Virus record (IMG/VR): IMGVR_UViG_2744054912_000003
Coordinates: 1-45,289 of that record
Direction: 5' to 3' (one strand)
Length of the DNA: 45,289 nt
Source: a virus
Taxonomy: Duplodnaviria > Heunggongvirae > Uroviricota > Caudoviricetes
Shown here: one piece after another, positions 1 through 45,289 of the stretch
Layout of the letters: each line of letters opens with the position of its first letter
Numbering within the stretch: the stretch's first letter is position 1
Program-made: the position numbers and the translations under genes
Notes under the pieces: generated by a model
Database searches by the model: none
Seen by the model: the letters and a program-made list of their open reading frames with translations, nothing else
What the model was told of the DNA's origin: nothing

Positions 1-68
1 GTATCCAGTTCTTCGGGCTTACCAATATGGGCCAGAATTGCTGACCAGTTATCGTGAGAGTAATTCAT
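1..68 (-). CDS. insL: IS186 transposase, N-terminal 23 codons only (partial)
   Basis: ATG at 66-68 on the minus strand; translation MNYSHDNWSAILAHIGKPEELDT runs off the window start. Confidence 0.85.
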   Translation of the reverse strand, partial: MNYSHDNWSAILAHIGKPEELD

Positions 69-123
69 CGGCACGTTAAATCATATCAGGCGTAATACCA
101 CAACCCTTAAGTTAGCGCTTATG
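1..123 (-). mobile_element. IS186 left end (partial; element continues upstream of the window)
   Basis: Minus-strand ORF starting at 68 translates MNYSHDNWSAILAHIGKPEELDT, which I recognise as the IS186 transposase N-terminus. Bases 101-123 (reverse complement CATAAGCGCTAACTTAAGGGTTG) match the IS186 terminal inverted repeat as I recall it. Confidence 0.85.
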
Positions 124-145
124 GGATCTCTCCCCGCCAGGTCTC

Positions 146-301
146 TTACCTTTCAGATTCGTAGGCTGTGAAGACAGTGACCTCCGTCTGGCCGGTTCGG
201 ATTCGTACCTCGCAGAGGTCTTTCCTCGTTACCAGTGCCGTCACAATGACGGTTAAACAGATTACGATCAGAGCGATTAATATCGCTTTTTGCTGCTTCA
301 T
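146..301 (-). CDS. hok: Hok-family type I toxin (51 aa, single transmembrane helix)
   Basis: Manual translation of the minus strand gives MKQQKAILIALIVICLTVIVTALVTRKDLCEVRIRTGQTEVTVFTAYESER, close to E. coli HokD/HokC as remembered. This frame is not in the supplied ORF track (under 60 aa). Confidence 0.85.
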   Translation of the reverse strand: MKQQKAILIALIVICLTVIVTALVTRKDLCEVRIRTGQTEVTVFTAYESER

Positions 302-359
302 AGCCTGCTTCTCCTTGACCTTTTGGTCGGTAAGAGGCTAATCTACGTATGCTAAGCAT
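153..359 (-). CDS. mok: Mok-like overlapping leader frame (translationally coupled to hok)
   Basis: 68-aa ORF covering almost all of hok in another frame and extending 58 nt upstream, as in the plasmid R1 hok/mok arrangement. Confidence 0.55.
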   Translation of the reverse strand: MLSIRRLASYRPKGQGEAGYEAAKSDINRSDRNLFNRHCDGTGNEERPLRGTNPNRPDGGHCLHSLRI

Positions 360-410
360 AGATATTGCCTCAGATTAATGTTAAGCGTCTTGCAGGACGC
401 GTAATGTTAT
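345..410 (+). ncRNA. sok: Putative Sok-like antisense RNA (position by analogy only; boundaries not determined)
   Basis: In hok/sok loci the antisense RNA lies opposite the mok start and leader; no promoter or terminator was mapped here. Confidence 0.25.
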
Positions 411-635
411 CTGGGGCTTTCTTCTATCTGCTTTTCGGGTAATGCCTGAAGCAGATAGCCTCAAGCACCCGCAACGATTGTATCAATGTCTGGCTTTTTT
501 TCTATAGAAATCACCGGGAAGGGTGAATATCCACATCAGAAGAAATGTTGCAGCAAACATGATCCCTAATGGCCAGACCGCGCCAAAGAAAATCCATACT
601 GAAAACGCCAGGTGACTCCAGATTAGAGCAATCTA

Positions 636-1481
636 TCACCCTCTGAATCCCGCCGGTATACCCCATTGTTCGTTATCTTTATTTTTGGCTAAAACCGCAT
701 TAAGAGCTTCGTTTACCGTCATGCAATGCGGTAGGTTATCGAAGTTTGATATCCCGCCAATATCAGGCGAACGCTTGTTCTTCAGGTAAGCATATTTCCG
801 CGCAGCCGCCTCTACTTTCTGCTTGAACTCATGTTTTTGAGTGCGTTTTTTGGATAACCGCAGATTGTCAGCCTTTGCTTTTGCCTCAGCGATCCATGAA
901 GTCAATTTTTTGAGTCTGGTCGTTCCGGCACCGCCGGAAACTGATCTTTTTGTTTTTTTAACTTGTGACTTCTTATTCTTTATTGCCACGTCATCCTGAC
1001 AGGGGGAGGGGGTATCATTTTGATATGGGGGTGTGGTTAAAAAATCAAATAAAGCCAATGTCTTAGCGAGAACAGCTTTAACCTTGGTTGCGGCTGAAGA
1101 GATCTTTAATTTGCTTTCAGTCAGCGCGTTTTTAGCTTGTTGTGCGAAGGCCAAAAAGGATGGTGTAAACCGGTACAGGTTAGCGCGGCGTTCACGGTGA
1201 TCGCCGATAACAATCTCTACAGACAGGATTCCTTTGTTTACAGCTTCACGGAATGCACGAACGACGGTTGATTGGCTATAACCAGTTTCTGCCGCGATCA
1301 GGCGGTGAGGCTTGTGAATGAAGTATTCACTGGTTGTTGCCGCGAGATTTGCACATTGCGACAGGATATGCCCGGCGCTACGGGATAGACCGGAGTGTGT
1401 TACAAAGCAGGCCAATTCATAGCCAGAAAAAGTAAAATCGCTCATCGTTATACAGCTCAGGAAAGTGACTTTAGCCAGCAT
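636..1481 (-). CDS. repL: RepL-like lytic replication initiator (start may be the internal Met at 1445)
   Basis: 281-aa ORF immediately downstream of and co-directional with the kilA-like gene, as in the P1 kilA-repL operon; basic lysine/arginine-rich C-terminal half. Confidence 0.6.
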   Translation of the reverse strand: MLAKVTFLSCITMSDFTFSGYELACFVTHSGLSRSAGHILSQCANLAATTSEYFIHKPHRLIAAETGYSQSTVVRAFREAVNKGILSVEIVIGDHRERRANLYRFTPSFLAFAQQAKNALTESKLKISSAATKVKAVLAKTLALFDFLTTPPYQNDTPSPCQDDVAIKNKKSQVKKTKRSVSGGAGTTRLKKLTSWIAEAKAKADNLRLSKKRTQKHEFKQKVEAAARKYAYLKNKRSPDIGGISNFDNLPHCMTVNEALNAVLAKNKDNEQWGIPAGFRG

Positions 1482-1510
1482 TACAATGCTGGTGGTTCTT
1501 ACTACGTCTG

Positions 1511-2311
1511 TTAGCGCGTTGCCGCGACAGGTACCAGCACACCAGCATCAAGCAATCGCTTCATCAGCCACTGCTGACCTTTGCCGGTTATACGAGTCGT
1601 GAAAGAAATCCTGCTTCCATTGCTTGTATCGATCACGGTTTCTTTAAGGGTGAAATACCCACGGGATATGTATTCTTGTTTGGGGACGTTCCTGCGTTCA
1701 CCGGTTGCGATCAGAATTCCGTTATCACGCAACCAGGTGAAGAGATAGTTTTGGCCCAGGCCGAGCACTTTGGCATAGTTGCCGATTAGAACCCCGCTGG
1801 CGGTAGCAACGCGTTCGGCGAATTCGACTTTAGGTGCATCCATAAGCATTTTGTGCTCCAGCCGTTGCTTTTGCTCTGCCAGGTCGGCAGCCAAACGGAG
1901 AGCTTCAGGGAGACTCTGCGGAATAGCAGGTTGTAATCTTCCAGCTCGATAGTCGATAAATGTCTGGTTAACCTTCAGCCGAAACGCGGGAGAAATCCAG
2001 CCTGCGTACTCCACAGCGAGCAATTCATGGGCAAAAGTGCCGCCGCCACGGCCTTCGAACGAAACTATGCAATTCTGCATAGTTTCTTTTTCAAGCTCTT
2101 CGATGAGCTGTTTGGCTGACAGCGTTCTTAGCCATTGAGCTGGCGCTTTATGGGCACCGAGTCCGCTAGCTCTGTGTAGAGCATTAAGGTTGTAACGGCC
2201 AGCGCGGTCGGTCGTAATTTCAACACCACAAATAACAGGCAGAGTGGTTGAAGGATCGACATTTTGATGAAGGTTTGATATATTCATATCCGCATTGAAT
2301 GTTTGTTGCAT
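1511..2311 (-). CDS. kilA: KilA (KilA-N domain plus antirepressor-type C-terminal domain)
   Basis: 266 aa; N-terminal region looks like a KilA-N domain; C-terminal ~130 aa are paralogous to the Ant C-terminus in this window (QSLPEALRLAADLAEQK...PKVEFAERV versus QTLPDALRLAAELAEQK...PKVDFADRV). Confidence 0.7.
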   Translation of the reverse strand: MQQTFNADMNISNLHQNVDPSTTLPVICGVEITTDRAGRYNLNALHRASGLGAHKAPAQWLRTLSAKQLIEELEKETMQNCIVSFEGRGGGTFAHELLAVEYAGWISPAFRLKVNQTFIDYRAGRLQPAIPQSLPEALRLAADLAEQKQRLEHKMLMDAPKVEFAERVATASGVLIGNYAKVLGLGQNYLFTWLRDNGILIATGERRNVPKQEYISRGYFTLKETVIDTSNGSRISFTTRITGKGQQWLMKRLLDAGVLVPVAATR

Positions 2312-2380
2312 TTTTTCTCCAAATTTGCATCAACCTTCAATCACCAGCTCGAAATGGTGATTCTTTGCACTTAGAAAACG

Positions 2381-2397
2381 AAATTTATTAGAGCAAA
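2381..2397 (-). promoter_or_regulatory. C1 repressor operator-like site upstream of kilA (Op53-like)
   Basis: Reverse complement TTTGCTCTAATAAATTT matches the P1 C1 operator consensus ATTGCTCTAATAAATTT (as I recall it) at 16 of 17 positions, about 70 bp upstream of the kilA start. Confidence 0.6.
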
Positions 2398-2442
2398 TTT
2401 TTCTGACTCGATCCAGATCGGGTTGGTCGATCTGCTCAGAAA

Positions 2443-2470
2443 CCTGCCAGTTTACTGGCAGGTTTTTTCT
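2443..2470 (+). terminator. Rho-independent terminator hairpin (potentially bidirectional; also just downstream of the ant stop)
   Basis: CCTGCCAG-TTTA-CTGGCAGG stem-loop followed by TTTTTT on the plus strand, with an A-run on the other side. Confidence 0.55.
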
Positions 2471-2474
2471 TTTG

Positions 2475-3518
2475 TTAACCTATTGCTACTGGTTTTAACA
2501 AACCAGCATCAAGTAGCTTGCGAGTTAACCACTGCTGGCCTTTACCCGTTAATTGGGGCGTCAGCCGTATCTGGTAGCCATTTTCATCATCCAGCACCAC
2601 TTCTTTCACCGTGAAATACCCGGCGTTAATGTACTGCTGGCGCGGTACGTTTTTGCGCGCACCAAAAGCCATGAGAATGCCGTTCTGGCGCAACCATGAG
2701 AAAAGGGCGTTTTGCTTAAGTCCAACGACCTTTGCAAAGTTCCCGATCAGGATTCCATTAGCCGCTGATACCCGGTCGGCAAAATCGACTTTAGGGGCTG
2801 CGGCCACCAGCTGTTGTTCCAACTGCATTTTCTGTTCTGCCAACTCGGCAGCCAGGCGTAGAGCGTCTGGTAATGTTTGGGGGATCGATGGGGCAGGGGA
2901 GTTTGCCTGCTGCAATTCTTCCAGTTTGTCGATCAGCGAACGGCGGACTGCTTTTGACTCGCGCGCGGCGACTCGCAGGGCTTGTTTGTAGGTCATGGTT
3001 ATGACAACCATAGGCGTACCGCCACCTGGCGGCACGGTTGCACTTTTTGTGTAACCGTCCTCACCTTCTAATTCGTCGAGTATTTTTTTGATGAATTTGT
3101 TGTTCCGAACCTCTGGTTCCCCACATAACTTACGCGCTTCATTGACCATCTTTAACAGCGTCTGGCTGTCGATTGTGTCTCCAGTGTTGGAGATAACATT
3201 CACAGCTGGTGATGGCGTAGCTGAAGCAACAGATGCTGGTTTTTTAACATTCAAATTATTACTGGTCATTCTATGTGCCTCCTTTCTCATTTCTGCTGCC
3301 ACCGTTGCGTAACGTAGACGTCCTTGTTCAATCAAATAATCCCTGATCTCGGCTATCAGTAGCCTGTTGATCACAGCCTTATCTGTTCGGGTATAAAAAC
3401 GTCTGGTTATCATGAAATAGTTGGCAATTGCGCCGGGGATCTCCCGTGTCGGCATACAGGCAGTATGCAGGGCGATCGCTTCGGCTATGTCATTACGGGT
3501 GACGAGAGGTTTTTTCAT
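2475..3518 (-). CDS. ant1: Antirepressor Ant1 (Ant2 expected from an in-frame internal start)
   Basis: 347 aa; C-terminal antirepressor domain paralogous to KilA; lies downstream of a 73-aa ORF and an operator, as in the P1 immI region. Confidence 0.65.
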   Translation of the reverse strand: MKKPLVTRNDIAEAIALHTACMPTREIPGAIANYFMITRRFYTRTDKAVINRLLIAEIRDYLIEQGRLRYATVAAEMRKEAHRMTSNNLNVKKPASVASATPSPAVNVISNTGDTIDSQTLLKMVNEARKLCGEPEVRNNKFIKKILDELEGEDGYTKSATVPPGGGTPMVVITMTYKQALRVAARESKAVRRSLIDKLEELQQANSPAPSIPQTLPDALRLAAELAEQKMQLEQQLVAAAPKVDFADRVSAANGILIGNFAKVVGLKQNALFSWLRQNGILMAFGARKNVPRQQYINAGYFTVKEVVLDDENGYQIRLTPQLTGKGQQWLTRKLLDAGLLKPVAIG

Positions 3519-3736
3519 AAAACCCCCTGAACGTCGGCAGAGAAGGGGAGGTTCCAGTAACTAAGTGAATTGCGCGAGTTAGTTGAAAAACGGGCAGTAA
3601 AAATGCAGGGGCCATCAGGCAATTGAGAGCGTGCTTCGTCTTCTGTTGCTGCGATGACGAAGTGATAGTGGTGTTTTTTGCAGGAATAGAAACGCCAGAT
3701 GAATTCTTGGCGTGCGCAAGGATTGGCATTAACCAT
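3515..3736 (-). CDS. icd: Icd-like small protein, 73 aa, overlapping the ant start
   Basis: 73-aa ORF whose stop overlaps the ant start (translational coupling geometry); Shine-Dalgarno GAGG just upstream. Size and position match P1 icd as I recall. Confidence 0.5.
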   Translation of the reverse strand: MVNANPCARQEFIWRFYSCKKHHYHFVIAATEDEARSQLPDGPCIFTARFSTNSRNSLSYWNLPFSADVQGVL

Positions 3737-3789
3737 AGTTACGGCCTCGTAAGTTGATAAACAACCTGCGACCCGCTGCTAAACAGGTG

Positions 3790-3880
3790 GCAGGACGTGA
3801 CGGGGTTAGCAGACTGGCACTTACGAAACCAGCAGGCCGAAGCCTCCCCATCACGCCCCACCATAATTCGGGCGTAACGT
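3790..3880 (-). ncRNA. c4: c4-like antisense repressor RNA (approximate location)
   Basis: On the minus strand, UCUGCUAA and CGUAAGU (plus coordinates about 3802-3826) are complementary to UUAGCAG and ACUUACG located 40-80 nt further downstream, next to the icd ribosome-binding site. This is the two-site pairing expected for c4. Confidence 0.35.
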
Positions 3881-4048
3881 GGTTTACGGACACAAAAATA
3901 CCGCAATATCGGAAATCTGCGGTTGTCCGCGTAAGTATTCAGGCTGCTAAACCCGGTCGCAGAATTTGCTACGACGGCGAAACTATAAGCCTGAACGATT
4001 AAAAGGTCAATATGATGCAAAAAGATAGCATTCGCGACTTAAAAATAC

Positions 4049-4065
4049 AAATTTATTAGAGCAGA
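4049..4065 (-). promoter_or_regulatory. C1 operator-like site overlapping a sigma70-like promoter (Op51/P51-like) for the c4-icd-ant transcript
   Basis: Reverse complement TCTGCTCTAATAAATTT matches the operator consensus at 15 of 17; it is embedded in TTGCAC-N17-ATAAAT on the minus strand. Confidence 0.55.
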
Positions 4066-4346
4066 TTAGTGTCGTGCAATAGATATATTATTTGTGATGA
4101 AAAATAATGCAGATGGATATTGTAACTTTAAGATGGATATCAATAGTCGATACATAAATTAAGTTAGCAATAAACTATTAACTTAAGAAATAATGCAGAT
4201 GGTGAACTTGTCTCTGACTTTTCAGCTATACACAATAAGTTAGGGATAGCTTATAAAAAGTTGATTAATTGATATAAGTCAATGGGAGTATTCTTGTTTA
4301 CTTTCCGTTCTCGTGGTAACTTCTCGCCGGTTTTTGTTTTTCTGGG

Positions 4347-4868
4347 ATGATTCTTATGTCTAAAAAGTATACTTTATGCGCTCTTGTTGTATCTGCAATT
4401 CTTCTTTCTGGGTGTCAATCTAGCGGTGCTGATTATGCTGCCGATGTTTATGATACCGCTCAATTGAATTCGAAGCAGGAAACAAAGACAGTCAATATTA
4501 TCTCTGTGCTTCCAGCTAAAGTGAAAGTTGATAATAAAGCTAATAAAGAAGCGGCACAGACATTTGGTGCGGTACTGGGAGCTGTTGCTGGGGGCGTTGC
4601 CGGTTATAATGTTAAAGGCACATCGACACTGGGTGCTGTAGCTGGCGGTACTGGTGGTGCGGCTCTTGGTGCAGCGGCTGGTTCTTTGGTTAGTGATAAA
4701 ACAATTGTTGAAGGTGTTTCACTGACTTATAAAGAAGGAACTAAGGTGTTCACTTCAACTCAAGTTGGTAAAGCATGCCAGTTTACAACGGGGCTTGCTG
4801 TGCTTATTTCAACTAAAGATAATGAAACTCGAATTCAGCCAAATGCTACTTGTCCAGAAAAGAAATAA
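4347..4868 (+). CDS. Lipoprotein with glycine-zipper region
   Basis: Signal peptide with lipobox LLSGC; Gly/Ala-rich segment GAVLGAVAGGVAGY...GAVAGGTGGAALGAAAG typical of glycine-zipper outer-membrane lipoproteins. Confidence 0.7.
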   Translation: MILMSKKYTLCALVVSAILLSGCQSSGADYAADVYDTAQLNSKQETKTVNIISVLPAKVKVDNKANKEAAQTFGAVLGAVAGGVAGYNVKGTSTLGAVAGGTGGAALGAAAGSLVSDKTIVEGVSLTYKEGTKVFTSTQVGKACQFTTGLAVLISTKDNETRIQPNATCPEKK

Positions 4869-4871
4869 TTT

Positions 4872-5411
4872 ATGAATAAAATTATTTTATTTCTAATCTT
4901 TTCTACGTTTAGTGTAGGCACTGCCTTGGCTAACTCGTTGCAAAGTCAAATTGCTGCTATTGCTCAAGCGGAAAATGAAGGGCGAGCTAAAGAGCAGCAA
5001 GCTGAGGATGCCAGAAAAGAACTTATTCGCCAACAAGCACAAGCTGAACGTATTAGAAGAGAAAAAGCAGCATCTGCCGCTGCTGCACGCGAAAAACAGC
5101 GTGTTGCTGCAGAAAATGAACGTAGAGCGAAACGAGAAGCCGAGCTAGCAAATGACAAGAAGCGAGATCAAGCTTATGAGGATGAGCTTCGCAAGCTGCA
5201 ACTCGAAAGCATGAAACTCGAACTGCAAGCAAAAGCGGCTCGTGTCCAGCGAGAAAACGATTTTATAGAGCAGGAGTTGAAGGAGAGAGCAGCTAAGACA
5301 GATGTAATTCAGTCTGAGGCTGATGCAAATAGAAATATTTCTACAGGAAGTAAAGATTTACTGCAAAGCGAAGGAAAAGCTAGAGAGAAGAAAGCTAGCA
5401 GTTGGTGGTAG
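4872..5411 (+). CDS. Secreted charged coiled-coil protein with TolA-like Ala/Glu/Lys/Arg repeats
   Basis: N-terminal signal peptide (FSVGTALA-NS) followed by a long stretch such as AQAERIRREKAASAAAAREKQRVAAENERRAKREAE. Confidence 0.7.
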   Translation: MNKIILFLIFSTFSVGTALANSLQSQIAAIAQAENEGRAKEQQAEDARKELIRQQAQAERIRREKAASAAAAREKQRVAAENERRAKREAELANDKKRDQAYEDELRKLQLESMKLELQAKAARVQRENDFIEQELKERAAKTDVIQSEADANRNISTGSKDLLQSEGKAREKKASSWW

Positions 5412-5450
5412 TAATCACTACGATTGCGAGCATACTGTCACAAATGACAA

Positions 5451-6058
<608 letters not shown>

Positions 6059-6068
6059 GAGGGCTGAT

Positions 6069-6680
6069 ATGGGGTTTAATGTTGCTTCAGTAAAGTCTTA
6101 TGTATCTTCGGCATTAACGACGACATTATTTGGCTCCGGCGTTGGTGAACGGGAAGTTGGTAAGCTGACGTCAATCATCATGAACAAAATGCTGTTCGCG
6201 CAAGGATGGCAGTTCTCTGTCGAAGTTGATGGACTGGAGGGGGCAGACTTCTTTGCCAAAGATATTACCTACCACGATTACAGCATCGAATATGAAACGA
6301 TTAAAATCGGCGGAGGGAATATCCTTCAACCAACGGAGCGTTCGCCTGGGCAGATAACAATGATGGTCAGGGATACCGTTGATGGCCTCGTTTTGGACTG
6401 GTTTAAGACGGCAAAAAGTCGGGTGATCAATCCGGACGGTACCGGGAATATACCGTCTAAATATTTGCTCAATGTGCGTATTTATCGGTTGCTGTCTTCC
6501 GGCTTAACCAAACTGGAAAATGAGATGACGGTATTCCCGGTCACTACCGGCGATGTCACCTATGCGCGAGATCAGGTTACTGAATTTAAGTCATTCCCAA
6601 TGACCTTCGCATTGCACAGCACGTTTAACCAATCCTCAAGTTCTTTGGCTTCCCTTCTGGGCTTTAGCTTTTCTCTTTGA
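6069..6680 (+). CDS. Putative tail tube protein (position of P1 tub)
   Basis: 203 aa, strong Shine-Dalgarno (GAGAGG), position in the operon. Confidence 0.5.
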   Translation: MGFNVASVKSYVSSALTTTLFGSGVGEREVGKLTSIIMNKMLFAQGWQFSVEVDGLEGADFFAKDITYHDYSIEYETIKIGGGNILQPTERSPGQITMMVRDTVDGLVLDWFKTAKSRVINPDGTGNIPSKYLLNVRIYRLLSSGLTKLENEMTVFPVTTGDVTYARDQVTEFKSFPMTFALHSTFNQSSSSLASLLGFSFSL

Positions 6681-6694
6681 ATTAAGGAGCAAGG

Positions 6695-7576
6695 ATGCTT
6701 TTACCTCTTTTCCCGCTACCATCGCGGCCAACTGAATTGATCCAGTTCCGTCAGCCAAATATTGCTGATGCGATGCGTTTCAACTCGATAACACCGGAGG
6801 AACAAGAACAACAGACAACGGCGTATTTAAAAGCCTTGCTGGCTGAACCCGCGAAACATGATCCCCTGACATGGACGGCGCAGGACCGGATTACCGCGTT
6901 ATGGTGGATATTTACCGGCTCCCGTGAAACACCGGTCGAGACATTCACCTACACCTGTAAACATTGCGGTAAAGAGCATTATTACGATTGCGATATGAAT
7001 GCTCTGGCTGAAGATATCCAGGTCCTGGAAGTGGAACCTTTCATTGACGATATTGAGGTGTCTGTAGAGGGAGTACCTTATCAATGGCGTATCGTGCCGC
7101 TTGATGGTTGGGCAATGGAAATGCTGGAGATGCGCCGTGCAGCATTGCCACCTGAAGACGACGCGGAATTCAAAGAAGCGATCGTTGATTTGCGTTTTTG
7201 GGAATTCGCTTATCAGTGTGAGCTTTATAACGATGTTAGCGGTACTCGTGAAGATCAGGCTGAGCGTCGTTATGAAACGATTAAACGGATGGCCATTGAT
7301 ACTGAATTTATGAAGCTGGCGGCACACATCCGACTGGCTCATGAAAAGCTCGAACATGGTTTACCGTGCTACATCGATAAAGGTGAAATGCGTCTTCGTC
7401 TCCCGCCGCATAAATGCCCAAATCAGGATAAAAAGGAGTCCACAGAGGGTGCATATACCCGTCTGTGGGTGCCCTTTCGGGCTACCGACTTCATTCCACA
7501 GGTGGGGATTGAAAAGCTATCAGACCTTAGTGTCCAACCTGGTTTTGTATGGGGGTATACCGATTCAGGACGCTGA
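6695..7576 (+). CDS. Tail/baseplate morphogenesis protein (position of P1 pmgB)
   Basis: 293 aa with a Cys-rich CxxC...CxC segment; Shine-Dalgarno AAGGAG. Confidence 0.5.
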   Translation: MLLPLFPLPSRPTELIQFRQPNIADAMRFNSITPEEQEQQTTAYLKALLAEPAKHDPLTWTAQDRITALWWIFTGSRETPVETFTYTCKHCGKEHYYDCDMNALAEDIQVLEVEPFIDDIEVSVEGVPYQWRIVPLDGWAMEMLEMRRAALPPEDDAEFKEAIVDLRFWEFAYQCELYNDVSGTREDQAERRYETIKRMAIDTEFMKLAAHIRLAHEKLEHGLPCYIDKGEMRLRLPPHKCPNQDKKESTEGAYTRLWVPFRATDFIPQVGIEKLSDLSVQPGFVWGYTDSGR

Positions 7577-7657
7577 AAGGCTTACTGAATCCTATGCGTT
7601 TTTCCTGTTGGAGAAACTGGAAGAAAAACTTAAACCGAAACGGTAGGCGATAAGATC

Positions 7658-10600
7658 ATGGAAAGAAAAAACGCCAATATTGACGATGTTATAAGGACAG
7701 TTGAAACCGCCAGCGCGAAAGAGCTGAAAGAGCTTGCAGGTATTCGGGAAGCTGTTGAAGATTTGAAAGGGGAACGCGTTGCAACTGTTGACCCAGTATC
7801 TCGCAGTGTGTCGGCATTAAATCGCACAATCGAAAATTCACGTCCTGACTTTGTGACCAATGCGCCATCAGTGGACCCTATTGTTGACGCAATAAAACGG
7901 CTTAATTTAGGGGACGTTTCTCGTATACGGGAGGACAAAGTCACTAACCGTGAACAGCAGGCTGCACCAACAGCGCACAATCCCCCAAATAGACGAAGAG
8001 AGGCAATAACAGAGGATGTTAAAGCACAGCGGTTAGAAACGGTCAAACTCGCTCGTGATTTGAAAGGGGAACGCGTTGCAACGGTTGACCCAGTATCTCG
8101 CAGTGTGTCGGCATTAAATCGAACAATCGAAAATTCCCGGCCAGACTTTGTGGCCAATGCGCCATCAGTGGACCCTATTGTTGAGGCAATGAAACGGCTT
8201 AATTTAGGGGACGTTTCTCGTGTAGTTCAGGAGGATGTTGCTCTACAGGAACCGCAGGCCAAATCAACTACGCGAAAGGGTAAAAAACGACGCAAGAAGG
8301 CTATAACAGAAGATGTAAAGGCGCAACGGACCGAAGCAGCCGAACACGCTCGCGAAATGTTCGATCAAAAAGGCGGTGCGCAAAAAAGCCAAAACCAACG
8401 CGATGCGCGTGGTCGTTTTATTGGAAAGTCAGGGAGTAAGGCCGCAGCGGAAGATGCCCGTGCTGAACGTGCTGAAAAGGCCAGGCGCAAAGAGGATGAT
8501 GAGCGTCTAAATGCTGAATCAGGTTTATTAAAAAAACTGTCAAAAGTAGCTGAAGGCATAGGTAACCCTTCAGAGACTCGTGCCGTTGATGCGTTAGGTT
8601 ATGCCGTTGCTGGTCCATTGTGGGCAGCAGGGAAGGAGCTTGGCGGGATATCAAAAGAAGTTGGTGGATCGCTTAATGGTGCCAGAAAGTCTATTGCCGA
8701 TGTGATTCGTGGCAATGACGATAACAGCCGTAGAAAAGGTTTTTTTAGGCGTAAATCGCAAAATAGTGCCGATGTCGTTCAGGTTAACACCCAAAAACGG
8801 ACAGTTCAGGAACTTCAGGAGCAGACCAGCGAAATTAAAGAGGGCAATGACAAGATTCTCAGCGCCCTTGATCAGATAGCCAAAAACACCGGGAAAAAGA
8901 AGGGCGGCTTGCTGTCCAAACTATTTAGCCTGTTAGGGAAGGGGGCCGGTGGCGTCGCGTCGTTGTTAATGGGGCGTGGCATGCTGAAAAAAGCTGGAGC
9001 ACTCGCTTTTGGCGCTCTGGGGGCAAAGAAACTTGTAGGAATGCTACGCGGTGGTGGCAAGAAGACTATCGCCCATGAAGGTGGAGATTTGGCTGCCCGG
9101 GCAGCAGGTAAACTTGGATTAAAGGCAGTTGGTAAAGGGGCGTTACGCGCAATTCCCTTAGTCGGCACAGTGGCTGGAGGTATTTATGATGCGGTAACCG
9201 GTTGGAATGATACAGAAGCGCAACGTCGAGCGTTTGGGCTTAAATCAGGACAAGATCCATCATTCCAGCAAAAAGCCGCTTATACGTTAGCCAATGTTCT
9301 TGATATGGGGGGACTGGTATCTGGTATTAGCAGCGCCATTGGTGAGGTTCTCAAATCACTTGGATTTGAGGATATCGGCAATATGTTGCAATCATTTTCG
9401 ACGGAAAGTATTGCCCAGGCCATTGATAGTGGGATTACCAACTTAGAAACATATATTTCTAACCTTGGCGACACCATTTCTACCAAGTTCGAAGATTACA
9501 CAGCAAAGATTGGTGATGCTGTTTCAGCATGGTTTAGCGATACATCTAATAAGCTGCTTGAAAAGCTGGATGCCATCAAAGACTTCTTTACTGTTGATAA
9601 CCTGAAACAGGTTTTCAGTGATGCAATTGATAGTGCAATTGATTTCATTAAGAACCCAGGGAAACACATTAAAGAGGCGGCTGGTAATATTTGGGATGGG
9701 GTTAAAAATTTACCTGGTAAAGCATTAGATGCAGCGGTTGATGCCGTTAAAAATACCCCTGCGGCAATGATTGTATCAAAAATACCCAATCCGATCGGCG
9801 AGGCTAATGCGAAAGAAATCGCTCCAGAGTTAAAAGCTCCGGTTAATAGCGAGGCTAATGCGAAAGAAATCGCTCCAGAGTTAAAAGCTCCGGTTAATAG
9901 CCACCAGGAGACATCTGATTCTAAAACTGAATCCGATGCCAAACAGACTAATATTGTTACCCGCGTGATAAATGCGGCACTGGACACGGCGAAAGATAGC
10001 AATAAAACAGTTAAAGAAACTGCGAATCAGATTATCAATGCAAATGCCGCAGAAACGGGCAATAGCGCGTTGCAGAAAATTGATAAAGCTATTGGTCAAA
10101 ATAGCTCGTCATCATCGTCGCTTAATACCACTGGCACCAGGAATGACATTCAGAAAGCTGCGGATACCTACAACAATGGCCGCTTGGATGTAAAAGTCGG
10201 AAGTCTTGGATCTGAAGGTAAGGCAAATCTCGATAAGTTGGCTCCGTATTTTGCTGAACTAGAGAATAAATATGGTCTTCCAGAAGGCACTCTTTACGCG
10301 ATTGCTGCAACTGAATCTGGTGGTAATCCGTATGCAAAATCCCAAACCGGTGCTCTGGGAATGTTTCAGTTCACGGGGATTGCTCGTGAAGAGACTGGCT
10401 TAGCTGAAGGTGAATCGTTTGATCCTGTGAAATCGGCAGAAGCTGCGGCTCTTCTCATGAGCAAGTATCTGAAGCAAGCCAATGGAGACTTAAACGAGGC
10501 CATCACTGCATATAACGCTGGGTTTGGCACTATCAATAAGTGGAAAAAAGGCACAGGTGACTTATCGAAAGAAAACCGTGAGTACGCGATCAAGGTCAAT

Positions 10601-11398
10601 ACTCATCGTGCTCGCTATTTAGGTGGTGAAATCTATACACCTGGAGCAGGAGCACAGGGTGGGGCGCAATATGGAGTGAGGGGACCACTGCCTGATAACG
10701 CTGTTATCGATCAGTCTACTGGCCTGGCGTTTACCCCTGGTGATAGCCCGTTTGAGAAAGGCGGTCTGGTAGACAAAATCGGCAATGCTGTTGGCGTTAA
10801 CGATCTGGTCAACAAATTCATGAATGGCCGGGGTATGCGTCGGGAAGTCGTTCAGGGAACGCTCGAAGAACGTGCACGAGGGAAGGGGACCGCAACAGCA
10901 GCTGGCAATGTGTATGTTGATACTCCGATGCCAGTTGAAGAGGCGCGTCCGGTGACCAGCAACTCAAGTTACTTTGACCAACTCGGCGCACAAATGGGGA
11001 TTGATGGACTATTCGATAAACTCCGCAACTCGCCGGGGATGCGGAAAAATAATGCGCCTGAACCAGCCTCCACGTCCCAGGTGACGACTGCCGCCAACGA
11101 TTTGCAGCAACCAACCGGTCGTATGCAGATAGACGGACAGGTTATTAGTGACCTTGGTGGTTCCGGTGCCAAGCCGACAATGCAGTTGGCTGATAATACC
11201 GTTTCACTTGATGGTGAAACGAAGCGGCTGTTTGCGCAGATGACCTCATTACTTGCCAGGATTGAAGAGCACACCAAAGACTCGGCGAAAGGCCAGGGAA
11301 CTGTCGTAAAGGTCAGCACGCCTCAGCCGGGCGTTATGCGCACGGTACCACTGTCAATTGATGATCCGTTGATGAATGACTACGCGAGAGTTGATTGA
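7658..11398 (+). CDS. sit: Sit-like injection/tape-measure-type protein with soluble lytic transglycosylase domain
   Basis: 1246 aa; SLT motif LPEGTLYAIAATESGGNPYAKSQTGALGMFQFTGIAREETGL; internal repeats; Gly/Lys-rich segments. Confidence 0.8.
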   Translation: MERKNANIDDVIRTVETASAKELKELAGIREAVEDLKGERVATVDPVSRSVSALNRTIENSRPDFVTNAPSVDPIVDAIKRLNLGDVSRIREDKVTNREQQAAPTAHNPPNRRREAITEDVKAQRLETVKLARDLKGERVATVDPVSRSVSALNRTIENSRPDFVANAPSVDPIVEAMKRLNLGDVSRVVQEDVALQEPQAKSTTRKGKKRRKKAITEDVKAQRTEAAEHAREMFDQKGGAQKSQNQRDARGRFIGKSGSKAAAEDARAERAEKARRKEDDERLNAESGLLKKLSKVAEGIGNPSETRAVDALGYAVAGPLWAAGKELGGISKEVGGSLNGARKSIADVIRGNDDNSRRKGFFRRKSQNSADVVQVNTQKRTVQELQEQTSEIKEGNDKILSALDQIAKNTGKKKGGLLSKLFSLLGKGAGGVASLLMGRGMLKKAGALAFGALGAKKLVGMLRGGGKKTIAHEGGDLAARAAGKLGLKAVGKGALRAIPLVGTVAGGIYDAVTGWNDTEAQRRAFGLKSGQDPSFQQKAAYTLANVLDMGGLVSGISSAIGEVLKSLGFEDIGNMLQSFSTESIAQAIDSGITNLETYISNLGDTISTKFEDYTAKIGDAVSAWFSDTSNKLLEKLDAIKDFFTVDNLKQVFSDAIDSAIDFIKNPGKHIKEAAGNIWDGVKNLPGKALDAAVDAVKNTPAAMIVSKIPNPIGEANAKEIAPELKAPVNSEANAKEIAPELKAPVNSHQETSDSKTESDAKQTNIVTRVINAALDTAKDSNKTVKETANQIINANAAETGNSALQKIDKAIGQNSSSSSSLNTTGTRNDIQKAADTYNNGRLDVKVGSLGSEGKANLDKLAPYFAELENKYGLPEGTLYAIAATESGGNPYAKSQTGALGMFQFTGIAREETGLAEGESFDPVKSAEAAALLMSKYLKQANGDLNEAITAYNAGFGTINKWKKGTGDLSKENREYAIKVNTHRARYLGGEIYTPGAGAQGGAQYGVRGPLPDNAVIDQSTGLAFTPGDSPFEKGGLVDKIGNAVGVNDLVNKFMNGRGMRREVVQGTLEERARGKGTATAAGNVYVDTPMPVEEARPVTSNSSYFDQLGAQMGIDGLFDKLRNSPGMRKNNAPEPASTSQVTTAANDLQQPTGRMQIDGQVISDLGGSGAKPTMQLADNTVSLDGETKRLFAQMTSLLARIEEHTKDSAKGQGTVVKVSTPQPGVMRTVPLSIDDPLMNDYARVD
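7760..8221. repeat. Two ~165-bp direct repeats (7760-7924 and 8057-8221, about 95% identical) inside sit
   Basis: Duplicates the peptide LKGERVATVDPVSRSVSALNRTIENSRPDFV-NAPSVDPIV-A-KRLNLGDVSR. Confidence 0.85.
9800..9901. repeat. Perfect tandem duplication of a 51-bp unit inside sit
   Basis: GAGGCTAATGCGAAAGAAATCGCTCCAGAGTTAAAAGCTCCGGTTAATAGC occurs twice (encoding EANAKEIAPELKAPVNS twice). Confidence 0.9.
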
Positions 11399-11754
11399 TG
11401 GCCAACAATAACGAAATTGATCCTTTGCTGACGCTGGAGTTATCCGGCGTAAAAACGTATGAGTCCCAGGAGGAGGCCTGGGGCGCTCGTTTATATGAGT
11501 GGCTAAACACTTATCAGGGTGAGGTATACGGAGATCCGTCATGGGGCAATGTTTTACCGCAGTTTAAACACGAACCGACCAACTTGTCGCATGTTCAAAT
11601 TGCGGTTGAGGCAATGCTGTTGCAAAAACTGACGGTAGATTTATCTGACATACCGATTTCTGGCTTGTCAGTAGCCGAGGGAGATGCTTTTGATAAGTTG
11701 AAAATATCCATTCGTATCAGGGATATAACTATCACACAGGACGTGGTGCTATGA
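11398..11754 (+). CDS. Small baseplate protein (position of P1 pmgA)
   Basis: ATG overlaps the sit stop (ATGA); ~118 aa, a size typical of gp25/GpW-type baseplate wedge proteins. Confidence 0.55.
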   Translation: MANNNEIDPLLTLELSGVKTYESQEEAWGARLYEWLNTYQGEVYGDPSWGNVLPQFKHEPTNLSHVQIAVEAMLLQKLTVDLSDIPISGLSVAEGDAFDKLKISIRIRDITITQDVVL

Positions 11755-13184
11755 GTAAAACAACACCGACTAAAGACAGTATTCGTGCAGAGTTTGAAGA
11801 GCTTGTCGAGAAAGATTCATTCTGGTCGAAGTTTGTCGGCTCTCAATTTGTCTCGATGCTGACATTGTTTATTACCCAGATTGTCTACAGGTGCTTTCAG
11901 TATGCCGATGCGGCGCTGGCTGAAGGCTTTATATCGACCGCGACGCGGCGTTCCTCTATCTTGGCAGCGGCAGAAACGAATAGTTACGTTGGTACCAAGC
12001 CAACACCGTCATCGGGGATGATTGAGATCACCGCCACAAGTGAAGATGCCCCAGCGGTAATCCCCAAAAACATGCCTTTAATATCTGACGACCAGTACCC
12101 TTACATGACTATGGATGTATGCAGGTTGGTTGACGGCACCGGTACGGTAGAAGTGGCACAGTTGGAAATCCAGGAGGTGACATATACCGTTACGGCAGCC
12201 AAAGAATTTCTGGAAGTCGTGTTATCAAAGGCTCTCACTGCTGTCTGCTATAAGCTGGAAGTATTCGTGACGACCGATGGTAAGACCACGCAGTGGTCTT
12301 CCAGCACTATGTTCCGGTTAGCCGGTAGTAAAAGCCAGGTCTACGTTGAGTTTTATAAACCATCCGAGCAGTTGGGGGTTCGATTCGGTGATGGGCTAAT
12401 TGGGCAAATACCGCCAGAAGGCTCGACCATTACACTTAAGGTATGGTGCACCAACGGAGATATAACCTTGGTTGCTGGCCAAAATCTGACGCCTGTCGAT
12501 TCTGCGGCTAATTTAGCTAATTTGATTTCAGTTAAGACAACGACACCCATAACCGCAGGTACCGATGCCGAAACAACGGAGATCACACGTAATCGTGCAC
12601 AATATTACCTTGCCTATGATGATCAGGTCGTATGGGGCGGGGACTATACGTATTTTCTGGTGCGTAACATCCCGGGACTGTCCTGGGTAAAGGCATGGGG
12701 CGAAGGCCAGCAAGAGAAATTAGATGGTGCTTATAATGTCCGGAATATCAATAAGATATTTATTTCAGGATGGCATCCAAACAAAAGCCAGTCAGAGCTT
12801 GAAGAAATGATCCTGGCTGCCTTTAAGAAGGTGCCGAATGAGTTGAACAAGAAATTCTCGTATAAAGAGGTCAGAAAACTACCCTTTAAGATCACCATCA
12901 CCGGGCGGATATCGGCAAGCCTGACCATTGAGAACGTGACTGATGAGCTGAAGTCGGCACTGGAAACAAAATTTGGGCGTGACTCAACTTTCTTTGATCC
13001 GAACCGTGTCGGCAAGTACATCCTAATCAAGAAAAAAGACGTTTGGGCATTTATCGAAACGCTGGGTTATTTCCGCGACTTTTATCTGGAATTTGTCGAG
13101 TGGAATGAGTCCAACGGCTTTTACGATTTCGTTTATCTGGATACAGAAAACTCCACCTTTAATATTTCGTATGAGGAGGAGTGA
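11751..13184 (+). CDS. Baseplate protein (position of P1 bplA)
   Basis: 477 aa, start overlaps the upstream stop (ATGA). Confidence 0.55.
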   Translation: MSKTTPTKDSIRAEFEELVEKDSFWSKFVGSQFVSMLTLFITQIVYRCFQYADAALAEGFISTATRRSSILAAAETNSYVGTKPTPSSGMIEITATSEDAPAVIPKNMPLISDDQYPYMTMDVCRLVDGTGTVEVAQLEIQEVTYTVTAAKEFLEVVLSKALTAVCYKLEVFVTTDGKTTQWSSSTMFRLAGSKSQVYVEFYKPSEQLGVRFGDGLIGQIPPEGSTITLKVWCTNGDITLVAGQNLTPVDSAANLANLISVKTTTPITAGTDAETTEITRNRAQYYLAYDDQVVWGGDYTYFLVRNIPGLSWVKAWGEGQQEKLDGAYNVRNINKIFISGWHPNKSQSELEEMILAAFKKVPNELNKKFSYKEVRKLPFKITITGRISASLTIENVTDELKSALETKFGRDSTFFDPNRVGKYILIKKKDVWAFIETLGYFRDFYLEFVEWNESNGFYDFVYLDTENSTFNISYEEE

Positions 13185-14020
13185 TGCAGCGTTCCTGGTT
13201 TAATAACCGGCTTACATCAGCTAAGCAAAAGTCATTGCTCTATAAATCATTGGCTGATTTGGTTCAGTCAATGATGGATACCTTTGTTGACCCATGGTTG
13301 GAGCGAATTACCAACCGGAAGTCTATTTTTTCCATGAGCAAGGAGGATCTGGAGACCAGGACAAATGAACTTGGCCAGTTCTTTACTATCAGAACGTCGA
13401 ACTCATCTTCCGTTCCGATGTTGTTACAACAGCGTCTTGATGAGATTCACTTTAAGGGGACTGAACGCCCTATAAACCAGACAATTTACCGCGAATTTAA
13501 CGGTATTTCTGTTTTATGGGATCCGATATATGCACCGGTGGACCTTGAGCGTCATCCCTATGGCACGGTTCTAATACCAGAAAGCACACTGGAGACTACC
13601 GGCGGCACATTCGGCGAGATGTTTCTGACTTCCAGAGGGATGATCAGTATTCCCATAAACGACCTGGCCCGGACAATGGGGATTACTGGCACGATAGATC
13701 AGTCCGCAATTACAGAAGAAATTCTCAGAAAGTTTAATCAGTTCGTAAAGCCTCTACTGCCACTGCATATAGTGTTTGATGGGCTTACGCTCTATTTGTC
13801 GGTTGTTGTAAATGAACAGGCCGACATGATCACTTTGAACGAGATTTCTGATACCGAAAAAGCATTCTGCTGGTTTGAAACTTCGGATACAACTTCGCTT
13901 ACTGGAGTTACGTCGATTAGCGCCCCGATCACCGCAACGCCTGGTGGCACTATTGTGAAAGCGACACCTACGTTTGATCGCACACGCGCAGATGATTTGT
14001 TGCTGGATAGCGACGCCTGA
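13184..14020 (+). CDS. Baseplate/tail structural protein (position of P1 gene 16)
   Basis: About 278 aa, ATG overlapping the bplA-like stop. Confidence 0.5.
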   Translation: MQRSWFNNRLTSAKQKSLLYKSLADLVQSMMDTFVDPWLERITNRKSIFSMSKEDLETRTNELGQFFTIRTSNSSSVPMLLQQRLDEIHFKGTERPINQTIYREFNGISVLWDPIYAPVDLERHPYGTVLIPESTLETTGGTFGEMFLTSRGMISIPINDLARTMGITGTIDQSAITEEILRKFNQFVKPLLPLHIVFDGLTLYLSVVVNEQADMITLNEISDTEKAFCWFETSDTTSLTGVTSISAPITATPGGTIVKATPTFDRTRADDLLLDSDA

Positions 14021-14023
14021 CAA

Positions 14024-14048
14024 TCACCCCGTCCGCAGGGCGGGGTGA
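14024..14048 (+). terminator. GC-rich hairpin between structural genes (possible attenuator/terminator)
   Basis: TCACCCCG-loop-CGGGGTGA followed by a moderately T-rich tract. Confidence 0.35.
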
Positions 14049-14098
14049 CAAGTTACTTCTCTTACAATGAGGCTTCACAACATTGATTAGGGAAAATC

Positions 14099-14533
14099 AT
14101 GTCTGACGTCTCAACAAACCTCTATAAGAGTCAGTTGTTGGACTATTACTATCAGCGGCGCGCTGAATCGTCCATTAACAAAGGCTCTCGATTTTTAATC
14201 AGCAAGGCCGTTTTCGGTACCAGTTCACTGGTTACTAAGAAAGGAGATGGCACTTATGAGATTGGAGAACTGCCAAAGGCTTTCGATCTGGCAGAACTGA
14301 CCAGTCAATTTTGCACCATCAACCTCGTCCCAACCTACTCAGGCGGGATAATAACTGTCCGAATGGACCTTGATCAAAGCCAGTTGCAGGAAGGGAAAAA
14401 CTACCCATTCAACACTCTGGTTGTTCTGGATAACGAGAACAAGCCAATCGCCATTATTTGTGTCCAGGAAGACTCGCTGTATGTGGGCAAAACATATACC
14501 GCAGTTATGGCCATAAACACGACTACAGCATAA
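14099..14533 (+). CDS. Tail-fibre-associated structural protein (position of P1 gene R)
   Basis: 144-aa ORF immediately upstream of the tail fibre gene. Confidence 0.5.
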
Positions 14534-14544
14534 GGATATGCTTG

Positions 14545-17500
14545 ATGAATGACGTTACAGTTGTCACATCGGTTACTTACCCATCACCCGAGTCGTTGGC
14601 TCTGGTGGCTGATGTGCAATACCACGAACCATATCTGTCAGCCGCGCTAAACCGAAAATTCAGGGGGATTGTTGACCCGGGATTTTATGCCGGTTTCTTA
14701 CCTAAGCCTGGCGGTGGGATGAACCTGTTAATCACCTCAGTGGATGGTGATAAAACCGCAGGCGCGGCGTCGGTGGATATTGGTGAATTCTACCAGGTAA
14801 CTATTCAGCAACGTAAGGATATTTCTCTTGCACTTAGTGCAGGCAAGAAATATGCAATTGTGCTGAAGGGAAGATACCTCCTTGGAGAAGATACCTATCA
14901 GGTGAATACCGCGTCACATATTCATGCGGCTGAATTTGTTTCCAGAACCTATACCGATTCATATCAGTTAGGAGATGGGGAGCTGCTTGTTTGTACGGTG
15001 AATATCCCTGCTGGTGTATCTGCCATTACCCAGGAGATGATTGATACATCCAAGCGTATCAACCGCACGATCGGCATTGATATTTCAGACTCTGTAACCA
15101 GTACCAGAAGTGATGTTGCTGCGAGTTCGCTGGCAGTTAAAAAAGCCTACGATCTGGCTAAAAGCAAGTATACGGCGCAGGATGCAAGCACAACACAAAA
15201 GGGATTAGTTCAGCTCAGTAGCGCAACTAACAGCGACAGCGAAACAATGGCGGCTACCCCTAAAGCCGTTAAGTCTGTAAAAGAGCTGGCTGATACCAAA
15301 GCGCCAATAGAAAGCCCGAGTCTGACAGGAACGCCAACCGCGCCGACGGCAGCGCAAGGTACAAACAGCACGCAGATCGCAAATACAGCCTTTGTTAAGG
15401 CAGCTATAACGGCACTTATCAACGGTGCACCTGGCACACTGGATACGCTTAAAGAAATAGCTGCTGCGATCAATAACGACCCGAATTTCAGCACAACTAT
15501 CAACAATGCTCTGGCTCTTAAAGCTCCTTTAGCAAGTCCTGCATTAACGGGAATACCTACTGCGCCTACCGCTGCACAGGGTACGAATAACACGCAGATT
15601 GCTACGACCGCTTATGTAAGAGCTGCTATCTCTGCATTGGTCGGCTCATCACCTGAAGCTCTTGATACTCTGAATGAGCTTGCAGCAGCACTGGGCAATG
15701 ACCCGAACTTTGCGACAACAATGACAAATGCGCTGGCAGGCAAACAGCCTCTGGATGCAACTTTAACCGCGCTCGCTGCCCTTGCGACTGGTGCAAACAA
15801 ACTGCCTTATTTCACTGGTAAGGATACGGTAGCGCAGACTGATTTAACGTCAGTCGGTCGCGATATTCTGGCTAAAACAAGCACACTGGCCGTTATCCAA
15901 TACCTTGGTTTAAGAGAACTCGGTACCAGCGGTGAAAAGATCCCCCTGTTGAGCACGGCTAACACATGGAGTGCGCGCCAGACTTTCAACGGCGGGATCA
16001 CCGGGGCGCTGACAGGGAACGCCGACACCGCGACGAAATTGAAAACAGCACGCACGATTGGCGGTGTGGCATTTGATGGCTCGGCCAATATCAATCTTCC
16101 AGGTGTAAATACAACAGGTAACCAGAACACCACGGGGAATGCTGCTACCGCGACAAAACTTGCGACGGCAAGAAACATCAACGGTGTTAAGTTTGATGGC
16201 TCAGGCGATATCAACATTAATACATTGGTATCTCGTGGCCGAGTTACGGCGTTAAGCGGCTCTACTCAAGGCACTGCTGGCATTCAAATGTACGAGGCGT
16301 ACAACAATAGCTACCCGACCACGTATGGCAACGTATTGCACATGAAAGGTGCGAGTGCTGCTGGTGAGGGCGAGTTGCTTATTGGCTGGAGTGGTACGAG
16401 CGGTGCACATGCGCCAGTTTTCATTCGCTCCCGAAGAGATAACACAGATGCGGCATGGTCTGAGTGGGCACAGGTCTATACATCGAAAGACTCCATACCG
16501 GGCGTAAATACAACGGGCAACCAGAACACAACAGGAAATGCGGCGTCTGCCACGAAATTACAAACGGCAAGAACCATTGGTGGCGTTTCATTTAATGGTA
16601 CCGCAAACATCGACCTGCCAGGTGTGAATAAAACAGGTAATCAGAGCACTACTGGCAATGCTGCAACTGCAACAAAACTGCAAACAGCACGCACAATAGG
16701 CGGCGTATCATTCGATGGCTCCGCCAATATCAATCTGCCGGGTGTAAACATTGCTGGTAACCAGAACACAACCGGTAATGCAGCTACGGCTACCAAATTG
16801 CTAACAGCGCGTACCATTAATGGGGTTTCATTTGACGGTTCTGCGAATATTTCACTGTCACCAGCAAATATTGGTTGCCCGGCATCTCCTACTGGTTGGC
16901 TTGTAACAGGTGATAATGGAGCTTCAATAACAACAGAGCAATTAGTGACTCTGCTACGAGATAATGGTGCTTTTAATGCAAAGGCATGGATAGCGCGTTG
17001 TGCCTGGGCGTATGCAAATAGTGCATCCATACCAGACAGCGAAACAGGATGCGGCATTATTCCACTGGCTGGCGCAGTTATTGAGGTATTTAATAACGGC
17101 AGTAGCTCAAACAATTATACGATTCGTATAACAACGGCAACAACGACAGGTGTCTCTGGCGCACTCACTAATGCGGAGTTTGTCTATGTGTTTAACGGGA
17201 CGAGCTATTCACCAGGATGGCGCAGAGCGTATAACACTAAAAACAAGCCTACTGCGGCTGATGTCGGAGCTTTACCACTATCTGGAGGAGCGTTAACTGG
17301 CGGATTAACTGCTGCTGGCGAGATTATTTCCAAATCGGCGAATGGTCTGCGCATTGCCTACGGAAACTACGGATTCTTTATCCGAAACGATGGTTCAAAC
17401 ACATATTTCATGTTGACCGATTCGGGTAACAGCCTAGGAACCTATAATAGGTTAAGGCCGCTTATCATTAACAATGCCAATGGTGCTGTTACGATCGGTA

Positions 17501-18564
17501 ATGGACTCAATGTTACTGGCGGCATCAATGGTAGTTTGAACGGTAATGCTGCAACTGCTACAAAACTTCAGACTGCAAGAAAAATATCCGGTGTTCCATT
17601 TGATGGTTCTACTGATATCACTTTAACCGCCGCGCATGTGGCTGCTTTTGCCAGAAGGGCAACGGATACATATGCCGATGCGGATGGTGGCGTTCCCTGG
17701 AATGCCGAATCAGGCGCTTACAATGTCACCCGCTCTGGCGACAGCTATATTCTGGTTAACTTCTATACCGGAGTCGGAAGTTGCCGGACATTGCAGATGA
17801 AGGCGCATTACAGAAATGGTGGTCTGTTCTACCGTTCTTCAAGAGACGGTTATGGTTTTGAAGAAGACTGGGCAGAAGTTTATACCTCGAAAAATCTTCC
17901 ACCAGAAAGCTACCCAGTCGGCGCACCAATCCCGTGGCCATCAGATACCGTTCCGTCTGGTTATGCCCTGATGCAGGGGCAGACTTTTGACAAATCTGCT
18001 TACCCGAAACTTGCAGCCGCTTATCCGTCAGGCGTGATCCCTGATATGCGTGGCTGGACGATTAAGGGCAAACCTGCCAGTGGTCGTGCCGTATTGTCTC
18101 AGGAACAGGACGGCATTAAATCGCACACCCACAGCGCCAGCGCATCCAGTACGGATTTGGGGACGAAAACCACATCGTCGTTTGATTACGGTACTAAACC
18201 AACGAATAACACAGGTGCACATACCCACAATGTATCTGGTACTGCAAATAGTGCTGGCGCACATACTCATACCGTTCCATTAAGGAGACCAAACAGTGGA
18301 GGTATGAATTTCGACTGGCTTGATGGTTCATCAAGTGGCACGGTCGTGGGGAATGGAACAGTGCCTTCTTCTGGTGCACACACCCACTCAGTATCAGGCA
18401 CTGCTGCAAGTGCAGGGGCGCATGCACATACAGTTGGTATTGGCGCTCATACGCACTCTGTTGCGATTGGTTCACATGGACATACCATCACCGTTAATGC
18501 TGCTGGTAACGCGGAAAACACCGTTAAAAACATCGCATTTAATTATATTGTGAGGCTTGCATAA
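14545..18564 (+). CDS. Long tail fibre protein (start moved to the ATG at 14545 with AAGGA ribosome-binding site)
   Basis: 1339 aa; repeated ~39-aa modules GN(Q/A)[31 protein letters not shown]; C-terminal His-rich HxH array ([39 protein letters not shown]) typical of T4 gp37, Mu S and P1 S receptor-binding tips. Confidence 0.85.
16498..16854. repeat. Three tandem ~117-bp repeat units within the tail fibre gene (related copies at about 16009-16215 and 17527-17630)
   Basis: Seen directly in DNA and in the protein repeat PGVN-TGNQ-TTGNAA-ATKL-TARTI-GVSF-G-ANI-L. Confidence 0.85.
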
Positions 18565-19181
18565 TGGCATTCAGAATGAGTGAACAATCACGTACAGTAA
18601 AAATTTATAACCTGCTGGCCGGAACTAATGAGTTTATTGGTGAAGATGACGCATATATTCCACCTCATACAGGGCTGCCAGCTAATTCTACAGATATCGC
18701 CCCACCGGAAATTCCTACTGGCTTTGTGGCAGTTTTCAACAGTGAAAATGAATCGTGGAATATTGTTGAAGACCATCGTGGTAAAACGGTCTATGAGGTG
18801 GCATCGGGGGACGCGTTGTTTATTTCTGAACCCGGACCGCTACCAGAGAATGTCACCTGGTTGTCGCCAGCAGGGGAGTATCAGAAGTGGGACGGCGTAT
18901 CCTGGGTGAAGGATGAGGAAGCAGAAAAACTGTTTCGGATACGGGAAGCGGAAGAGAAAAAGGCAAGGTTGATCCAGGAGGCAACAGATAACATCGCAAT
19001 TCTGCAGGACGCAGTTAATCTTGAAATAGCAACAAACGAGGAAAATTCACAACTGGACTCCTGGAGAAAATACAGAGTATTAGTGAGTCGAATTGATACC
19101 AGTACAGCTCCGGATATCGTATGGCCAGAGCTGATGAATCAGGGTTATGTGCGGGAGGACGAGCAGATAACTTCAGACTGA
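18564..19181 (+). CDS. Tail fibre assembly protein (Tfa; P1 gene U position)
   Basis: ATG overlaps the tail fibre stop (TAATG); N-terminus [58 protein letters not shown] is the conserved Tfa N-domain seen in Mu, lambdoid and e14 phages. Confidence 0.85.
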
Positions 19182-19708
19182 AATTTAGTGATGAATGTTG
19201 AATCATCAGGAATATCATGCAATACCAATGCATGAGCACCTATTGTGACATTGTTTCCTATACGCACTTTGCCACCAAGAATGGTGGCATTACAACCAAT
19301 GGTCACATTATCTCCTATAACAATATCCATGTCATTAAATTCCCCGCGAAGTCCAATAGTTACTCCGGGCTTAATTGAACAATTTTCACCGATTGTGACT
19401 TTGTGAGCGATAACAACGCCATTGAGATAAGATATGTCAAACCCTTTCCCTATATTTACCGTTAAGGGAACGGTTACATTGTATTTGTCAAGAATGAAGC
19501 GTTCTATTTTCCCTGCAACCTTTCGCCTGTATCCGCCTTTATCAAAAAGATATTTTGATATGCGCCACCAAAATAAATAACGAACTCTTCTATGTTTTAT
19601 TGCGCGAACAATTGCTTTTCGCCAAGAGAAAGGACGCTCGCTACCAATTACTTCATAGTGAATACAGTCTTTAAGTTCATTAATAGTCATATTTTTATTG
19701 TTCAGCAT
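19145..19708 (-). CDS. Hexapeptide-repeat (left-handed beta-helix) acyl/acetyltransferase
   Basis: Repeated [LIV]-G-x-x-x-x hexads ([16 protein letters not shown]...[34 protein letters not shown]); low GC compared with flanking genes; 3' end overlaps the convergent tfa by 37 bp. Confidence 0.8.
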
Positions 19709-19769
19709 AATATAATAATGTGACCAATTATTATAATAACTTTAATGGATTATTTCTACTGATTATCCA

Positions 19770-20700
19770 GTGTGTCTGGCGGTTTTCGGTATTATCTGCC
19801 GGAACCATGCCTCATCCAGCGGGTATTTGCTGCCTGGGTTGTCCGGTTTTTCGGTCACTCCCTCAGGCCTCCGATTCTGGTCACGGCGGGTTTGTTATTT
19901 TCCAGTGCGTCGGATGACCACTGCCGCAACTTCTGCACCATTTTTTGGGAGCGGGATTTCACTCCTACGCAACCTGCGCTTTTTGTGCAGCCTGTTTTGC
20001 GTGCTATCCCGGATTTTTGAGTTTCATTCTGCCTCCATGATCCTATCAGGGACGACACCAATCCACTTAAGCACGATGCCAAGACCATCAAGGAGCTGCG
20101 TCAGAGGCCCAGCACAATGTTCTGCTTGATCGGCATAGGGGGGAGCACAAGGGCTGCGCCCCTGCCACACCACCCGGCATGCGGGTCCGTACCGGGCTTC
20201 CCCGGCTTCTGACGCAATGCCCTGTCAAGAGTCATATCTTCTGGCTTTCCTTCTCGTTCGGCCCTTCGTCGGAGTCCTGACTACTACGGCCTCTGCTGAC
20301 TTCTCGCTCCGTCTTACGACGTTGCCCTTTCAGGCATGAGGCGAGAACTCCCCAGGTAAGAACGCGATCCTTCCCCGCACAACCGTCGGATCTGCGCGAC
20401 TTCGACTTGACCACGAAAGCTTCGCAGTGATGTGCCTGCTCGCCTTGCTCCATCGCGCCTCATATCCGATTCTCGTTCATCGGCTCACGGGTTCATTCCG
20501 TGCTTCCTCCCCACGCCCGGTCGCCCTCACGCAGTTGCACTTCATTTCGCTCGCTGTGGTCAGCTCGCGGGAGGGCTTTCACCTCCAAGATCGCGCCCAT
20601 GCTGGGCGCACACATTCTCCACGCTCTAAAGGACGTGGAGGATGTCAAGCAACATGACCGGTTGAGAAGTTACTTTGCATACCATTACCTCCTGACAACG
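19770..20700. other. GC-rich (visibly well above flanking DNA) ~0.9 kb region with no convincing ORF
   Basis: Only short overlapping ORFs in all frames and both strands; several perfect hairpins (GCGCCCA-TGC-TGGGCGC, CTCCACG-N10-CGTGGAG). Confidence 0.5.
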
Positions 20701-20713
20701 TAGGAGGGAACTT

Positions 20714-21043
20714 GTGCTTGACACACAGGAATTAGCTCCAGTTGCTATTGCGCTCCTGCTTTCAGTAATTGGTGGGATAGGCACGTTCCTGATGGATGTC
20801 CGAGATGGTCGCCAGTCTGGCAATTTGTTGGGATTGGTTACGGAGATCTTTGTTGCAGTGACAGCTGGCGCGGTGGCGTACCTATTGGGGCAACACGAGG
20901 GCTGGGAGTTATCAATTACGTACTTAATGGTAACGATAGCCAGCAATAACGGTCATGAGGTGATTTCAGGGATGAAACGAGTGAATATCGATAGCATTCT
21001 GAATGTTCTTACAAGTTTGGTGAAAAAGGGAGGTGGGAAATGA
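20714..21043 (+). CDS. lydA: Holin-like membrane protein (LydA-like), GTG start with AGGAGG ribosome-binding site
   Basis: 109 aa with hydrophobic helices; first gene of the operon that contains darA. Confidence 0.55.
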   Translation: MLDTQELAPVAIALLLSVIGGIGTFLMDVRDGRQSGNLLGLVTEIFVAVTAGAVAYLLGQHEGWELSITYLMVTIASNNGHEVISGMKRVNIDSILNVLTSLVKKGGGK

Positions 21044-21483
21044 TTGGCTGGGGTGTATGCGTTCTTGCGTTAGCCTTAGCCGATCGCTATTTGCTAAAAC
21101 GCAAGGACATCACGCATTTAGAACTTGGTGATGTGGAAATTAAACAGGGCTTCATCCGGGTGCCGTTCAAATACCGGTCTAAATTCCCGTTTTTGCGCGG
21201 CGCAACGGTCAGATATTGGATCCGCGATGTTCAGAAGCCAACGACAGTGATTGAAGGCGAACAACGTTGTCTGACGTCGGCTGAACAGGGCGAAAACAGT
21301 GAATGGTTGTACATACCCACTGAATATATGGGTAAAGGAGAACGGCTGTGGCATTTCAACGTCATGGTTACGCATGGTGACTCGTTCATTAACCCGTTGT
21401 ATCGGATTTTCCCTGTTACTCAGCAAATCCGCAGAAGTTACGTAATAAATCTCGCACAGGATGTGTCAGATGACGAAAAATAA
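21040..21483 (+). CDS. lydB: LydB-like protein (antiholin position)
   Basis: 147 aa, start overlaps the lydA-like stop. Confidence 0.45.
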   Translation: MIGWGVCVLALALADRYLLKRKDITHLELGDVEIKQGFIRVPFKYRSKFPFLRGATVRYWIRDVQKPTTVIEGEQRCLTSAEQGENSEWLYIPTEYMGKGERLWHFNVMVTHGDSFINPLYRIFPVTQQIRRSYVINLAQDVSDDEK

Positions 21484-22072
21484 GTATGCAACGGTCGATT
21501 TTGACCAGGTTAATGAAAAGGGGCTGAAATCCCTTATCGCGGCGATCAATAAAACCGGGGTTACGGTAATTGAGGTTGACTCCAGCAACCGCGCAACAAC
21601 GAAAGATGGCGTTAAAGTTAAAACCGCAAAGCTGGTTCTTAACGACGGACAAATTCTTGCCATACAGGTAAACGATACTGGCGATATATCGTCTGTGAAA
21701 CTGAATGGAAAAGCTATTCCTAACGCTCAGTCGCCGGATATCAAGACGCTTGGTACCGTCATGGGACAGGCGGCCCGCAAAAACTCCGCAAAATTCCAGA
21801 AATCACTGACCGCCAAAGCGAAGCGTGTTGCCAATCCGGTAGACAAGAAACCGGCAGTTAAATCCAACTTTCAGCGCCTGCAAGAAGCAAAACAGCGGAA
21901 TGCTCAGGTGGTTGCCGCTTATAAATCAGCGCAGAACTCGGTGTCTTTCACTCAACAGCAGATCACTGATTTGCGGGCGAAGCTGGATAAGGAGACAGGC
22001 CGACTCAATAACGAAAAGGCACGGAATGGCGAACTCAAACGCCGTCTTAAGCAACTGAAAGCAGGAAATTAA
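21470..22072 (+). CDS. hdf: Hdf-like protein of the darA operon (start chosen at the ATG with AGGA ribosome-binding site)
   Basis: About 200 aa, basic Lys-rich; order and size match the P1 hdf-darA-ddrA-ddrB operon as I recall it. Confidence 0.45.
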   Translation: MTKNKYATVDFDQVNEKGLKSLIAAINKTGVTVIEVDSSNRATTKDGVKVKTAKLVLNDGQILAIQVNDTGDISSVKLNGKAIPNAQSPDIKTLGTVMGQAARKNSAKFQKSLTAKAKRVANPVDKKPAVKSNFQRLQEAKQRNAQVVAAYKSAQNSVSFTQQQITDLRAKLDKETGRLNNEKARNGELKRRLKQLKAGN

Positions 22073-22073
22073 C

Positions 22074-23981
22074 ATGGAACAGTTCAATATCAATAAAGGG
22101 GTGACGATCAAACCTGGGCTTGACGTGCTTCCCCCGCCAGTGACTGATGATGAATATCGCGCATTAATGGCCGGTGAGGACCGCTATCTGATGACGGAAT
22201 CCAACACCCTGGAGGAAATCGAGGCTACGTTCTTCTATGACACGCCGATCCACTGGTGTGCTACGGATTTACTGGAGGCGATTAGTTCTACTCGTTTGCA
22301 GTTACACCGGACCATGCAGGCATTTGTCCGGGCATTGAACCAGAAGCTGAATGGTACCGGAATCTCTGCGGGGAGTGATAAAACGGGGGATGTGGCCCAG
22401 AGCGGCGCGCGCGCGATCGGCGGCGCTGAAATTGGCCGGGCACGTAACGTTAACGGGCTGCCAGTCCTGCCAGCCATTATTCCGCTCAGTGATGGTCAGA
22501 CTATCAGCATTCTGTTTCATAGCCCGACAGCGGAAAACCGGATCACCAATAGCGATACGCTGGTTGCTTTCCAGTTCTTACTGAATAAAAAAGACGTTAC
22601 TCACACCGTTGCTCCGATGAGTGGACGTGATATGACGCTGGCGCAGGTCACCATGAAACTTGCCAACCTTGCAGAGAAAAACTCGGCAAAATTCCAGCGT
22701 GCGCAGAAGAAGAAAAAAGCCCTTGTTGATGAAATAACCCAACTACAGGCTGACAGTGACCAGAAAGAGGATGCCATGAGCGACCTCGCGGATCAGGTGG
22801 CAGCGGTAGAAGGGCAGAAGGCAGATCTGGAGCAGAAAATTAACGCTGTTGCATCGGAAGCGGATTCTCTTTATGAAGAGAATGAGCGTTTGCAGACGGA
22901 GATTGATCAGCTCAATCGAACAGGTGGGCGCGATACCATTGCTCCAGTGACAATAACTGGTGGGCACTCACGCGCGTTGACGGATCGCCAAAATCGCATG
23001 CATATGGACGGTGAAGCGACGCTCAGTAATGGTGCATCAATGAAGCAATTCATTGGGGATGGCGAAGGGTATATCCAGTTAACCGATCCGGATGGCAGCG
23101 TATATATGATCAAGGCTAAATCCATACAGGGTGTGGACATGGCAGATGCAATCGGCAAGCTGTTTAAAGCCTATAAAGCGGGTAATGTATCGGAATATCT
23201 GGTCCAACCAGAAGAACATAAACCGGAAAACGTCGAACCTGAACCAGCGGAGGATACCGGTAGCTCTTCGCCTGAACCAGAAGTCTCTGTAGGTGCATAT
23301 CGATATGCTCTGCAAATGCGTCCGGCGGCCCCTGGCGCAATACCTGAAGGTAACAAAGCAATTCTGCCGCGCCCTGATGAAGGTGATCCGTATTATGAAT
23401 ATGCACGCTACGGCATTGCTACTTATGATACCCCGCTTTCTGATCAGCAAATGAGTGAGTACGACCTGAAGTTATTGCCTCGCGAGGATTCTTTCGACTT
23501 CCTGGCGAAGACACTTACTAATGGTCCGTTTGGCAAATATGCACAAAAAGCTCTGGAGCTGGCCACCAGCTCACCAGACGAGTTCCGCGTAATGCTGAAA
23601 ACTCAGTTTCAAAAAACTTTCCCCAATATTGCGTTTCCGGGTGGCGCTGGCACCGAGAAAATGTTGCAGAGCATGATCAATGCATTGCAGGCCGAAGTCG
23701 GTGAGATTACTCAGCCAGAACCGGCCCCGGCACAGCCTGATGAAACGGTTAGCGAAGCAGATGCAGAGGCTAATAAAGCCATTGAATATCTCAATAACGT
23801 GATGGATATGCAAAGCACTGACATGGCGGAGATCCGTAACGCCCGGGGCAATGTCCGGGAAGCGATTGCATCCCTTCAGGCTGCCGAACGTTTTGAGGAA
23901 AACGAAGAGCTGGTTAACGGCGCAGCTCGCCACCTGGCTGATCTGTTGGTAGCAATCCAGAAAGCGGGGGTAGCGGCATGA
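22074..23981 (+). CDS. darA: DarA-like virion antirestriction protein
   Basis: 635 aa (about 70 kDa) in the expected position; internal coiled-coil segment. Confidence 0.55.
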   Translation: MEQFNINKGVTIKPGLDVLPPPVTDDEYRALMAGEDRYLMTESNTLEEIEATFFYDTPIHWCATDLLEAISSTRLQLHRTMQAFVRALNQKLNGTGISAGSDKTGDVAQSGARAIGGAEIGRARNVNGLPVLPAIIPLSDGQTISILFHSPTAENRITNSDTLVAFQFLLNKKDVTHTVAPMSGRDMTLAQVTMKLANLAEKNSAKFQRAQKKKKALVDEITQLQADSDQKEDAMSDLADQVAAVEGQKADLEQKINAVASEADSLYEENERLQTEIDQLNRTGGRDTIAPVTITGGHSRALTDRQNRMHMDGEATLSNGASMKQFIGDGEGYIQLTDPDGSVYMIKAKSIQGVDMADAIGKLFKAYKAGNVSEYLVQPEEHKPENVEPEPAEDTGSSSPEPEVSVGAYRYALQMRPAAPGAIPEGNKAILPRPDEGDPYYEYARYGIATYDTPLSDQQMSEYDLKLLPREDSFDFLAKTLTNGPFGKYAQKALELATSSPDEFRVMLKTQFQKTFPNIAFPGGAGTEKMLQSMINALQAEVGEITQPEPAPAQPDETVSEADAEANKAIEYLNNVMDMQSTDMAEIRNARGNVREAIASLQAAERFEENEELVNGAARHLADLLVAIQKAGVAA

Positions 23982-24343
23982 CACTATCAGCTATTGAGTT
24001 AATGGATCTCAGCGATAAGTTGGATGCTCTAATGTCCAAAGCGGCGACCGCGAGTGGCATGGAGTTGCTGGATATCAGCGATGAAATTGACCAGATCATG
24101 CAACAGATGGGGTACGGCGCGTCCGGCAGCGGTAGTGGCGAGGAAAAACAACCTTCGGTACATGATGGTGTGCCAAAACTGGTTGCTGATTTCCTGGCTG
24201 ATAAATTCGTCGATCAGAGCACTGATGCATTTATCGGTACGTTACAGGACTTGAGTCAATATGTTGGCACATACATCGACCTGGACCAGGTTAAACAGCA
24301 CACGGCGGCATGGATAGCCGCCAACATTAAAGAGGCAGAATAA
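23978..24343 (+). CDS. ddrA: DdrA-like protein
   Basis: 121 aa, start overlaps the darA stop. Confidence 0.45.
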   Translation: MTLSAIELMDLSDKLDALMSKAATASGMELLDISDEIDQIMQQMGYGASGSGSGEEKQPSVHDGVPKLVADFLADKFVDQSTDAFIGTLQDLSQYVGTYIDLDQVKQHTAAWIAANIKEAE

Positions 24344-24355
24344 GGCGTAACAGGG

Positions 24356-27343
24356 ATGAGCTTAAGCGATCAGGTGGTAATGGCCACCAGCATAGAAACG
24401 CTGATCGAGCTGCTAAAAAACCTGCCCAATTACGGGCGGGTTTCGTATGTGGTGACAGCGAAGGGAGACGAGGTAAAAACAGCGTTTGATATCGTCGATG
24501 CCTCAGCTCTTTTGGTATCCAATACTCTGGACGGGAAAATTAACCCTGACTATCCCCAGGAACTTCAGCCGCGCGACCGGACCCGCGCATCCAGTCTTCT
24601 TCAGGTCAACCAGATATCCAAGGATTTGCGTCCTGCCCAGCTTACCGATTCCGGTTTATCCAGCCATGGCGCGCCGATAATTGGTGAGGACAATGCCGTT
24701 GAGTCAGGTAATGGACGGACCATGGGGATCATCAAAGCCTATCAGGACGGCAATGCGGATCGGTATCGTGAGTACCTGATTGATCATGCGACCGAATTCG
24801 GCATACGACCTGAAAAGGTTGAATCAATGGCGGCTCCGGTACTGGTGCGCCGCCGGTTAACTAAGGTTGACCGCGTTCAGTTTGCCAAGGACTCAAATAT
24901 TTCTGATCTTCAGGAAATGGCAGCCAGTGAAAAGGCTTTTGTTGATGCTGACAGCATAACTCCGGCGATGATGGCGCTGTTTAACCCATCAGAAAGCGGA
25001 GATCTGCTTAGCCGCAGTAATGACGCGTTTATTCGCGGATTCATGACGCAAGTTGGTGCCACACAGGCTGCTGGCCTTGTAACGGAAGATGGGCGACCAA
25101 CACGGCAACTTGTAGACCGTATACAAAACGCGATCTTTGCCAAGGCATATAAGGATGCGCGCCTGGTAAGGATGGTTGCAGAAGAAGCTGATCCGGATAT
25201 GCGTAATGTTCTGACGGCGCTTAATGCGGCAGCCAATGATTTTGTCCAGATGCAGGCTTTATCAGGAGAAGCGCACAAGCAGGCTGTGACAACTATTGTT
25301 GATGGCATTGAGACAGCGGATAGCCTCGATAAAAAGGCGCTGGCGGCATTGAAAGATGCGGTAGACCTGGTAAGGCAATCGAAGGAGTCAGGCCAACATA
25401 TTACCGATGTTATTGCTCAGGGGGATATGTTCAGCGAAACAGCCCCGGAAGTGAAAGCTCTCGCGTTGTTCATCGTCGCGAATAACCGTAGCGCGAAGCG
25501 TATGGCCACCGCTTTTAAATTGATGGCTCAACGTATCAATGATGAGTTACAGCACCAGGGCCAGGCGCTGGGGGATATGTTTGGCGGTGGTGATGTGTCG
25601 TTACAGGATATCCTTCGCCAGGTGTCTCAGGAACTGGAAAACGAAGGCATGCAAGGGATATCCGGCGGTCTTTTCGAGTCCGTTTCCGGCGGTAGTTACA
25701 ACGGTGTTGCTCCATATACCAGTTTGCTATTACATCGGGCATCCGGCATCAAAGACATTATTCATCTGATCAGGCTGCTTTCCCGTACAGATCCCCAGGA
25801 TGAACAGCTTGTACAAGTGCTTGCGCATTTTGTTCGAATGCCTGTTGCCGACGTGAAAAAATGGTGCCGATTATTCGGTATCAGCAATTCGTTACTTCGC
25901 GGCTTCTTAAATCACGCATCCTCCCTTGGGCGCGATGGCTTTGACGAGATAGCGCAGGCGATAAAAAACGGAGATATGCCACCAGCTATTGACTGGTTTT
26001 CCATTCGCCCAACCAGGGTGAAAGCATTCCTTAGCGCGGCGCATTCGGCATCACCATTGGCAGAAATGGTTCAGAGGTTGTCGCTCATATTCACAGACCA
26101 TACTGCGTTGGGTGATCTGACTCTGGACGAGATGAAAGAAGCCTCCATTCAGTGGGCCGATCAACAAAATGAGGTTAACTCAGACTTCTTGCCAGCATTC
26201 AGGAAGGCCGTTAGTAAAGCGGATGATGCCCGTGGAATTCTGAAGGCATTTAAGGCATTGCAAAGTCGGGTTAATAAACATGTCGGTGATATCGATGGGG
26301 TAACGGCGGAAGGCAGGGATATCCTTAAAGAGCACGGCATAACGCCAGAGTTTATTGATGAGATCAGGACGGATATGCAGCGTGAGGTCGTATCGTCCCT
26401 GCAAATTGTAGCCAGAGCGTTGGCGGATGCTAATCCGAAGAGTGCGGCCATTGTTAACCGGGTTATTGGTGATATTGAAGCATCGGAGGGCATGGGGGCG
26501 CTGAAACTCTTCCTTTCGCGAGCGTTTAATCCTAACGGCAATATTCTCCCTGGCATTATTGGTGAGGCTAAAAGGTATGTCAGTGAAGAAGAACTTGAGC
26601 AGCTTGACCAACTACTTAAGCGATTCTCATATAACCCGCAGACACGCTGGCAAATGAATCAGCGAAGTATGGGTTCGGTCCACGAGAAAGTGTTATCTGC
26701 CATGAACAGTGCGATCGCAAACTCATCCGTATCTGAAGAAAAAGCTCTTGAGTGGGCCGACTCTTTTATCACGGAAGAAGTGGAAGAAGCCCGCGCTGGA
26801 CAGAATGGTGGGATAGACCTGCGCAAGGAACTTGCTGATATTTATCGCCTGACCGGCGGTAAAATTTCGACCTTATCAAAGGTGGTTCACCACCAGGGAA
26901 GGGCATATGCAAATCTTAATGGTGTTGTTGCTGTCAATTTGAACGATGAAAATGCAAGTGCACTGTGGCACGAGCTGGGTCATCATCTTGAGTACAGTAA
27001 CCCTGGTTTGTTAGAGAAAGCCCGGTCATTCCTGAAGGCCAATGTTGAAGGGGATAAGCCATCTTTCGTTAATATCGGTGGGCGTGGCAAGCCTGAATGG
27101 TGCTTCAGATCTCGATTGAGTAATATTTATATGGCGAAGGTATACCCGCCAGCCTCAGTGAGTAACTCCGGGAAAATTCGGCAGAAAGCACCGACTATTT
27201 CAAAAACATCAGCAACGGAAGTATTCTCTATGGCTCTTCAGTTGTATCATGACAAAGAGGCCGCTGCCGCATCACTGATGAATGGTGACGGATTGCTGGA
27301 ACTGTTATTAGGTGTGGCAAAGGAGCTAAATAATGCAGATTAA
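24356..27343 (+). CDS. ddrB: DdrB-like large virion protein
   Basis: 995 aa (about 109 kDa) following ddrA. Confidence 0.5.
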   Translation: MSLSDQVVMATSIETLIELLKNLPNYGRVSYVVTAKGDEVKTAFDIVDASALLVSNTLDGKINPDYPQELQPRDRTRASSLLQVNQISKDLRPAQLTDSGLSSHGAPIIGEDNAVESGNGRTMGIIKAYQDGNADRYREYLIDHATEFGIRPEKVESMAAPVLVRRRLTKVDRVQFAKDSNISDLQEMAASEKAFVDADSITPAMMALFNPSESGDLLSRSNDAFIRGFMTQVGATQAAGLVTEDGRPTRQLVDRIQNAIFAKAYKDARLVRMVAEEADPDMRNVLTALNAAANDFVQMQALSGEAHKQAVTTIVDGIETADSLDKKALAALKDAVDLVRQSKESGQHITDVIAQGDMFSETAPEVKALALFIVANNRSAKRMATAFKLMAQRINDELQHQGQALGDMFGGGDVSLQDILRQVSQELENEGMQGISGGLFESVSGGSYNGVAPYTSLLLHRASGIKDIIHLIRLLSRTDPQDEQLVQVLAHFVRMPVADVKKWCRLFGISNSLLRGFLNHASSLGRDGFDEIAQAIKNGDMPPAIDWFSIRPTRVKAFLSAAHSASPLAEMVQRLSLIFTDHTALGDLTLDEMKEASIQWADQQNEVNSDFLPAFRKAVSKADDARGILKAFKALQSRVNKHVGDIDGVTAEGRDILKEHGITPEFIDEIRTDMQREVVSSLQIVARALADANPKSAAIVNRVIGDIEASEGMGALKLFLSRAFNPNGNILPGIIGEAKRYVSEEELEQLDQLLKRFSYNPQTRWQMNQRSMGSVHEKVLSAMNSAIANSSVSEEKALEWADSFITEEVEEARAGQNGGIDLRKELADIYRLTGGKISTLSKVVHHQGRAYANLNGVVAVNLNDENASALWHELGHHLEYSNPGLLEKARSFLKANVEGDKPSFVNIGGRGKPEWCFRSRLSNIYMAKVYPPASVSNSGKIRQKAPTISKTSATEVFSMALQLYHDKEAAAASLMNGDGLLELLLGVAKELNNAD

Positions 27344-27638
27344 AATCGCAGCGCCATTAGGCGGAGATGCCATTATCGAATTTGATGATAATGAAGAAGT
27401 TTCCGGGCGTTTAAGCATTATCTCCGGTGACATTACCGAGGACATGATCGCTGAAGCCATAGCTGGGGCAAATCCCAATAGCTATATGGGATTCGTTAAC
27501 ACCCTTGATGCTCCCGCAAGTGATGTTCTCCGAACGCTGCATCTTTACGCTGGCTGGTTTGTCGATTGGCCAGCAGTAGAGGGTGGCGATGAGGACGACG
27601 ATGATTTTGGGGATCATGTAGACCAGATCGTATATTAA
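27333..27638 (+). CDS. Small acidic protein (101 aa) ending the operon
   Basis: AAGGAG ribosome-binding site; very acidic C-terminus (EGGDEDDDDFGDHVDQIVY). Confidence 0.55.
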   Translation: MQIKIAAPLGGDAIIEFDDNEEVSGRLSIISGDITEDMIAEAIAGANPNSYMGFVNTLDAPASDVLRTLHLYAGWFVDWPAVEGGDEDDDDFGDHVDQIVY

Positions 27639-28250
27639 CTCCCTGATAGTGCACAAATAATCTGTTCTGATATGTTAATTGTGTACTTAAAGTAAACGCG
27701 TAGTGGCTTGCTTTAGGTTATGGAAGCAAGCTATTGCCTAATATGTTAGATCAAAAAATTTTAATTTTTGCGTTTCGCTCACCACATATTGAACACTTTA
27801 GCCGATCTTTTAATTCTTCCAGAGTCAATCCTGAAGCTACATATTGTTTAATATCTCTTCGTCATTGCATATTCAGAGGGTAAAGATATACACATACTAA
27901 AATGAACTGGCTTAGCTCGTTATTAATCAGAATTCGATGAGACTACTCCATTTTAGGGAATAACATGTATAACTAAAACACATCGTCTTTAACTCTCACA
28001 ATATAGATTCAGTTTAATACCCAATCGACAGTAATTAATTTGACTCTACTTTTTAAGTAGATTTCAAATCCACATCCATTAAAACCCTATTAATTAACAG
28101 GCTATCTATTTTTGCAGTTATTATTTTTGTGCTAATTTAATTGTTTGTCTTTTGTGCTTATTGTTGATTGTGTTTTGTTCTATTTTGTCAATTTTTATTC
28201 TGTGAATTGAGATTTTTCTAATAGTCCATTGGGTTTTCAAGGTTATTATT

Positions 28251-28266
28251 TGTGATTTTGATCACA
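28251..28266. promoter_or_regulatory. Consensus CRP-type site TGTGA-N6-TCACA upstream of the porin gene
   Basis: TGTGATTTTGATCACA, perfect half-sites, about 110 bp upstream of the porin ATG in an AT-rich leader. Confidence 0.45.
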
Positions 28267-28377
28267 AAAATACCTTGATTTTTATTTGCAAAACTTGAAA
28301 CACGAATCCAAAAAAGATAAACATTTGTCCGCAGTGACCTCTTTTCTACTGAAAAGTTCAATCTAAAGGGCAAAAAA

Positions 28378-29490
28378 ATGAAAAAAATCACAGTGGCACT
28401 TTCTGCGGTTGCAGCATCAGTCCTGATGGCAATGTCTGCACAAGCGGCAGAAATCTATAACAAAGACGGTAACAAACTGGATCTGTACGGCAAAGTTAAT
28501 GCAGAGCATTACTTCTCTTCTTCAGCTAGTGATGACGGGGATAAAACTTATGCTCGTATGGGTTTCAAAGGTGAAACTCAGATTAATGACCAGTTAACCG
28601 GTTTTGGTCAGTGGGAGTACGAATTTAAAGGTAACCGTACTGAAACTGAAGGTTCTGATAAAGACAAAACTCGTCTTGCGTTTGCAGGGCTTCGCTTTGG
28701 CGATTATGGTTCGCTCGACTATGGTCGCAACTACGGTGTAGCGTATGATGTTGGCGCTTGGACTGACGTGCTGCCGGAGTTTGGTGGAGATACCTGGACT
28801 CAGACTGATGTATTTATGACCCAGCGTGCTACTGGCGTCGCGACCTATCGTAACAATGATTTCTTCGGCTTGGTTGATGGTCTGAACTTTGCTTTGCAGT
28901 ATCAGGGTAAAAATGATAGTGCTGCAAAAGTGAACAACTGGAAAGGCCGCGACGTAGTTGAATCTAATGGTGATGGCTTCGGTCTGTCAGCTACTTATGA
29001 TTATGAAGGATTTGGCATTGGCGCAACTTATGCAAAATCTGACCGTACTGATGGACAGGTATCCTATGCTAATGCAAGCTCTCTGAATGCTTCTGGTAAA
29101 ACAGCTGAAGTATGGGCTACTGGTCTGAAATATGACGCAAACAACATTTACCTGGCTGCAACTTATTCTGAAACTCAGAATATGACAGTCTTCGGTGATG
29201 ACTTTATCGCAAACAAAGCGAAAAACTTTGAAGCTGTTGCTCAATACCAGTTTGATTTCGGCCTGCGTCCGTCCATCGCTTACCTGCACTCTCGCGGTGA
29301 AAATATTGGTGCGTTCGGTAACCAGGATCTAGTTGAATACATCGACGTAGGCGCGACTTATTACTTCAACAAAAATATGTCCGCTTTCGTTGACTACAAG
29401 ATCAACCTGATTGATGAAAGTGAATTTACCAAAGCATCTGAGGTTGCAACCGACAACATCGTTGCTGTTGGTATGACCTACCAATTCTAA
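28378..29490 (+). CDS. OmpC/NmpC(OmpD)-family general porin
   Basis: 370 aa; signal peptide ending [19 protein letters not shown]; C-terminal ...VAVGMTYQF with terminal Phe; closely resembles E. coli NmpC as remembered. Confidence 0.9.
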
Positions 29491-29565
29491 TTTTGGTAGG
29501 TAAGAATATGCGGGAAGGGAGTGATGTCACTGCCCGCATATAGGTGGCACCCTCATGCCACCTTT

Positions 29566-29590
29566 GAAGAGGCAATAAAATTGCCTCTTC
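29566..29590 (+). terminator. Hairpin downstream of the porin gene
   Basis: GAAGAGGCA-ATAAAAT-TGCCTCTTC. Confidence 0.45.
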
Positions 29591-29645
29591 TCAATTTAAC
29601 TTCATGTTATTTATTACCCTTTTATTAATTTGAAACTCTATTGTT

Positions 29646-29672
29646 GGGGCGCTTTGTTGCGCCCATTTTTTT
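29646..29672 (+). terminator. Rho-independent terminator
   Basis: GGGCGC-TTTGTT-GCGCCC followed by ATTTTTTTT. Confidence 0.7.
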
Positions 29673-29723
29673 ACACCAATTAGGTAAAGTTATTTTTAAG
29701 TAATCGAGCAACTTTCAGCCCTC

Positions 29724-30212
29724 TCAAAATGGAATATCGTCTTCAAAGTCCATTGGAGGTTCGTTATTGGCGTTGCTCTGAGGTTTACCGCCGCCACTGT
29801 ATTGCTGGTGGTTTTGAGGTTGGTTTGATTGCCCCCAGCCATTTGAGGACTGTGAATCGTCGCGGCGAGTGCCGATCATTTGCATGGTGCCGCCCTGGCT
29901 GACGATAATTTCCGTCGTGTAACGTTCTACACCGGCGTCATCAGTCCACTTACGGGTTTTAAGTTTCCCTTCGATGTAGACCTGAGAACCTTTTCGTAAA
30001 TACTCACTCGCAATTTCAGCAAGTTTTCCGAACAAAACGACTTTATGCCATTCTGTTTGCTCTTTCTGTTGGCCCGTTTGCTTATCGCGCCATGATTCAT
30101 TCGTTGCGATGCTGAGTCTTCCGACTGCGCCGCCATTTGGTATATACCTGATCTCCGGGTCTTGCCCCAGGGTACCAATCAGGATGACTTTGTTTACACC
30201 GCGTTGTGCCAC
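29724..30212 (-). CDS. ssb: Single-stranded DNA-binding protein
   Basis: [30 protein letters not shown]...[31 protein letters not shown]...[11 protein letters not shown]: OB-fold core and acidic DDIPF tail diagnostic of bacterial SSB; GTG start. Confidence 0.9.
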
Positions 30213-30231
30213 TTTTCTTACCTAATAAAAT

Positions 30232-30248
30232 AAATTAATTAGAGCAAT
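30232..30248 (-). promoter_or_regulatory. C1 operator-like site between the divergent ssb and lyz genes
   Basis: Reverse complement ATTGCTCTAATTAATTT matches the operator consensus at 16 of 17. Confidence 0.5.
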
Positions 30249-30381
30249 AATGTATATCTTTGAAACGTGGCTAACAAGTGATTTGCATTATCCTGTGCCT
30301 TCTAAAGGGATCGAGTCAGTCGGTATTGGCTGTGAATGAGTGTTTGTCCTGGAGCGTAAAAAATTCGCTTATGAGGTCTTT

Positions 30382-30939
30382 ATGAAGGGAAAAACAGCCG
30401 CAGGAGGCGGTGCAATTTGCGCTATCGCGGTGATGATTACCATCGTGATGGGTAATGGCAATGTGCGAACCAACCAGGCGGGGCTTGAGCTGATTGGTAA
30501 CGCTGAAGGTTGCCGACGTGATCCATACATGTGCCCGGCGGGGGTATGGACTGACGGGATCGGTAATACACACGGGGTAACGCCGGGTGTGCGAAAAACC
30601 GACCAGCAAATCGCCGCTGATTGGGAAAAGAATATCCTGATCGCTGAACGCTGTATTAATCAGCACTTCCGGGGCAAAGACATGCCCGATAATGCCTTCA
30701 GTGCAATGACAAGCGCGGCATTCAATATGGGATGCAATAGCTTACGGACCTACTACAGCAAAGCGCGAGGCATGCGAGTAGAAACGTCCATCCACAAGTG
30801 GGCGCAGAAAGGGGAATGGGTGAATATGTGTAACCATCTCCCTGATTTCGTGAACAGTAACGGCGTGCCCCTGCGAGGTTTAAAGATTCGCCGTGAAAAA
30901 GAACGCCAGCTTTGCCTGACGGGGCTTGTCAATGAATAA
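30382..30939 (+). CDS. lyz: SAR (signal-anchor-release) endolysin Lyz, T4-lysozyme/GH24 fold
   Basis: 185 aa from the ATG at 30382; N-terminal SAR helix AAGGGAICAIAVMITIVMG; Cys13, Cys44 and Cys51 plus catalytic E42 in EGC arranged as in P1 Lyz. Confidence 0.9.
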   Translation: MKGKTAAGGGAICAIAVMITIVMGNGNVRTNQAGLELIGNAEGCRRDPYMCPAGVWTDGIGNTHGVTPGVRKTDQQIAADWEKNILIAERCINQHFRGKDMPDNAFSAMTSAAFNMGCNSLRTYYSKARGMRVETSIHKWAQKGEWVNMCNHLPDFVNSNGVPLRGLKIRREKERQLCLTGLVNE

Positions 30940-31186
30940 ACTCCGGCAGCTCCGCCGACTTTCGACAATGAAGTTATCGCTGGCGGCGATAGTTTTTGAC
31001 TCGATTTTCATGGCGGTATATGTGCTCAATGAGACGTGGCCACTGGAACCGCTATTGTATGCCGGGCTTCGGCTGTGCCTGACATTTTTGAGCATGGCTG
31101 CGAGATTGATGCAGCAGAAAGAAACCGCTTCAGATTGTCCACGCCGCGCGGTGCGCAAATATATGGCACGAAGGCGAAGGCGATAA
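30932..31186 (+). CDS. Small two-transmembrane protein with poly-Arg C-terminus (possible pinholin-like or lysis accessory protein)
   Basis: Overlaps the lyz 3' end; two hydrophobic helices (LSLAAIVFDSIFMAVYVL, LLYAGLRLCLTFLSMAARL); C-terminus ARRRRR; weak ribosome-binding site. Confidence 0.3.
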   Translation: MNKLRQLRRLSTMKLSLAAIVFDSIFMAVYVLNETWPLEPLLYAGLRLCLTFLSMAARLMQQKETASDCPRRAVRKYMARRRRR

Positions 31187-31189
31187 TAG

Positions 31190-31215
31190 TTAACGAGAAC
31201 CCCGGCAGCTGCCGG
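31190..31215 (+). terminator. Rho-independent terminator (palindrome CCCCGGCAGCTGCCGGGG plus TTATTTTT)
   Basis: Perfect 9-bp stem followed by a T-run; sits between the lyz unit and the convergent protease gene. Confidence 0.65.
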
Positions 31216-31230
31216 GGTTATTTTTGGTGG

Positions 31231-33961
<2,731 letters not shown>

Positions 33962-34027
33962 TTAATTAGAATAATTCGCATCGTGTTTGCACGGAATTTA
34001 ACACTAGTCACTTGTTAAGGATTACCA

Positions 34028-37000
34028 ATGAACAAGCTATCTATGGGTGTGTTTCGCTGTTCAAGTGTCAGCGAAATATTGAAATACATTAGGGCAATAA
34101 CATCTCACCGAGCGCCGATTAAATACGGCGTGGAAAAGGTGGAAGGCAAAAGCTATGACCGACTGCGCCGGGAGGCGAATCAGAAGGCGATAGATTTGCT
34201 TAATTCGCTGGTGGACGGCGCGACACTGACAGATGAACAGCGCCAGATCCTGGCCGGGTACACTGGTGAAGGCGGCATTGGCGGGTCCGTCTCCGAATAT
34301 TACACACCAAAGCCTATCGCTGAAGGTGTCTGGGAGATCATGAAGCTCTACGGCGCGGACGTAGGTAACACTCTGGAACCATCGGCGGGAACCGGCGTTT
34401 TTAATGAGACAAAACCGGTTGGTACGGTGATGACCGCGACTGAGATCAGCAGTGTTTCCGGTCGTATAAACCAGTTGTTACACCCGGAAGACAGCGTACA
34501 GATTTCCCCGTTCGAACAGCTGGCTATAAACACGCCTAACGATTCATTCGACCATGTTGTGGGTAACGTTCCGTTCGGCGGTCGTGATAACACACGCAAC
34601 ATCGATAAGCCTTACGCAGAAGAAACGGACATGGGGTCTTACTTCATGCTCCGCATGCTGGACAAGATAAAACCTGGCGGATTCATGTGTGTGATTGTGC
34701 CGCCGTCCATTGTTTCAGGTTCAAACATGAAGCGGTTACGCCTGCGCTTATCCCGTAAAGCTGAATTTCTTGGCGCTCACCGCTTGCCTACCGGTACTTT
34801 TGACGCAAACGGGACCAGTACAGTCGTTGATGTGGTGCTGATGCGCAAACATCCGGCAGAGATGGCTGAGAAAATCCCCCTGGTGGATGAAAGCACTCTC
34901 GAATCGGCAAATGTGCTTTGGCCAACGTTTATTTCTGGCAAGTGGTTTGAAAAGGACGGCCGCCGGTTTGTTCATGGCACCCAGGAAAAGGGCTTCCAGG
35001 GGCGTATTGAGGTTCGTGCCGACGGTCAGATTGATAACCAGGCTCTTAAAGCGAAGCTGATTCATCGTTTCGAAAGCCGTATCGACTGGTCTTTGCTCGA
35101 TATGGCTGAACCGTCACCGACCGCAGACGTTGTTGGTGAAGGGGAAATGCGCCTGATTAATGGCGTATGGCAAAAATATGCTGGTGGTCGCTGGATTGAA
35201 GCTGATGCCGGGAAGGAACTTAAGATCGATGCTGCCAGTTATGGCGCGGATAGCTGGGAGGCTCTTCAGCGTAACCTGACTACAACAGAAGGCCGTCTCG
35301 GCATGACATTTACCCAGATGGCAAATGTCCGCGATAAGTACACCACATCAATCAGCGACGATATGGTGCAGCTGGTGGACTGGATTAACAGCCAGCCTGA
35401 AAAATACCGTGAACGCTTGTATCGCGGGGCGATGATTGGCCGGATGTTAATTGAATATCAGGACATGAAGGCCGCCGGGCATAGTGCTGAACAAATCGAA
35501 CAGCAGCGCCTTTCTCTGGTATCCCGTTTGCAGGCAGAGATTGACCGTTTTGGTAACCCCGGTCGCGGTCCGATAGCGAAATTGTCGGGGAGCGGTGCGC
35601 GCGCCTGGTTTGCTTTCCGTGGTGCGATTAAGCTGGATGGCACTATTTCTGACGAGCTGACAGGAAAGCTGGTTACGCATGATTCCAGCGCCAGTTATGA
35701 CTCCACCAGCTATCAGGACACCCTGCGTTATCTCTATAGCGATCTTACCCGCGATCCAATCCAGCTCGATGATTTCCGCTTTGCGTTTACCGGCGAACTG
35801 CCAGCCAGTGATGAAGAGTTGCTTAATTTATTGGCCAGCACCCCTGGTATTGCGGTTTCACCGTATGGCGGGATTGTTCCGTTCGCCCGCGCCACCAGCG
35901 GCGACATTAACGAGATAGTGGCTCCAAAACAGGAATTTCTTGCCACACTCCCCGACGGTCCAGTAAAGAACAACGTCCTTAATCAGCTGGCAGCGATCGA
36001 AGAGAAGCGCATCAAGACGTCAGCAGAGAATATTCGCTTTAAGCTCAATAGCCGTTGGTTCGACCGCTCCGTCATTCTGGAATTTTTGCAGGAAAACGGC
36101 TATCCGGATCTGCGCTATGTGCAGTCAGTGCAGCTGGAAGGCGACGAAATGGTTTCTGACACCTATCACGGTGGTGATGGTCTGTTCGTCGGGCACCGAT
36201 ACGGTGTCGTCCAGCGCAAGGATAAAGAAACAGGCGAGATCCGCTACGAGTGGGACCGTAAATCGGGTGAAAACGCGACCGGGTTCCCGGCACAGCTGGA
36301 AAAGTATCTCAATGGTGCGCGTATCGGTGGCAAAGATAGCGCGACGGCGAACGGCTACCGCGAGCAGATGGCACTGCTTGAGGACCAGTTCAATAAGTGG
36401 ATCAAGACGCACGATCGCTACGATGAGCTGGTTGCCAAATACAACGATGTGTTCAATAGCAATATCCCGTATGAACACTCTGGCGATCCGCTTGGGTTGA
36501 AGGGATTAAGCGGTAAGCGCCAGCCATTTGATTACCAGAATAGCGAGGTGCGCCGACTGTCCGAAGATGGGCGCGGCATCCTGGGCTTCGGCACCGGGCT
36601 GGGTAAAACCACGACCGCGCTGGCGCTTGAGGCGTTCAACTATGAGAACGGTCGCTCTACCCGTACTGCGTATGTAGTGCCTAAATCAGTGCTGGAAAAT
36701 TGGTATTACGAAGCAAAAGAATTCCTGAGTGAAGAGGCATTCAGTAACTACTTGTTCGTCGGTCTTGATGTGCTGATGGATGGCGATCAGATTCGCCAGG
36801 TGCCGGTGCTCAATGAGAACGGTAAACCTGTTCTTGGTACTGATGGCACTCCAGTTATGCGCGATGCTCTTAAGCTGGCAGATGAAGCCACTATCACGGC
36901 GCGGATGAACGCGATCCCGCACTCAAACTACCGTGCAGTCGTGTTTACCAAAGAACAATACGCCCGCATTCCGCTACGTGATGACACCGTAGATGAGCAT

Positions 37001-40000
37001 GCACAAGACATGCTTTATGACTTCGTTGCTGCCGGGCGTGTGGCCAGCGCAATGGACTCCGATTCCCATCGCAAAGAGGCGGCGCGTCGCCGGGTATTGT
37101 CGGAGTATTCAGATACCGGTACCGAAAAAGCAGAGAAGTATCCGTACTTTGAGGATATGGGCTTCGACAGCGTGATTGCTGACGAAGGCCACAACTACCG
37201 CAATAGCTATAAAAATGGTCGCGAAGCGTCACAGCTGGCCTATCTGCCCACCAGCGCGGTGGCGCAATCGGCGCGAGATATGGCAATCAAAAACGCGTAC
37301 CTGATGAAAAAGAATGGTGGGCGTGGACCGGTTCTCCTGACTGCAACGCCAGTCGTTAACACCCCGATCGATGCATACAACATGCTTTCTCATGTTCTGC
37401 CGAAGGAATACTGGCAGAAGATGGGGATCTACGGTCCTGATGACTTCGTTAAATTCTTCGGCAAGACCAGGCTGGAAACGGTACAGAAAATCAGCGGCGA
37501 AGTTGAAGAAAAAATGGCGCTGGTGGGTTTTGAAAACCTTGATGCGCTGCGCGGCATATTCCATCGCTGGACAACGCTTAAAACGGCGGAAGACGTTAAG
37601 GATACCGTGGAGATCCCGGAACTGGACGAACACCAGCAGGATGCACCACTTACTGAAGAACAACTGGCGGCGTATGAAGAATTGCGTCAGCAGGCGGAAG
37701 CGGCGGCCAAAGCCAACAATGGTGTAACGACCTCGGTCAATGAAGACGGCGTGATTGAGCACGAGAAAGCCCGTCCGATCTTCTCAATAATCAGGGATAT
37801 GGACCGCGTATGTACTGACATGGACCTGTACTATCGCCGGATCACCTATCGTTTCCTGCCGGAGTACGCCGATGCGGTGCAGCAGCTGGCAGACAGTTTG
37901 CCTAAACAAGCCACCAGCGAAGACGACGACAGTGATGATTCAATCACGCAGCAATCGCAATACTCCCTGATAGATAAGGGCGAGTTTATTCAGTTGCAGG
38001 TTCCGGAAGCGTTCGAGCAGGAAGTGAATAAGCGCCTGGCCAGGTTTGGCATTGACGAACAGACCGTAACTCACCCCGTTACGCCCAAATACGCGAAGCT
38101 GATTGCCACGCTGAAGGAGTTTTTCCCGGAAGGTAAGCAAATCATCTTCACCGATGAAAAAACGCAGCACCAGAAGCTCAAGCGCATTATCTGCAATGCT
38201 CTTAACCTTGAACCTTCAAAGGTGGGGATACTGAATGCTCAGACGGTTGCCGAGGCAGGTAAAACCGGTAAGAAACTGAAAGCGGTTAAACCGCCGAAAG
38301 AGTTACCGGATGAACCAACAGATGCACAGATAGCGAAATACAACGAGCAAATGGCTCTGTATGACGCCTATATCGCGCAGCAAAATGAAATGTCGTTGGG
38401 CGGTCTGGAAAAGATTGCAGCCGACTTCCAGGAGGGCCGGACTCCGATCATCATCTGCAACAAAAAGGCAGAGGTGGGTATCAACCTGCATCGAGGAACG
38501 ACTGACATCCATCATCTGACGTTGCCATGGACTCCAGCCAGTATTGCGCAACGAAACGGTCGCGGTGCCCGAGTTGGCTCCAACCGTGCAAGCGTTCGCG
38601 TTCACTACTACTGCGGCAAGGGTTCTTTCGATGAATACCGACTGAAGACGCTGAAGCGTAAAGCAGGCTGGATCTCCGATATCCTCCGTTCAGATAAGTC
38701 AGAAATGGAGAACGCCGACGCCAACGATATGATCGAAATGCAGATGTATACCGCTAAGGATGATGGCGAACGTCTGGCAATGATGCAGGTTCAAATGGAT
38801 AAGGCGAAAGCCGCGCAACGCGCTCGCCAGAAAGAACAGGCTACTATCGACCTTCAGAACTACATCAAGGCGCAGCACGCAGCTGGCGAGGATGTGGAGG
38901 TACTTACCGCTGAATTAGAGCGAAGCAAAGCGGAACTTGAAAAGACCACCGCCGAGGTAGCTAAATTCAAACAGGCGGTAATGGCCAAAGCAGCTGATAA
39001 CGCAGACTGGAAAGCCCGCTGGGGTAGCGTCCATCACACAGACCGTATGTTGTTAGCACAGTATCGCGCGTCGTTGAAAAGCGCCATTCAGCGCAAGGCT
39101 AATATCACTCAAGCCATCTCCCGCTATGAGAAATTATTGAACCGTACTCAGAAGGCCGCGACGGATATCAAACGCCTGCGCCCGCTGGTGGAGGATGCAA
39201 TAAATAAAGGCATTCTGGATGTTGATCCTGACCTGGTTAACCATGCGAGTGAGTTCCTTGTTATCGGCGATCGCTCATGGCGTGTAGGCCAATACTATGA
39301 TTGTGCTGGTGATATCGTTCGCATTAAGTCGCTGGACTTCGACAGCCAGCGCGCAGATGTGGAGATCATCTTTACCTTCAAAGGCACCAAATCGGGTAAC
39401 TGGGATGTGAAGACGCTGGATAAACAGGTGGATGTAACTCCCGATGAAGATGCTGTTATGCAGAAAATCAGTGGTGGCGTCTCCATCGCCGGGATTAACG
39501 ACATCATTTCCTGTGACGATTTCTACCGTTTCCAGCAGCGCGGCATGATCAAAATCACTGACTCATACGGCGTTCAGACAACAGAGTCAGGCTATAGCAT
39601 TGATTTTGTTGGTACCTATACGGACCCACTGAAGCATGCGGTTTACCCGGATCGCCGTGACGGCGCGCTGAAGTCGTCAATTGCAAAATGGGTGCTTGGT
39701 ATGATGTCGGAAGGGAATAACCGCCAGATCCGTTCGGCAGAAACATTCCTGGTTGAATTGTTTGGCTCCAATTATGGCGATGTAATCGCGTCATACGGAG
39801 ATACGCTATCCCCTGAAGCAATTCAGGAGAAAATAGCGGATGCGATCGCAAAAATGCCGGAGAAAACAAGCCAGGGGGCTACTCGTAACGGGGATTCTGA
39901 ACTTGAGGTCACCAATGCCATTTTCGGTACCCATGAGTTCCGGGCGTCAGATTATGAGATCACCACAGCACAGTTTGGCACCATTGGCATTTACAGCAAT

Positions 40001-40795
40001 AAAGCCGAGATCAAGCAGGCAATGGACGCAGCAAGCGCGCGCATCGCAGCAGAACGGGAAGCCAATCTGAATCATGCAGTCGCCGCACTGACTCAATCGT
40101 GGGTAACAGCAATCAGGGAGGCCGCCACCACAGGGAAAATCACACCTGCAATTGCGGATGTCGTAAACGACGGCTCTAAATTTATGGATGCCTATCAAAT
40201 GGATGCGGTGCAGTTGCCATCAGCCTATGGCCAACTCAGCTATCGCATGACCTACAACCTGGTATCAATGTTTTCCGACCTTGCCATCCTTGGGCTGGTG
40301 GATCTTAACGAGGTTACGCCGGAATTGCTCAGCATGCGCAAGAATCATGTGGAGATATTGCAGAGAATTAACACGGTTCTTGCCGGGCGCACCGATGAAG
40401 AGAAACAGGCCGACGCTGATCGGATAAACCTGGCCCTTGGCAACATCACGGAGGAAGAAATTGCCGCCAGAAACGAGAAACAAGAAGAGTTATCATCAAT
40501 ACAGGGTGATGCCACCAGCATAGTTCAGTCTCTTGGTCTGAATTATCGCGTATCCACCGCCGACCTGAAGATGATGTACGCACCAAAATTCGCCGCTGGC
40601 GAGGTATTTGGGCTTCAGGAAGCCTCAGGCATGAAAGGCGTTCTTTTCCGTGCGAAAGACGCAATCAAGGCGAAATTCGGCGCTCGCTGGCTGCCAGCGA
40701 AGGCGAAGAACAGCGATTTCCCGGGTAACTGGTGGATTATCGAGACAAAACACAACGTGGCGGACGTTCTGGCCGTCATCCAACAATACGCATAA
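34028..40795 (+). CDS. darB: DarB-like giant virion antirestriction protein: N6-adenine methyltransferase fused to SF2 helicase
   Basis: 2255 aa; methyltransferase motif VGNVPFGG; helicase Walker A GFGTGLGKTTTA, motif II DEGHNYRN, motif VI QRNGRGARVG; the length matches P1 DarB as I recall it. Confidence 0.85.
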   Translation: MNKLSMGVFRCSSVSEILKYIRAITSHRAPIKYGVEKVEGKSYDRLRREANQKAIDLLNSLVDGATLTDEQRQILAGYTGEGGIGGSVSEYYTPKPIAEGVWEIMKLYGADVGNTLEPSAGTGVFNETKPVGTVMTATEISSVSGRINQLLHPEDSVQISPFEQLAINTPNDSFDHVVGNVPFGGRDNTRNIDKPYAEETDMGSYFMLRMLDKIKPGGFMCVIVPPSIVSGSNMKRLRLRLSRKAEFLGAHRLPTGTFDANGTSTVVDVVLMRKHPAEMAEKIPLVDESTLESANVLWPTFISGKWFEKDGRRFVHGTQEKGFQGRIEVRADGQIDNQALKAKLIHRFESRIDWSLLDMAEPSPTADVVGEGEMRLINGVWQKYAGGRWIEADAGKELKIDAASYGADSWEALQRNLTTTEGRLGMTFTQMANVRDKYTTSISDDMVQLVDWINSQPEKYRERLYRGAMIGRMLIEYQDMKAAGHSAEQIEQQRLSLVSRLQAEIDRFGNPGRGPIAKLSGSGARAWFAFRGAIKLDGTISDELTGKLVTHDSSASYDSTSYQDTLRYLYSDLTRDPIQLDDFRFAFTGELPASDEELLNLLASTPGIAVSPYGGIVPFARATSGDINEIVAPKQEFLATLPDGPVKNNVLNQLAAIEEKRIKTSAENIRFKLNSRWFDRSVILEFLQENGYPDLRYVQSVQLEGDEMVSDTYHGGDGLFVGHRYGVVQRKDKETGEIRYEWDRKSGENATGFPAQLEKYLNGARIGGKDSATANGYREQMALLEDQFNKWIKTHDRYDELVAKYNDVFNSNIPYEHSGDPLGLKGLSGKRQPFDYQNSEVRRLSEDGRGILGFGTGLGKTTTALALEAFNYENGRSTRTAYVVPKSVLENWYYEAKEFLSEEAFSNYLFVGLDVLMDGDQIRQVPVLNENGKPVLGTDGTPVMRDALKLADEATITARMNAIPHSNYRAVVFTKEQYARIPLRDDTVDEHAQDMLYDFVAAGRVASAMDSDSHRKEAARRRVLSEYSDTGTEKAEKYPYFEDMGFDSVIADEGHNYRNSYKNGREASQLAYLPTSAVAQSARDMAIKNAYLMKKNGGRGPVLLTATPVVNTPIDAYNMLSHVLPKEYWQKMGIYGPDDFVKFFGKTRLETVQKISGEVEEKMALVGFENLDALRGIFHRWTTLKTAEDVKDTVEIPELDEHQQDAPLTEEQLAAYEELRQQAEAAAKANNGVTTSVNEDGVIEHEKARPIFSIIRDMDRVCTDMDLYYRRITYRFLPEYADAVQQLADSLPKQATSEDDDSDDSITQQSQYSLIDKGEFIQLQVPEAFEQEVNKRLARFGIDEQTVTHPVTPKYAKLIATLKEFFPEGKQIIFTDEKTQHQKLKRIICNALNLEPSKVGILNAQTVAEAGKTGKKLKAVKPPKELPDEPTDAQIAKYNEQMALYDAYIAQQNEMSLGGLEKIAADFQEGRTPIIICNKKAEVGINLHRGTTDIHHLTLPWTPASIAQRNGRGARVGSNRASVRVHYYCGKGSFDEYRLKTLKRKAGWISDILRSDKSEMENADANDMIEMQMYTAKDDGERLAMMQVQMDKAKAAQRARQKEQATIDLQNYIKAQHAAGEDVEVLTAELERSKAELEKTTAEVAKFKQAVMAKAADNADWKARWGSVHHTDRMLLAQYRASLKSAIQRKANITQAISRYEKLLNRTQKAATDIKRLRPLVEDAINKGILDVDPDLVNHASEFLVIGDRSWRVGQYYDCAGDIVRIKSLDFDSQRADVEIIFTFKGTKSGNWDVKTLDKQVDVTPDEDAVMQKISGGVSIAGINDIISCDDFYRFQQRGMIKITDSYGVQTTESGYSIDFVGTYTDPLKHAVYPDRRDGALKSSIAKWVLGMMSEGNNRQIRSAETFLVELFGSNYGDVIASYGDTLSPEAIQEKIADAIAKMPEKTSQGATRNGDSELEVTNAIFGTHEFRASDYEITTAQFGTIGIYSNKAEIKQAMDAASARIAAEREANLNHAVAALTQSWVTAIREAATTGKITPAIADVVNDGSKFMDAYQMDAVQLPSAYGQLSYRMTYNLVSMFSDLAILGLVDLNEVTPELLSMRKNHVEILQRINTVLAGRTDEEKQADADRINLALGNITEEEIAARNEKQEELSSIQGDATSIVQSLGLNYRVSTADLKMMYAPKFAAGEVFGLQEASGMKGVLFRAKDAIKAKFGARWLPAKAKNSDFPGNWWIIETKHNVADVLAVIQQYA

Positions 40796-40828
40796 CAGGA
40801 GCGCCCGGTTCGCCGGGCGTCGCATAAT

Positions 40829-41269
40829 ATGGCCACACTATCTGATACAATAAAACCGAATAAAACATATCTTGAGGCGGTACTCCGTACAGCGTTGTTA
40901 GGAAAGACAGAAGACGAATACGTTGATTTCTTCCTGTCAGGGCTACGCGGGCGATTACTGAAAAATCCCCGCCTGTACCGCAGCTATGGGCCATACTGGC
41001 CGGAAATTAAAAAATTATTACTGGAGCGCGGTTATGGTAATTTCGGTCGTCTCGTTGATCGTGACGTTCGCAAAATTTACCGTTATGACCGCCCGGCGCT
41101 AACACTCATAGCCGCGACGCTCTACAGCCAGGAGCGTTTTGATAATGGCCAGATATACTCAGCCTGGCATTTACTGCCAGTGCCTGAAGAGGTTGACGAC
41201 CAGGACTATGAGTTTGAGTCTTACGATTTGGAAGTTGAAGCCTTGGCACAGGCTGGAGAGAAAACTTGA
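40829..41269 (+). CDS. ulx: Ulx-like small protein downstream of darB
   Basis: 146 aa; position and size. Confidence 0.45.
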   Translation: MATLSDTIKPNKTYLEAVLRTALLGKTEDEYVDFFLSGLRGRLLKNPRLYRSYGPYWPEIKKLLLERGYGNFGRLVDRDVRKIYRYDRPALTLIAATLYSQERFDNGQIYSAWHLLPVPEEVDDQDYEFESYDLEVEALAQAGEKT

Positions 41270-41514
41270 AGAAGCGATACTACACAGTAAAGCATGGGAC
41301 GCTACGAGCATTGCAAGAGTTTGCTGATAAGCATAACGTTGAGGTGCGCAGGGAAGGGGGAAGTAAAGCTCTGCGCATGTACCGTCCTGACGGAAAATGG
41401 CGGACGGTCGTCGATTTCAAAACTAACAGTGTTCCCCAGGGCGTCCGCGACCGGGCATTCGAAGAATGGGAGCAGATCATCATAGATAACGCATTGCTTC
41501 TGAACGCTGATTAA
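41266..41514 (+). CDS. Small protein in the lxc position (82 aa)
   Basis: Start overlaps the ulx-like stop; position only. Confidence 0.4.
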   Translation: MKKRYYTVKHGTLRALQEFADKHNVEVRREGGSKALRMYRPDGKWRTVVDFKTNSVPQGVRDRAFEEWEQIIIDNALLLNAD

Positions 41515-41596
41515 TAATCATTTAAAGCCCATATGATATGGGCTTAAACAACAGGATCGATATACAGTGTTAGTTAAATATATAGGCGAGAGTTAT

Positions 41597-45289: not shown

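Follow-up and report, generated by a model that had tools for sequence, protein, structure and literature searches.

Insertion of IS186 into the 3' hairpin of a hok/mok/sok cassette on a P1-like phage-plasmid

The first 635 nucleotides of the window (the whole 45,289-nt stretch of viral DNA that was analysed) are the hok-proximal junction of a simple IS186 transposition into a hok/mok/sok type I toxin-antitoxin cassette. Taking the evidence together, we consider it likely that IS186 reached a hotspot by simple transposition, that the 3' control region of the cassette was cut off, and that addiction was probably neutralised. In kind, and nearly to the base, the event is that of hokC::IS186A and hokE::IS186B in E. 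coli K-12. The presence of IS186 behind K-12 hok loci has been known since the late 1990s, and Pedersen and Gerdes are said to have described, in 1999, IS elements close behind hokA, hokC and hokE. A literature search returned no paper on P1-like plasmids with IS186 at hok; in public records, hokD and an IS421/IS186 transposase are already annotated next to each other. What is new is the phage-plasmid setting, a figure for occupancy, and evidence that the site was hit independently more than once and in both orientations. Current understanding is not overturned, and the practical consequences are modest.

A complete IS186 with a target site duplication

The window matched plasmid pLR-13_1 of E. 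coli LR-13 (AP027478.1) at 100% identity. This plasmid is circular, 140,473 bp long, from human faeces, and IncY by PLSDB replicon typing; it is a P1-like phage-plasmid. The P1 gene order ant-kilA-repL was kept around the lytic replicon, and bplB followed by P1 tail genes lay beyond the far end of IS186 (AP027478.1 annotation), which together place the plasmid in the P1-like group. Within the window, the insertion is represented by the following features.

1-123, minus strand: left end of IS186, identical to nt 1-123 of K-12 IS186A/B
124-133, no strand: 10-bp target site duplication GGATCTCTCC, copy nearer to hok; the second copy is at L001 10774-10783
124-145, minus strand: 22 nt from the hok stop to the IS186 end (mRNA: GAGACCUGGCGGGGAGAGAUCC), which made up the 5' arm and the loop of the 3' hairpin before insertion, by comparison with the empty site

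The terminal inverted repeat of the element, CATAAGCGCTAACTTAAGGGTTG (23 bp), occupies window 123-101 on the minus strand. The transposase ATG is found at 68-66 on the same strand; the product begins MNYSHDNW and its coding sequence runs off the start of the window. In this orientation, transcription from the hok promoter enters the transposase gene sense-wise. The whole insertion was read from locus L001, the region of pLR-13_1 with 12 kb added on each side of the locus. It holds a full copy of IS186, an IS4-family element, at L001 10784-12123; the copy is 1,340 bp long and has the terminal repeats and the length (~1.34 kb) proper to this element. The leftward extension suggested in the earlier note thus recovered both the other end of IS186 and the 10-bp duplication.

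Seen from the window, which begins inside a truncated IS186, the adjacency of hok and repL could also have come from an IS186-mediated rearrangement, as the earlier note had proposed, or from an assembly join to a chromosomal hok locus, against which it had cautioned. The extended sequence makes such an origin extremely improbable. IS186 is complete and bounded by a perfect 10-bp direct duplication, P1 bplB lies to its left, and the sequence on either side runs colinear with that of P1-like phages and plasmids lacking the IS; relative to the IS-free P1-like phage MH422554 (locus L003), the only structural differences in L001 were IS186 itself and a 143-bp deletion. Uninterrupted bplB-hok sequence was present in 227 plasmid records, and the occurrence of the identical junction in dozens of independent records makes a chance junction unlikely. 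On the grounds of the IS ends, the duplication and the colinearity with MH422554, we rejected both a rearrangement and an assembly join, and we treat the junction as the product of simple transposition.

The pLR-13_1 copy differed from K-12 IS186A/B at only two positions. One extra C at IS position 781 leaves a longest transposase ORF of 259 aa against 370 aa. This copy therefore has no intact 370-aa DDE transposase, whereas the copies in K-12 and in relatives are intact, those of relatives matching DDE_Tnp_1. The extra C may be genuine, and then inactivating, or may stem from faulty assembly.

Parts of the hok/mok/sok cassette

The cassette occupies the sequence between IS186 and the repL operon.

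146-301, minus strand: hok toxin gene, 51 aa, HokD-like (ORF; Pfam HOK_GEF; annotated hokD in AP027478.1)
153-359, minus strand: mok, 68 aa, overlapping hok in another frame (ORF; start aligned to the K-12 mokC start)
315-344, plus strand: putative sok promoter, TTGACC (315-320), 18-nt spacer, TAATCT (339-344), read from the sequence and from where it lies with respect to the 5' end mapped for Sok
351-427, plus strand: predicted Sok antisense RNA, aligned to the annotated K-12 sokC (L004 1953-2011)
459-470, minus strand: start of the hok mRNA, including tac, GGGUGCUUGAGG (Rfam RF01794 model position 1 at 470)
477-504, minus strand: putative hok promoter, TAGAAA, 16-nt spacer, TG-TACAAT (promoter scan, 9/12 matches, extended -10 TG)
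511-526, minus strand: hairpin resembling a terminator, separating the repL operon from the hok promoter

The 51-aa hok ORF scored 76.3 bits against Pfam HOK_GEF (cutoff 22), which identifies it as a Hok/Gef protein; NCBIfam Hok models also matched, below their own cutoffs. A GAGG Shine-Dalgarno sequence lies 9 nt upstream of the mok start, as befits an overlapping mok gene. Rfam RF01794, which is named 'sok' and models the hok leader region, matched 296-470 on the minus strand with 114 bits against a gathering score of 59. The putative hok promoter is placed 6-7 nt upstream of the mRNA 5' end. Opposite the mok start, the predicted Sok comprises a long terminator-type hairpin followed by UUUCUUCU (the U-run), so that the locus has the sequence hallmarks of a cis-encoded Sok with its own promoter and terminator. 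A simple consensus promoter scan left the sok promoter uncalled, and it was placed by homology instead. Compared with the IS-free relative MH422554, the Sok sequence had one SNP only.

The earlier note had described hok, an overlapping mok and an IS186 end 22 bp past the hok stop, and all of these are present, the last distance being exactly 22 nt. It had also asked after the antisense partner, and the sok sequence is intact with its promoter and terminator hairpin in place. Read from the sequence, IS186 has left hok, mok, sok and both promoters untouched. The word 'intact' in that note holds for these parts, but not for the regulatory unit: the 3' hairpin is split, and the fold-back element (fbi) and the terminator are detached.

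The hok region of the module was 88-92% identical to the hok loci of Rac and other lambdoid (pro)phages. Searches of Pfam and NCBIfam gave no family for Mok, for RepL, or for a 51-aa ORF at 511-666 on the minus strand, which is a by-product of the 143-bp deletion. Further Rfam matches in window 1-3000 (ceN48, ctRNA_p42d and a plus-strand 'sok') fell far below their gathering scores and were taken as chance.

The 3' hairpin of the hok mRNA is an IS186 target

In IS-free relatives the empty site reads GGCGGGGATCTCTCCCC(G/A)CC. It contains the hairpin GGGGATCTCTCCCC, that is GGCGGGG-ATCTCT-CCCCGCC, which begins 7 nt past the hok stop. The target consensus of IS186 is GGGG(N6/N7)CCCC (Lee et al. 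2016, PMC5009759); K-12 has only 54 such sites, IS186 inserts in either orientation, and up to 16 independent hits were recorded at a single site in mutation-accumulation lines (PMC5009759). The hok 3' hairpin is a perfect GGGG(N6)CCCC match and bears the direct duplication, and no further site of the GGGG(N6/N7)CCCC type was found elsewhere in the 45-kb window, in L001 or in L002, the corresponding locus of NZ_CP062902.

IS186 landed in the loop of this hairpin, and strand breaks staggered so as to fall two bases within the G run and the C run gave both the 10-bp duplication and the constant 22-nt spacing. As the duplication consists of GG, N6 and CC, the distance to the hok stop is fixed at 22 nt. 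Many hok genes are followed by this conserved, palindromic motif, and IS186 therefore strikes the same nucleotide again and again in either orientation, both on these plasmids and at the chromosomal hok loci described below. The known IS186 hotspots in the lon promoter, fimA and menC share the motif, the use of both orientations and the repeated independent hits at one nucleotide (PMC5009759). Those sites lie in a promoter or within coding genes, whereas the motif behind hok belongs to a toxin mRNA, of which it is a conserved structural element.

The earlier note had guessed at a hotspot in the fold-back region of hok mRNA, citing K-12 hokC and hokE. Both K-12 genes do carry IS186, 22 and 21 nt past the stop, with duplications at the equivalent position of the hairpin. 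The hairpin is thus the hotspot, but the fold-back element itself was not struck, as IS186 sits between the hok stop and fbi.

Recurrent insertion on P1-like plasmids

The hok module was present in about 420 PLSDB records and six phage records. The PLSDB records were divided by the state of the site.

Empty site: 227 records
IS186 in the window orientation (co-directional with hok): 34 records, 2 of them hokC-like
IS186 in the opposite orientation: 161 records

IS186 therefore occupied the same nucleotide in about 195 of about 420 records (~46%), counts that take in clonal and redundant records and are not counts of insertion events. NZ_CP062902 carries IS186 at the nucleotide used in the window, inverted. 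Among plasmids with the window orientation, three that were compared had 25-28 SNPs between their flanks over about 1.9 kb, among them SNPs 21 bp left of the duplication and 3 bp right of it; CP099239, which belongs to these three, had flanks identical to those of the empty-site phage MH422554. The different flanking haplotypes and the use of both orientations indicate at least three independent IS186 insertions at the same position in this plasmid family.

All six P1-like records with the hok module in the phage collection (two of them duplicates) had an empty site, in numbers too small to interpret. In opposite-orientation plasmids such as NZ_CP062902 (L002 3675-3684 versus 5024-5033), the two copies of the duplication were one base apart, GGATCTCTCC versus GGATCACTCC, the second being the duplication of K-12 hokC. 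The mismatch is probably a point mutation; a short-patch exchange with chromosomal hokC::IS186 is less likely, given that plasmid sequence resumes within 5 bp in the flank.

Equivalent insertions on chromosomes

Insertions of IS186 at the equivalent position were found behind several chromosomal hok genes.

K-12 hokC: IS186 22 nt past the stop, duplication GGATCACTCC, convergent with hok
K-12 hokE: IS186 21 nt past the stop, duplication GGAGTAATCC, co-directional
hok between cysH and cas3: IS186 21 nt past the stop, duplication GGTTTTACCC, both orientations in different strains
hokD beside relBE: IS186 23 nt past the stop, duplication GGATTTCTCCC, convergent with hok

The closest counterpart is K-12 hokC (gef)/sokC with IS186A. 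There, as in pLR-13_1, the element lies in the loop of a GGGG-ATCACT-CCCC hairpin with a 10-bp duplication, hok, mok and sok are kept, fbi is displaced (PMC3562002), and the Hok proteins are ~80% identical. The two differ in that the K-12 locus is chromosomal (dnaJ-nhaA) with IS186A convergent with hokC, whereas IS186 in the window is co-directional; mok is in the hok frame in K-12 but in another frame in pLR-13_1; and the pLR-13_1 Sok has 18 nt extra at the hairpin tip compared with K-12 sokC. In K-12 hokE/sokE, IS186B is co-directional, as in the window, and its duplication likewise falls inside GGGG-N6-CCCC, but hokE is chromosomal and belongs to another Hok subfamily.

Queries with the junction sequences in complete E. 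coli genomes gave the window orientation in 940 of 5,426 and the opposite orientation in 828 of 5,426. In one locus (L008; NZ_CP026580.3 3339431-3343186), IS186 had hokE-locus sequence (by entD) on one side and hokC on the other, and the duplications on the two sides did not match. This arrangement bears the mark of recombination between IS186 copies parked at two hok loci, probably as a large chromosomal inversion. Many of the 940 window-orientation genomes are annotated mokC and may share recombination of this type. As the hokE/hokC-flanked IS186 of NZ_CP026580.3 illustrates, IS186 copies at hok loci are portable homology that can drive recombination.

Target preference or selection

The high occupancy of the site might reflect selection as well as target choice, either through relief from a costly toxin module or through IS186 exploiting co-directional read-through from hok. 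We regard a contribution of this kind as distinctly unlikely. Its appeal lies in the ~46% of hok-bearing P1-like plasmid records that carry IS186, in the presence of an IS186-hok junction in roughly a third of complete E. coli genomes, and in the window's hok promoter reading sense-wise into the transposase; yet the counts are inflated by clonal records, both orientations occur, and the transposase in the window is frameshifted. Moreover, in near-neutral mutation accumulation, single GGGG(N6)CCCC sites received up to 16 independent hits (PMC5009759), and so many neutral hits per site mean that target preference alone can explain the recurrence. The broader proposition, that the IS186-hok association is itself selected, with IS186 disarming hok modules across phage-plasmids, prophages and chromosomes as a widespread 'anti-addiction' agent, or with hok transcription feeding the transposase, seems to us more doubtful still. 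If true, a selected association would explain both the conserved rare motif and the many occupied sites.

Predicted effect of IS186 on hok mRNA folding

The hok/sok (parB) locus of plasmid R1 has the same architecture as the cassette described here, with hok, an overlapping mok, antisense Sok, tac-fbi pairing and a hairpin past the stop (PMC9841398), the tac-fbi pairing on the pLR-13_1 side being that of the rebuilt intact mRNA only. In such loci, full-length hok mRNA is held in a stable, inert state by the tac/fbi architecture and becomes active through slow trimming of its 3' end, and killing after plasmid loss depends, in the R1 model, on this stable closed mRNA (PMC9841398). We rebuilt the uninterrupted mRNA (431 nt) from the plasmid's own flanks and folded it in silico. 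In the predicted structure, nt 1-12 (GGGUGCUUGAGG, tac) paired with nt 373-385 (CCUCAAUGCACCC, fbi) at a probability of about 1.0; the hok stop was at nt 325, the IS186-target hairpin at nt 332-353, and the fold-back element after it. The R1 3' hairpin is GGGC...GCCC and offers no IS186 target; R1 is a conjugative plasmid, and its hok/sok has been experimentally proven to stabilise it.

In pLR-13_1 the 3' hairpin is split and fbi and the terminator now lie 1.35 kb downstream, beyond IS186, and the pairing of the 5' and 3' ends predicted for the rebuilt empty-site mRNA would be lost. IS186 downstream of hok contains no copy of fbi, and within the 1.87-kb read-through the original fbi was found beyond the IS only. 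A substitute fbi inside IS186 was considered and rejected, the sequence being found solely at the original fbi beyond the element. When transcripts cut at nt 347-550 were folded, the 5' end was predicted to form the same local hairpin as in the 3'-trimmed RNA, and local 5' refolding was the predicted outcome for 3'-trimmed and most IS-interrupted transcripts alike. At a single length, 650 nt, the 5' end was instead predicted to pair with IS sequence, so that a surrogate closing helix between the hok mRNA 5' end and the IS keeps a small probability.

These predictions suggest the following course of events. With IS186 in place, the 5' end (tac) of hok mRNA would no longer close onto fbi, leaving no stable, inert full-length reservoir, and the interrupted mRNA would from the beginning adopt the Sok-accessible fold of the 3'-processed form. 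Sok would then keep hok silent in plasmid-bearing cells, and little stable mRNA would be left to kill plasmid-free cells. Being open to Sok from the start, the mRNA would build no stable reservoir, and the killing of segregants would be lost or much weakened. From the folding predictions and the R1 model, we infer that post-segregational killing by the pLR-13_1 cassette is probably lost or much weakened, and that the cassette is most likely a neutralised addiction module.

It is also conceivable, though unlikely, that addiction or phage exclusion by the cassette persists despite IS186, with transcripts that end inside IS186, are trimmed back and stay under Sok control. In favour of this, none of hok, mok, sok or the two promoters is damaged, and one folded length paired its 5' end with IS sequence. 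In K-12, where fbi is described as disrupted in gef/hokC with IS186, gef::IS186 is still transcribed, giving an ~644-nt mRNA that ends inside the IS and is still regulated by the antisense RNA sof (PMC3562002); the IS-interrupted locus is therefore not silent. Weighing against continued function, such a transcript has neither fbi nor the protective 3' hairpin, most interrupted lengths were predicted to fold like the processed, Sok-accessible form, and killing in the R1 model needs the stable closed mRNA (PMC9841398). Neutralisation of the addiction module remains the reading we prefer. IS-free chromosomal hok loci, for their part, failed to stabilise test plasmids (bioRxiv 10.1101/2025.08.07.668861), and the uninterrupted cassette may likewise not stabilise P1-like plasmids.

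Where hok is counted as a stability or defence module on P1-like phage-plasmids, a check for IS186 cutting the 3' control region is advisable. Many P1-like phage-plasmids carry resistance genes, and IS186 lies at hok in ~46% of the public records, clonal and redundant ones included.

The hok module replaces pmgF, rlfB and rlfA of P1

The cassette adjoins the lytic replication gene of the phage-plasmid.

619-635, minus strand: C1-operator-like sequence ATTGCTCTAATCTGGAG at the position of P1 Orlf, which is ATTGCTCTAATTATAAC; the first 11 nt are identical
636-1481, minus strand: repL, P1 lytic replication gene, 281 aa, 98% DNA identity to P1 repL
483-600, minus strand: 3' remnant of an 81-aa small hydrophobic ORF, aligned with MH422554 and NZ_CP062902, in which the ORF is whole

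P1 has the order bplB-pmgF-rlfB-rlfA-Orlf-repL at this position; the earlier note had placed rlfA/rlfB beside repL, and the comparison bears this out and adds pmgF. In the hok lineage, P1 homology ends 42 bp past bplB and resumes at window 622, inside the Orlf C1 operator. A 693-bp module, made up of hok/mok/sok and the 81-aa hydrophobic ORF, replaces 1,826 bp of P1 (pmgF, rlfB and rlfA), whereas the flanking bplB, repL and start of the Orlf C1 operator are 96-98% identical between P1 and the hok lineage. The hok cassette between bplB and repL is a trait of a large sub-lineage of P1-like (IncY) phage-plasmids.

Where it is whole, in relatives, the 81-aa ORF has the Orlf-like C1 operator on one side and the hok promoter on the other. 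As the breakpoint of the swap falls inside the C1-operator-like sequence, the small ORF may be under C1 control, like rlfA in P1. Searches of Pfam and NCBIfam with the ORF of relatives gave no family above threshold and a sub-threshold B12D match only. In the window, the 143-bp deletion (window 597-601; L003 5478-5620), with ACT microhomology at 598-600, removes the start and first half of the ORF. The deletion is common to some, though not all, plasmids with the same IS orientation.

Other genes in the window

The P1-like backbone also carries a multidrug-resistance island at about 33453-45289 of the window (AP027478.1 annotation).

33453-34982: further transposase
35033-35737: IS6/IS26-type transposase
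35977-36618: qnrB19
39582-41075: IS91-family transposase
42208-43419: floR
44022-44792: tet(A) fragment

Elsewhere in the backbone, an annotated phosphoporin PhoE (an OmpC/PhoE-type porin; window 28394-29506) adjoins ssb and a lysozyme gene, and a wcaB-like acetyltransferase gene (window 19147-19710) adjoins tail-fibre and tail-fibre-assembly genes.

Follow-up and report, generated by a model that had tools for sequence, protein, structure and literature searches.

A P7-like phage-plasmid encodes two exported proteins between its immunity region and its tail operon. The window analyzed, i.e., the whole stretch of 45,289 nucleotides of a Caudoviricetes record, had previously been interpreted without database searches. 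That sequence-only reading proposed superinfection exclusion, possibly by interference with Tol-dependent import. We compared the locus to related phages, plasmids and chromosomes, and to protein and RNA families.

The cassette and its slot

Positions 4064–5439 were found to form a low-GC cassette with two ORFs, flanked on one side by the C1 operator that belongs to the c4/icd/ant immunity operon and on the other by the late tail promoter. Homology to P1 ends at 4063 and restarts at 5440. In the alignment, window positions 3500–4063 and 5440–6100 flank simABC of P1 and just 4064–5439 is swapped, so that the sim locus which the sequence-only reading placed near here in P1 occupies the exact same slot. 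The location between immunity region and tail operon was also borne out, with c4/icd/ant on the left and pmgC/tub/pmgB/sit on the right. The left edge coincides with the C1 repressor operator Op(c4)/Op51 of the immI operon (4049–4065, minus strand), which fits the pattern ATTGCTCTAATAAATTT with two mismatches. These are the final two bases, located at the cassette junction, and the operator has the same sequence as the annotated P7 operator. On the right, P1-homologous DNA returns with the late promoter LPsit (5440–5491, plus strand; -10 sequence TAGAAT at 5455–5460), ahead of pmgC/tubA (5492–6058).

That the sim slot varies among P1-like phage-plasmids has been published (PMC9603915), and the sim genes of P1 are non-essential (PMC10695390). 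The slot content was found to alternate between simABC, the replaceable accessory cassette of P7 type described here (allele A), and two other yfgHI-like alleles (B and C), i.e., three diverged yfgHI-like alleles occupy one P1-family slot. Cassettes 99–100% identical to allele A were found in 168 plasmids of PLSDB and in 11 phage records. Identity to the cassettes of P7, SJ46, and RCS47 was 98–100%, and there the genes are annotated as upf50.5 (outer-membrane lipoprotein) and upf50.0. Both genes are thus already annotated in P7, and the cassette is a known accessory cassette. A literature search found no mention of upf50.5, upf50.0, or DUF5384, the family to which the second protein belongs.

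A YfgH-like lipoprotein and its YfgI-like partner

Both ORFs were as described in the sequence-only reading, and both products carry export signals, the first a lipobox leader and the second a leader of the signal peptidase I type. The first gene (4356–4868, plus strand; P7 upf50.5) encodes a protein of 170 amino acids, or 173 if the alternative ATG at 4347 is used. The N-terminus is MSKKYTLCALVVSAILLSGC/QSS, with the lipobox L-S-G-C (reading AILLSGC/QSS) and Gln at position +2; a residue other than Asp at +2 conforms to sorting to the outer membrane. The lipobox Cys was invariant in 40 homologues, and two invariant Cys residues are evident from alignment. The glycine zipper claimed earlier was located at residues ~70–110, a Gly/Ala-rich stretch, with invariant Gly at 71, 75, 79, 101, and 105. 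The predicted layout is a strand (42–59), two helices (61–85 and 91–110) and further strands (115–160), with the glycine-zipper hairpin between beta strands. Pfam matches to Rick_17kDa_Anti/Gly-zipper scored below cut-off for this protein and are recorded for many of its homologues.

The lipoprotein is 69% identical to K-12 YfgH over 167 amino acids (E 5e-73). SlyB is its only solved relative and was matched full-length (7ojf; phmmer E 6.4e-5, residues 10–162). SlyB was also the sole Foldseek match (E 2.9e-6), obtained with a low-confidence monomer model (pLDDT 55.7). The two proteins share the order of strand, helical hairpin and strands, whereas identity is only ~23% and SlyB, a PhoPQ-regulated, ring-forming outer-membrane lipoprotein (7ojf/7ojg), has no DUF5384 partner gene. 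By homology and lipobox, the protein is a full-length member of the YfgH/SlyB family with a Lol-type outer-membrane sorting signal.

The second gene (4872–5411, plus strand; P7 upf50.0) begins 3 nucleotides past the stop codon of the lipoprotein gene and encodes 179 amino acids. The N-terminus, MNKIILFLIFSTFSVGTALA/NS, is a leader of the signal peptidase I type, followed by a charged sequence rich in A, E, R, K, and Q. The protein matched DUF5384 (PF17358) with 147.8 bits (cut-off 25; E 3e-43) over profile positions 4–145 of 145, and is 47% identical to K-12 YfgI over 179 amino acids. It was predicted as a single helix (residues 3–178, pLDDT 88), conserved in its C-terminal half. These matches identify it as a YfgI (DUF5384) family member with a cleavable signal peptide. 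The 409-amino-acid DUF5384 protein P0335 was considered as a fusion of YfgH and YfgI and was rejected, since its extra part consists of an N-terminal coiled-coil extension only.

In all 79 evaluable genome loci the gene directly 5' of the DUF5384 gene was YfgH-like; these loci span the Proteobacteria from Enterobacterales to Pseudomonas, Pasteurellaceae, Nitrosomonas, and Acetobacteraceae. Because of this adjacency the two genes are considered one module. The same arrangement was seen in all 77 evaluable loci on viral contigs. YfgI is the obligate partner of YfgH, and the two genes form an obligate adjacent pair. Of 5426 complete E. coli genomes, 5420 carry chromosomal yfgH-yfgI, which is ~69% identical to the phage pair at the nucleotide level. 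Families and gene order are the same, the lengths are similar (172/179 amino acids in E. coli and 170/179 in the phage), and both pairs have the lipobox, the glycine zipper, the two conserved Cys residues and, in the partner, the conserved C-terminal half. The phage pair differs from the chromosomal one in protein sequence, in its much lower GC3, and in its location on a phage-plasmid, where it follows a different AT-rich leader. An earlier candidate assignment to yfjS/yfjT of CP4-57 was ruled out, as the comparison shows yfgH/yfgI.

Further pairs were found in a myovirus-type prophage that occurs at three different chromosomal sites; they lie at its tail-fibre end, next to tail-fibre and fibre-assembly genes. 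In a neighbor-joining tree, built without support values, the mobile copies grouped apart from the Escherichia chromosomal clade. The pair has been acquired repeatedly and independently by different mobile elements. Pairs were also present on ~100-kb Salmonella contigs; these were not called phage-plasmids because they had no match in the phage collection. Between alleles A and B, dN/dS was 0.06 and 0.04 for the two genes, with dS saturated, and the cassette is under strong purifying selection. GC3 of the cassette was 0.21–0.34 compared to a GC content of 0.49 for the window.

The AT-rich leader

The genes are preceded by an AT-rich leader (4066–4355, plus strand; GC 0.31 by composition). This agrees with the sequence-only reading, GC being 0.27 at 4000–4300 compared to 0.49 in the whole window. 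The leader presumably holds the promoter(s) of the cassette. Only one sigma-70-like match was found on the plus strand (TAGATA-17-AATAAT, 4080–4108), a weak match to the consensus only, and the number of such matches in the region did not exceed the shuffle expectation. Its -10 hexamer lies within the first copy of a 15-nucleotide repeat, AAATAATGCAGATGG. The two exact copies reported earlier are present on the plus strand (4102–4116 and 4188–4202), although they are 86 nucleotides apart, start to start, rather than about 87.

As many matches to AAATAATGCAGATGG were found in none of 100 shuffles of the window, and any exact 15-mer repeat arose in 2 of 1000 Markov-1 simulations of the 290-nucleotide leader. 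The identity of the two copies is mostly incomplete, however: in 17 of 19 leaders sampled from this cassette, that of the window among them, G replaces T at 4114, so that the first copy ends in GCAGAGGG in most relatives and the repeat is usually a 14/15 match, a quality which arose in 8 of 1000 simulations. The repeat was absent from alleles B and C, and from the chromosomal and prophage copies of the pair. As it is missing outside allele A and imperfect in most allele A relatives, it was rejected as a conserved regulatory site. A third near-match, at 27328, proved to be where another gene has its ribosome-binding and start region.

The palindrome TTGATATAAGTCAA (4269–4282, plus strand) contains the FNR/CRP-type core TTGA-N6-TCAA and is found at an equal relative position in all three alleles of the P1 slot. 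Five FNR/CRP-type sites were found in the window compared to 2.5 expected, and a single site is not significant alone. Since such sites are not enriched in the window, and alleles A and B have no convincing -10 hexamer at class II distance, the palindrome was not accepted as an FNR site and is given as a lead only. Rfam identified no family in the leader, its sole matches being C4 and the C4 targets, which lie left of the cassette. The predicted RNA fold was no better than that of shuffled sequences (z = -0.19), and an RNA element in the leader was rejected.

Possible roles of the exported pair

Alignment to P1 SimA, SimB, and SimC, proposed earlier as a check, gave no resemblance (best BLASTP E 0.07 over 30 residues), and neither protein matched a defence family of PADLOC-DB at E ≤ 0.1. 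What homology suggests is the outer-membrane stabilizing pair YfgH/YfgI of the host, rather than Sim, TolA, or defence. E. coli that has lost YfgH is sensitized to SDS/EDTA and to the depletion of genes for outer-membrane biogenesis, and is rescued by overexpression (bioRxiv 10.64898/2025.12.22.696046). Ring oligomers of YfgH resembling those of SlyB are predicted, with no solved structure (bioRxiv 10.64898/2025.12.22.696046), and a genetic interaction between yfgH and lptD is described (PMC3219608). For YfgI, nalidixic acid sensitivity is the sole reported phenotype (PMC3536626).

The explanation we favor, at a little better than even confidence, is that the locus is a horizontally acquired accessory cassette of the moron type whose YfgH-YfgI xenologue reinforces or remodels the outer membrane of the lysogen. 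Transcription of the pair would start at one or more promoters of its own within the AT-rich leader and would not depend on the late tail operon further downstream. In the outer membrane, copies of the lipoprotein would assemble by way of their glycine-zipper hairpins into rings like those of SlyB, and these rings may hold outer-membrane proteins and lipid. The helical partner, ~23 nm long as predicted, would act with the lipoprotein from the periplasm through its conserved C-terminal half. The outcome would be a lysogen with a reinforced or remodelled outer membrane and tolerance to envelope stress, on top of what host yfgHI provides. The cassette thus probably acts on the outer membrane of the lysogen, and, as a side effect, phages or colicins might reach their outer-membrane receptors differently, although none of the analyses pointed to this. 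That the host already carries its own yfgHI counts against this explanation, as do the poor monomer model of the lipoprotein and the single weak promoter match.

From position alone, superinfection exclusion is plausible. The ring-forming lipoprotein made by the prophage and its periplasmic partner could be dedicated to superinfection or surface exclusion. They would keep P1-like or other phages, or colicins, from adsorbing or phage DNA from entering, and would replace sim in function. Like the cassette, simABC has a low GC content, lies between Op(c4) and LPsit, and encodes products that all carry signal peptides; it differs in having three genes rather than two and no detectable homology to the cassette, and the Sim phenotype is documented for P1 alone. 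The presence of several alternative alleles at one locus would also fit exclusion. Receptor-blocking lipoproteins such as cor and llp are typically encoded beside tail-fibre genes, as are the prophage copies of the pair. Llp of T5 and Cor of T1/phi80-like phages are small phage-encoded outer-membrane lipoproteins as well, which block receptors and bind FhuA as monomers (bioRxiv 10.64898/2026.03.26.714494). They have no sequence relationship to the phage lipoprotein, which in contrast is a homologue of a host gene and has a partner protein.

A further point for exclusion is the remote similarity to TraT, the surface-exclusion and serum-resistance protein of F-like plasmids (decameric; 9fs5, 9e2v), likewise an outer-membrane lipoprotein on a mobile element. 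The similarity is local, over the glycine-zipper hairpin and the following strands. The lipoprotein scored 23.1 bits against TraT PF05818, i.e., under the cut-off of 31 and outside the family (E 6.9e-5, residues 56–142 only), and hhalign against F TraT gave a probability of 86% over 72 columns, which speaks for a hairpin module in common rather than for membership of the family. TraT is also longer (243 amino acids) and without a helical partner. A likeness of fold was not found, as Foldseek on the low-confidence monomer gave SlyB only. Dedicated exclusion is further countered by the missing Sim and PADLOC similarity, by the close identity of the lipoprotein to a housekeeping protein that every E. 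coli makes, and by dN/dS values without an arms-race signature. We regard it as possible, if doubtful. A variant that we put forward more tentatively is that the yfgHI-like pair is an undescribed exclusion device, in which temperate phages repeatedly capture a host membrane-stabilizing module and express it as a diverged copy, whose SlyB-like rings, braced on the periplasmic side by the 23-nm helical partner, would corral outer-membrane receptors or LPS patches against superinfecting phages or colicins. Such a device would explain both the replacement of sim in P1-family elements and the tail-fibre neighbors in other prophages.

It is unlikely that the pair assists the lytic cycle by stabilizing the outer membrane in virion assembly or by tuning the timing of its disruption at lysis. 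The cassette is directly 5' of the late operon and the YfgH family stabilizes the outer membrane under stress, but LPsit lies downstream of the cassette and not upstream, the slot is dispensable and variable with P1 lacking these genes, and the lysis genes of the P1 family are located elsewhere.

The earlier description of the partner as TolA-like holds for composition and shape (41% charged residues, Ala-rich, one long predicted helix), but not for homology. No TolA family match was found in Pfam or NCBIfam at E ≤ 0.1 in either database, and no PDB sequence matched the partner at E ≤ 10. As the partner is also clearly a DUF5384/YfgI homologue, the proposed Tol interference has no basis. A TolA mimic that sequesters Tol-Pal partners and prevents phage DNA or group A colicins from entering by the Tol-dependent route is very improbable, since the TolA-like charged stretch lies in the variable part of the protein and the gene is always paired with YfgH, not with tol genes. 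Just as improbable, and disfavored, is that the cassette is a neutral hitch-hiker, i.e., functionless DNA from illegitimate recombination with a chance repeat: the foreign base composition and a repeat that is exact in a minority lineage only and absent from alleles B and C would fit, but more than 180 plasmids have the two reading frames intact, purifying selection between alleles is very strong, and different mobile elements acquired the pair repeatedly and independently.

The assignment to YfgH/YfgI corrects a propagated mis-annotation as "DNA methyltransferase". If the pair instead excludes phages, the alternation between sim and yfgHI would be explained. If the phage copy works like YfgH/YfgI, it would offer a gain-of-function allele, natural and transferable, with which this poorly understood envelope pair, and notably the role of YfgI, could be studied. 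P7-type phage-plasmids, which are common vehicles of resistance genes in animal and human isolates of E. coli and Salmonella, would then alter the outer-membrane robustness of their hosts, and this could affect tolerance to detergent, bile, chelators, and cationic peptides.

The sim slot and its alleles

The cassette occupies positions 4064-5439 of the window. From 3500 to 6100, phage P7, Salmonella phage SJ46, phage RCS47 and several P1-labelled records match the window at 98-99.5% identity. P7 has the two cassette genes annotated as upf50.5, an outer membrane lipoprotein, and upf50.0, a membrane protein, both of unknown function and both with a signal peptide. The left flank holds ant1/2, icd and the C4 antisense RNA (3783-3868, minus strand; Rfam) with its targets a1/b1 (3936-3988, minus strand; Rfam), while pmgC/tubA, tub, pmgB and the tape-measure gene sit make up the right flank.

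Alignment to P1 showed homology up to 4063 and again from 5440, with the 1376 nt of the cassette standing in place of the 1513 nt of P1 that carry simA, simB and simC. On the left the junction coincides with the distal end of Op(c4), the C1 operator (4049-4065), and the right junction lies just ahead of the late promoter LPsit (-10 hexamer TAGAAT, 5455-5460). The sequence-only reading had put the P1 sim locus near this place and was exactly right, since the cassette replaces simABC. Neither cassette protein resembled SimA, SimB or SimC when the alignment it had proposed was run, and a Sim identity was therefore rejected. The sim region is a known variable region of P1-like phage-plasmids (PMC9603915), and the sim genes of P1 are dispensable (PMC10695390). 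Both cassettes are common alternatives; in PLSDB the sim cassette was found at 80% query coverage or more in 137 records and the P7-type cassette in 182.

In other P1-like elements the slot holds two more alleles of the pair. Allele B encodes proteins 84 and 80% identical to those of the window and is followed by a gene for a DUF559/MTES_1575 protein of 415-419 aa (contig L005, 2972-4155; contig L170, 9380-10623). Allele C, from E. albertii and E. coli, is 88% identical and comes with four additional small genes (contig L183, 4032-8298), namely two ORFs of 107 and 118 aa and genes for a YfjT-family (PF27224) protein and an SH3_3 protein of 389 aa. The slot behaves as a cargo hotspot. Purifying selection acts on this accessory pair: dN/dS between the window allele and allele B is 0.06 and 0.04, with synonymous sites saturated. 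Together with a GC3 of 0.21-0.34 this indicates that the cassette is old, foreign and functional.

Two other features of the window were observed in passing. The sit-like tape-measure/transglycosylase gene (7658-11398) encodes 1246 aa, in which a stretch of about 120 residues close to the N-terminus is duplicated (GERVATVDPVSRSVSALNRTIENSRPDF... occurs twice) and ANAKEIAPELKAPVNS is repeated in tandem. A Hok/Gef-type toxin ORF of 51 aa (MKQQKAILIALIVICLTVIVTALVTRKDLCEVRIRTGQTEV...) lies beyond repL (146-301, minus strand). The C4 RNA itself (3786-3862, minus strand) has a recognition element unlike those of P1 and P7 (plus strand ACTTACG in the window, GATTGTG in P7, GTTAGTG in P1), and the mRNA target sites b2 and b1 (3748-3754 and 3930-3936) have both changed in step with it to CGTAAGT, which points to a third immI specificity that would be heteroimmune to P1 and P7.

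The lipoprotein and its DUF5384 partner

The ORFs of both exported proteins described in the sequence-only reading are present. The first gene (4356-4868) encodes a lipoprotein with the N-terminus MSKKYTLCALVVSAILLSGC/QSS, a lipobox with Cys at +1 and Gln at +2, and 69% protein identity to K-12 YfgH (E 5e-73). It aligns over its entire length with the SlyB structure 7ojf (phmmer E 6.4e-5). A low-confidence model (pLDDT 55.7) has a strand, helical hairpin and strands layout, and SlyB was the sole match when the PDB was searched with it. PHROG 1277 labels this lipoprotein DNA methyltransferase, a label passed on in the RefSeq phage records NC_050152, NC_031129, NC_042128 and NC_019445; it is clearly a mis-annotation.

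The second gene (4872-5411) encodes a protein with the N-terminus MNKIILFLIFSTFSVGTALA/NS, 47% identical to K-12 YfgI and matching Pfam DUF5384 at 147.8 bits. At 50% identity the small DUF5384 family comprises 314 clusters, and its members are stand-alone proteins about 150-230 aa long. The protein is predicted as a single unbroken helix (residues 3-178, pLDDT 88), roughly 23 nm long in the mature chain. The C-terminal half (DKKRDQxYEDELR ... SWW) is conserved with heptad-like hydrophobic residues, and the N-terminal half is variable, rich in Ala, Glu, Arg, Lys and Gln and almost devoid of large hydrophobic residues. The proposed TolA-like character did not hold: Pfam, NCBIfam and PDB sequence searches gave no TolA family or structure match, and the look results from this sequence make-up.

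The two genes form one module with obligate pairing. A YfgH-like gene was found immediately upstream of the DUF5384 gene in all 79 evaluable loci among 80 genome loci collected with the DUF5384 profile, the remaining one being a contig of 336 nt. These loci span Enterobacterales, Pasteurellaceae, Vibrionaceae, Aeromonadales, Pseudomonas, Moraxellaceae, Nitrosomonas, Acetobacteraceae and others. The YfgH literature that we found does not discuss this pairing, and yfgI goes unmentioned in the YfgH preprint. When 5426 complete E. coli genomes were searched with a sensitive DNA method, chromosomal yfgH-yfgI was matched at about 69% nucleotide identity in 5420 of them; the near-identical cassette turned up in 165 records, most of them plasmids.

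A myovirus-type prophage, seen at three distinct chromosomal sites, carries other yfgHI-like pairs (about 71-77% identical) at its end, with the tail-fibre assembly gene on one side and host DNA on the other. Further copies were found beside lom-stf-tfa-like genes, on an IS-flanked island and on Salmonella replicons of about 100 kb. The lipoprotein gene occurs without its partner on small ColE1-type plasmids; on a mobilisable one of 7.5 kb (NZ_CP073991.1) a yfgH-like gene for a glycine-zipper lipoprotein adjoins a phosphoethanolamine transferase gene (contig L006, 1911-4462), and on a 4.2-kb Citrobacter plasmid the lipoprotein gene is the sole cargo. An NJ tree (without support values) placed the P1-slot copies and most prophage copies apart from the Escherichia chromosomal clade. 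Chromosomal-type yfgH-yfgI (47% identical) was also seen at the end of many predicted prophage contigs (L110-L167, IMG/VR) and of the deposited Stx phage TL-2011b record (41368-42352), where it is probably host flank at a prophage boundary next to yfgI/guaA and not phage cargo.

The AT-rich leader

The leader (4066-4355) is AT-rich, with a GC minimum of 0.27 over 4000-4300, and carries the two repeat copies reported from the sequence: AAATAATGCAGATGG is exact at 4102-4116 and 4188-4202, 86 nt apart. Chance seldom gives such a repeat: an exact one arose in none of 100 shuffles and in 2 of 1000 leader simulations under a Markov model, and a 14/15 match in 8 of 1000 simulations. Position 4114 is a dG in 17 of 19 sampled cassette leaders, the window included, and a dT here, so that 14/15 is the usual state of the repeat. 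Alleles B and C lack the repeat, as do all other upstream regions of yfgH that were examined. We therefore consider it genuine in this sequence, though its conservation is weak. The sole plus-strand sigma-70-like match has its -10 hexamer within the first copy, and the repeat may be a mere duplicated promoter-core-like segment. The dT at 4114 also makes a 10-nt repeat, AGATGGATAT, exact in this lineage (4111-4120 and 4131-4140). Mini-ORFs of 16 codons start from an ATG in each 15-nt copy (4107-4157, MQMDIVTLRWISIVDT; 4193-4243, MQMVNLSLTFQLYTIS); no clear Shine-Dalgarno sequence was found ahead of either, and their equal length may be a coincidence.

The leaders of the three alleles have little in common beyond the C1 operator and a block that lies some 70 nt ahead of the ATG. 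This block contains a palindrome with an FNR/CRP-type core, AATTGA(T/C)AT-N3-(G/A)TCAAT, followed by about 15 conserved bases (4267-4284 in the window; L005 about 1522-1539; L183 about 4915-4932). The palindrome is TTGATATAAGTCAA in the window, TTGATATACATCAA in allele B and TTGACATTTGTCAA in allele C. It was absent upstream of chromosomal yfgH. A lone site of this type does not reach significance in the window, and among the three alleles only allele C allowed a good -10 hexamer to be placed at class II distance. The palindrome may bind an anaerobic or CRP-family regulator. The S. Typhi yfgHI orthologues (srgIL) are induced by SdiA and AHL (PMC11619404).

Possible role in the lysogen

YfgH is an outer-membrane stabiliser: cells losing it are sensitive to SDS/EDTA and to depletion of LptD or other biogenesis factors, overexpressing it corrects these defects, and it is predicted to form SlyB-like rings (bioRxiv 10.64898/2025.12.22.696046; PMC3219608). 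We somewhat favor a reading in which a promoter of the cassette's own, within the AT-rich leader, would drive transcription, the lipoprotein would assemble into rings in the outer membrane, and the helical DUF5384 protein would work with it via the conserved C-terminal half, leaving the lysogen with a reinforced or remodelled outer membrane.

The superinfection exclusion put forward in the sequence-only reading is unlikely. An exclusion device would agree with the slot shared with sim and with prophage copies adjoining tail-fibre genes, and the lipoprotein distantly resembles TraT, a surface-exclusion lipoprotein (decamer structures 9fs5/9e2v), in the hairpin alone (Pfam 23.1 bits, below the cut-off of 31; hhalign 86% probability across 72 columns). 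However, the lipoprotein is 69% identical to a protein already made by every host, and the cassette genes show no diversifying signal. Neither protein resembled any PADLOC model. A TolA mimic, for which the searches offer no match, a lysis helper and junk DNA are minor alternatives.

The cassette genes have been in GenBank for two decades as part of P7, and hundreds of records contain identical copies; the feature as such is therefore known. What our analysis adds is that the cassette is a yfgH-yfgI xenologue placed exactly in the sim slot, that the two families are obligately paired and recur in other prophages, that the slot is polymorphic for three alleles under purifying selection, and that the Sim and TolA readings are rejected. 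The cassette is a mobile member of a known family with a candidate role in lysogenic conversion.

Follow-up and report, generated by a model that had tools for sequence, protein, structure and literature searches.

The window, by which we mean the whole stretch of 45,289 nucleotides that was analysed, contains a late operon of three genes, R, S and tfa, which is followed by a convergent acetyltransferase gene, a fragment of a group II intron and a second late promoter. The features of this region are as follows.

14050-14068, plus strand: late promoter (LPs) that serves R-S-tfa, positioned from the annotation of P1
14099-14533, plus strand: gene R, 144 aa, P1 tail-fibre structure or assembly protein (open reading frame; PF26881 on a homologue)
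14545-18564, plus strand: tail-fibre gene S, 1339 aa, a mosaic that is apparently fixed (one open reading frame, from the ATG at 14545 to the stop at 18564)
14545-15905, plus strand: Sc, the constant N-terminal part common to P1 (96.9% nucleotide identity to P1; PF03406 match)
15893-15918, plus strand: orphan cixR crossover site TTATCCAATACCTTGGTTTAAGAGAA, 26 bp, identical to P1 cixR and lying within S
15979-16218, plus strand: modules A1 and A2, 2 x 120 nt (P1 has one module here)
16498-16857, plus strand: modules B1, B2 and B3, three tandem units of 120 nt (40 aa), delimited by gapless seed extension and at the protein level
17506-17625, plus strand: module C1, with the left boundary of a transferred cassette inside it (about 17533-17557)
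17905-18561, plus strand: T4 gp37-type collar and needle domain, aa 1121-1339 (219 aa; PDB 2XGF, E = 1.2e-85)
18124-18483, plus strand: seven HxH motifs, putative iron-binding sites of the needle stem, aligned with the gp37 HxH motifs
18274-18378, plus strand: hypervariable, putatively receptor-contacting tip, aa 1244-1278, corresponding to T4 gp37 933-965 in the alignment with T4
18564-19181, plus strand: tail-fibre assembly chaperone gene tfa, 205 aa (PF02413; phrog_105)
19145-19708, minus strand: left-handed beta-helix (hexapeptide) acetyltransferase, third gene of the transferred cassette
20261-20611, minus strand: group II intron 5' fragment, a relic (Rfam RF02001, 96.9 bits; RF01998, 46.8 bits)
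20667-20685, plus strand: late promoter LPdar (AAGTTACTT ... TACCAT)

The setting of these features is that of P1. Identity to P1 in the DNA is 96.9% up to position 16049, where the homology breaks off inside module A1, and resumes at 20647 with 98.3%; gene R sits within the first of these blocks and lydA starts at 20714, after the homology has resumed. The promoter LPs consists of a -22 box, AAGTTACTT, at 14050-14058 and a -10 box, TACAAT, at 14063-14068. A 7-kb region is 100% identical to P1-like plasmids of E. coli, with at least 80% of that region present in 24 records, and the exact S protein occurs on 284 public contigs. The best record differs by part, being AP027478.1 for 1-21000 and NZ_AP045803.1 for 21000-45289, and no single record in PLSDB or among the complete E. 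coli genomes covers all 45 kb. The window ends in a fragment of a Tn3-family transposase; a transposon of this family at the window end may bring a resolvase, and AP027478.1 has one that is 36% identical to Cin. We read the element as a P1-family (Punavirus) phage-plasmid of E. coli, with a late R-S-tfa operon in which the distal part of the P1 locus has been replaced and the fibre is fixed, and we put the probability of this reading at roughly 85%. The arrangement itself is ordinary, phage-plasmids of this P1-like type being common in E. coli, and is already present in databases and literature.

Repeat modules and the length of the fibre

Within S, the constant part Sc holds the repeats annotated in P1 as a0, a1, b1 and b2 (about 15133-15744) as well as two Phage_fiber_2 stretches. 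The original prediction of several copies of a further module is borne out, since six copies of the core GNAxxAxKL occur in S (aa 491, 531, 664, 704, 744 and 1000), three of them head to tail. It had described these three as near-identical tandem units of 117 bp, each encoding about 39 aa, at 16498-16854. The tandem triplet and its start at 16498 stand; the unit measures 40 aa or 120 nt, the array ends at 16857 and the wording 'near-identical' has to be abandoned, as pairwise identity between B1, B2 and B3 is 80-85% for the protein but just 69-72.5% for the DNA, and Tandem Repeats Finder, run on 14000-20000, returns no 117- or 120-nt array. The longest exact run common to any two B units is 14 nt and, in each comparison of 40 codons, 17-25 differ by synonymous changes only versus 6-8 by replacement. 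A solved fold was also sought for the 40-aa module; the C-terminal part of phage L Dec (6E3C) matched weakly (E = 0.085) and no assignment was made.

The proposal that the repeats offer a route to length change is upheld by natural variants that are 40, 80 or 213 aa shorter or 40 aa longer, with joints inside modules. Exactly 80 aa are absent from P0091, in which B1 is fused to B3 at a 14-nt microhomology (DNA junction), 40 aa from P0090 and 213 aa from P0101, in which A1 is fused to B2, and one 40-aa module separates P0003 from P0085 and likewise P0115 from P0116. The joint with P1 and the joint with the cassette, both of them mosaic breakpoints, also fall within modules, and module number ranges from 3 to 9 among the best 120 homologues. 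Such in-frame copy-number variants in nature, and the presence of 120-nt units in frame and head to tail, are what would be expected of a contingency locus, at which frequent replication slippage alters the module number within a phage stock and gives rapid variation in fibre length. We regard this explanation as extremely unlikely. Near-identical DNA units and frequent polymorphism in close relatives, which characterise tandem-repeat contingency loci, were not found here: the low DNA identity of the units, the shortness of their shared exact runs and the lack of a detectable array all speak against slippage, the many synonymous differences between units point to copies that are old and stable, the same length (1339 aa) with six modules is found in 80 of the best 120 protein clusters, and a 901-base span is as in the query in all five plasmid matches listed at at least 99% identity, of 25 such records. 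Changes in length are rare evolutionary events and not the product of frequent slippage. Variation would arise only on the evolutionary scale, by rare recombination at short homologies, with the modules serving as in-frame joints at which shaft segments may be added, deleted or swapped.

The gp37-type tip and the transferred cassette

The last 219 residues of S align from end to end with T4 gp37 (PDB 2XGF), including the collar (PF07484, 46 bits against a cut-off of 24), all seven HxH motifs and an identical C-terminus of 11 residues. The C-terminal HxH array of the original prediction is thus confirmed, with its seven motifs at aa 1194, 1226, 1240, 1279, 1293, 1302 and 1311 (spanning aa 1194-1313); only one HxH occurs in the other ~1190 aa of S, and shuffling the C-terminal 159 aa 20000 times never gave seven (mean 1.1). 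Judged by the alignment, these histidines belong to a fold already known from T4 gp37. The gp37 needle holds seven iron atoms, and gp37 binds LPS and OmpC via residues 933-953 (PMC6957217). Identity to gp37 is 77-78% in the flanking stem and 11% in the tip, so that the specificity is probably different and T4 is no guide to the receptor. Two natural variants, P0087 and P0089, match S everywhere outside aa 1200-1283.

As predicted, Tfa follows directly on the fibre: the stop of S and the start of tfa overlap by one base (TAATG), tfa is probably translationally coupled to S, and its product matches Pfam Caudo_TAP PF02413 with E = 2.8e-39 (134.7 bits against a cut-off of 22.1). It resembles P1 U in the C-terminal 63 aa only (46%). 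The acetyltransferase gene is convergent with tfa and overlaps it by 37 nt; its product falls below every curated equivalog cut-off, the best matches being EpsC, CysE and WcaB. From 17558 to 18962, that is from module C1 to within tfa, the DNA is ~91% identical to lambdoid stf-tfa genes (Turner, mEp332, coliphage prophages). In 43 IMG/VR loci, whose fibres differ in their N-termini, the acetyltransferase is linked to tfa 42 times and to a gp37-type tip 41 times, although these loci are all close relatives (at least 84% identity) and the linkage may reflect recent common descent; P1 Sc is present in only 6 of the linked tip-tfa-acetyltransferase loci. This cassette, which is common to non-P1 prophages, replaced cixL, cin, Sv'/U' and lydC. 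A more speculative idea, which we think unlikely, is that tip, chaperone and acetyltransferase travel as one host-range module in which the enzyme O-acetylates the surface polysaccharide recognised by the tip; if that were true, a lysogen would resist adsorption of phages that share its tip, and debris of lysed lysogens would not trap the virions set free.

The intron fragment beyond the cassette matches models of domains I-IV only, with a GTGCG 5' end at 20611. No domain V was found at E<=1 and no reverse-transcriptase-like open reading frame in the region of the fragment, which is therefore a relic; a complete or ORF-less group II intron is ruled out on the same grounds. The lack of such a reading frame there also gives no support to a diversity-generating retroelement, or to other programmed variation, at the tip.

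The crossover site, the lost switch and the use of the fibre

The original prediction held that neither a site-specific recombinase nor an inverted alternative copy of the tail-fibre and tfa genes is present, and that host range appears fixed rather than switchable. It overlooked the cixR site, which encodes part of ...VIQYLGLRE... in S. Both of its claims withstand the searches of the window, in which we found no second cix-like site (up to 3, then up to 6 mismatches), no Cin homologue (tblastn with P1 Cin, E<=1e-2), no DNA homology to P1 cin and its enhancer (P1 14166-14726), and no second S or U/tfa copy, alternative Sv'/U' or long inverted repeat of the fibre genes. Of an invertible switch of the P1/Mu type there remains only a constant Sc that ends at a crossover site, while the second inverted site, the invertase with its enhancer and the alternative genes on the opposite strand are all missing. 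Given a single cix site and the lack of an invertase, the fibre would be unable to switch, and the virion would consequently carry one specificity.

A recombinase and an alternative cassette elsewhere on the replicon were looked for in two complete sibling plasmids with the same S gene, standing in for the window's own replicon, namely pZ1323CEC0016-2 (101 kb, S 100% identical) and pHYEC7-mcr1 (97.6 kb, S 99.9% identical). No Cin homologue, second S/U or second cix-like site (up to 6 mismatches) was found in either. These comparisons of sequence support a fibre that is fixed rather than switchable, the replicon-wide part of the claim resting on close relatives.

It might be objected that the fibre can still be switched, if an invertase, chromosomal or other, acted in trans on cixR and on a further site, with its cassette, beyond the window; candidates would be Pin of e14, the Gin or Cin of another prophage in the same cell, or a gene on the unseen half of the replicon. 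The site is 100% intact, the window comprises 45 kb of a replicon of ~95-100 kb, about half of which is outside view, and serine recombinases occur on related multidrug-resistance derivatives. We nevertheless consider such switching very unlikely. Hin/Gin/Cin invertases require two inverted sites plus an enhancer on one molecule, and the P1 enhancer lies inside cin, DNA that is absent from the window; the two complete sibling replicons point the same way, and the recombinases of AP027478.1 reach only 36% identity with Cin and lie in a resistance region beside an integron integrase gene. Nor is the intactness of cixR informative, because the site is coding sequence and, at 96.9% identity, 26 nt free of mismatches are expected in ~44% of cases; that the site is conserved was accordingly not accepted as a mark of function. 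The site is kept in all 14 IMG/VR loci that have a P1-type Sc followed by 8 kb or more of sequence, of which five have cin and two inverted cix sites, two a cin stump and seven no cin. Loss of the switch is a known and common state among P1-like plasmids.

The fixed fibre might, alternatively, belong to a decaying remnant, a defective plasmid-prophage in which the fibre is unused and both 'fixed host range' and 'length variation' are biologically meaningless. Two relics, the dead intron fragment and the orphan cixR, lie by the operon, lydA-darA has been lost in some relatives, S is split by a frameshift in AP027478.1, and P1-like plasmids with damaged morphogenesis modules are documented (PMC6906374). 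Against this, the three operon genes R, S and tfa are intact, as are the neighbouring baseplate and lysis genes, both late promoters are conserved, the 1339-aa frame is kept in most of the best clusters, the divergence of the modules is mostly synonymous, and a relative of the same architecture, vB_EcoM-Ro157c2YLVW, is deposited as a complete phage genome. Decay is, in our judgement, decidedly unlikely, and the 80 near-identical full-length clusters, the synonymous bias, the occurrence of the same fixed fibre type in Ro157c2YLVW and the like replacement in the phage-plasmid JL22 are counted in favour of a fibre that is in use.

Proposed origin and comparison with known systems

The proximal part of the locus, which comprises R, Sc, cixR and some 140 bp of what was once the invertible segment, is P1 sequence. 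What remained of the C segment (Sv, U, U', Sv') has been lost, and so have cixL, lydC and cin along with its enhancer. In their place stand a more extended shaft, in which 40-aa modules alternate with knob domains, and, distally, a collar-needle tip of the T4 gp37 / lambda Stf type, its Tfa, the convergent acetyltransferase and then the group II intron fragment. The operon would be transcribed from the Lpa-dependent late promoter LPs. By homology, S probably trimerises with the help of Tfa, each HxH from three chains may bind one metal ion as in gp37 and so stiffen the needle, and the 35-residue tip, unrelated to that of T4, may contact a receptor that is probably LPS core and/or a porin, the conserved HxH-bearing stem flanking what would be a swappable tip.

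P1-like phage-plasmids spread resistance genes and their reach depends on the tail fibre; pHYEC7-mcr1 couples mcr-1 with the fibre of the window. The host range of this lineage would be that of one T4/lambda-type tip and not of the textbook Cin switch, and the tip sequence together with receptor tests (porins, LPS core) may predict its hosts better than the S/S' biology of P1. The module-junction variants mark sites that tolerate in-frame deletion, insertion and domain exchange, and should be useful for engineering P1-based delivery particles. Current understanding is unchanged by these results, which document a known pattern in more detail.

The architecture has been published for JL22, pHYEC7-mcr1 and Ro157c2YLVW. 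In JL22, a phage-plasmid of a duck-farm E. coli strain that is 97.3% identical over the shared part, tfa and a serine acetyltransferase are reported to replace U and part of S (PMC9603915). Variants of P1 type that lack cin also appear in Venturini et al. 2019, and loss of the switch in P1-like plasmids has already been discussed in print; the orphan cixR and the module-junction variants are absent from those parts of the accounts of JL22, pHYEC7-mcr1, Ro157c2YLVW and Venturini et al. 2019 that were consulted. Ro157c2YLVW shares the gp37-type tip, tfa, the acetyltransferase and the cassette boundary in C1, but has a fibre of 949 aa with two modules and six HxH motifs, and a U' stump in place of the intron fragment.

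With the P1 locus, the window shares both late promoters, LPs as well as LPdar, the neighbouring genes 16, lydA, lydB, hdf and darA, an R, Sc and cixR that are 96.9-100% identical, and ~140 bp of the segment's terminal repeat; it lacks cixL, cin, the enhancer, Sv'/U' and lydC, and its fibre of 1339 aa, with six modules and a gp37-type tip, contrasts with the P1 fibre of 987 aa, two modules and a P1/Mu Sv. The lambdoid stf-tfa loci have the same trio of tip, tfa and acetyltransferase, mostly without P1 Sc, whereas in the window the cassette continues the reading frame of a P1 Sc and shaft and is driven by a P1 late promoter. In T4 the chaperone is gp38, while the window has a lambda-type Tfa (Caudo_TAP) and its gp37-type domain is mounted on a P1 fibre. 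T-even adhesins reportedly recombine at conserved His-box motifs, and duplications in gp37 are said, in work of Tetart and colleagues from 1996 and 1998, to change the host range. The fibre of the window resembles these adhesins in that a conserved HxH-bearing stem flanks a hypervariable tip, the region to which the differences of P0087 and P0089 are confined, and differs from them in that the pattern occurs here in a temperate, P1-like plasmid lineage.

The P1-type backbone and the remnant of the switch

The 7 kb at 14000-21000 is 100% identical to the E. coli plasmid pZ1323CEC0016-2, at least 80% of it is present in 24 plasmid records, and its best partial matches amongst phage records are the Punavirus members P1, P7, RCS47, SJ46, JL22, phi456 and vB_EcoM-Ro157c2YLVW. 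The gene order of the window is that of P1 (sit, pmgA, bplA, 16, R and S, then lydA, lydB, hdf and darA) and, taken with these matches, indicates that the window is part of a P1-family phage-plasmid. Rfam matches to the sok antitoxin RNA, the C4 antisense RNA and its a1/b1 target (114, 70.8 and 55.3 bits, respectively), the latter two belonging to ImmI, the immunity region of P1, are consistent with this assignment. The best records are AP027478.1 for 1-21000 and NZ_AP045803.1 for 21000-45289, and none spans all 45 kb. A 489-aa ORF at the right end is a fragment of a Tn3-family DDE transposase; the part of the window that carries it matches more than 5000 plasmid records, Klebsiella and Salmonella among them, and it is thus likely that a transposon or resistance insertion is present in the source replicon.

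Features of the window other than the fibre modules
296-470, minus strand: sok antitoxin RNA (Rfam)
3783-3868, minus strand: C4 antisense RNA (Rfam)
3936-3988, minus strand: a1/b1 target of the C4 RNA (Rfam)
14036-14068 and 20653-20685: direct-repeat pair, LPs and LPdar
19145-19708, minus strand: hexapeptide acetyltransferase, convergent with tfa
20261-20611, possibly to ~20119, minus strand: group II intron 5' fragment (Rfam D1-D4 models; RF02001, 96.9 bits; RF01998, 46.8 bits)
28378-29490, plus strand: OmpC/NmpC-type porin (PF00267)
43740-45209, minus strand: Tn3-family DDE transposase fragment (PF01526)

In P1, the Cin invertase inverts the C segment (Sv-U/U'-Sv') between cixR and cixL. Homology to P1 (96.9%) extends from the left through R, the constant N-terminal part of S (Sc) and cixR, takes in some 140 bp of what was the invertible segment, ends at 16049 inside module A1 and restarts at 20647, shortly upstream of LPdar and lydA. 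The P1 sequence between these points is missing, which removes lydC, cixL, cin and the enhancer inside it, as well as U, U', Sv' and the remainder of Sv. The 26-bp cixR at 15893-15918, within S, is identical to that of P1 and had been overlooked in the original prediction. This is the only cix-like site that we found in the window, which also lacks a Cin homologue and an additional S or U, and the two complete sibling plasmids with this S, pZ1323CEC0016-2 (101 kb) and pHYEC7-mcr1 (97.6 kb), each hold one cix site, one S/tfa pair and no Cin homologue. The proposal of a fixed rather than switchable fibre is thereby supported: its named refutation was a recombinase together with an alternative cassette elsewhere on the replicon, and the searches of both siblings for Cin, S/U and cix gave neither. 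The serine recombinases of AP027478.1 are only 36% identical to Cin and lie in a resistance region, beside an integron integrase gene.

All 14 IMG/VR loci that combine a P1-type Sc with 8 kb or more of downstream sequence keep cixR; five carry cin and two inverted cix sites, two have a cin stump and seven have no cin, and the fixed state is therefore common. The deletion in the sibling phage Ro157c2YLVW is not the same: the whole 0.6-kb Sv terminal repeat is kept and a U' stump abuts lydA, which indicates that the switch region was rearranged more than once.

A single long-range direct repeat occurs in the region, formed by the Lpa-dependent late promoters LPs (upstream of R-S-tfa) and LPdar (upstream of lydA), which share the -22 box AAGTTACTT and flank the rearranged segment on both sides. 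Nine of 25 viral contigs with a P1-type Sc (L055, L057, L058, L060, L061, L063, L064, L070 and L073 of IMG/VR) end 17-820 nt downstream of cixR; they resemble points where assembly stopped, at the invertible segment or the repeated modules, and such ends could be used as an indirect marker of inversion heterogeneity.

The fibre gene and its 40-residue modules

S runs from an ATG at 14545 to a stop at 18564 (1339 aa). The tfa ORF (18564-19181, 205 aa) shares one base with this stop (TAATG) and encodes a Caudo_TAP chaperone (PF02413, E=2.8e-39), confirming the earlier statement that Tfa follows directly. Upstream of its needle, S matches Mu S/S' (8JU3, 5YVQ) and the T4 gp34 trimerisation domain (PF21446; 4UXE, 5NXF), and it contains six copies of a 120-nt (40-aa) module; P1 has a single module exactly at the site of A1 and A2.

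Modules of S
15979-16098: module A1
16099-16218: module A2
16498-16617: module B1
16618-16737: module B2
16738-16857: module B3
17506-17625: module C1

The original prediction had placed the start of the tandem triplet, 16498, exactly, though with a period of 117 nt, and had called the units near-identical, which they are not: B1-B3 share 69-72.5% of their DNA sequence and 80-85% of their protein sequence, their longest common exact run is 14 nt, and per 40 codons 17-25 differences are synonymous only and 6-8 change the residue. TRF reported no tandem array at the modules.

That the repeats offer a route to length variation is borne out by natural variants, although such events are rare. Amongst the 120 best S homologues, the module count ranges from three to nine, and 80 clusters share a length of 1339 aa with six modules. 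The variant P0091 is S but for one substitution and an 80-aa deletion, and in its DNA (L007) the B1-B3 junction lies within the 14-nt microhomology AACCAGAACACAAC. P0090 has one module fewer than S, P0101 lacks 213 aa and has an A1/B2 joint (L008), and single-module differences separate P0003 from P0085 and P0115 from P0116; in P0092, P0102 and P0115 other domains follow a module. Both mosaic breakpoints also fall within modules, in A1 (16049) and C1 (~17533-17557). Amongst the plasmid matches with 99% identity or more (25 records), the five listed all span 901 bases, as does the query, which argues against frequent slippage. These comparisons support a reading in which the modules yield length variation, rarely, by recombination.

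The L007 element (GCA_050484165.1, contig JBKEXN010000043.1) has also lost the equivalent of 20663-24651 (lydA, lydB, hdf and darA), and is for that reason probably lysis-defective. In AP027478.1, otherwise 99.9-100% identical, the annotation divides S into two overlapping CDS (90016-94036; 40016-44036 of locus L009), with one extra base in the 7-kb comparison (7002 vs 7001); this reflects a frameshift or else an error in the sequencing.

The replacement cassette and an intron relic

Lambdoid side-tail-fibre genes (Turner, mEp332) match the distal fibre, starting at C1, and the larger part of tfa at ~91% identity; vB_EcoM-613R2 matches the stretch through the acetyltransferase gene at 93.8%. 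The encoded enzyme, a left-handed beta-helix acetyltransferase, has its best matches in EpsC, CysE and WcaB and falls below every curated equivalog cut-off. An IMG/VR scan with this enzyme as the query gave 43 loci (L012-L054) with homologues of at least 84% identity, a convergent, overlapping tfa homologue being present in 42 and a gp37-type tip upstream in 41; the overlap is ~31-37 nt in the window and in these loci. Only six of the 43 have the P1 Sc, the fibres being mostly non-P1, and with this linkage the tip, chaperone and acetyltransferase look like a three-gene mobile host-range cassette that moves as one across phage types.

The interval between the acetyltransferase gene and LPdar contains a group II intron reduced to its 5' part, with its GTGCG 5' end at 20611. 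Neither a domain V nor an RT ORF was found in this fragment, which marks it as a relic. It occupies the exact place of P1 cin and lydC; similar fragments (82-96% identity) are carried by other plasmids of E. coli, Vibrio and Pseudomonas, and Sinorhizobium replicons match over a 70-nt piece.

The His-rich tip and comparison with known systems

The predicted C-terminal HxH array is present as seven motifs at aa 1194-1313 of S, a number reached in none of 20000 shuffles, with a Pfam Collar domain on its N-terminal side. The crystallised needle of T4 gp37 (PDB 2XGF) can be aligned over the full length of the C-terminal 219 aa (E=1.2e-85), all HxH motifs included. In the T4 needle, seven iron atoms are held by histidines from three chains, and tip residues 933-953 bind LPS and OmpC (PMC6957217); P1 S binds LPS outer-core sugars and P1 S' the O-antigen (PMC13172314). 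Two stem segments of the S needle are 77-78% identical to T4, whereas identity falls to 11% over the 35 residues that correspond to T4 933-965, from which we infer that the needle fold and metal sites are kept from gp37 and that the receptor specificity probably differs from that of T4. The natural variants P0087 and P0089 depart from S only inside aa 1200-1283, indicating that the tip is swapped between conserved stem segments.

The gene content, homologies, single cix site, missing invertase and natural variants are direct observations; beyond them, the P1 late activator would drive transcription from LPs, Tfa would assist trimerisation of S, the seven HxH triplets would bind metal and the variable tip would contact the receptor, giving one invariant specificity per virion. 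The window also encodes a full-length porin (E=2e-148), annotated as ompC or PhoE in sibling plasmids, which is noteworthy because OmpC is bound by the T4 member of the gp37 family, to which this fibre tip belongs.

Venturini et al. 2019 describe P1-like plasmids with an altered cin and without a complete C segment, in which the switch is presumed lost (PMC6906374), and Wang et al. 2022 give lydC-cin-Sv'-U'-U-S as a hypervariable region and report that JL22 has tfa and a serine acetyltransferase in place of U and part of S (PMC9603915). With an identical S protein on 284 public contigs as well, the feature counts as known; what the present analysis adds is the orphan cixR, the linkage of the cassette genes, junctions at microhomologies and variants that differ only in the tip. 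The original prediction is thus partly confirmed as an observation, with its errors in repeat period and similarity and the missed cix site, and supported in its interpretation.

What the first reader, a model, noticed from the sequence alone, without database searches (positions are those of the whole stretch)
19145..19708. Hexapeptide-repeat acyltransferase moron tucked against the tail fibre assembly gene
A low-GC left-handed beta-helix acyltransferase is encoded convergently to tfa and overlaps its 3' end by 37 bp, with an AT-rich promoter-like region at 19709-19770. Soluble acyltransferases of this fold in O-antigen and capsule loci acetylate sugar precursors. One placed beside the receptor-binding tail fibre could modify a surface polysaccharide (lysogenic conversion or exclusion of related phages), but it could equally target a small molecule or antibiotic.
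Basis: partly seen in the sequence, partly recalled or inferred. Interest (0 to 1): 0.6.

Follow-up and report, generated by a model that had tools for sequence, protein, structure and literature searches.

The report
Phage acetyltransferase-like gene lacking catalytic histidine
A small accessory gene that travels with the tail-fibre tip between unrelated E. coli phages is labelled "serine acetyltransferase" in databases but cannot be one; it descends from sugar-acetylating enzymes, has lost their catalytic residues, and is still strongly conserved.

Summary
A low-GC (0.385 vs 0.486) ORF lies convergent to tfa and overlaps it by 37 bp, with a conserved promoter-like site upstream. The true start is the ATG at 19690 (181 aa), not 19708.

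The window is a P1-type phage-plasmid. The gene belongs to a 1.85-kb cassette (fibre tip, tfa, this gene, its promoter; 17932-19778) found at 84-94% identity in P2-type prophages, a 48-kb phage-plasmid and lambdoid prophages. It occurs in 245 of 5,426 complete E. coli genomes.

The fold is serine-acetyltransferase-like (pLDDT 93.8). None of the SAT active-site side chains is kept, and every curated family cut-off is missed. Distant relatives sit in polysaccharide synthesis clusters.

The catalytic His, present in 225 of 244 relatives, is Tyr in this clade, and the partner acid is Thr. dN/dS is still about 0.04-0.12, so this is not a remnant.

The most likely role is a lysogen-expressed gene that alters a surface-sugar precursor, by unusual or non-catalytic chemistry. 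No function is shown. This is a new variant of a known kind, of moderate interest.

The parts
17932..19778 (.). Mobile cassette shared between unrelated phage backbones: fibre tip, tfa, acetyltransferase-like gene and its promoter
   Evidence: blastn of the window against other loci: 17932-19778 is 93.5-93.8% identical to P2-type prophages (L016, L021), a 48-kb RepA phage-plasmid (L017) and phage vB_EcoM-613R2 (L001). 17539/17879-19765 is 84-86% identical to lambdoid prophages (L018, L019). The right-hand edge is nearly the same in all.
17932..18564 (+). 3' end of the tail fibre gene (last ~210 codons, HxH-repeat tip ending ...[11 protein letters not shown])
   Evidence: ORF 14458..18564 (RefSeq start corresponds to 14545). 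The tip protein is 97.5% identical over the last 122 aa to the P2-type and 48-kb plasmid copies.
18564..19181 (+). Tail fibre assembly gene tfa (205 aa)
   Evidence: Pfam Caudo_TAP E 2.8e-39. dN/dS 0.06-0.17 between backbones.
19145..19690 (-). Acetyltransferase-like CDS, 181 aa (SAT-type fold; catalytic His replaced by Tyr at residue 88, which is Y94 in the 187-aa numbering)
19691..19708 (-). Six extra codons of the maximal ORF. Probably not translated, because this ATG is not conserved.
   Evidence: In the lambdoid copies the ATG is replaced by TAC with a 1-nt gap. RefSeq annotates 546 nt. Homologues begin at the position of M7.
19145..19181 (.). 37-bp convergent overlap of the two stop-proximal ends
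   Evidence: It is caused by the 15-aa extension [15 protein letters not shown] of this tfa allele and is absent in the lambdoid copies.
19730..19758 (-). Sigma-70-type promoter-like site: -35 TAGAAA, 17 nt spacer, -10 TATAAT. The inferred transcription start is near 19723.
   Evidence: 10 of 12. In eight copies from four backbones the -35 is invariant, the -10 is TATAAT or TACAAT, and the spacing is conserved. Function not shown.

Best explanation
This is a phage accessory gene (a moron) that moves by recombination as part of a 1.85-kb cassette with the tail-fibre tip and tfa. It encodes a cytoplasmic protein with the serine-acetyltransferase-type architecture: four N-terminal helices followed by a left-handed beta-helix. 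It descends from WcaB/EpsC-type enzymes that acetylate lipid-linked polysaccharide repeat units, not from cysteine biosynthesis. The proposed mechanism is as follows. The gene is transcribed from its own promoter, independently of and convergent to the late tail operon, so it is made in lysogens. The protein acts at the cytoplasmic stage of surface-glycan assembly (LPS core, O-antigen, enterobacterial common antigen or colanic acid precursors). This changes the cell surface of the lysogen, with superinfection exclusion or another surface phenotype as the benefit. This particular clade has replaced the His/acid catalytic pair with Tyr/Thr and remodelled neighbouring pocket positions. It therefore either transfers the acyl group by a base-independent or Tyr-assisted route, possibly to a different acceptor atom, or works by binding rather than catalysis. 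Shown here: the gene is real, under purifying selection, mobile as a cassette, of this fold and ancestry, and missing the catalytic residues. Inferred only: expression in lysogens, the acceptor, and the phenotype.
For: Real and maintained: dN/dS is 0.04-0.12 among most copies from P1-type, P2-type, 48-kb plasmid and lambdoid backbones, and 0.08-0.17 against a 53%-identical homologue. The neighbouring tfa gives 0.06-0.17. Fold: AF2 pLDDT 93.8, pTM 0.84. The top 50 PDB matches are all SATs, probability 1.00, query-normalised TM-score 0.63-0.76. The family profile against the PDB gives SATs at E 3e-34. Polysaccharide ancestry: the best NCBIfam matches are EpsC, CysE and WcaB. His-bearing relatives P0093, P0103 and P0083 lie among GT2/GT4 glycosyltransferase genes, two of them with a Wzy gene and one with a flippase gene. 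WcaB-like enzymes act on lipid-linked intermediates (annotation; PMC13463779). Moron features: GC 0.385 vs 0.486; a conserved -35/-10 pair; convergent orientation; absence at this position in P1-type relatives, since P1-type homology stops at 16049 (shown against JL22) and homology to P1 itself resumes at 20647. Recurrent linkage to tfa: convergent neighbours in JL22 (36% id), Hafnia yong2 (52%), Citrobacter phiNP (40%), P0014 (53%) and P0016 (53%). Spread: 245 of 5,426 E. coli genomes and 58 plasmids. Remodelling, not decay: Tyr in 17 of 17 clade members against His in 225 of 244 relatives. P114, M127 and D128 are conserved in the clade with one or two exceptions. The C-terminal coils are the most conserved region across both clades. 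Precedent: the prophage-encoded beta-helix O-acetyltransferase NeuO protects against K1 phage (PMC13001214). Klebsiella prophage acetyltransferases associate with K-loci (PMC13123978).
Against: There are no expression data and no phenotype. The catalytic His and its partner acid are absent, and one structural paper states that all crystallised beta-helix family members share a catalytic His (PMC3046976). There is no clear Shine-Dalgarno sequence before the ATG at 19690. The allele does not co-vary with the fibre-tip sequence, so the link to tfa could be mere physical linkage at a favoured insertion point at the end of the tail operon. Some family members are orphan chromosomal genes or lie elsewhere in prophages. 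The literature offers only 'unknown' or 'fitness' for this gene class (PMC9603915, PMC6456863).
Confidence: 0.42

Rival explanations
1. Pseudoenzyme. The Tyr clade has lost acyl transfer altogether and is kept for a binding role. It might sequester a lipid-linked or nucleotide-sugar intermediate, block a host glycan-modifying enzyme, or perform some other protein-protein function in the lysogen.
For: Both members of the catalytic pair are replaced (H to Y, E/D to T/K/V), along with neighbouring pocket positions. Purifying selection remains strong. A catalytic His is described as universal in crystallised family members (PMC3046976).
Against: Tyr is invariant in 17 of 17 clade members and the pocket substitutions are themselves conserved. 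This fits a reshaped active site at least as well as a dead one. The C-terminal coils, which hold the CoA site in SATs by homology, are the best-conserved part. Base-independent beta-helix N-acetyltransferases (QdtC and WlbB) are known; this rests on my own knowledge and was not tested here.
Confidence: 0.25
2. An intracellular anti-phage or counter-defence function unrelated to the cell surface, such as acylating a component of an incoming phage or a host factor. The tfa-distal position would then be a cargo hotspot like those of P2-type phages.
For: In P2-type prophages the gene sits between convergent tail operons, and in some relatives at the prophage end beside other cargo such as hicAB or DUF4760. 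That such positions carry defence genes rests on my own knowledge.
Against: No PADLOC model matches. It is a single gene with no partner. Its ancestry lies in polysaccharide clusters.
Confidence: 0.1
3. An active acyltransferase for a small molecule such as an antibiotic, metabolite or xenobiotic.
For: Beta-helix acetyltransferases include Vat, CatB, ApmA, maltose and galactoside acetyltransferases. Weak hits to these exist.
Against: Scores are 22-33 bits against curated cut-offs of 300-475. Those matches cover only the generic hexapeptide coils. The N-terminal helical domain and overall fold match SAT/WcaB-type proteins. The catalytic His that these enzymes use is missing.
Confidence: 0.08
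4. A genuine serine O-acetyltransferase that boosts cysteine synthesis, as the database annotation and PMC9603915 suggest.
For: The closest solved structures and the name given by RefSeq.
Against: TIGR01172 scores 72.1 bits against a cut-off of 210.65, and PRK11132 scores 46.1 against 397. The SAT active-site residues defined in PMC8786284 map as D143 to T, D157 to S, H158 to Y and E166 to H. There is no Arg-His pair at 192/193 and no counterpart of D92. The C-terminus ends ...SSSRT, not the ...GDGI of CysE.
Confidence: 0.02
5. A decaying, functionless remnant.
For: Loss of the catalytic residues. Occasional disrupted copies: one with an IS1 insertion (H102) and one with a scrambled C-terminus in a decayed prophage (L020).
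Against: dN/dS is about 0.04-0.12. Full-length ORFs are kept from 53% to 100% identity in four phage backbones and several genera. The promoter hexamers are conserved.
Confidence: 0.03

Closest known systems
WcaB (colanic acid) / EpsC-type polysaccharide repeat-unit O-acetyltransferases
   Same: Same size class (146-190 aa) and the same architecture of a short helical N-domain plus beta-helix. About 33% identity to E. coli WcaB over 129 aligned columns. These are the best curated-model matches. Distant relatives of the query lie in polysaccharide synthesis clusters among glycosyltransferase genes, two of them with Wzy.
   Different: Scores are far below the curated cut-offs (62 vs 195; 81 vs 150). 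WcaB has His and Glu at the catalytic pair, whereas the query has Tyr and Thr. The gene is carried on a phage tail-fibre cassette with its own promoter, not in a glycan synthesis operon.
NeuO, the polysialic acid O-acetyltransferase of prophage CUS-3 (E. coli K1)
   Same: A prophage-borne, soluble beta-helix acyltransferase-family accessory gene. NeuO shows that such a gene can modify a surface polysaccharide and reduce killing by phage (PMC3046976, PMC13001214). This is the best functional model.
   Different: It belongs to a different branch of the superfamily: NeuO structures do not appear among the PDB sequence matches. NeuO uses His119/Trp143 and is phase-variable through a heptanucleotide repeat. 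The query has no catalytic His and no repeat.
Serine O-acetyltransferase CysE (including the short isoforms)
   Same: The closest solved fold. All top 50 Foldseek hits are SATs, with query-normalised TM-score 0.63-0.76. The profile E-value is 3e-34.
   Different: None of the SAT active-site side chains is conserved, the curated cut-offs are missed, and there is no CysE-type C-terminal tail. The short CysE isoforms keep the active-site residues (PMC13040420). This protein does not.
Membrane-bound seroconverting O-acetylases of temperate phages (Sf6 Oac, P22-like GtrC, D3 Oac)
   Same: The same proposed biological logic: a lysogen-expressed acetyl modification of a surface glycan that excludes related phages (PMC7067206, PMC12373910).
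   Different: Those are integral-membrane acyltransferases that act after export. This protein has no membrane segment and would have to act on cytoplasmic precursors.
His-bearing phage homologues of the same family (JL22 'sacF', phiNP 'sat', ESSI2 gp40, P0016)
   Same: The same family (36-53% identity), the same size, and mostly the same position convergent to tfa. They are equally uncharacterised (PMC9603915, PMC6456863).
   Different: They keep the His plus Asp/Glu pair and Gln114. The query's clade has Tyr, Thr/Lys/Val and Pro.

Membership tests
Hexapeptide-repeat / left-handed beta-helix acyltransferase superfamily | Hexapeptide repeats detected above the curated Pfam threshold | tested here: met
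   PF00132: 51.7 bits against a cut-off of 27, E 5e-14.
Hexapeptide-repeat / left-handed beta-helix acyltransferase superfamily | Left-handed beta-helix fold | tested here: met
   AF2 model pLDDT 93.8. 82 PDB matches at E <= 0.001, and the top 50 are all beta-helix SATs with probability 1.00.
Hexapeptide-repeat / left-handed beta-helix acyltransferase superfamily | Catalytic histidine (stated to be shared by all crystallised members, PMC3046976) | tested here: not met
   The column holding CysE H158 and the WcaB His is Tyr in the query and in all 17 clade members, and His in 225 of 244 relatives.
Hexapeptide-repeat / left-handed beta-helix acyltransferase superfamily | Homotrimer with active sites at subunit interfaces; acyl-CoA binding | not testable with these tools
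   Only monomer prediction is available and there is no ligand modelling.
Serine O-acetyltransferase (CysE) | Score above the curated equivalog cut-off | tested here: not met
   TIGR01172: 72.1 vs 210.65. PRK11132: 46.1 vs 397.
Serine O-acetyltransferase (CysE) | Catalytic pair His158 / Asp143 (E. coli numbering; PMC8786284) | tested here: not met
   Y94 and T79 in the 187-aa numbering.
Serine O-acetyltransferase (CysE) | Serine-binding residues Asp92, Asp157, Glu166, Arg192, His193 | tested here: not met
   D157 maps to S and E166 to H. There is no counterpart of D92. The 192/193 loop aligns as M-D (HMMER) or as a gap (MAFFT), so no Arg-His pair exists either way.
Serine O-acetyltransferase (CysE) | C-terminal tail ending in Ile that docks into CysK (own knowledge) | tested here: not met
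   The query ends ...ICSSSRT, whereas E. coli CysE ends ...EYGDGI. The query's last residues are variable and partly overlap tfa.
WcaB / EpsC-type polysaccharide O-acetyltransferases | Score above the curated cut-off | tested here: not met
   WcaB TIGR04016: 62.4 vs 194.65. EpsC NF041874: 81.1 vs 150.
WcaB / EpsC-type polysaccharide O-acetyltransferases | His plus acidic partner in the active site | tested here: not met
   WcaB has H and E, whereas the query has Y and T. The His-bearing phage cousins do meet this feature.
WcaB / EpsC-type polysaccharide O-acetyltransferases | Encoded within a polysaccharide biosynthesis cluster | tested here: not met
   The query lies in a tail-fibre cassette. 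Relatives at about 28-30% identity do lie in such clusters.
WcaB / EpsC-type polysaccharide O-acetyltransferases | Acetylation of a lipid-linked sugar repeat unit | not testable with these tools
   Needs biochemistry.
NeuO / OatWY-type prophage or capsule O-acetyltransferases | Sequence relationship; His/Trp active site; phase-variable 5' repeat | tested here: not met
   No NeuO or OatWY chain appears among the PDB sequence hits. There is no catalytic His. The only tandem repeat is a two-copy 10-mer of score 33, mid-gene.
Xenobiotic acetyltransferases (Vat, CatB) | Score above the curated cut-offs | tested here: not met
   Vat models score 22-25 bits against cut-offs of 300-475.
Known anti-phage defence systems (PADLOC-DB 2.0) | Match to any defence protein model | tested here: not met
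   0 families at E <= 0.01.
Phage moron (accessory gene class) | Dispensable insertion with deviant composition and its own promoter, flanked by conserved phage genes | tested here: met
   GC 0.385 vs 0.486. Conserved -35/-10 pair. The P1-type relative JL22 has other genes (lydC-cin-S-U) at this position and a different allele. No dedicated terminator was found. Promoter activity was not tested.
Phage moron (accessory gene class) | Expression from the prophage during lysogeny | not testable with these tools
   No transcriptome of a lysogen carrying this cassette was found in the library.

The most novel reading that the evidence does not exclude
The Tyr clade is a neofunctionalised beta-helix protein. 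It is an 'acetyltransferase' that has swapped its universal His/acid catalytic pair for Tyr/Thr and reshaped the acceptor pocket. It is held under strong purifying selection and is co-mobilised with tail-fibre tips across four phage lineages. If so, it either performs acyl transfer by a mechanism not described for the SAT/WcaB branch, or acts non-catalytically, for example by capturing a lipid-linked glycan intermediate. Either would be a new way for temperate phages to reprogram the cell surface.
Probability: 0.3. Interest if true: 0.65.

Novelty: new variant of a known kind. Interest (0 to 1): 0.45.

Why it matters
About 1 in 22 complete E. coli genomes, and many P1-type plasmids that also carry resistance genes, hold this gene under a wrong name. 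The two papers that noticed it could not explain it.

If it alters a surface glycan, it affects which phages can infect these strains, which matters for phage therapy and plasmid-phage spread, and possibly serotyping.

The conserved loss of the catalytic histidine makes it a simple test case for how a very common enzyme fold changes or loses its chemistry. It is a single 181-aa protein with natural His-bearing cousins to serve as controls.

The finding also shows that tail-fibre tip exchange between P1-, P2- and lambda-type phages and phage-plasmids carries a non-structural passenger gene with it.

Tried and rejected
1. First AF2 model, from 77 sequences (pLDDT 78, beta-helix part 55-80). Its Foldseek hits were not significant (best E 0.15), so it was discarded. 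A 146-sequence alignment fixed this.
2. Foldseek against viral structures (BFVD). No match at E <= 0.001, so it was uninformative.
3. PADLOC defence models: no hit.
4. Test for coupling between the acetyltransferase allele and the fibre-tip sequence. Rejected: L018 has a different tip loop but a 91%-identical gene, and yong2 and P0014 have unrelated fibres but 53%-identical Tyr-clade genes.
5. NeuO-like phase variation: no repeat tract.
6. H102 as a compensating catalytic His. It is present only in members of 65% identity or more. P0013, P0014, P0015 and yong2 have R or L there, so it cannot be the clade's general base.
7. Literature searches for a tested function of this gene class or for His-less SAT-type enzymes. 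These gave only 'unknown' or 'fitness' statements.
8. The 187-aa reading from the first ATG. Rejected in favour of 181 aa.
9. The mapping of CysE R192/H193 depends on the alignment: M127-D128 in HMMER and a gap in MAFFT. I therefore claim only that no Arg-His pair exists.
Full report
OBSERVATION. The tail fibre assembly gene tfa lies at 18564..19181 on the plus strand (Pfam Caudo_TAP, E 2.8e-39). The two are convergent and share 37 bp, 19145-19181. The CDS has GC 0.385 (GC3 0.313). This compares with 0.486 for the window, 0.463 for tfa and 0.239 for the 88 bp upstream. Pfam Hexapep is well above its threshold (51.7 vs 27 bits), and PHROG 2154 ('unknown function') matches end to end (E 8.5e-78). 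A sigma-70-type site lies at 19758-19730 on the gene's strand: TAGAAA, 17 nt spacer, TATAAT, 10 of 12. The first ATG is not conserved, being replaced in the lambdoid copies, while RefSeq and the homologues start at the second ATG. The CDS is therefore most likely 19145..19690, 181 aa. There is no clear Shine-Dalgarno sequence in front of it.

CONTEXT. The window is a P1-type phage-plasmid. It carries the C4 antisense RNA, its targets and sok. It has P1 lydA/lydB/darA downstream and a P1-type tail fibre N-terminal part upstream. It is 99.9% identical over 12.7 kb to E. coli plasmid pCTX_B2_4. Homology to the P1-type phage JL22 stops inside the fibre gene at 16049, and homology to P1 and JL22 resumes at 20647, at the darA-operon promoter. 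The P1 genes lydC, cin and the alternative fibre genes, as annotated in JL22, are missing. In their place are a foreign fibre end, tfa, the gene in question and about 870 bp of GC-rich non-coding DNA.

A MOBILE CASSETTE. Window 17932-19778 is 93.5-93.8% identical to P2-type chromosomal prophages (L016, L021), to a 48-kb RepA phage-plasmid (L017) and to phage vB_EcoM-613R2 (L001). Window 17539/17879-19765 is 84-86% identical to lambdoid prophages at the bio and yeh loci (L018, L019). The shared unit is the last ~210 codons of the fibre, tfa, the acetyltransferase-like gene and its promoter region. The right-hand edge is almost the same everywhere. Both promoter hexamers and their spacing are conserved in all eight copies examined. 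The gene occurs in 58 PLSDB plasmids and in 245 of 5,426 complete E. coli genomes (219 chromosomal places and 58 on plasmids). It lies next to a 'tail fiber assembly protein' in nearly every listed row. More distant members of the family are also convergent neighbours of tfa: JL22 'sacF' (36%), Hafnia phage yong2 (52%), Citrobacter phiNP 'sat' (40%), P0014 (53%) and P0016 (53%). Others lie at prophage ends or as orphan chromosomal genes in Citrobacter and Pantoea. I tested whether the allele tracks the receptor-binding tip, and it does not. L018 has a different central tip loop with a 91%-identical gene, and yong2 and P0014 have an unrelated fibre/tfa family with 53%-identical genes. The association is with the position after tfa, not with one receptor specificity.

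WHAT THE PROTEIN IS. With a 146-sequence alignment, AlphaFold2 gives a confident model (pLDDT 93.8, pTM 0.84) with four N-terminal helices followed by beta-helix coils. Its top 50 PDB neighbours are all serine acetyltransferases (probability 1.00, query-normalised TM-score 0.63-0.76). A family profile finds SATs at E 3e-34, well ahead of galactoside and maltose acetyltransferases, GlmU and LpxD. There is no membrane segment. Fold membership in the SAT-like branch of the beta-helix acyltransferases is therefore met.

WHAT IT IS NOT. Every curated NCBIfam model is missed by a wide margin: EpsC 81 vs 150, CysE 72 vs 211, WcaB 62 vs 195, and Vat 22-25 vs 300-475. The SAT active site is defined in PMC8786284, with E. 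coli numbers given second. It comprises the catalytic pair His162/158 and Asp147/143, plus Asp96/92, Asp161/157, Glu170/166, Arg196/192 and His197/193. In the query these map as H158 to Tyr, D143 to Thr, D157 to Ser and E166 to His. There is no Arg-His pair in the 192/193 loop and no counterpart of D92. The C-terminus lacks the CysE tail. The database name 'serine acetyltransferase' is therefore wrong. So is the discussion of cysteine synthesis in PMC9603915, which itself says the reason for the gene's presence is unknown.

ANCESTRY. Three His-bearing relatives at about 28-30% identity (P0093, P0103, P0083) are encoded among GT2/GT4 glycosyltransferase genes, two of them (P0093, P0083) with a Wzy polymerase gene and one (P0093) with a flippase gene. 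E. coli WcaB, a colanic acid repeat-unit acetyltransferase (annotation), aligns at about 33% identity. The family thus derives from enzymes that acetylate lipid-linked sugar repeat units on the cytoplasmic side. The exhaustive search found only 4 clusters (at 50% identity) at E <= 1e-30, 827 at <= 1e-10 and 9,157 at <= 0.001. The close family is therefore small and the wider one large.

THE UNEXPECTED PART. Among 244 relatives with at least 120 aligned columns, the catalytic-base column is His in 225, Tyr in 17, Asn in one and a gap in one. The 17 Tyr sequences are exactly the query's own clade, at 51% identity or more. In that clade the partner acid (E/D in 150 of 244) is T, K or V. Gln114 is Pro, with one exception. 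Positions 127-128 are M-D, with two exceptions. Strictly clade-discriminating positions are 94, 101, 127 and 136. Three of these four lie in the pocket coils, while the C-terminal coils are the most conserved region across both clades. This is not decay. dN/dS is 0.04-0.12 among most copies from the four backbones and 0.08-0.17 against the 53% homologue, the same range as tfa (0.06-0.17). Full-length ORFs persist from 53% to 100% identity in Escherichia, Hafnia and metagenomic P2-type contigs. Only occasional copies are broken: one has an IS1 insertion (H102) and one has a scrambled C-terminus in a decayed prophage (L020). A possible substitute base, H102, is absent from the 51-53% members, so it cannot be general.

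MECHANISM, AND HOW SURE. Shown here: a maintained, mobile, promoter-equipped accessory gene with a SAT/WcaB-type fold and polysaccharide-enzyme ancestry, which lacks the family's catalytic pair. Inferred: it is expressed in lysogens, because it has its own promoter and runs convergent to the late operon. Also inferred: it acts on a cytoplasmic precursor of a surface glycan and so changes the lysogen's surface. [quoted passage not shown] Klebsiella prophage acetyltransferases associated with K-loci give a second hint (PMC13123978). Because the gene occurs in about 4.5% of E. coli genomes and on P1-type plasmids, a conserved target such as LPS core, ECA or colanic acid seems more likely than one particular O-antigen. 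That is inference only. How a Tyr/Thr pocket would catalyse transfer is open. It could be base-independent transfer, as in some beta-helix N-acetyltransferases (my own knowledge), Tyr-assisted transfer, or no catalysis at all. I put 0.42 on the surface-glycan moron model and 0.25 on a non-catalytic role. Intracellular defence gets 0.10, a small-molecule acceptor 0.08, a remnant 0.03 and a true SAT 0.02.

COMPARISON AND NOVELTY. The gene works most like NeuO or the classical seroconverting acetylases in its proposed biology, and most like WcaB in its proposed biochemistry. It fails the membership tests for CysE, WcaB/EpsC, NeuO/OatWY, Vat/CatB and the PADLOC systems. The gene itself is already in databases and has been remarked on twice as unexplained cargo (PMC9603915, PMC6456863). 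The new points are the corrected identity, the cassette that moves between four phage types, and the conserved loss of the catalytic pair. I rate it a new variant of a known kind, with interest 0.45.

LIMITS. No expression, binding, activity or phenotype data exist. Promoter calls are consensus matches. The monomer model cannot show the inter-subunit pocket. The E. coli counts come from megablast of 701 bp and list only some rows.

Noticed in passing
window 19780-20646 (minus-strand sense): A GC-rich (0.577), ORF-less stretch between the cassette and the P1 darA-operon promoter. It holds group II intron domain 1-4 RNA matches (RF02001 at 20360-20530, 96.9 bits; RF01998 at 20261-20342, 46.8 bits). 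The first ~450 nt are 97.5% identical to part of a chromosomal intron locus annotated ltrA. There is no reverse-transcriptase ORF and no D5/D6 match, so it looks like a truncated, dead intron fragment. It is full-length in about 31 E. coli genomes, mostly P1-type plasmids, and absent from all phage records searched.
   Followed up: partly
window 16049-20647 compared with JL22 (L023 1364-4437): This P1-type element lacks lydC, the cin invertase and the invertible alternative fibre genes. It therefore carries a single fixed fibre type instead of P1's switchable host range.
   Followed up: partly
window 14458-18564: The tail fibre gene is a three-part mosaic. The P1-type N-part runs to 16049 (97.7% to JL22). 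A repeat-rich middle follows, in which 16027-16202 resembles 16666-16841 at 76%. The imported tip runs from about 17932.
   Followed up: no
window 19137-19181: This tfa allele has a 15-aa C-terminal extension ([15 protein letters not shown]) compared with the lambdoid copies, which end ...VWPEL. The extension is what creates the 37-bp overlap with the convergent gene. No terminator-like site lies between the two genes, so antisense interference is conceivable.
   Followed up: partly
window ~19761-19772 (minus strand), and the equivalent position in L018/L019: A short imperfect palindrome abuts the -35 hexamer: CTGGATAATCAG here and ACAGTAAACTGT in the lambdoid copies. The sequences differ but the position is the same. 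This could be a regulator site or a recombination scar.
   Followed up: no
window 19145-19690 vs 18564-19181, compared with L016/L017/L021: Synonymous divergence from the P2-type and 48-kb plasmid copies is 3-5 times higher in the acetyltransferase-like gene (dS 0.24-0.31) than in the adjacent tfa (0.06-0.08). This implies a recombination breakpoint inside the cassette.
   Followed up: no
E. coli genomes H107, H108, H102; L020: Some genomes carry three copies of the cassette. One copy is split by IS1. In strain E66 the fibre and tfa have been deleted while most of the acetyltransferase-like ORF survives with a scrambled C-terminus.
   Followed up: partly
window 296-470 and 3783-3988 (minus strand): sok antitoxin RNA (114 bits), and the C4 antisense RNA with its a1/b1 targets. 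These are the expected P1-type plasmid maintenance and immunity elements.
   Followed up: no
L007-L009 (P0022 context): In an HP1/P2-type E. coli prophage, a His-bearing homologue sits at the prophage end. It is separated from tfa by four cargo genes (241 aa, HP1_ORF34, 567 aa and DUF4760) that look like a variable accessory island.
   Followed up: no

Follow-up and report, generated by a model that had tools for sequence, protein, structure and literature searches.

The closest described counterparts of the element analysed here are the group II introns of class IIC, such as B.h.I1, O.i.I1, GsI-IIC and the IIC intron of Eubacterium rectale. With these it shares a small ribozyme bounded by GUGCG...AY, a short EBS1/IBS1 pairing and insertion just 3' of a DNA stem-loop, and its full-length relatives additionally share with them a CGC triad in a short domain V and an IEP that combines reverse transcriptase (RT) and maturase but has no endonuclease. 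It departs from the typical members of the class in that its IEP gene is missing and its domain V damaged, and also in its target, which is a rho-independent terminator in the typical introns and an IS609-type end followed by GGATGT in our case. Introns of this class are described as inserting after the stem-loops of terminators or after other inverted repeats (PMC1702495). One sublineage, the IIC-attC introns, is described as specialised on attC hairpins, and resembles the present case in that its target is a recombination hairpin that a different mobile element employs in the single-stranded state (PMC3001079); the target here differs in being the right-end hairpin of an IS200/IS605-family element, with neither an attC site nor an integron.

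Two further sets of elements provide a frame for comparison. For the Enterobacteriales, Leclercq and Cordaux (2012) report 111 group II intron fragments in 55 distinct copies, which their text reads as elements that died before proliferating (PMC3522654). The copy described below is like these in being an apparently inactive element of the kind that lies on plasmids, phages or islands, is usually single and leaves homing sites free; the survey lists no class C intron from E. coli, the class C entries being only Di.ze.I1 and So.gl.I1, and a search of its text showed no copy from a P1-like plasmid (PMC3522654). The trans-mobilised ORF-less introns of Thermosynechococcus likewise have a deletion in domain IV and no IEP gene, but they are described as retaining an intact core and as occurring in multiple copies, whereas our copy has a broken domain V and occupies a single locus (PMC2882425).

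The locus belongs to a 45,289-nt sequence of a member of the Caudoviricetes (IMG/VR record IMGVR_UViG_2744054912_000003), hereafter the window, in which positions 19770-20700 had drawn attention as a strongly GC-rich island without any ORF above about 120 codons, with overlapping short frames on both strands and several perfect hairpins. Each of these features is confirmed. The GC content of the island is 56.9%, as against 48.6% for the whole window (931-nt windows across it have a mean of 48.5% and a standard deviation of 4.9), the GC-rich stretch in the strict sense begins near 19776, and the sole block in the window that is richer in GC is a fragment of a Tn3-family transposase gene at about 43.3-44.4 kb. 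The longest stop-free frame among the six frames of 19770-20700 has 119 codons; windows of the same size have a median longest frame of 259.5 codons, and only 32 of the 444 fall at or below 130. The overlapping short ORFs of both strands are present in the list of open reading frames, and the hairpins are real: one is a 12/13-bp palindrome at 20612-20646 and the rest are helices of a group II intron. We consider it highly probable that the island is a composite scar, made up of three mobile or foreign remnants that all lie on the minus strand, and that it has no present function in the phage. Clear nucleotide matches to mobile elements or a gene fragment were recovered three times over, which was the outcome named in advance as the mark of a scar, and the suggestion of a decayed fragment of GC-rich mobile DNA is in essence upheld: the matches are to a tape-measure gene, to the right-end hairpin of IS609 and to a group IIC intron. 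The sources suggested for it, Tn21, Tn1721 or integrons, were wide of the mark.

The largest layer is an ORF-less (delta-ORF) remnant of a group IIC intron, 483 nt in length and with the form GUGCG...GAU, that occupies 20129-20611 on the minus strand and has by itself a GC content of 61.5%. A search of Rfam, one of the checks originally proposed, yielded minus-strand matches to two models of group II introns, each full-length and above its gathering threshold, RF02001 at 20530-20360 (96.9 bits against 32) and RF01998 at 20342-20261 (46.8 bits against 35), and the structure of group II intron domains I-III is hence recognisable. The other Rfam matches on the island amount to noise below E of about 1 (SpR20, lncRNA models and a c-di-GMP aptamer at 11.6 bits), and a match of IS009 at 19000-19105 was dismissed, as it scores 32 against a gathering threshold of 117 and falls inside the tail-fibre assembly gene. 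BLAST against complete E. coli genomes and plasmids supplied two informative comparators. The boundaries of the insertion can be read directly from the first, a P1-like plasmid of identical gene order, pMB17626_2 (L002), which matches window positions 20720-20612 and 20129-19700 contiguously, is without exactly the 483-nt segment and reads ...GGAGGATGT followed immediately by CAAGCAG. This plasmid represents the empty site and thereby sets the limits of the minus-strand intron at 20611 and 20129; removal of the 483 nt from the window would join the exons as ...GGAGAAUGU followed by CAAGCAG.... Both ends agree with the splice-boundary consensus GUGYG/AY, with GUGCG at 20611-20607 and ...CCGAU ending at 20129, and the copy combines a precise insertion with EBS1-IBS1 complementarity, as mobile group II introns do.

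A full-length version of the intron, with an annotated ltrA gene, is found on an E. coli chromosome (L001). It matches window positions 20639-20192 with 97.5% identity and no indels (the 5' 420 nt of the intron together with 28 nt of exon), and positions 20197-20126 with 94% identity (the 3' 68 nt of the intron). We assign the intron to class IIC because the 456-aa IEP of L001 (WP_000186915.1) contains only the Pfam domains RVT_1 and GIIM and no endonuclease domain; its best relatives in the PDB are the GsI-IIC RT (8e-129) and 7uim (3.5e-92). Domain V of L001, CCGCCCGGUGCGGACCCGCAUGCCGGGUGG, is of the short type with a CGC triad, and insertion immediately 3' of a DNA stem-loop, another feature of the class, is seen in the window and in the same arrangement in six other copies. 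Two other readings of these matches were rejected. A relationship to RmInt1 (class D) was suggested by matches in Sinorhizobium, but these are limited to 70 nt at the D5-D6 end, and the IEP resembles those of class C; and a plain 5' fragment of an intron is contradicted by the second blast segment, which shows that the 3' end is present and that the deletion is internal.

The domains can be followed along the minus strand. The domain I core, delimited by the alignment to RF02001, lies at 20360-20530 and includes the loop GGCACAUCACUGC; EBS1, ACAUC, in a domain I loop at 20433-20429, is complementary to an IBS1 of GAUGU, and 5' exons that end in GGATGT are found at L001, L002, L005, L006, L012 and L013. 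The IBS1 of the window copy is AAUGU, which forms four of the five pairs with EBS1. Domain II, the J2/3 linker and domain III follow at 20261-20342 according to the alignment to RF01998, with the linker, AGAAGUCAGCAGAGGCC, at 20304-20288. Domain IV is reduced to a stub at 20201-20260 that holds the start of the lost RT/maturase gene, namely an ATG at 20235-20233 and 15 codons (MTLDRALRQKPGKPG, compared with MTPDRTLRQKPGKPG in L001), from which a meaningless ORF of 44 aa continues (20101-20235). Domain VI can be placed at 20132-20166, where a bulged A at 20136 is a candidate for the branch point, based on a fold of the 3' 73 nt and the alignment of relatives; on alignment A1, with a hand-drawn structure that is out of register, it is 22-70% paired.

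The same comparison reveals how the intron was reduced. The two matches to L001 overlap on the hexamer GCCCGG at 20192-20197 on the minus strand, where the blastn segments meet, and this 6-nt microhomology identifies the window copy as an internal-deletion derivative. The junction, which falls within domain V, joins L001 position 3948 to 5293, such that about 1344 nt are gone: the RT/maturase gene, save for its 15 codons, as well as the initial two bases of domain V. Consistent with this, tblastn with the IEP finds no intron-encoded RT/maturase ORF in the window. The junction is common to all four of the other intron-bearing copies that were aligned (L008-L011), and among the matches listed it is confined to this locus.

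Domain V, at 20169-20200 on the minus strand, is the part of the catalytic core that is visibly damaged. It reads GGAAGCCCGGUACGG..., which can be parsed as AAGCCCGGU-ACG-GACC-CGC-AU-GCCGGGUGG, where the relatives have CCGCCCGGU-GCG-GACC-CGC-AU-GCCGGGUGG. Across six full-length relatives drawn from alpha-, beta- and gamma-proteobacteria, with IEP identities down to 63%, the domain is an invariant AACCGCCCGGUGCGGACCCGCAUGCCGGGUGGU save for one compensatory pair, C-G to U-A, in Polaromonas. All 13 pairs are formed in each of the six, whereas three of the 13 are broken in the window copy: the two basal pairs, one of which involves the leading base of the catalytic triad (CGC to AGC opposite G), and a pair beside the two-base bulge that is disrupted by a G-to-A change. 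The predicted minimum free energy fold of the domain absorbs the 2-nt bulge and collapses the upper helix, and the domain V/VI model RF00029 reaches 17.4 bits against a gathering threshold of 40; an intact domain V, as expected of a group II intron, is thus not present in this copy. The aligned sister copies, L008-L011, have the same changes in domain V, and decay among the sister copies is directly visible as extra lesions, with deletions of 2 nt or 6 nt in domain I and 1-nt deletions or scrambling in domain VI.

Given that the remnant has no maturase, that three of 13 domain V pairs are broken and that a full-length helper acting in trans is rare, we infer from these sequence features that it probably no longer splices efficiently or moves. 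The rarity of the helper can be gauged from matches to the intron sequence, which number 98 records in 97 of 5426 E. coli genomes; among the 60 of these 98 records that were listed, only two E. coli genomes have the full-length copy, and one of these has a split ltrA. The opposing view, in which it is a still-active, non-autonomous ORF-less IIC intron that depends on a maturase provided in trans for splicing and mobilisation, or acts as a free-standing hydrolytic ribozyme, has several points in its favour. Domains I-III and VI are intact, EBS1 and both splice-site consensuses are present, and the stub of domain IV around the IEP start codon is retained. The altered triad, AGC, is the sequence typical of IIA and IIB introns and works in other classes; taken with the intact domains and the indel-free 97.5% match to the full-length copy, it leaves room for residual hydrolysis or for rescue by an IEP in trans. 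ORF-less IIC-like ribozymes, termed HYER, have also been described; the window copy is ORF-less like these, yet its damaged domain V and the decay of its sisters point, as far as sequence can indicate activity, away from membership of that group. Trans-mobilised ORF-less introns are moreover on record in other bacteria (PMC2882425). We nonetheless consider continued activity improbable: the broken pairs affect an otherwise invariant domain whose predicted fold has lost the catalytic bulge, the indels of the sister copies fall in structured regions and are uncompensated, the delta-ORF junction occurs at one locus only among the matches listed, and the potential helper has the sparse distribution given above. 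The earlier suggestion of a structured non-coding RNA holds only for the history of the sequence. About half of the island is indeed derived from a ribozyme, but it has no protein gene, its domain V is damaged and it is accumulating indels. The remnant is a previously unannotated example of the known group II intron fragments.

Directly adjoining the decayed intron is the second layer, a palindromic hairpin of 35 nt at 20612-20646 on the minus strand (inverted repeat I3) that constitutes both its 5' exon and its target. The 5' arm, GACATCCTCCACG, extends from 20646 to 20634, the loop from 20633 to 20624 and the 3' arm, CGTGGAGAATGT, from 20623 to 20612; the last 5 nt of the hairpin are the IBS1, and the base that completes the palindrome, a C at 20128, lies beyond the intron. 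Folded with RNA parameters, the version in the window has a free energy of -20 kcal/mol (z = -7) and that of the intron-free allele -32.4 kcal/mol (z = -9). The last 31 nt of the intron-free allele, TCCACGTCCTTTAGGGCGTGGAGGATGTCAA, are identical at 30 of 31 positions to the terminal 31 nt of IS609, TCCACGTCCTTCAGGGCGTGGAGGATGTCAA, which comprise a hairpin and GGATGTCAA; the IS609 end used in this comparison is the sequence that follows tnpB in L001. IS609 (insQ) occurs in some 4900 of the 5426 E. coli genomes, and its homology halts at ...GGATGTCAA (TCAA) at many unrelated E. coli loci, which establishes this sequence as the right end of the element; the left end has a related hairpin. IS609 proper differs from what is found here: the window contains no similarity to TnpA or TnpB and no left end, and only the terminal hairpin resembling a right end represents the IS200/IS605 family.

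The 5' arm of the hairpin has been lengthened into a perfect 13-bp palindrome that begins GACATCC..., and this unit is also seen solo elsewhere. On F-like plasmids the perfect 36-nt palindrome stands alone, accompanied by a different shortened intron (L005), and it also stands alone between genes in Parasutterella muris (L014). As the GACATCC left boundary recurs in unrelated contexts, random truncation of an IS may be too simple an account of its origin. Neither of two other interpretations of the hairpin withstood scrutiny: it is not part of a tape-measure gene, since the sequence of L004 upstream of the shared part is unrelated, nor does it resemble a rho-independent terminator, as there is no T-run on either strand.

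The third layer, and the 3' exon of the intron, is a 353-nt piece of a tail tape-measure gene of a phage, disrupted by frameshifts, at 19776-20128 on the minus strand. It shows 74.7% nucleotide identity to positions 4001-4368 of L004, inside an annotated tape-measure CDS, and the similarity spans aa 713-840 of the 1016 aa that this gene encodes in a P2-like E. coli prophage, and begins exactly where the IS-like sequence stops. As the similarity detected by tblastn alternates between two frames and is interrupted by stops, there is no continuous tape-measure ORF and the segment is a fragment and a pseudogene. The corresponding fragment in L002 has a different set of frameshifts.

The same region bears on the proposal that the short ORFs of the island, up to 119 aa long, are real small proteins. 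ORFs of 65-119 aa do exist on both strands, and one record, AP027478.1, annotates two hypothetical proteins within the island. A search of Pfam gave no match for the five island ORFs tested, however, and the largest of the ORFs (19770-20129, plus strand) is antisense to the tape-measure pseudogene and, judging from the alignment, has the L002 indels within its span, while the remaining ones fall within the intron or antisense to it. About 35 plasmid records contain the entire island, with 96.7-100% identity, and nearly all of these have no annotated feature there. We accordingly attach almost no weight to the coding interpretation. The copies of the island are all filed under plasmids or chromosomes; a collection of phages, searched in both near and distant modes, matched only the LPdar flank of P1 and nothing in the island.

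The surroundings of the composite scar can be aligned to the P1 map, on which the annotated order is S-U-U'-Sv'-cin-lydC-LPdar-lydA. The S tail-fibre gene (14458-18564, plus strand) is followed in the window by a tail-fibre assembly gene (18564-19181, plus strand; Pfam Caudo_TAP). Convergent with the latter and overlapping it, and outside the island itself, is a gene for a hexapeptide-repeat acyltransferase of 187 aa (19145-19708, minus strand; 38% GC; Pfam Hexapep, E = 5e-14), annotated as 'serine acetyltransferase' in sister plasmids. Its promoter region is an AT-rich spacer with 22% GC (19709-19775, minus strand) that contains a sigma-70-like, promoter-like site, TAGAAA-17-TATAAT, from 19758 to 19730, recognised by its match to the consensus. 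On the far side of the island, P1 homology restarts at 20647, and the P1 late promoter LPdar (20667-20685, plus strand; -22 box AAGTTACTT, -10 TACCAT) precedes lydA (20714-21043, plus strand). The original remark that cin and the alternative tail-fibre segment are undetectable is borne out, as the window has no homologue of cin, U' or Sv'. Among U, U', Sv', cin and lydC of P1, only a U-type gene is detectable in the window, in which the sole lydC-like match is the lydA paralogue. The P1 inversion system for the C-segment, which consists of cin and paired cix sites flanking Sv/U, is likewise wanting in the window: the repeat that carries the cix sites in P1 is left as a single copy in the S gene, at 15895-16049. 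The island block and the acetyltransferase cassette stand where P1 has U'/Sv'/cin/lydC.

This arrangement is also the ground on which a regulatory role can be assessed. A long leader for the late operon, one of the roles initially suggested, is contradicted by the orientation of the intron, on the strand opposite to lydA, and by LPdar, which lies intact and identical to that of P1, by alignment and exact string match, 21 nt past the end of the island; it is further undercut by L002, which is without the intron, and by P1, which is without any island DNA. A broader version would have the island serve as a cis-regulatory spacer, i.e. a leader, terminator or insulator between the tail-fibre and LPdar operons or upstream of the acetyltransferase gene. 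Its position between convergent and divergent transcription units would suit such a role, as would two weak terminator-like sites on the plus strand (19834-19846 and 19974-19990) and the fold of the whole intron RNA, which is somewhat better than that of shuffled sequences (z = -2.1). Against this, two terminator-like sites are what shuffled sequences yield (1.5 expected), the 483-nt half of the island is dispensed with in L002, P1 uses the same LPdar with no island DNA, the AT-rich promoter-like site of the acetyltransferase gene is separate from the island and downstream of it, and the changes among copies are uncompensated indels and frameshifts. We therefore regard a spacer function as very unlikely.

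For the composite scar, we infer the following order of events. An IS609-like end abutting the tape-measure fragment, the acetyltransferase cassette and a different tail-fibre tip and assembly module would first have replaced U'/Sv'/cin/lydC in a P1-like ancestor, giving rise to the state now represented by L002. A IIC intron would then have retrohomed into the foot of the hairpin, after GGATGT, in one sub-lineage, and a microhomology-mediated deletion between two GCCCGG hexamers would have stripped it of its ORF. The single deleted copy would subsequently have been inherited by the approximately 35 plasmids that carry the island now. Precise loss of the intron by L002 could also account for the empty site, but is less economical. 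The retention of the island in many plasmids fits a neutral island in a lineage that expanded recently, without being proof of neutrality.

Apart from the scar itself, a pattern emerged in the target sites of the intron sublineage, every examined copy of which lies after a related short GC-rich hairpin and (A)GGATGT. At three independent loci the intron is directly downstream of tnpB: L001 and L012, the second E. coli locus, and L013 in Polaromonas. L001 is situated at the yedK locus, for which intron-free alleles (H200-H204) exist, and is the only one of the tnpB loci checked against intron-free copies of IS609, by which the right end of the IS was confirmed. L013, on Polaromonas plasmid 2, has compensatory changes in the stem, keeps GGATGT and contains two introns in tandem. 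Relatives in Cupriavidus and P. putida, with 63% IEP identity, follow classical terminators with a stem and a T-run. The point of insertion is 3 nt inside the IS end, which we take to be the junction of omega-RNA scaffold and guide in TnpB systems, and an intron between scaffold and guide would need to be spliced for a guide RNA to form. We advance, as a proposal whose chances we judge to be about even, that a IIC sublineage of E. coli and Polaromonas has switched its homing from terminators to the right-end hairpins of TnpB-bearing IS200/IS605 elements, inserting 3 nt inside them between omega-RNA scaffold and guide, so that the guide RNA would be regained only by splicing. A weaker addition to this proposal is that the delta-ORF copy of the P1-like plasmids might still be activated in trans. 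The literature that we searched, which is incomplete, holds nothing specific on a IIC intron tied to IS605 or TnpB, or on an intron in P1-like plasmids. If confirmed, this would be a second example, after IIC-attC, of the retargeting of IIC introns to the single-strand hairpins of another element, and, if true, it would be the group II counterpart of the conflict between group I IStrons and omega-RNA.

Together these results explain a gap of 0.9 kb that had stood unannotated in about 35 public P1-like (IncY-type) phage-plasmids. An apt annotation would be a group II intron remnant and a pseudogene, and the region is poor ground for the mining of new RNAs or small proteins. The homing-site pattern, which, if confirmed, suggests a conflict between intron and guide RNA in TnpB systems, alone may be worth pursuing further. 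For the phage the island matters little; in this lineage, the host-range switch formed by cin and the C-segment has given way to a tail-fibre module that is fixed, to an acetyltransferase gene and to junk.

The tail-fibre region of the window retains a trace of the inversion system of P1. Within the S gene, the stretch at 15895-16049 (4885-5039 in locus L003) corresponds to one copy of the inverted repeat on which P1 bears its cix sites, and both the partner copy and cin are missing; the tail-fibre gene is therefore frozen in one orientation. In the intron-free sister plasmid pMB17626_2, the tail-fibre gene is separated from the assembly gene by a gene for a macro-domain protein (4629-5531 of L002), which is absent from the window. 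Thus, the tail-fibre module is mosaic among these plasmids. The tail-fibre assembly gene on the plus strand is convergent with the acetyltransferase gene on the minus strand, with an overlap of 37 nt at 19145-19181. With 38% GC, falling to 22% in the 67 nt upstream, the acetyltransferase cassette stands out as markedly AT-rich, which suggests that it is a separately acquired moron.

A second and stronger GC-rich block, with GC content of up to 66%, occupies about 43.3-44.4 kb of the window and beyond. It codes for a Tn3-family transposase DDE domain (43740-45209, minus strand; Pfam E = 6e-156), and presumably belongs to a transposon of the resistance or cargo type that inserted into the phage-plasmid. 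Matches at the Rfam gathering level in the window are to the sok antitoxin RNA, belonging to an addiction module of the hok/sok type, and to the C4 antisense RNA of P1 immI along with its a1/b1 targets (296-470, 3783-3868 and 3936-3988, all on the minus strand).

Independent truncated copies of related group IIC introns occur in several E. coli plasmids, namely F-like plasmids of 52-168 kb, pUMNK88_K88 and an AAF/II plasmid (690-975 in the F-like L005, 2483-2717 in L006 and 3001-3400 in L007); these are mostly unannotated or labeled 'hypothetical protein'. In plasmid 2 of Polaromonas sp. JS666, two related IIC introns are arranged as a direct tandem (2510-4341 and 4342 onward in L013), the second beginning at the base immediately after the end of the first.

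The left boundary of a 36-nt palindrome, GACATCCTCCACG-N10-CGTGGAGGATGTC, is identical across three unrelated settings: the P1-like plasmid (window 20612-20646 plus 20128), F-like plasmids after a ccdB pseudogene (L005, 655-690) and intergenic DNA of Parasutterella muris (L014, 9176-9211), where no TnpB is found nearby. The palindrome could derive from an IS end or represent a REP-like unit.

The window remnant belongs to a IIC intron sublineage that is found directly downstream of tnpB at three independent loci, two from E. coli and one from Polaromonas. The target hairpins following tnpB lie at 3501-3531 in the chromosomal E. coli locus L001, about 2500-2530 in the second E. coli locus, L012, and about 2470-2510 in the Polaromonas plasmid locus L013, with the window counterpart at 20612-20646. 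For the chromosomal intron, the insertion point was confirmed to fall 3 nt inside the IS609 right end. Whereas insertion is tnpB-adjacent at these three loci, classical terminators precede the introns of the more distant relatives L015 and L016, which suggests that the sublineage is a retargeted IIC lineage, whose insertion would separate the guide of the omega-RNA from the scaffold.

Follow-up and report, generated by a model that had tools for sequence, protein, structure and literature searches.

The phage-borne porins Lc and NmpC have been known since the 1970s–80s. They are encoded by self-contained cassettes of lambdoid prophages, Lc in phage PA-2 and NmpC in the DLP12 (qsr') prophage of E. 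coli K-12; both genes are located between Q and the lysis genes and are oriented against late transcription. In E. coli NCM3722 intact NmpC accounts for about 2% of the proteome and is induced by carbon limitation. Its level is reciprocal to that of OmpC: in EQ353, an MG1655 derivative with an interrupted nmpC, OmpC is raised more than 10-fold (PMC8144880). In addition, nmpC is a reported target of RybB (PMC3333887). Within the P1 family, phage P7 (AF503408) carries a gene annotated as nmpC with a signal peptide, and this "P7 porin precursor gene nmpC" was placed in P1 variable region RD-2 (isaA-IS1-isaB) by Venturini 2019 (PMC6906374). Published work treats the slot between hxr and ssb, also called variable region 2, as one of the variable, GC-poor regions of P1-like phage-plasmids (PMC6906374, PMC9603915).

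We analysed a stretch of 45,289 bases from a P1-family plasmid prophage (the window). An intact OmpC/NmpC-family porin had been predicted between the darA operon and ssb, at the place where P1 carries IS1. All three parts of this prediction held: an intact porin gene without internal stops lies between hxr/odaA and ssb, the same two genes enclose isaB-IS1-isaA in P1, and the target site of the P1 IS1 is present in the window in uninterrupted form. The features of the locus are as follows.

27333–27638, plus strand: hxr (P1 name) or odaA (P7 name), a 101-aa ORF annotated hxr in P1 and odaA in P7; last gene of the darA operon and left flank of the variable region.

27700–27737, plus strand: 15-bp stem-loop (fold z = −5.1) that corresponds to the annotated P1 terminator closing the darA operon (AJ000741).

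27754–27861, minus strand: isaB remnant, last 36 codons only (tblastn with P1 IsaB residues 166–201: 86% identity, E = 9e-18); P1 DNA homology stops at 27859.

27862–27893, no strand: empty P1 IS1 target site TCATTGCATATTCAGAGGGTAAAGATATACAC; P1 reads TCATTGCATATTCAGAGGGCA, then IS1, then CAGAGGGCAAAGAATTACAC, with a 9-bp duplication.

27894–28190, no strand: AT-rich spacer of 297 bp with 28.6% GC, confined to P1-family elements that bear the porin (92% identity in pEC17CM13_2).

28191–28377, plus strand: conserved promoter and 5'UTR, 187 bp, 95.5% identical from 28191 onwards to the chromosomal cassette of E. coli Rb-50.

28251–28266, no strand: consensus CRP core TGTGATTTTGATCACA, a perfect TGTGA-N6-TCACA centred 119 nt before the ATG, at a conserved position.

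28295–28323, plus strand: candidate sigma-70 promoter, inferred from TTGAAA, 17 nt and TAAACA (a weak −10); CTTGAAA and GAT-AA are invariant in the cassette alignment.

28378–29490, plus strand: porin gene (nmpC in P7), 370 aa including a 23-aa signal peptide (28378–28446), assigned from the ORF, family profiles and the P7 annotation.

28391–28397, plus strand: CAGTGGC, matching the RybB 5' seed over 7 nt at +14 to +20, positioned as in K-12 nmpC and invariant in the cassette alignment.

29506–29590, plus strand: three conserved stem-loops directly past the stop codon (29506–29541, 29543–29562 and 29566–29590; MFE z = −6.3).

29593–29626, plus strand: conserved unpaired stretch AATTTAACTTCATGTTATTTATTACCCTTTTATT, seen in the cassette alignments; a diverged copy lies beside IS1 in P1.

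29647–29672, plus strand: canonical intrinsic terminator from the terminator scan, GGGCGC-N6-GCGCCC (29647–29664) with a U-run to 29672.

29724–30212, minus strand: ssb ORF, right flank; P1 homology restarts exactly at its stop codon.

The closest described system is P7 itself. Across 27300–30300 the window and P7 are 98.4% identical, and the odaA/hxr-ssb locus, the orientation, the leader and the terminators agree (98.4–98.7% identity in DNA, 98.1% in protein for AAQ07495). Judged by sequence, the two are the same gene, and the stretch is the already annotated nmpC porin gene of P7-like phage-plasmids rather than a new one; the finding is real but ordinary for that reason. The window locus is 100% identical in several E. 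coli plasmids, for example NZ_MW646302 and NZ_CP122822. In PLSDB, 103 plasmids match the 3-kb query over 80% or more of its length, and a porin at least 95% identical is found in about 111 plasmids. The cassette occurs in about 103 of the 511 matching P1-like plasmids (about 20%), so that it is not ordinary P1 backbone shared by all relatives, and the remaining 80% or so, including P1 itself, are without the porin. Several carriers have the gene broken by IS10/ISVsa5, IS3 or IS1. Given this and the many plasmids that lack it, the porin is dispensable and sometimes counter-selected.

The protein matched Pfam Porin_1 (PF00267) end to end, with 494.6 bits for residues 29–370 on positions 1–337 of the 337-position profile. 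It scored above the cutoff of the NCBIfam OmpC subfamily NF007841 (531.7 bits, cutoff 484) and below the equivalog cutoffs of both PhoE (NF007544; 494.8 against 599) and OmpF (NF007446; 451.1 against 583), and is therefore neither PhoE nor OmpF. The label "PhoE" in some plasmid records is ruled out by the NF007544 score. The 23-residue signal peptide, annotated in P7 as a 69-nt sig_peptide, is followed by the mature start AEIYNK, where AE(I/V)YNKDGNK is expected, and mature PDB chains align from residue 24. The constriction-loop L3 motif PEFGGD (P133–D138) is invariant in the porin alignment, as is the C-terminal Y368-Q369-F370 (...TYQF) with its aromatic last residue. Residues 24–370 matched solved OmpC/Omp36 structures with E = 1e-135, and we infer a trimeric 16-strand beta-barrel channel from this full-length similarity to OmpC, Omp36 and OmpK36.

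Alignment of the protein with NmpC, OmpD and OmpN, as the original prediction had suggested, placed it in the NmpC/Lc clade, with 81% identity to K-12 NmpC, 79% to Lc, 72–74% to OmpD-like porins and 61% to both OmpC and OmpN. Against Lc and NmpC, synonymous sites are saturated (dS 1.4–2.2) and the insert in loop L4 differs (16 residues in the window, RSDFDNYTEG in Lc/NmpC). From P7 NmpC the window porin differs by 7 amino acids and a 1-residue indel, concentrated in a short loop segment at residues 232–235. The dN/dS ratio was 0.06–0.17 overall and 0.08–0.17 among P1-family alleles, in which dS reaches 0.25. By its profile matches and substitution pattern, the gene product is thus a predicted intact general-diffusion porin of the OmpC subfamily, NmpC/Lc clade, under strong purifying selection.

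Salmonella OmpD and chromosomal porins of Citrobacter and Enterobacter belong to the same porin sub-branch. ompD is CRP-dependent, as is proposed for the window porin gene, but it is a chromosomal core gene with a different signal peptide (MKLKLVAVAV...), its best CRP-like site lies at −150 and not at −119, and it has no structured 3' tail. It is repressed by the small RNAs RybB, MicC, InvR and SdsR (PMC3333887).

The region upstream of the porin had been described as about 740 bp of very AT-rich leader. The AT-richness is correct: the leader (27639–28377) is 739 bp long with 30.7% GC, compared with 48.6% for the whole window, and the lowest GC content of any 297-nt segment of the window, 25.6%, lies inside it at 28031. 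It is not, however, a single unit. The first part, 27639–27861, is homologous to P1 and holds the darA-operon terminator and the isaB remnant; it is followed by the empty IS1 site, the AT-rich spacer and the promoter/5'UTR region. In the P1 record AJ000741 the terminator is annotated 30–103 nt past the hxr stop codon, and it is predicted to insulate the porin from upstream late transcription. The spacer has no counterpart in chromosomal or lambdoid porin cassettes. A search for the origin of 27860–28190 covered P1, SJ46, the chromosomal cassettes and lambdoid phages and gave a single match, the 32-nt IS1 target site. The promoter/5'UTR region is about 80% identical to the A5 and TST3 islands, from 28192 and 28218 respectively, while lambdoid lc and nmpC align from 28315, that is, with a homologous 5'UTR from 63 nt before the ATG. 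No family matches were obtained for the small leader ORFs at 27734–27883 (plus strand) and 28218–28391 (minus strand).

The perfect CRP site claimed in the leader is present and is the sole perfect TGTGA-N6-TCACA on either strand of the 45,289 bases. Shuffling gave an expectation of 0.03 perfect cores, with one found in 3 of 100 shuffles. A CRP-type core lies at −117 to −119 from the ATG in all seven NmpC/Lc cassettes compared (the window, PA-2, K-12 nmpC, Rb-50, A5, TST3 and E. albertii), at −118/−119 in lc and nmpC, and the GenBank record of PA-2 lc (J02580) annotates a CRP site at the equivalent spot. The core has two mismatches in both lc and nmpC, whereas it is perfect in the window.

The candidate hexamers at 28295–28300 and 28318–28323 would place the CRP centre near −71, and class I geometry calls for a centre near −61.5, −71.5 or −82.5 from the transcription start. 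The consensus promoter scan of the leader called no plus-strand promoters, the candidate included; with a −10 that is weak and uncalled, the geometry is a guess. Phage signals were also sought. No P1 C1 operator was found in the leader, the nearest being Op-ssb at 30232–30248, and no late-promoter box was found in 27600–28400. With terminators on both sides, a distinct composition, presence or absence among close relatives and neither C1 operator nor late box, the cassette is an nmpC-type porin moron, a self-contained gene of host type that occupies RD-2, the known P1-family variable region between hxr and ssb.

The extreme AT-richness upstream of the porin is compatible with H-NS repression, and the cassette could be largely silent cargo, its leader coated by H-NS, with little or specially derepressed expression and a small phenotype in most hosts. 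In line with this, no other part of the window is as AT-rich as the leader, most P1-like elements lack the gene, IS elements have struck it repeatedly, and quiescent nmpC and ompN have been cited for E. coli B (PMC3333887). We nevertheless consider silent cargo unlikely. The dN/dS and dS values of the plasmid alleles point to continued selection at the protein level, cassettes with synonymously saturated coding regions still share the CRP site and the promoter-proximal 187 bp, and the clustering of differences at loop residues 232–235 is what is expected of an exposed, expressed protein. Moreover, intact NmpC, the nearest homologue to have been studied, is among the most abundant proteins in carbon limitation (PMC8144880).

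Possible base pairing of the 5' region with RybB and MicC was examined, and duplex energies as good were reached by 5–12% of shuffles; for RybB the value was 8–12%, so that the duplex energy is insignificant alone. Only the position of the RybB seed match was kept, as weak evidence.

Downstream of the gene, two terminators had been predicted. One of them, the canonical intrinsic terminator, was found, and all cassettes share it, although its register shifts; in place of the second there are the three stem-loops, which are strong but without good U-tracts. A covariance model of the 3' flank (R1) matched NmpC/Lc-clade cassettes only, with 37–125 bits, and gave no match to ompD. Homologous stem-loops, conserved tail and terminator follow lc and nmpC. 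Pairing was evaluated with a hand-given structure, covariance-model alignment and pair counts: 95.3% of the cells are paired, with compensatory changes in 10 of 31 pairs. This evaluation replaced an RNAalifold run on a MAFFT alignment, in which two helices were out of register and the structure was poor. GcvB (Rfam RF00022) was considered for 29486–29672 and rejected; the score was 30.4 bits against a gathering threshold of 42, the G/U-rich R1 seed of GcvB is absent, 43 model positions around it being replaced by 14 nt, and direct alignment of the flank with K-12 GcvB showed no convincing homology.

As a speculative and somewhat doubtful proposal, we suggest that the flank of about 180 nt, with its stem-loops, AU-rich unpaired stretch and terminator, may form a functional RNA module accompanying NmpC/Lc cassettes, the last part of which P1 keeps as an orphan relic beside IS1. 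It could act as an Hfq-type sRNA derived from the 3'UTR, or it could insulate transcription in both directions. A literature search for an RNA from the nmpC 3'UTR found nothing. If this reading is true, P1 descends from a porin-carrying ancestor.

The relic also bears on the history of the locus. P1 retains about 75 nt of the 3' tail of the porin cassette, terminator included, and the best match of this P1 segment in the whole window is the cassette tail at 29593–29626 (score 43; shuffles 20.7 ± 2.6, none of 500 reaching it). The plasmid pEC17CM13_2 has an intermediate form, with isaB, the porin and an isaA remnant. Because of the relic and this intermediate, the cassette looks ancestral in the P1 family; P1 would have deleted the leader, the porin and the stem-loops and then gained IS1, and isaA and the greater part of isaB appear to have disappeared from the lineage of P7 and the window. 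The P1 RD-2 region is thus the same genomic slot as in the window, differing in its full isaB, IS1 and isaA and in a porin cassette reduced to the tail relic. The original prediction of horizontally acquired DNA probably has the wrong polarity within the P1 family, where the evidence favours an ancestral cassette lost by P1. The new details are the empty P1 IS1 target site with the truncated isaB, the tail relic in P1, and the covarying 3' stem-loops with their conserved tail.

Deletions vary by lineage: P1 lacks the porin, the window lacks the 5' part of isaB and isaA, and SJ46 lacks isaB and the porin. Together with the IS insertions, these lineage-specific losses (P1, window, SJ46) might suggest a decaying remnant that is leaving the P1 family, functionless now and held by linkage alone. 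This is very improbable, as about 111 plasmids retain an intact ORF under strong purifying selection and the regulatory elements are conserved.

An nmpC-type moron encoding a CRP-activated, host-transcribed porin, ancestral in the P1 family, is in our view the probable explanation of the locus as a whole. In the plasmid prophage state, host sigma-70 RNA polymerase would transcribe the porin from the weak candidate promoter, and cAMP-CRP would activate it with class I geometry at about −71; the porin would in consequence be made under carbon limitation. The precursor would be exported by Sec and inserted by Bam, becoming a major outer-membrane channel at the cost of OmpC and OmpF. Altered permeability to solutes and antibiotics and altered display of receptors for phages, colicins and contact-dependent inhibition (CDI) would then follow, and the mRNA would probably still be under RybB (sigma-E) repression, as is nmpC. 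Sensitivity to antibiotics and phages could change accordingly. We found no functional study of P7 nmpC or of porin expression in a P1 or P7 lysogen in a literature search.

The same displacement of OmpC and OmpF allows another explanation, in which defence and not nutrition has been selected: the lysogen would be protected by removal of the receptors for rival porin-dependent phages, colicins and CDI toxins. Lc of phage PA-2 was classically proposed, in the literature of the 1970s–80s, to exclude OmpC-dependent phage. The nearest relatives of the window porin are borne by lambdoid phages, where their place between Q and the lysis genes is fixed, near-identical alleles vary mainly in one short loop, and the abundances of NmpC and OmpC are reciprocal (PMC8144880). 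On the other hand, CRP control suits nutrient scavenging at least equally well. The logic of self-exclusion is also absent for P1 and P7, since these phages adsorb to the LPS core. We regard selection for defence as possible, though we do not favour it, and the two roles are compatible rather than mutually exclusive.

A phage-borne porin is not new in kind, and this one is annotated in P7. P1-like phage-plasmids, which are studied for the resistance genes they carry, occur commonly in E. coli from animals and humans, and about one in five of them would add a second-tier major porin with a predicted CRP-type control site. Expression of the porin on the pattern of NmpC would mean that lysogeny remodels the outer membrane. 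Such remodelling could alter beta-lactam entry, the receptors for phages and colicins, and growth on scarce carbon, which would be relevant to phage therapy and to the reading of porin-loss resistance.

A 370-aa porin gene lies between the darA operon, whose last gene is called hxr in P1 and odaA in P7, and ssb. The locus is laid out as follows.

27333-27638, hxr/odaA, left neighbour of the porin locus
27639-27861, P1 backbone part of the leader, with a terminator stem-loop and the isaB end
within 27639-27861, minus strand, isaB remnant, last 36 codons
27700-27737, stem-loop, annotated as a terminator in the P1 darA-operon record
27862-27893, uninterrupted IS1 target site of P1
27894-28190, AT-rich piece (28.6% GC), only in porin-bearing P1-family elements
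28191-28377, conserved promoter and 5'UTR, common to related cassettes
28378-29490, porin ORF, 370 aa
between the porin stop and the canonical terminator, three strong stem-loops
29647-29672, canonical terminator
29724-30212, minus strand, ssb, right neighbour of the porin locus

The ORF matched Pfam Porin_1 from end to end (494.6 bits) and scored 531.7 with the NCBIfam OmpC-subfamily model, above its cutoff of 484, and the PhoE and OmpF equivalog cutoffs of NCBIfam were not reached. Solved chains of OmpC, Omp36 and OmpK36 aligned to residues 24-370 (E about 1e-135). An intact OmpC/NmpC-family porin, as had been predicted here, is thus present. The protein is 98.1% identical to P7 NmpC, 97.8% to a chromosomal copy in E. 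coli Rb-50, 79-82% to K-12 NmpC, PA-2 Lc and the copies on E. coli genomic islands, 72-74% to OmpD-like porins of Salmonella arizonae, Citrobacter and Enterobacter, and 61% to K-12 OmpC and OmpN. As the identities were highest to P7 NmpC, NmpC and Lc, we place the porin, by sequence, in the phage-associated NmpC/Lc clade.

The cassette is real and the original prediction interprets it essentially correctly; it is a gene with an existing annotation and a published name. P7 (AF503408) is 98.4% identical to window 27300-30300, and its record names the same ORF, between odaA and ssb, nmpC, 'outer membrane porin precursor', with a signal peptide. The segment is found at 100% identity on several E. 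coli plasmids, at least 80% of the 3-kb segment is present in 103 of the 511 PLSDB records matching the flanks, and about 111 plasmids encode a porin at least 95% identical. Among RefSeq complete E. coli genomes, the 5' region (27860-28400) was located 103 times on plasmids and 52 times on chromosomes. Venturini et al. (2019, PMC6906374) listed isaA-IS1-isaB as the region of difference RD-2 and described pSvP1 as carrying 'P7 nmpC interrupted by IS10'; pSvP1 (plasmid hit H24) has the same sequence as the window except for IS10. In the JL22 paper (PMC9603915) this slot appears as low-GC variable region 2. A literature search for a functional study of this gene in a P1 or P7 lysogen found none. 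The porin or its leader is separately broken by IS10/ISVsa5, IS3 and IS1 in P1-like plasmids H24, H26, H35, H58 and H81, and in plasmid H34 IS100 lies inside the 3-kb region with the porin gene still annotated. Such insertions hint at counter-selection or at an IS hotspot.

The very AT-rich leader, predicted at about 740 bp, measures 739 bp with 30.7% GC (window, 48.6%) and holds the 297-nt stretch with the lowest GC content in the 45 kb. The only other 297-nt windows below 30% GC lie at about 3970-4380 and about 42280-42600. The leader is composite. P1 reads ...CAGAGGGCA / IS1 / CAGAGGGCA..., whereas the window has CAGAGGGCA once, so that the statement that the cassette sits where P1 carries IS1 is literally true, the empty target site being at 27862-27893. 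The last part of the leader, 28191-28377, has 95.5% identity to the chromosomal cassette of Rb-50 and about 80% to the cassettes of two islands; in lambdoid lc and nmpC, likeness to the window begins at 28315. No C1 operator was found closer to the leader than Op-ssb, a C1-operator-like site at 30232, and a search of the leader for the P1 late-promoter box found none. Four C1-operator-like sites with 1-3 mismatches occur in the window (2381-2397, 4049-4065, 30232-30248 and 34082-34098; 0.26 expected).

Directly right of IS1, P1 itself (NC_005856, 3924-4005) carries a diverged copy of the cassette tail and terminator (window 29593-29672). The best match of this P1 segment in the whole window was 29593-29626, with a score of 43 (shuffles, 20.7 +/- 2.6; 0/500). 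Such a relic points to a porin-carrying ancestor of P1. Plasmid pEC17CM13_2 (NZ_CP190335.1, 2174-5029) starts with the whole isaB region, 96.5% identical to P1, as far as the IS1 site, which is empty; the AT-rich spacer, the porin and the tail follow at 92% identity to the window, and an 87-nt isaA remnant and then ssb come last. It is an intermediate RD-2 form, and the simplest reading of the ancestral order would be hxr, isaB, porin cassette, isaA, ssb. P1 would then have lost 27894 to about 29601 and later gained IS1, and the P7/window lineage would have shed 607 bp of isaB together with the whole of isaA. Alternatively, different RD-2 forms may have recombined.

The Rb-50 copy (6001-7522 of its locus) is 95.5% identical to window 28191-29714. 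This copy continues into the flank next to ssb that the P7-type junction also has, and it stops 30 nt from an ISEc16, which suggests transfer of the cassette between phage-plasmid and chromosome. The cassettes on the A5 and TST3 islands of E. coli, both flanked by IS elements, are mosaics: the promoter region resembles that of the P7 type, at about 80% identity from 28192/28218 onwards and with the CRP core perfect, and the coding sequence lies near that of Lc (dS 0.16-0.22, vs 1.4-1.6 to the window).

The prediction of two terminators after the porin is approximate: there is one canonical terminator, preceded by the three stem-loops and then a conserved unpaired stretch. A covariance model of the stem-loops matched only NmpC/Lc cassettes among 53 sources, with no match in OmpD-like and OmpC-like chromosomal porin genes. 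Aligned with the help of the model, the sequences have 95.3% of their cells paired, and compensatory changes, spanning P7-type, island-type and lambdoid cassettes, occur in 10 of 31 pairs (slid controls, 0-1), counts that come from only about three independent lineages and an alignment fitted to the model. Window 29491-29672 is a conserved structured element; candidate roles are those of a 3'UTR sRNA, of stabilising the mRNA and of insulating in both directions. In lambdoid phages Q and the porin stop enclose this flank, so that its opposite strand is the leader of the late promoter; the antisense of stem-loop 1, followed there by CTTTTTC, may serve as tR'. The Rfam model of GcvB gave a sub-threshold score at 29486-29672 (30.4 bits vs 42, E about 1e-4), owing to a similar hairpin/terminator layout and an ACUUC-UGU..CCCU stretch resembling GcvB R2, and was judged not homologous.

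Across all comparisons, alleles of different P1-like plasmids included, dN/dS was 0.06-0.17 (window vs JL22: dS 0.25, dN 0.019), so that the protein is under purifying selection. P7-type alleles vary in 19 alignment columns, of which five, comprising four substitutions and one indel, fall at residues 232-235 (29071-29082; NAS-S / KAPLN / KKD-P / KDS-P), alleles being 96-98% identical elsewhere. Diversifying pressure on an exposed loop probably explains this hypervariable patch.

The predicted CRP site, TGTGATTTTGATCACA at 28251-28266, is the sole perfect TGTGA-N6-TCACA in the window (0.03 expected from shuffles). Each of the seven NmpC/Lc-clade cassettes examined has a CRP core 117-119 nt ahead of its ATG. 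The window, A5 and TST3 match the consensus fully, and PA-2, K-12, Rb-50 and E. albertii each deviate from it at two positions; the PA-2 lc GenBank record (1986) annotates a CRP binding site at exactly the corresponding place. In Rb-50 (TTTGATTATGATCACG, about 6061-6076) the left half is TTGAT, the FNR half-site. Regulatory input may differ between cassette alleles. Conserved hexamers TTGAAA (28295) and TAAACA (28318) were not called as a pair by a consensus promoter scan; as a candidate promoter they would put CRP near -71, in class I geometry. nmpC has been reported as a RybB target (PMC3333887), and every cassette has a 7-nt match to the RybB seed, CAGUGGC, at +14; taken alone, the duplex energy was not significant.

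The mechanism proposed for the porin is argued from homology to Lc and NmpC. H-NS silencing of the cassette and effects on antibiotic and phage sensitivity are hypothetical. In E. coli NCM3722 intact prophage NmpC makes up about 2% of the proteome and is induced by carbon limitation, complementary to OmpC (Mori et al. 2021, PMC8144880); in the MG1655 derivative EQ353, where nmpC is interrupted, OmpC is >10-fold higher (PMC8144880). These findings are the strongest evidence available for the mechanism proposed and for an influence of the porin on receptor display.

Follow-up and report, generated by a model that had tools for sequence, protein, structure and literature searches.

Does the short open reading frame that crosses the 3' end of the endolysin gene lyz in this phage DNA encode a lysis protein, and if so, of which kind? 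The first-pass annotation, made from the letters of the stretch, described this frame as unannotated, likened it to the pinholins that partner SAR (signal-arrest-release) endolysins and left two options for it, an unrecognised lysis regulator or a chance ORF. After examination of the window (the whole stretch of 45,289 nucleotides that was analysed), it was concluded that the segment belongs to a P1-like phage-plasmid, of which it forms the late lysis operon lyz-lydD, and that the frame, lydD, encodes a pinholin acting with Lyz. The probability of this reading was estimated at about 0.93, and nothing in the window contradicts it. Two bodies of evidence carry it: on the one hand the identity of the proteins, the anatomy of the operon, the membrane features, purifying selection, family relations and gene context, all obtained here, and on the other hand the literature on the identical protein, which covers its cooperation with Lyz, its failure with lambda R, its lethality and a cell morphology of the SAR-pinholin type.

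The finding itself is already known: the gene is named, has been annotated since 2004 and was the subject of a functional paper in 2022. The present work makes two small additions, a link between LydD and the DUF7940 family and the lack of coding conservation in the neighbouring lydE frame. The features considered are collected in Table 1. The window corresponds to a P1-like E. coli phage-plasmid, in reversed orientation with respect to the P1 map.

Table 1. Position of the lysis genes and neighbouring features in the window.
Feature	Position	Strand	Remarks
hexapeptide acetyltransferase-like ORF	19145-19708	-	in place of lydC/cin
group II intron fragment	20261-20530	-	Rfam; in place of lydC/cin
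lydA, canonical holin of the unlinked dar operon	20714..21043	+	Pfam Phage_holin_3_3
lydB, antagonist (antiholin) of LydA	21040..21483	+	Pfam LydB, 8e-103
ssb	29724-30212	-	
late promoter LPlyz (-22 box, -10)	30276..30294	+	sequence identical to LPlyz annotated in AF234172
lyz, SAR endolysin (185 aa)	30382..30939	+	100% identical to P1 Lyz; Phage_lysozyme; PDB match
lydD, pinholin (84 aa)	30932..31186	+	100% identical to P1 LydD AAQ13988; PHROG 21930
lydE, annotated 'putative antiholin' (71 codons, GTG start)	31036..31251	+	AF234172 annotation; overlaps the 3' part of lydD in another frame
intrinsic terminator of the lyz-lydD operon	31198..31226	+	hairpin and T-run
pro	31231-32280	-	convergent; stop at 31231

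The lyz ORF runs from an ATG to a TAA at 30937-30939, and its product, which starts with MKGKTAAGGGAICAIAVMITIVMGNG, is identical to P1 Lyz at 185 of 185 positions. Residues 40-174 match the Pfam Phage_lysozyme family (2e-22), a T4-type lysozyme domain with its catalytic Glu (Glu42 in the translation), and the PDB entry 1xjt is matched over residues 1-185 (E=1.8e-128), as is 1xju. The SAR helix covers about residues 5-25 and is weakly hydrophobic and rich in Gly and Ala; the N-terminal windows reach a Kyte-Doolittle mean of about 2.0, yet their insertion free energy is positive on the Hessa scale. Both the SAR helix and the Cys13/Cys44/Cys51 arrangement reported by the first-pass annotation were confirmed by the translation and by the identity with P1 Lyz, and the same regulatory cysteines are kept in relatives of 82-83% identity. 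Judged from its domain, its SAR helix and its regulatory cysteines, the lyz product is a SAR endolysin of the P1 Lyz type. Activation of P1 Lyz through its disulfide is established background, to which the 1xjt and 1xju structures belong.

The lydD frame comprises 84 codons when read from the ATG at 30932, or 86 if the TTG at 30926 proposed in the program-made ORF list is the start, and its full product is MNKLRQLRRLSTMKLSLAAIVFDSIFMAVYVLNETWPLEPLLYAGLRLCLTFLSMAARLMQQKETASDCPRRAVRKYMARRRRR. Its 5' end overlaps the lyz stop codon by 8 nt (ATGAATAA), and a weak GGGG lies seven bases upstream of the ATG. Upstream of lyz, the late promoter LPlyz (AAGTGATTTGCATTATCCT) does not differ from that of P1; its predicted promoter role is the one given in the P1 annotation. 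Eleven bases past the lydD stop, a hairpin (31198-31219) with a 9-bp stem containing 7 G-C pairs is followed by ATTTTT; the structure has a folding energy of -19.1 kcal/mol (z = -3.0), a value equalled by none of 200 shuffled sequences. The strong terminator that had been noticed after the frame is present, and the convergent pro gene may use it as well.

As regards identity, LydD is the same as the P1 protein at 84 of 84 residues (AF234172), and the PHROG 21930 profile, labelled 'holin', matches it over residues 1-84 (9.3e-59). Four nucleotide differences from the P1 reference were found in lydD, all of them synonymous; when lyz and lydD are taken together, nine differences are present, nine of which are synonymous, and both proteins are unchanged. 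The 19 phage records returned by a megablast search with positions 30300-31260 are without exception P1-like and show 97.9-99.7% identity; P1, P7, JL22, phi456, RCS47 and SJ46 are among them. At the homologous positions, the P1 reference AF234172 lists LPlyz and the genes lyz ('lysozyme'), lydD ('putative holin'), lydE ('putative antiholin') and pro. The description of the frame as unannotated did not hold, since AF234172 carries a CDS named lydD at exactly the same position; both the P1 (AF234172, NC_005856) and the P7 records give the CDS under this name, and several other phage records call it a 'holin'. The segment thus resembles that of P1 and P7 in the protein, its position, the 8-nt overlap with lyz, the LPlyz sequence and the lydE and pro genes downstream.

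The membrane features that had been pointed out, namely an ~85-codon frame over the 3' end of lyz with two hydrophobic segments and a C-terminal ARRRRR, were all found. The first putative transmembrane segment (TMD1) spans about residues 14-32 (Kyte-Doolittle mean up to 1.89, in the 19-residue window 15-33) and the second (TMD2, LLYAGLRLCLTFLSMAARL) about residues 38-59 (mean 1.42 at 41-59); TMD2 contains a single Gly. Both are just marginally hydrophobic, because of Asp23 and Arg47. Residues 1-12 carry four positive charges (K/R), the NETWPLEP loop two negative ones, and the C-terminal tail 11 positive and 2 negative ones; from this distribution we infer a two-helix hairpin whose N- and C-terminus both face the cytoplasm (N-in/C-in). 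An AlphaFold2 model placed helices at 3-35 and 40-83, with low confidence (pLDDT 65.8) and from a shallow alignment. By its layout, that of a small protein with two predicted transmembrane helices and a charged C-terminus encoded beside a SAR endolysin, LydD fits the pinholin class.

A reading of a different kind is that the frame occurs by chance in the 3' part of the lyz transcript, with no functional protein made from it. The frame is indeed short, automatic annotation appears to have left many P1-like plasmids without a gene here (PLSDB gene table, which is incomplete), and genome-wide CRISPRi found lyz essential and lydD non-essential (PMC10695390). Conservation of the frame and its dN/dS had been proposed as a check on this point, and both were determined on 90 loci, i.e. 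80 IMG/VR loci with a near-identical LydD, 9 loci with divergent homologues and the P1 reference. The 9 divergent loci represent four homologues of 84 aa and 75-83% identity, from phage-plasmids of Salmonella, Klebsiella and other Enterobacteriaceae. The frame was open in all 90, and insertions or deletions were confined to whole codons, as seen in the poly-Arg tail, which reads RRRRR, RRRR, RRR, RRRSR or RRRKR. In the divergent group the tail reads RRKLV, RRKQV, RRESA or RRKLS; these tails lack the arginine run, therefore it is the basic character that is kept and not the run itself.

Variable sites fell on the three lydD codon positions in the proportion 28/14/61 (codons 4-79; chi-square p = 4e-8). 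The dN/dS ratio (Nei-Gojobori) was 0.012 for comparisons within the P1-type haplotypes, 0.073 when these were set against the divergent sequences and 0.10 within the divergent set, as compared with 1.0-8.8 in the other two frames of the region. All these values are indicative rather than a formal test, as the haplotype pairs over which counts were added up are related and not independent, and estimates for overlapping frames are biased. The lydD frame unambiguously encodes a protein under strong purifying selection. Gene order points in the same direction: ssb-lyz-lydD is kept in relatives with 45-85% LydD identity, with an overlap of 4 or 8 nt, including the divergent group, where a ProQ-like gene and repL sit between lydD and pro. 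Moreover, homologues with 29-45% identity to LydD occur in lysis cassettes of unrelated phages, and genetic phenotypes of lydD have been published.

A chance origin is thus ruled out by the conservation analysis and the published mutants, and of the two options first offered neither an unrecognised regulator nor a chance ORF describes a gene that is recognised, genetically tested and under purifying selection. The CRISPRi result is consistent with LydD being an accessory, redundant hole-former. Where lydD has been omitted from P1-like plasmids, annotators should add it.

For the lydE frame the same analysis gave the opposite picture. In 22 of 82 P1-type loci, the window itself counted, lydE is shortened to 11, 50 or 63 codons, and in all divergent relatives to 32-43 codons. 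Variable sites by lydE codon position were 36/18/7, the reverse of a coding pattern, and dN/dS in this frame was 3-10. Its GTG/ATG 'start' simply falls within the LydD codons for Thr35 and Trp36, which are invariant; at its other end the frame passes through the terminator hairpin, with its stop (31249-31251) beyond the T-run. According to the literature, deletion of lydE has no lysis phenotype and lydE adds nothing to plasmid lysis (PMC9025707), and it is non-essential in CRISPRi (PMC10695390). Since coding conservation is lacking, the frame reads through the terminator and a phenotype is lacking, lydE is probably an annotation artefact and not a functional gene. In P0005, P0006 and P0008, three proteins of the database, a frameshift fuses LydD to the lydE frame. 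The alternative of a real antiholin gene is opposed by the conservation analysis and by the absent phenotype, and lydE, still listed as 'putative antiholin', could be dropped from annotations.

With the coding status of lydD settled, the function of its product is best approached through the experiments on the identical P1 protein, in which LydD was shown to be a pinholin and Lyz its partner (Bednarek et al. 2022, PMC9025707); the likeness to pinholin partners drawn from the sequence agrees with this published conclusion. In that study, a plasmid carrying lyz and lydD lysed E. coli faster than one carrying lyz alone, induction of LydD was lethal to cells, and without LydD the morphology of lysing cells shifted from the SAR-pinholin type to the canonical one. 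Loss of lydD delayed lysis, and a lydA lydD double mutant formed no plaques, whereas a lydA lydC mutant did (PMC9025707). LydD alone did not lyse a liquid E. coli culture in a lydA lydC mutant phage (PMC9025707); its contribution is therefore condition-dependent. In a later publication, lydD is likewise entered as 'pinholin' (PMC10067587).

It could be argued that LydD is instead a canonical class II holin that makes large holes as LydA does. GenBank and PHROG label it simply 'holin', its two-TMD layout with a basic tail is that of class II holins, and it lacks hallmarks of the phage 21 pinholin S21, i.e. a glycine zipper and a lightly charged N-terminus. Against this, the identical protein does not bring about lysis when the endolysin is lambda R, which is cytoplasmic, be it in the phage or with the two genes on separate plasmids, whereas LydA and LydC do support lambda R (PMC9025707). 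In addition, SAR-type lysozymes are the consistent partners of lydD-type genes in relatives (loci L082-L090, L093, L095, L096, L101 and L102). A canonical holin was accordingly judged very improbable. LydA and LydC (PF16083, Phage_holin_3_3) are, like LydD, small two-TMD proteins of the same phage that cooperate with Lyz, but they belong to another family, PF16083 not being matched by LydD, and they differ from it in sustaining a canonical endolysin.

A further alternative is that LydD mainly regulates the timing of lysis, either as an antiholin or modulator of LydA/LydC or as one half of a dual-start holin/antiholin pair initiated at Met1 and Met13. The four positive charges within its 12 N-terminal residues recall the feature that makes S21 68 an inhibitor (PMC9025707), and the contribution of LydD differs with host and growth conditions (PMC9025707). 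Met13 is kept in all P1-like relatives and in those of 75-85% identity, and the database entry P0006 starts there. Against this, loss of lydD delays lysis and does not advance it, and LydD with Lyz alone gives faster lysis (PMC9025707). The region ahead of Met13 (GACTTTCGACAATG) contains no Shine-Dalgarno-like sequence, more distant members of the family have Ile, Val or Leu in place of Met13, and variation in codons 4-12 is third-position-biased (5/2/7, small counts), as if these codons were translated. A dual start at Met1/Met13 thus seems unlikely from the sequence, and the regulator reading as a whole was considered improbable.

The pinholin reading implies the following course of events. 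Transcription would start from LPlyz and end at the hairpin terminator past lydD. Lyz would be exported by the Sec system, with its N-terminal SAR helix, which is weakly hydrophobic, tethering it to the cytoplasmic membrane; the tethered enzyme is kept inactive by a Cys44-Cys51 disulfide. Translation of lydD would begin at the ATG over the lyz stop (ATGAATAA), an arrangement that suggests translational coupling. LydD would insert as a two-helix hairpin with its ends in the predicted cytoplasmic location and build up in the membrane until small holes form and the proton-motive force collapses, in this probable order. Depolarisation would hasten the release of the SAR helix, upon which Cys13 would isomerise the disulfide and active Lyz would degrade the murein. 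The LydD pore is expected to be too small for a cytoplasmic endolysin, and LydD would work beside the unlinked canonical holin LydA, itself antagonised by LydB.

This logic, in which depolarisation triggers release, is shared with the phage 21 system (S21 68 / S21 71 and R21), where a small two-TMD protein with a basic C-terminus is likewise encoded beside a SAR endolysin. The two systems differ in several respects. The gene order is reversed, lydD coming after the endolysin gene, and R21 is activated by a refolding mechanism, whereas Lyz is activated by disulfide isomerisation. S21 68 has one positive charge before TMD1 and a glycine zipper in TMD2, while LydD has four charges, no such zipper and no obvious dual start; the authors of the LydD study noted both the charges and the missing zipper in comparison with S21 68 (PMC9025707). 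Given the four positive charges before TMD1 and the lack of a glycine zipper, LydD could not simply copy the S21 68 pathway, in which TMD1 exits the membrane.

Homology between LydD and S21 was not detected by hhalign (probability 0.2%), the S21 query sequence having been checked as 100% identical to the phage 21 record OL657228. S21 matches PF04971 (Phage_holin_2_1) at 8.6e-36, whereas LydD gave no PF04971 match at E values up to 1. The idea that LydD is a homologue of the phage 21 pinholin was rejected, as neither a profile nor a Pfam match was obtained.

LydD matches no Pfam holin family. With hmmscan, a hit to Pfam DUF7940 (PF25612), a family of small membrane proteins from phages to which no function has been assigned, was obtained at 22.8 bits and E = 1.4e-4, which is below the 27-bit gathering threshold. 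When the LydD group was aligned by hhalign with 20 DUF7940 members, the probability was 99.7% (E = 6.6e-26, 66 columns), and 12 of 13 aligned LydD family members matched DUF7940. An exhaustive HMMER search with the LydD alignment gave 14 representatives, mostly of 54-82 aa, and a wider search 58 proteins, most of them with PF25612. These profile comparisons place LydD as a divergent member of DUF7940.

Like LydD, DUF7940 proteins are basic at the N-terminus and have two TMDs, the second of which ends in an ARL(V/M)xQ motif. In the nearer members, Ala19, Asp23, Glu34, Tyr43, Arg47, Thr51, Ala57 and Arg58 are invariant; the most distant ones retain just the basic N-terminus and the ARLVAQ motif. 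The long Arg-rich tail differs in being restricted to the P1 group, and the Asp23/Arg47 pair is kept in the nearer part of the family only.

Several of these homologues were placed in their gene context. A further P1-like element (L096) carries ssb, a SAR Lyz whose cysteine pattern is similar to that of P1-type Lyz, and a LydD homologue whose DUF7940 score, 49.5 bits, lies above the threshold; this homologue is 98% identical to the database protein P0009, itself 45% identical to LydD. In L093/L097 and L095, a Phage_lysozyme gene whose product has a Gly/Ala-rich N-terminus is followed by a DUF7940 gene and then by an Rz-like gene that contains a lipoprotein frame, an arrangement like that of Rz/Rz1 spanin pairs; these contigs, like L101, L102 and L104, come from unrelated phages. 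In L101 and L102 the DUF7940 gene precedes a SAR-type Phage_lysozyme gene, followed in L102 by a spanin-like lipoprotein frame, and in L104 it lies within a spanin cassette. On two N4-like contigs (L092 and L094) it is found away from any lysozyme gene.

A literature search on DUF7940 returned no paper. The link with LydD gives the family a candidate function, that of a holin or pinholin of SAR-endolysin cassettes. At the level of annotation, DUF7940 is plausibly a holin/pinholin family of which P1 LydD is the one characterised member. A more far-reaching proposal, which we regard as tentative and rather doubtful, is that LydD is the first characterised representative of a second, independent family of pinholins that partner SAR endolysins in many unrelated phages. 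Unlike in S21, both ends of these proteins would stay cytoplasmic because their N-terminus is strongly basic. In the relatives closest to LydD, the conserved, membrane-embedded Asp23/Arg47 pair and the loop residue Glu34 might contribute to gating, instead of TMD1 exit and a glycine zipper.

Finally, the other lysis genes of the window were compared with those of P1. The lydA region, 10 kb from lydD, shows 98% nucleotide identity to P1, and P1 homology ends at 20647. The element differs from P1 in that lydC and cin are absent from the window; since lydC is absent while lydA and lydD are present, it seems to rely on LydA plus LydD alone. The layout with the acetyltransferase-like ORF and the intron fragment in place of lydC/cin occurs in at least 35 E. 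coli plasmids. The element also departs from P1 in having a porin gene that adjoins ssb.

P1 carries both cin and the holin gene lydC, whereas these two genes are absent from the window (region 19145-20700), where an acetyltransferase-like ORF and a group II intron fragment are found in their place and homology to P1 ends at 20647. Since lydC is missing and this arrangement is common to at least 35 E. coli plasmids, the lineage of the window seems to have been left with the canonical holin LydA and the pinholin LydD as its only hole-formers.

LydD has a run of arginines at its C-terminus (31171-31186), which was polymorphic in length by whole-codon steps among the P1-like elements (loci L002-L081), the variants being 3, 4 or 5 Arg, RRRSR and RRRKR. 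In the database proteins P0005, P0006 and P0008, LydD was joined by a frameshift to the frame of lydE. The latter frame, which crosses the terminator hairpin and extends into the 3' end of pro, was shortened in many relatives; its variable sites were distributed over the codon positions as 36/18/7, and no coding conservation was seen across the relatives compared. It was concluded that lydE is probably not a gene.

The DUF7940 genes of two N4-like phage contigs, which belong to the LydD family, were located in the early region, near gp1/gp2 homologues and adjoining Sequestin and Acb2/Tad1-like genes. In these contigs, no lysozyme gene was found beside DUF7940, a presumed lysis protein.

Features of the window and, where indicated, of N4-like phage contigs
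Feature	Position	Strand	Evidence
hok toxin ORF	146-301	-	Pfam HOK_GEF
sok antisense RNA	296-470	-	Rfam RF01794
repL	636-1481		
Antirepressor genes (two), ANT/KilA-domain	1511-2311; 2475-3518		
C4 antisense RNA, a1/b1 target sites	3783-3988	-	Rfam RF01695, RF03163
Hexapeptide (serine) acetyltransferase-like ORF	19145-19708	-	
Group II intron D1-D4 fragment	20261-20530	-	
Gram-negative porin gene, full-length	28378-29490	+	Pfam Porin_1, 2e-148
lydE, 'putative antiholin'	31036-31251	+	P1 annotation
DUF2971 protein	41567-42607	+	
ORF, 222 aa	42705-43373	-	
Tn3-family transposase	43740-45209	-	
DUF7940 gene (contigs L092, L094)	3001-3210		

Beside ssb, P1 has isaA/IS1, whereas the window has a porin gene, annotated as ompD in phage JL22; its sequence identifies it as an outer-membrane porin borne by the phage-plasmid. 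Past darB, the segment 41567-45209 contains three genes or ORFs. The C4 RNA and a1/b1 sites lie upstream of both antirepressor genes, and the region, as judged from its sequence, is the P1 immI. Adjoining repL, hok and sok (146-470, minus strand) are predicted to constitute a post-segregational killing module.
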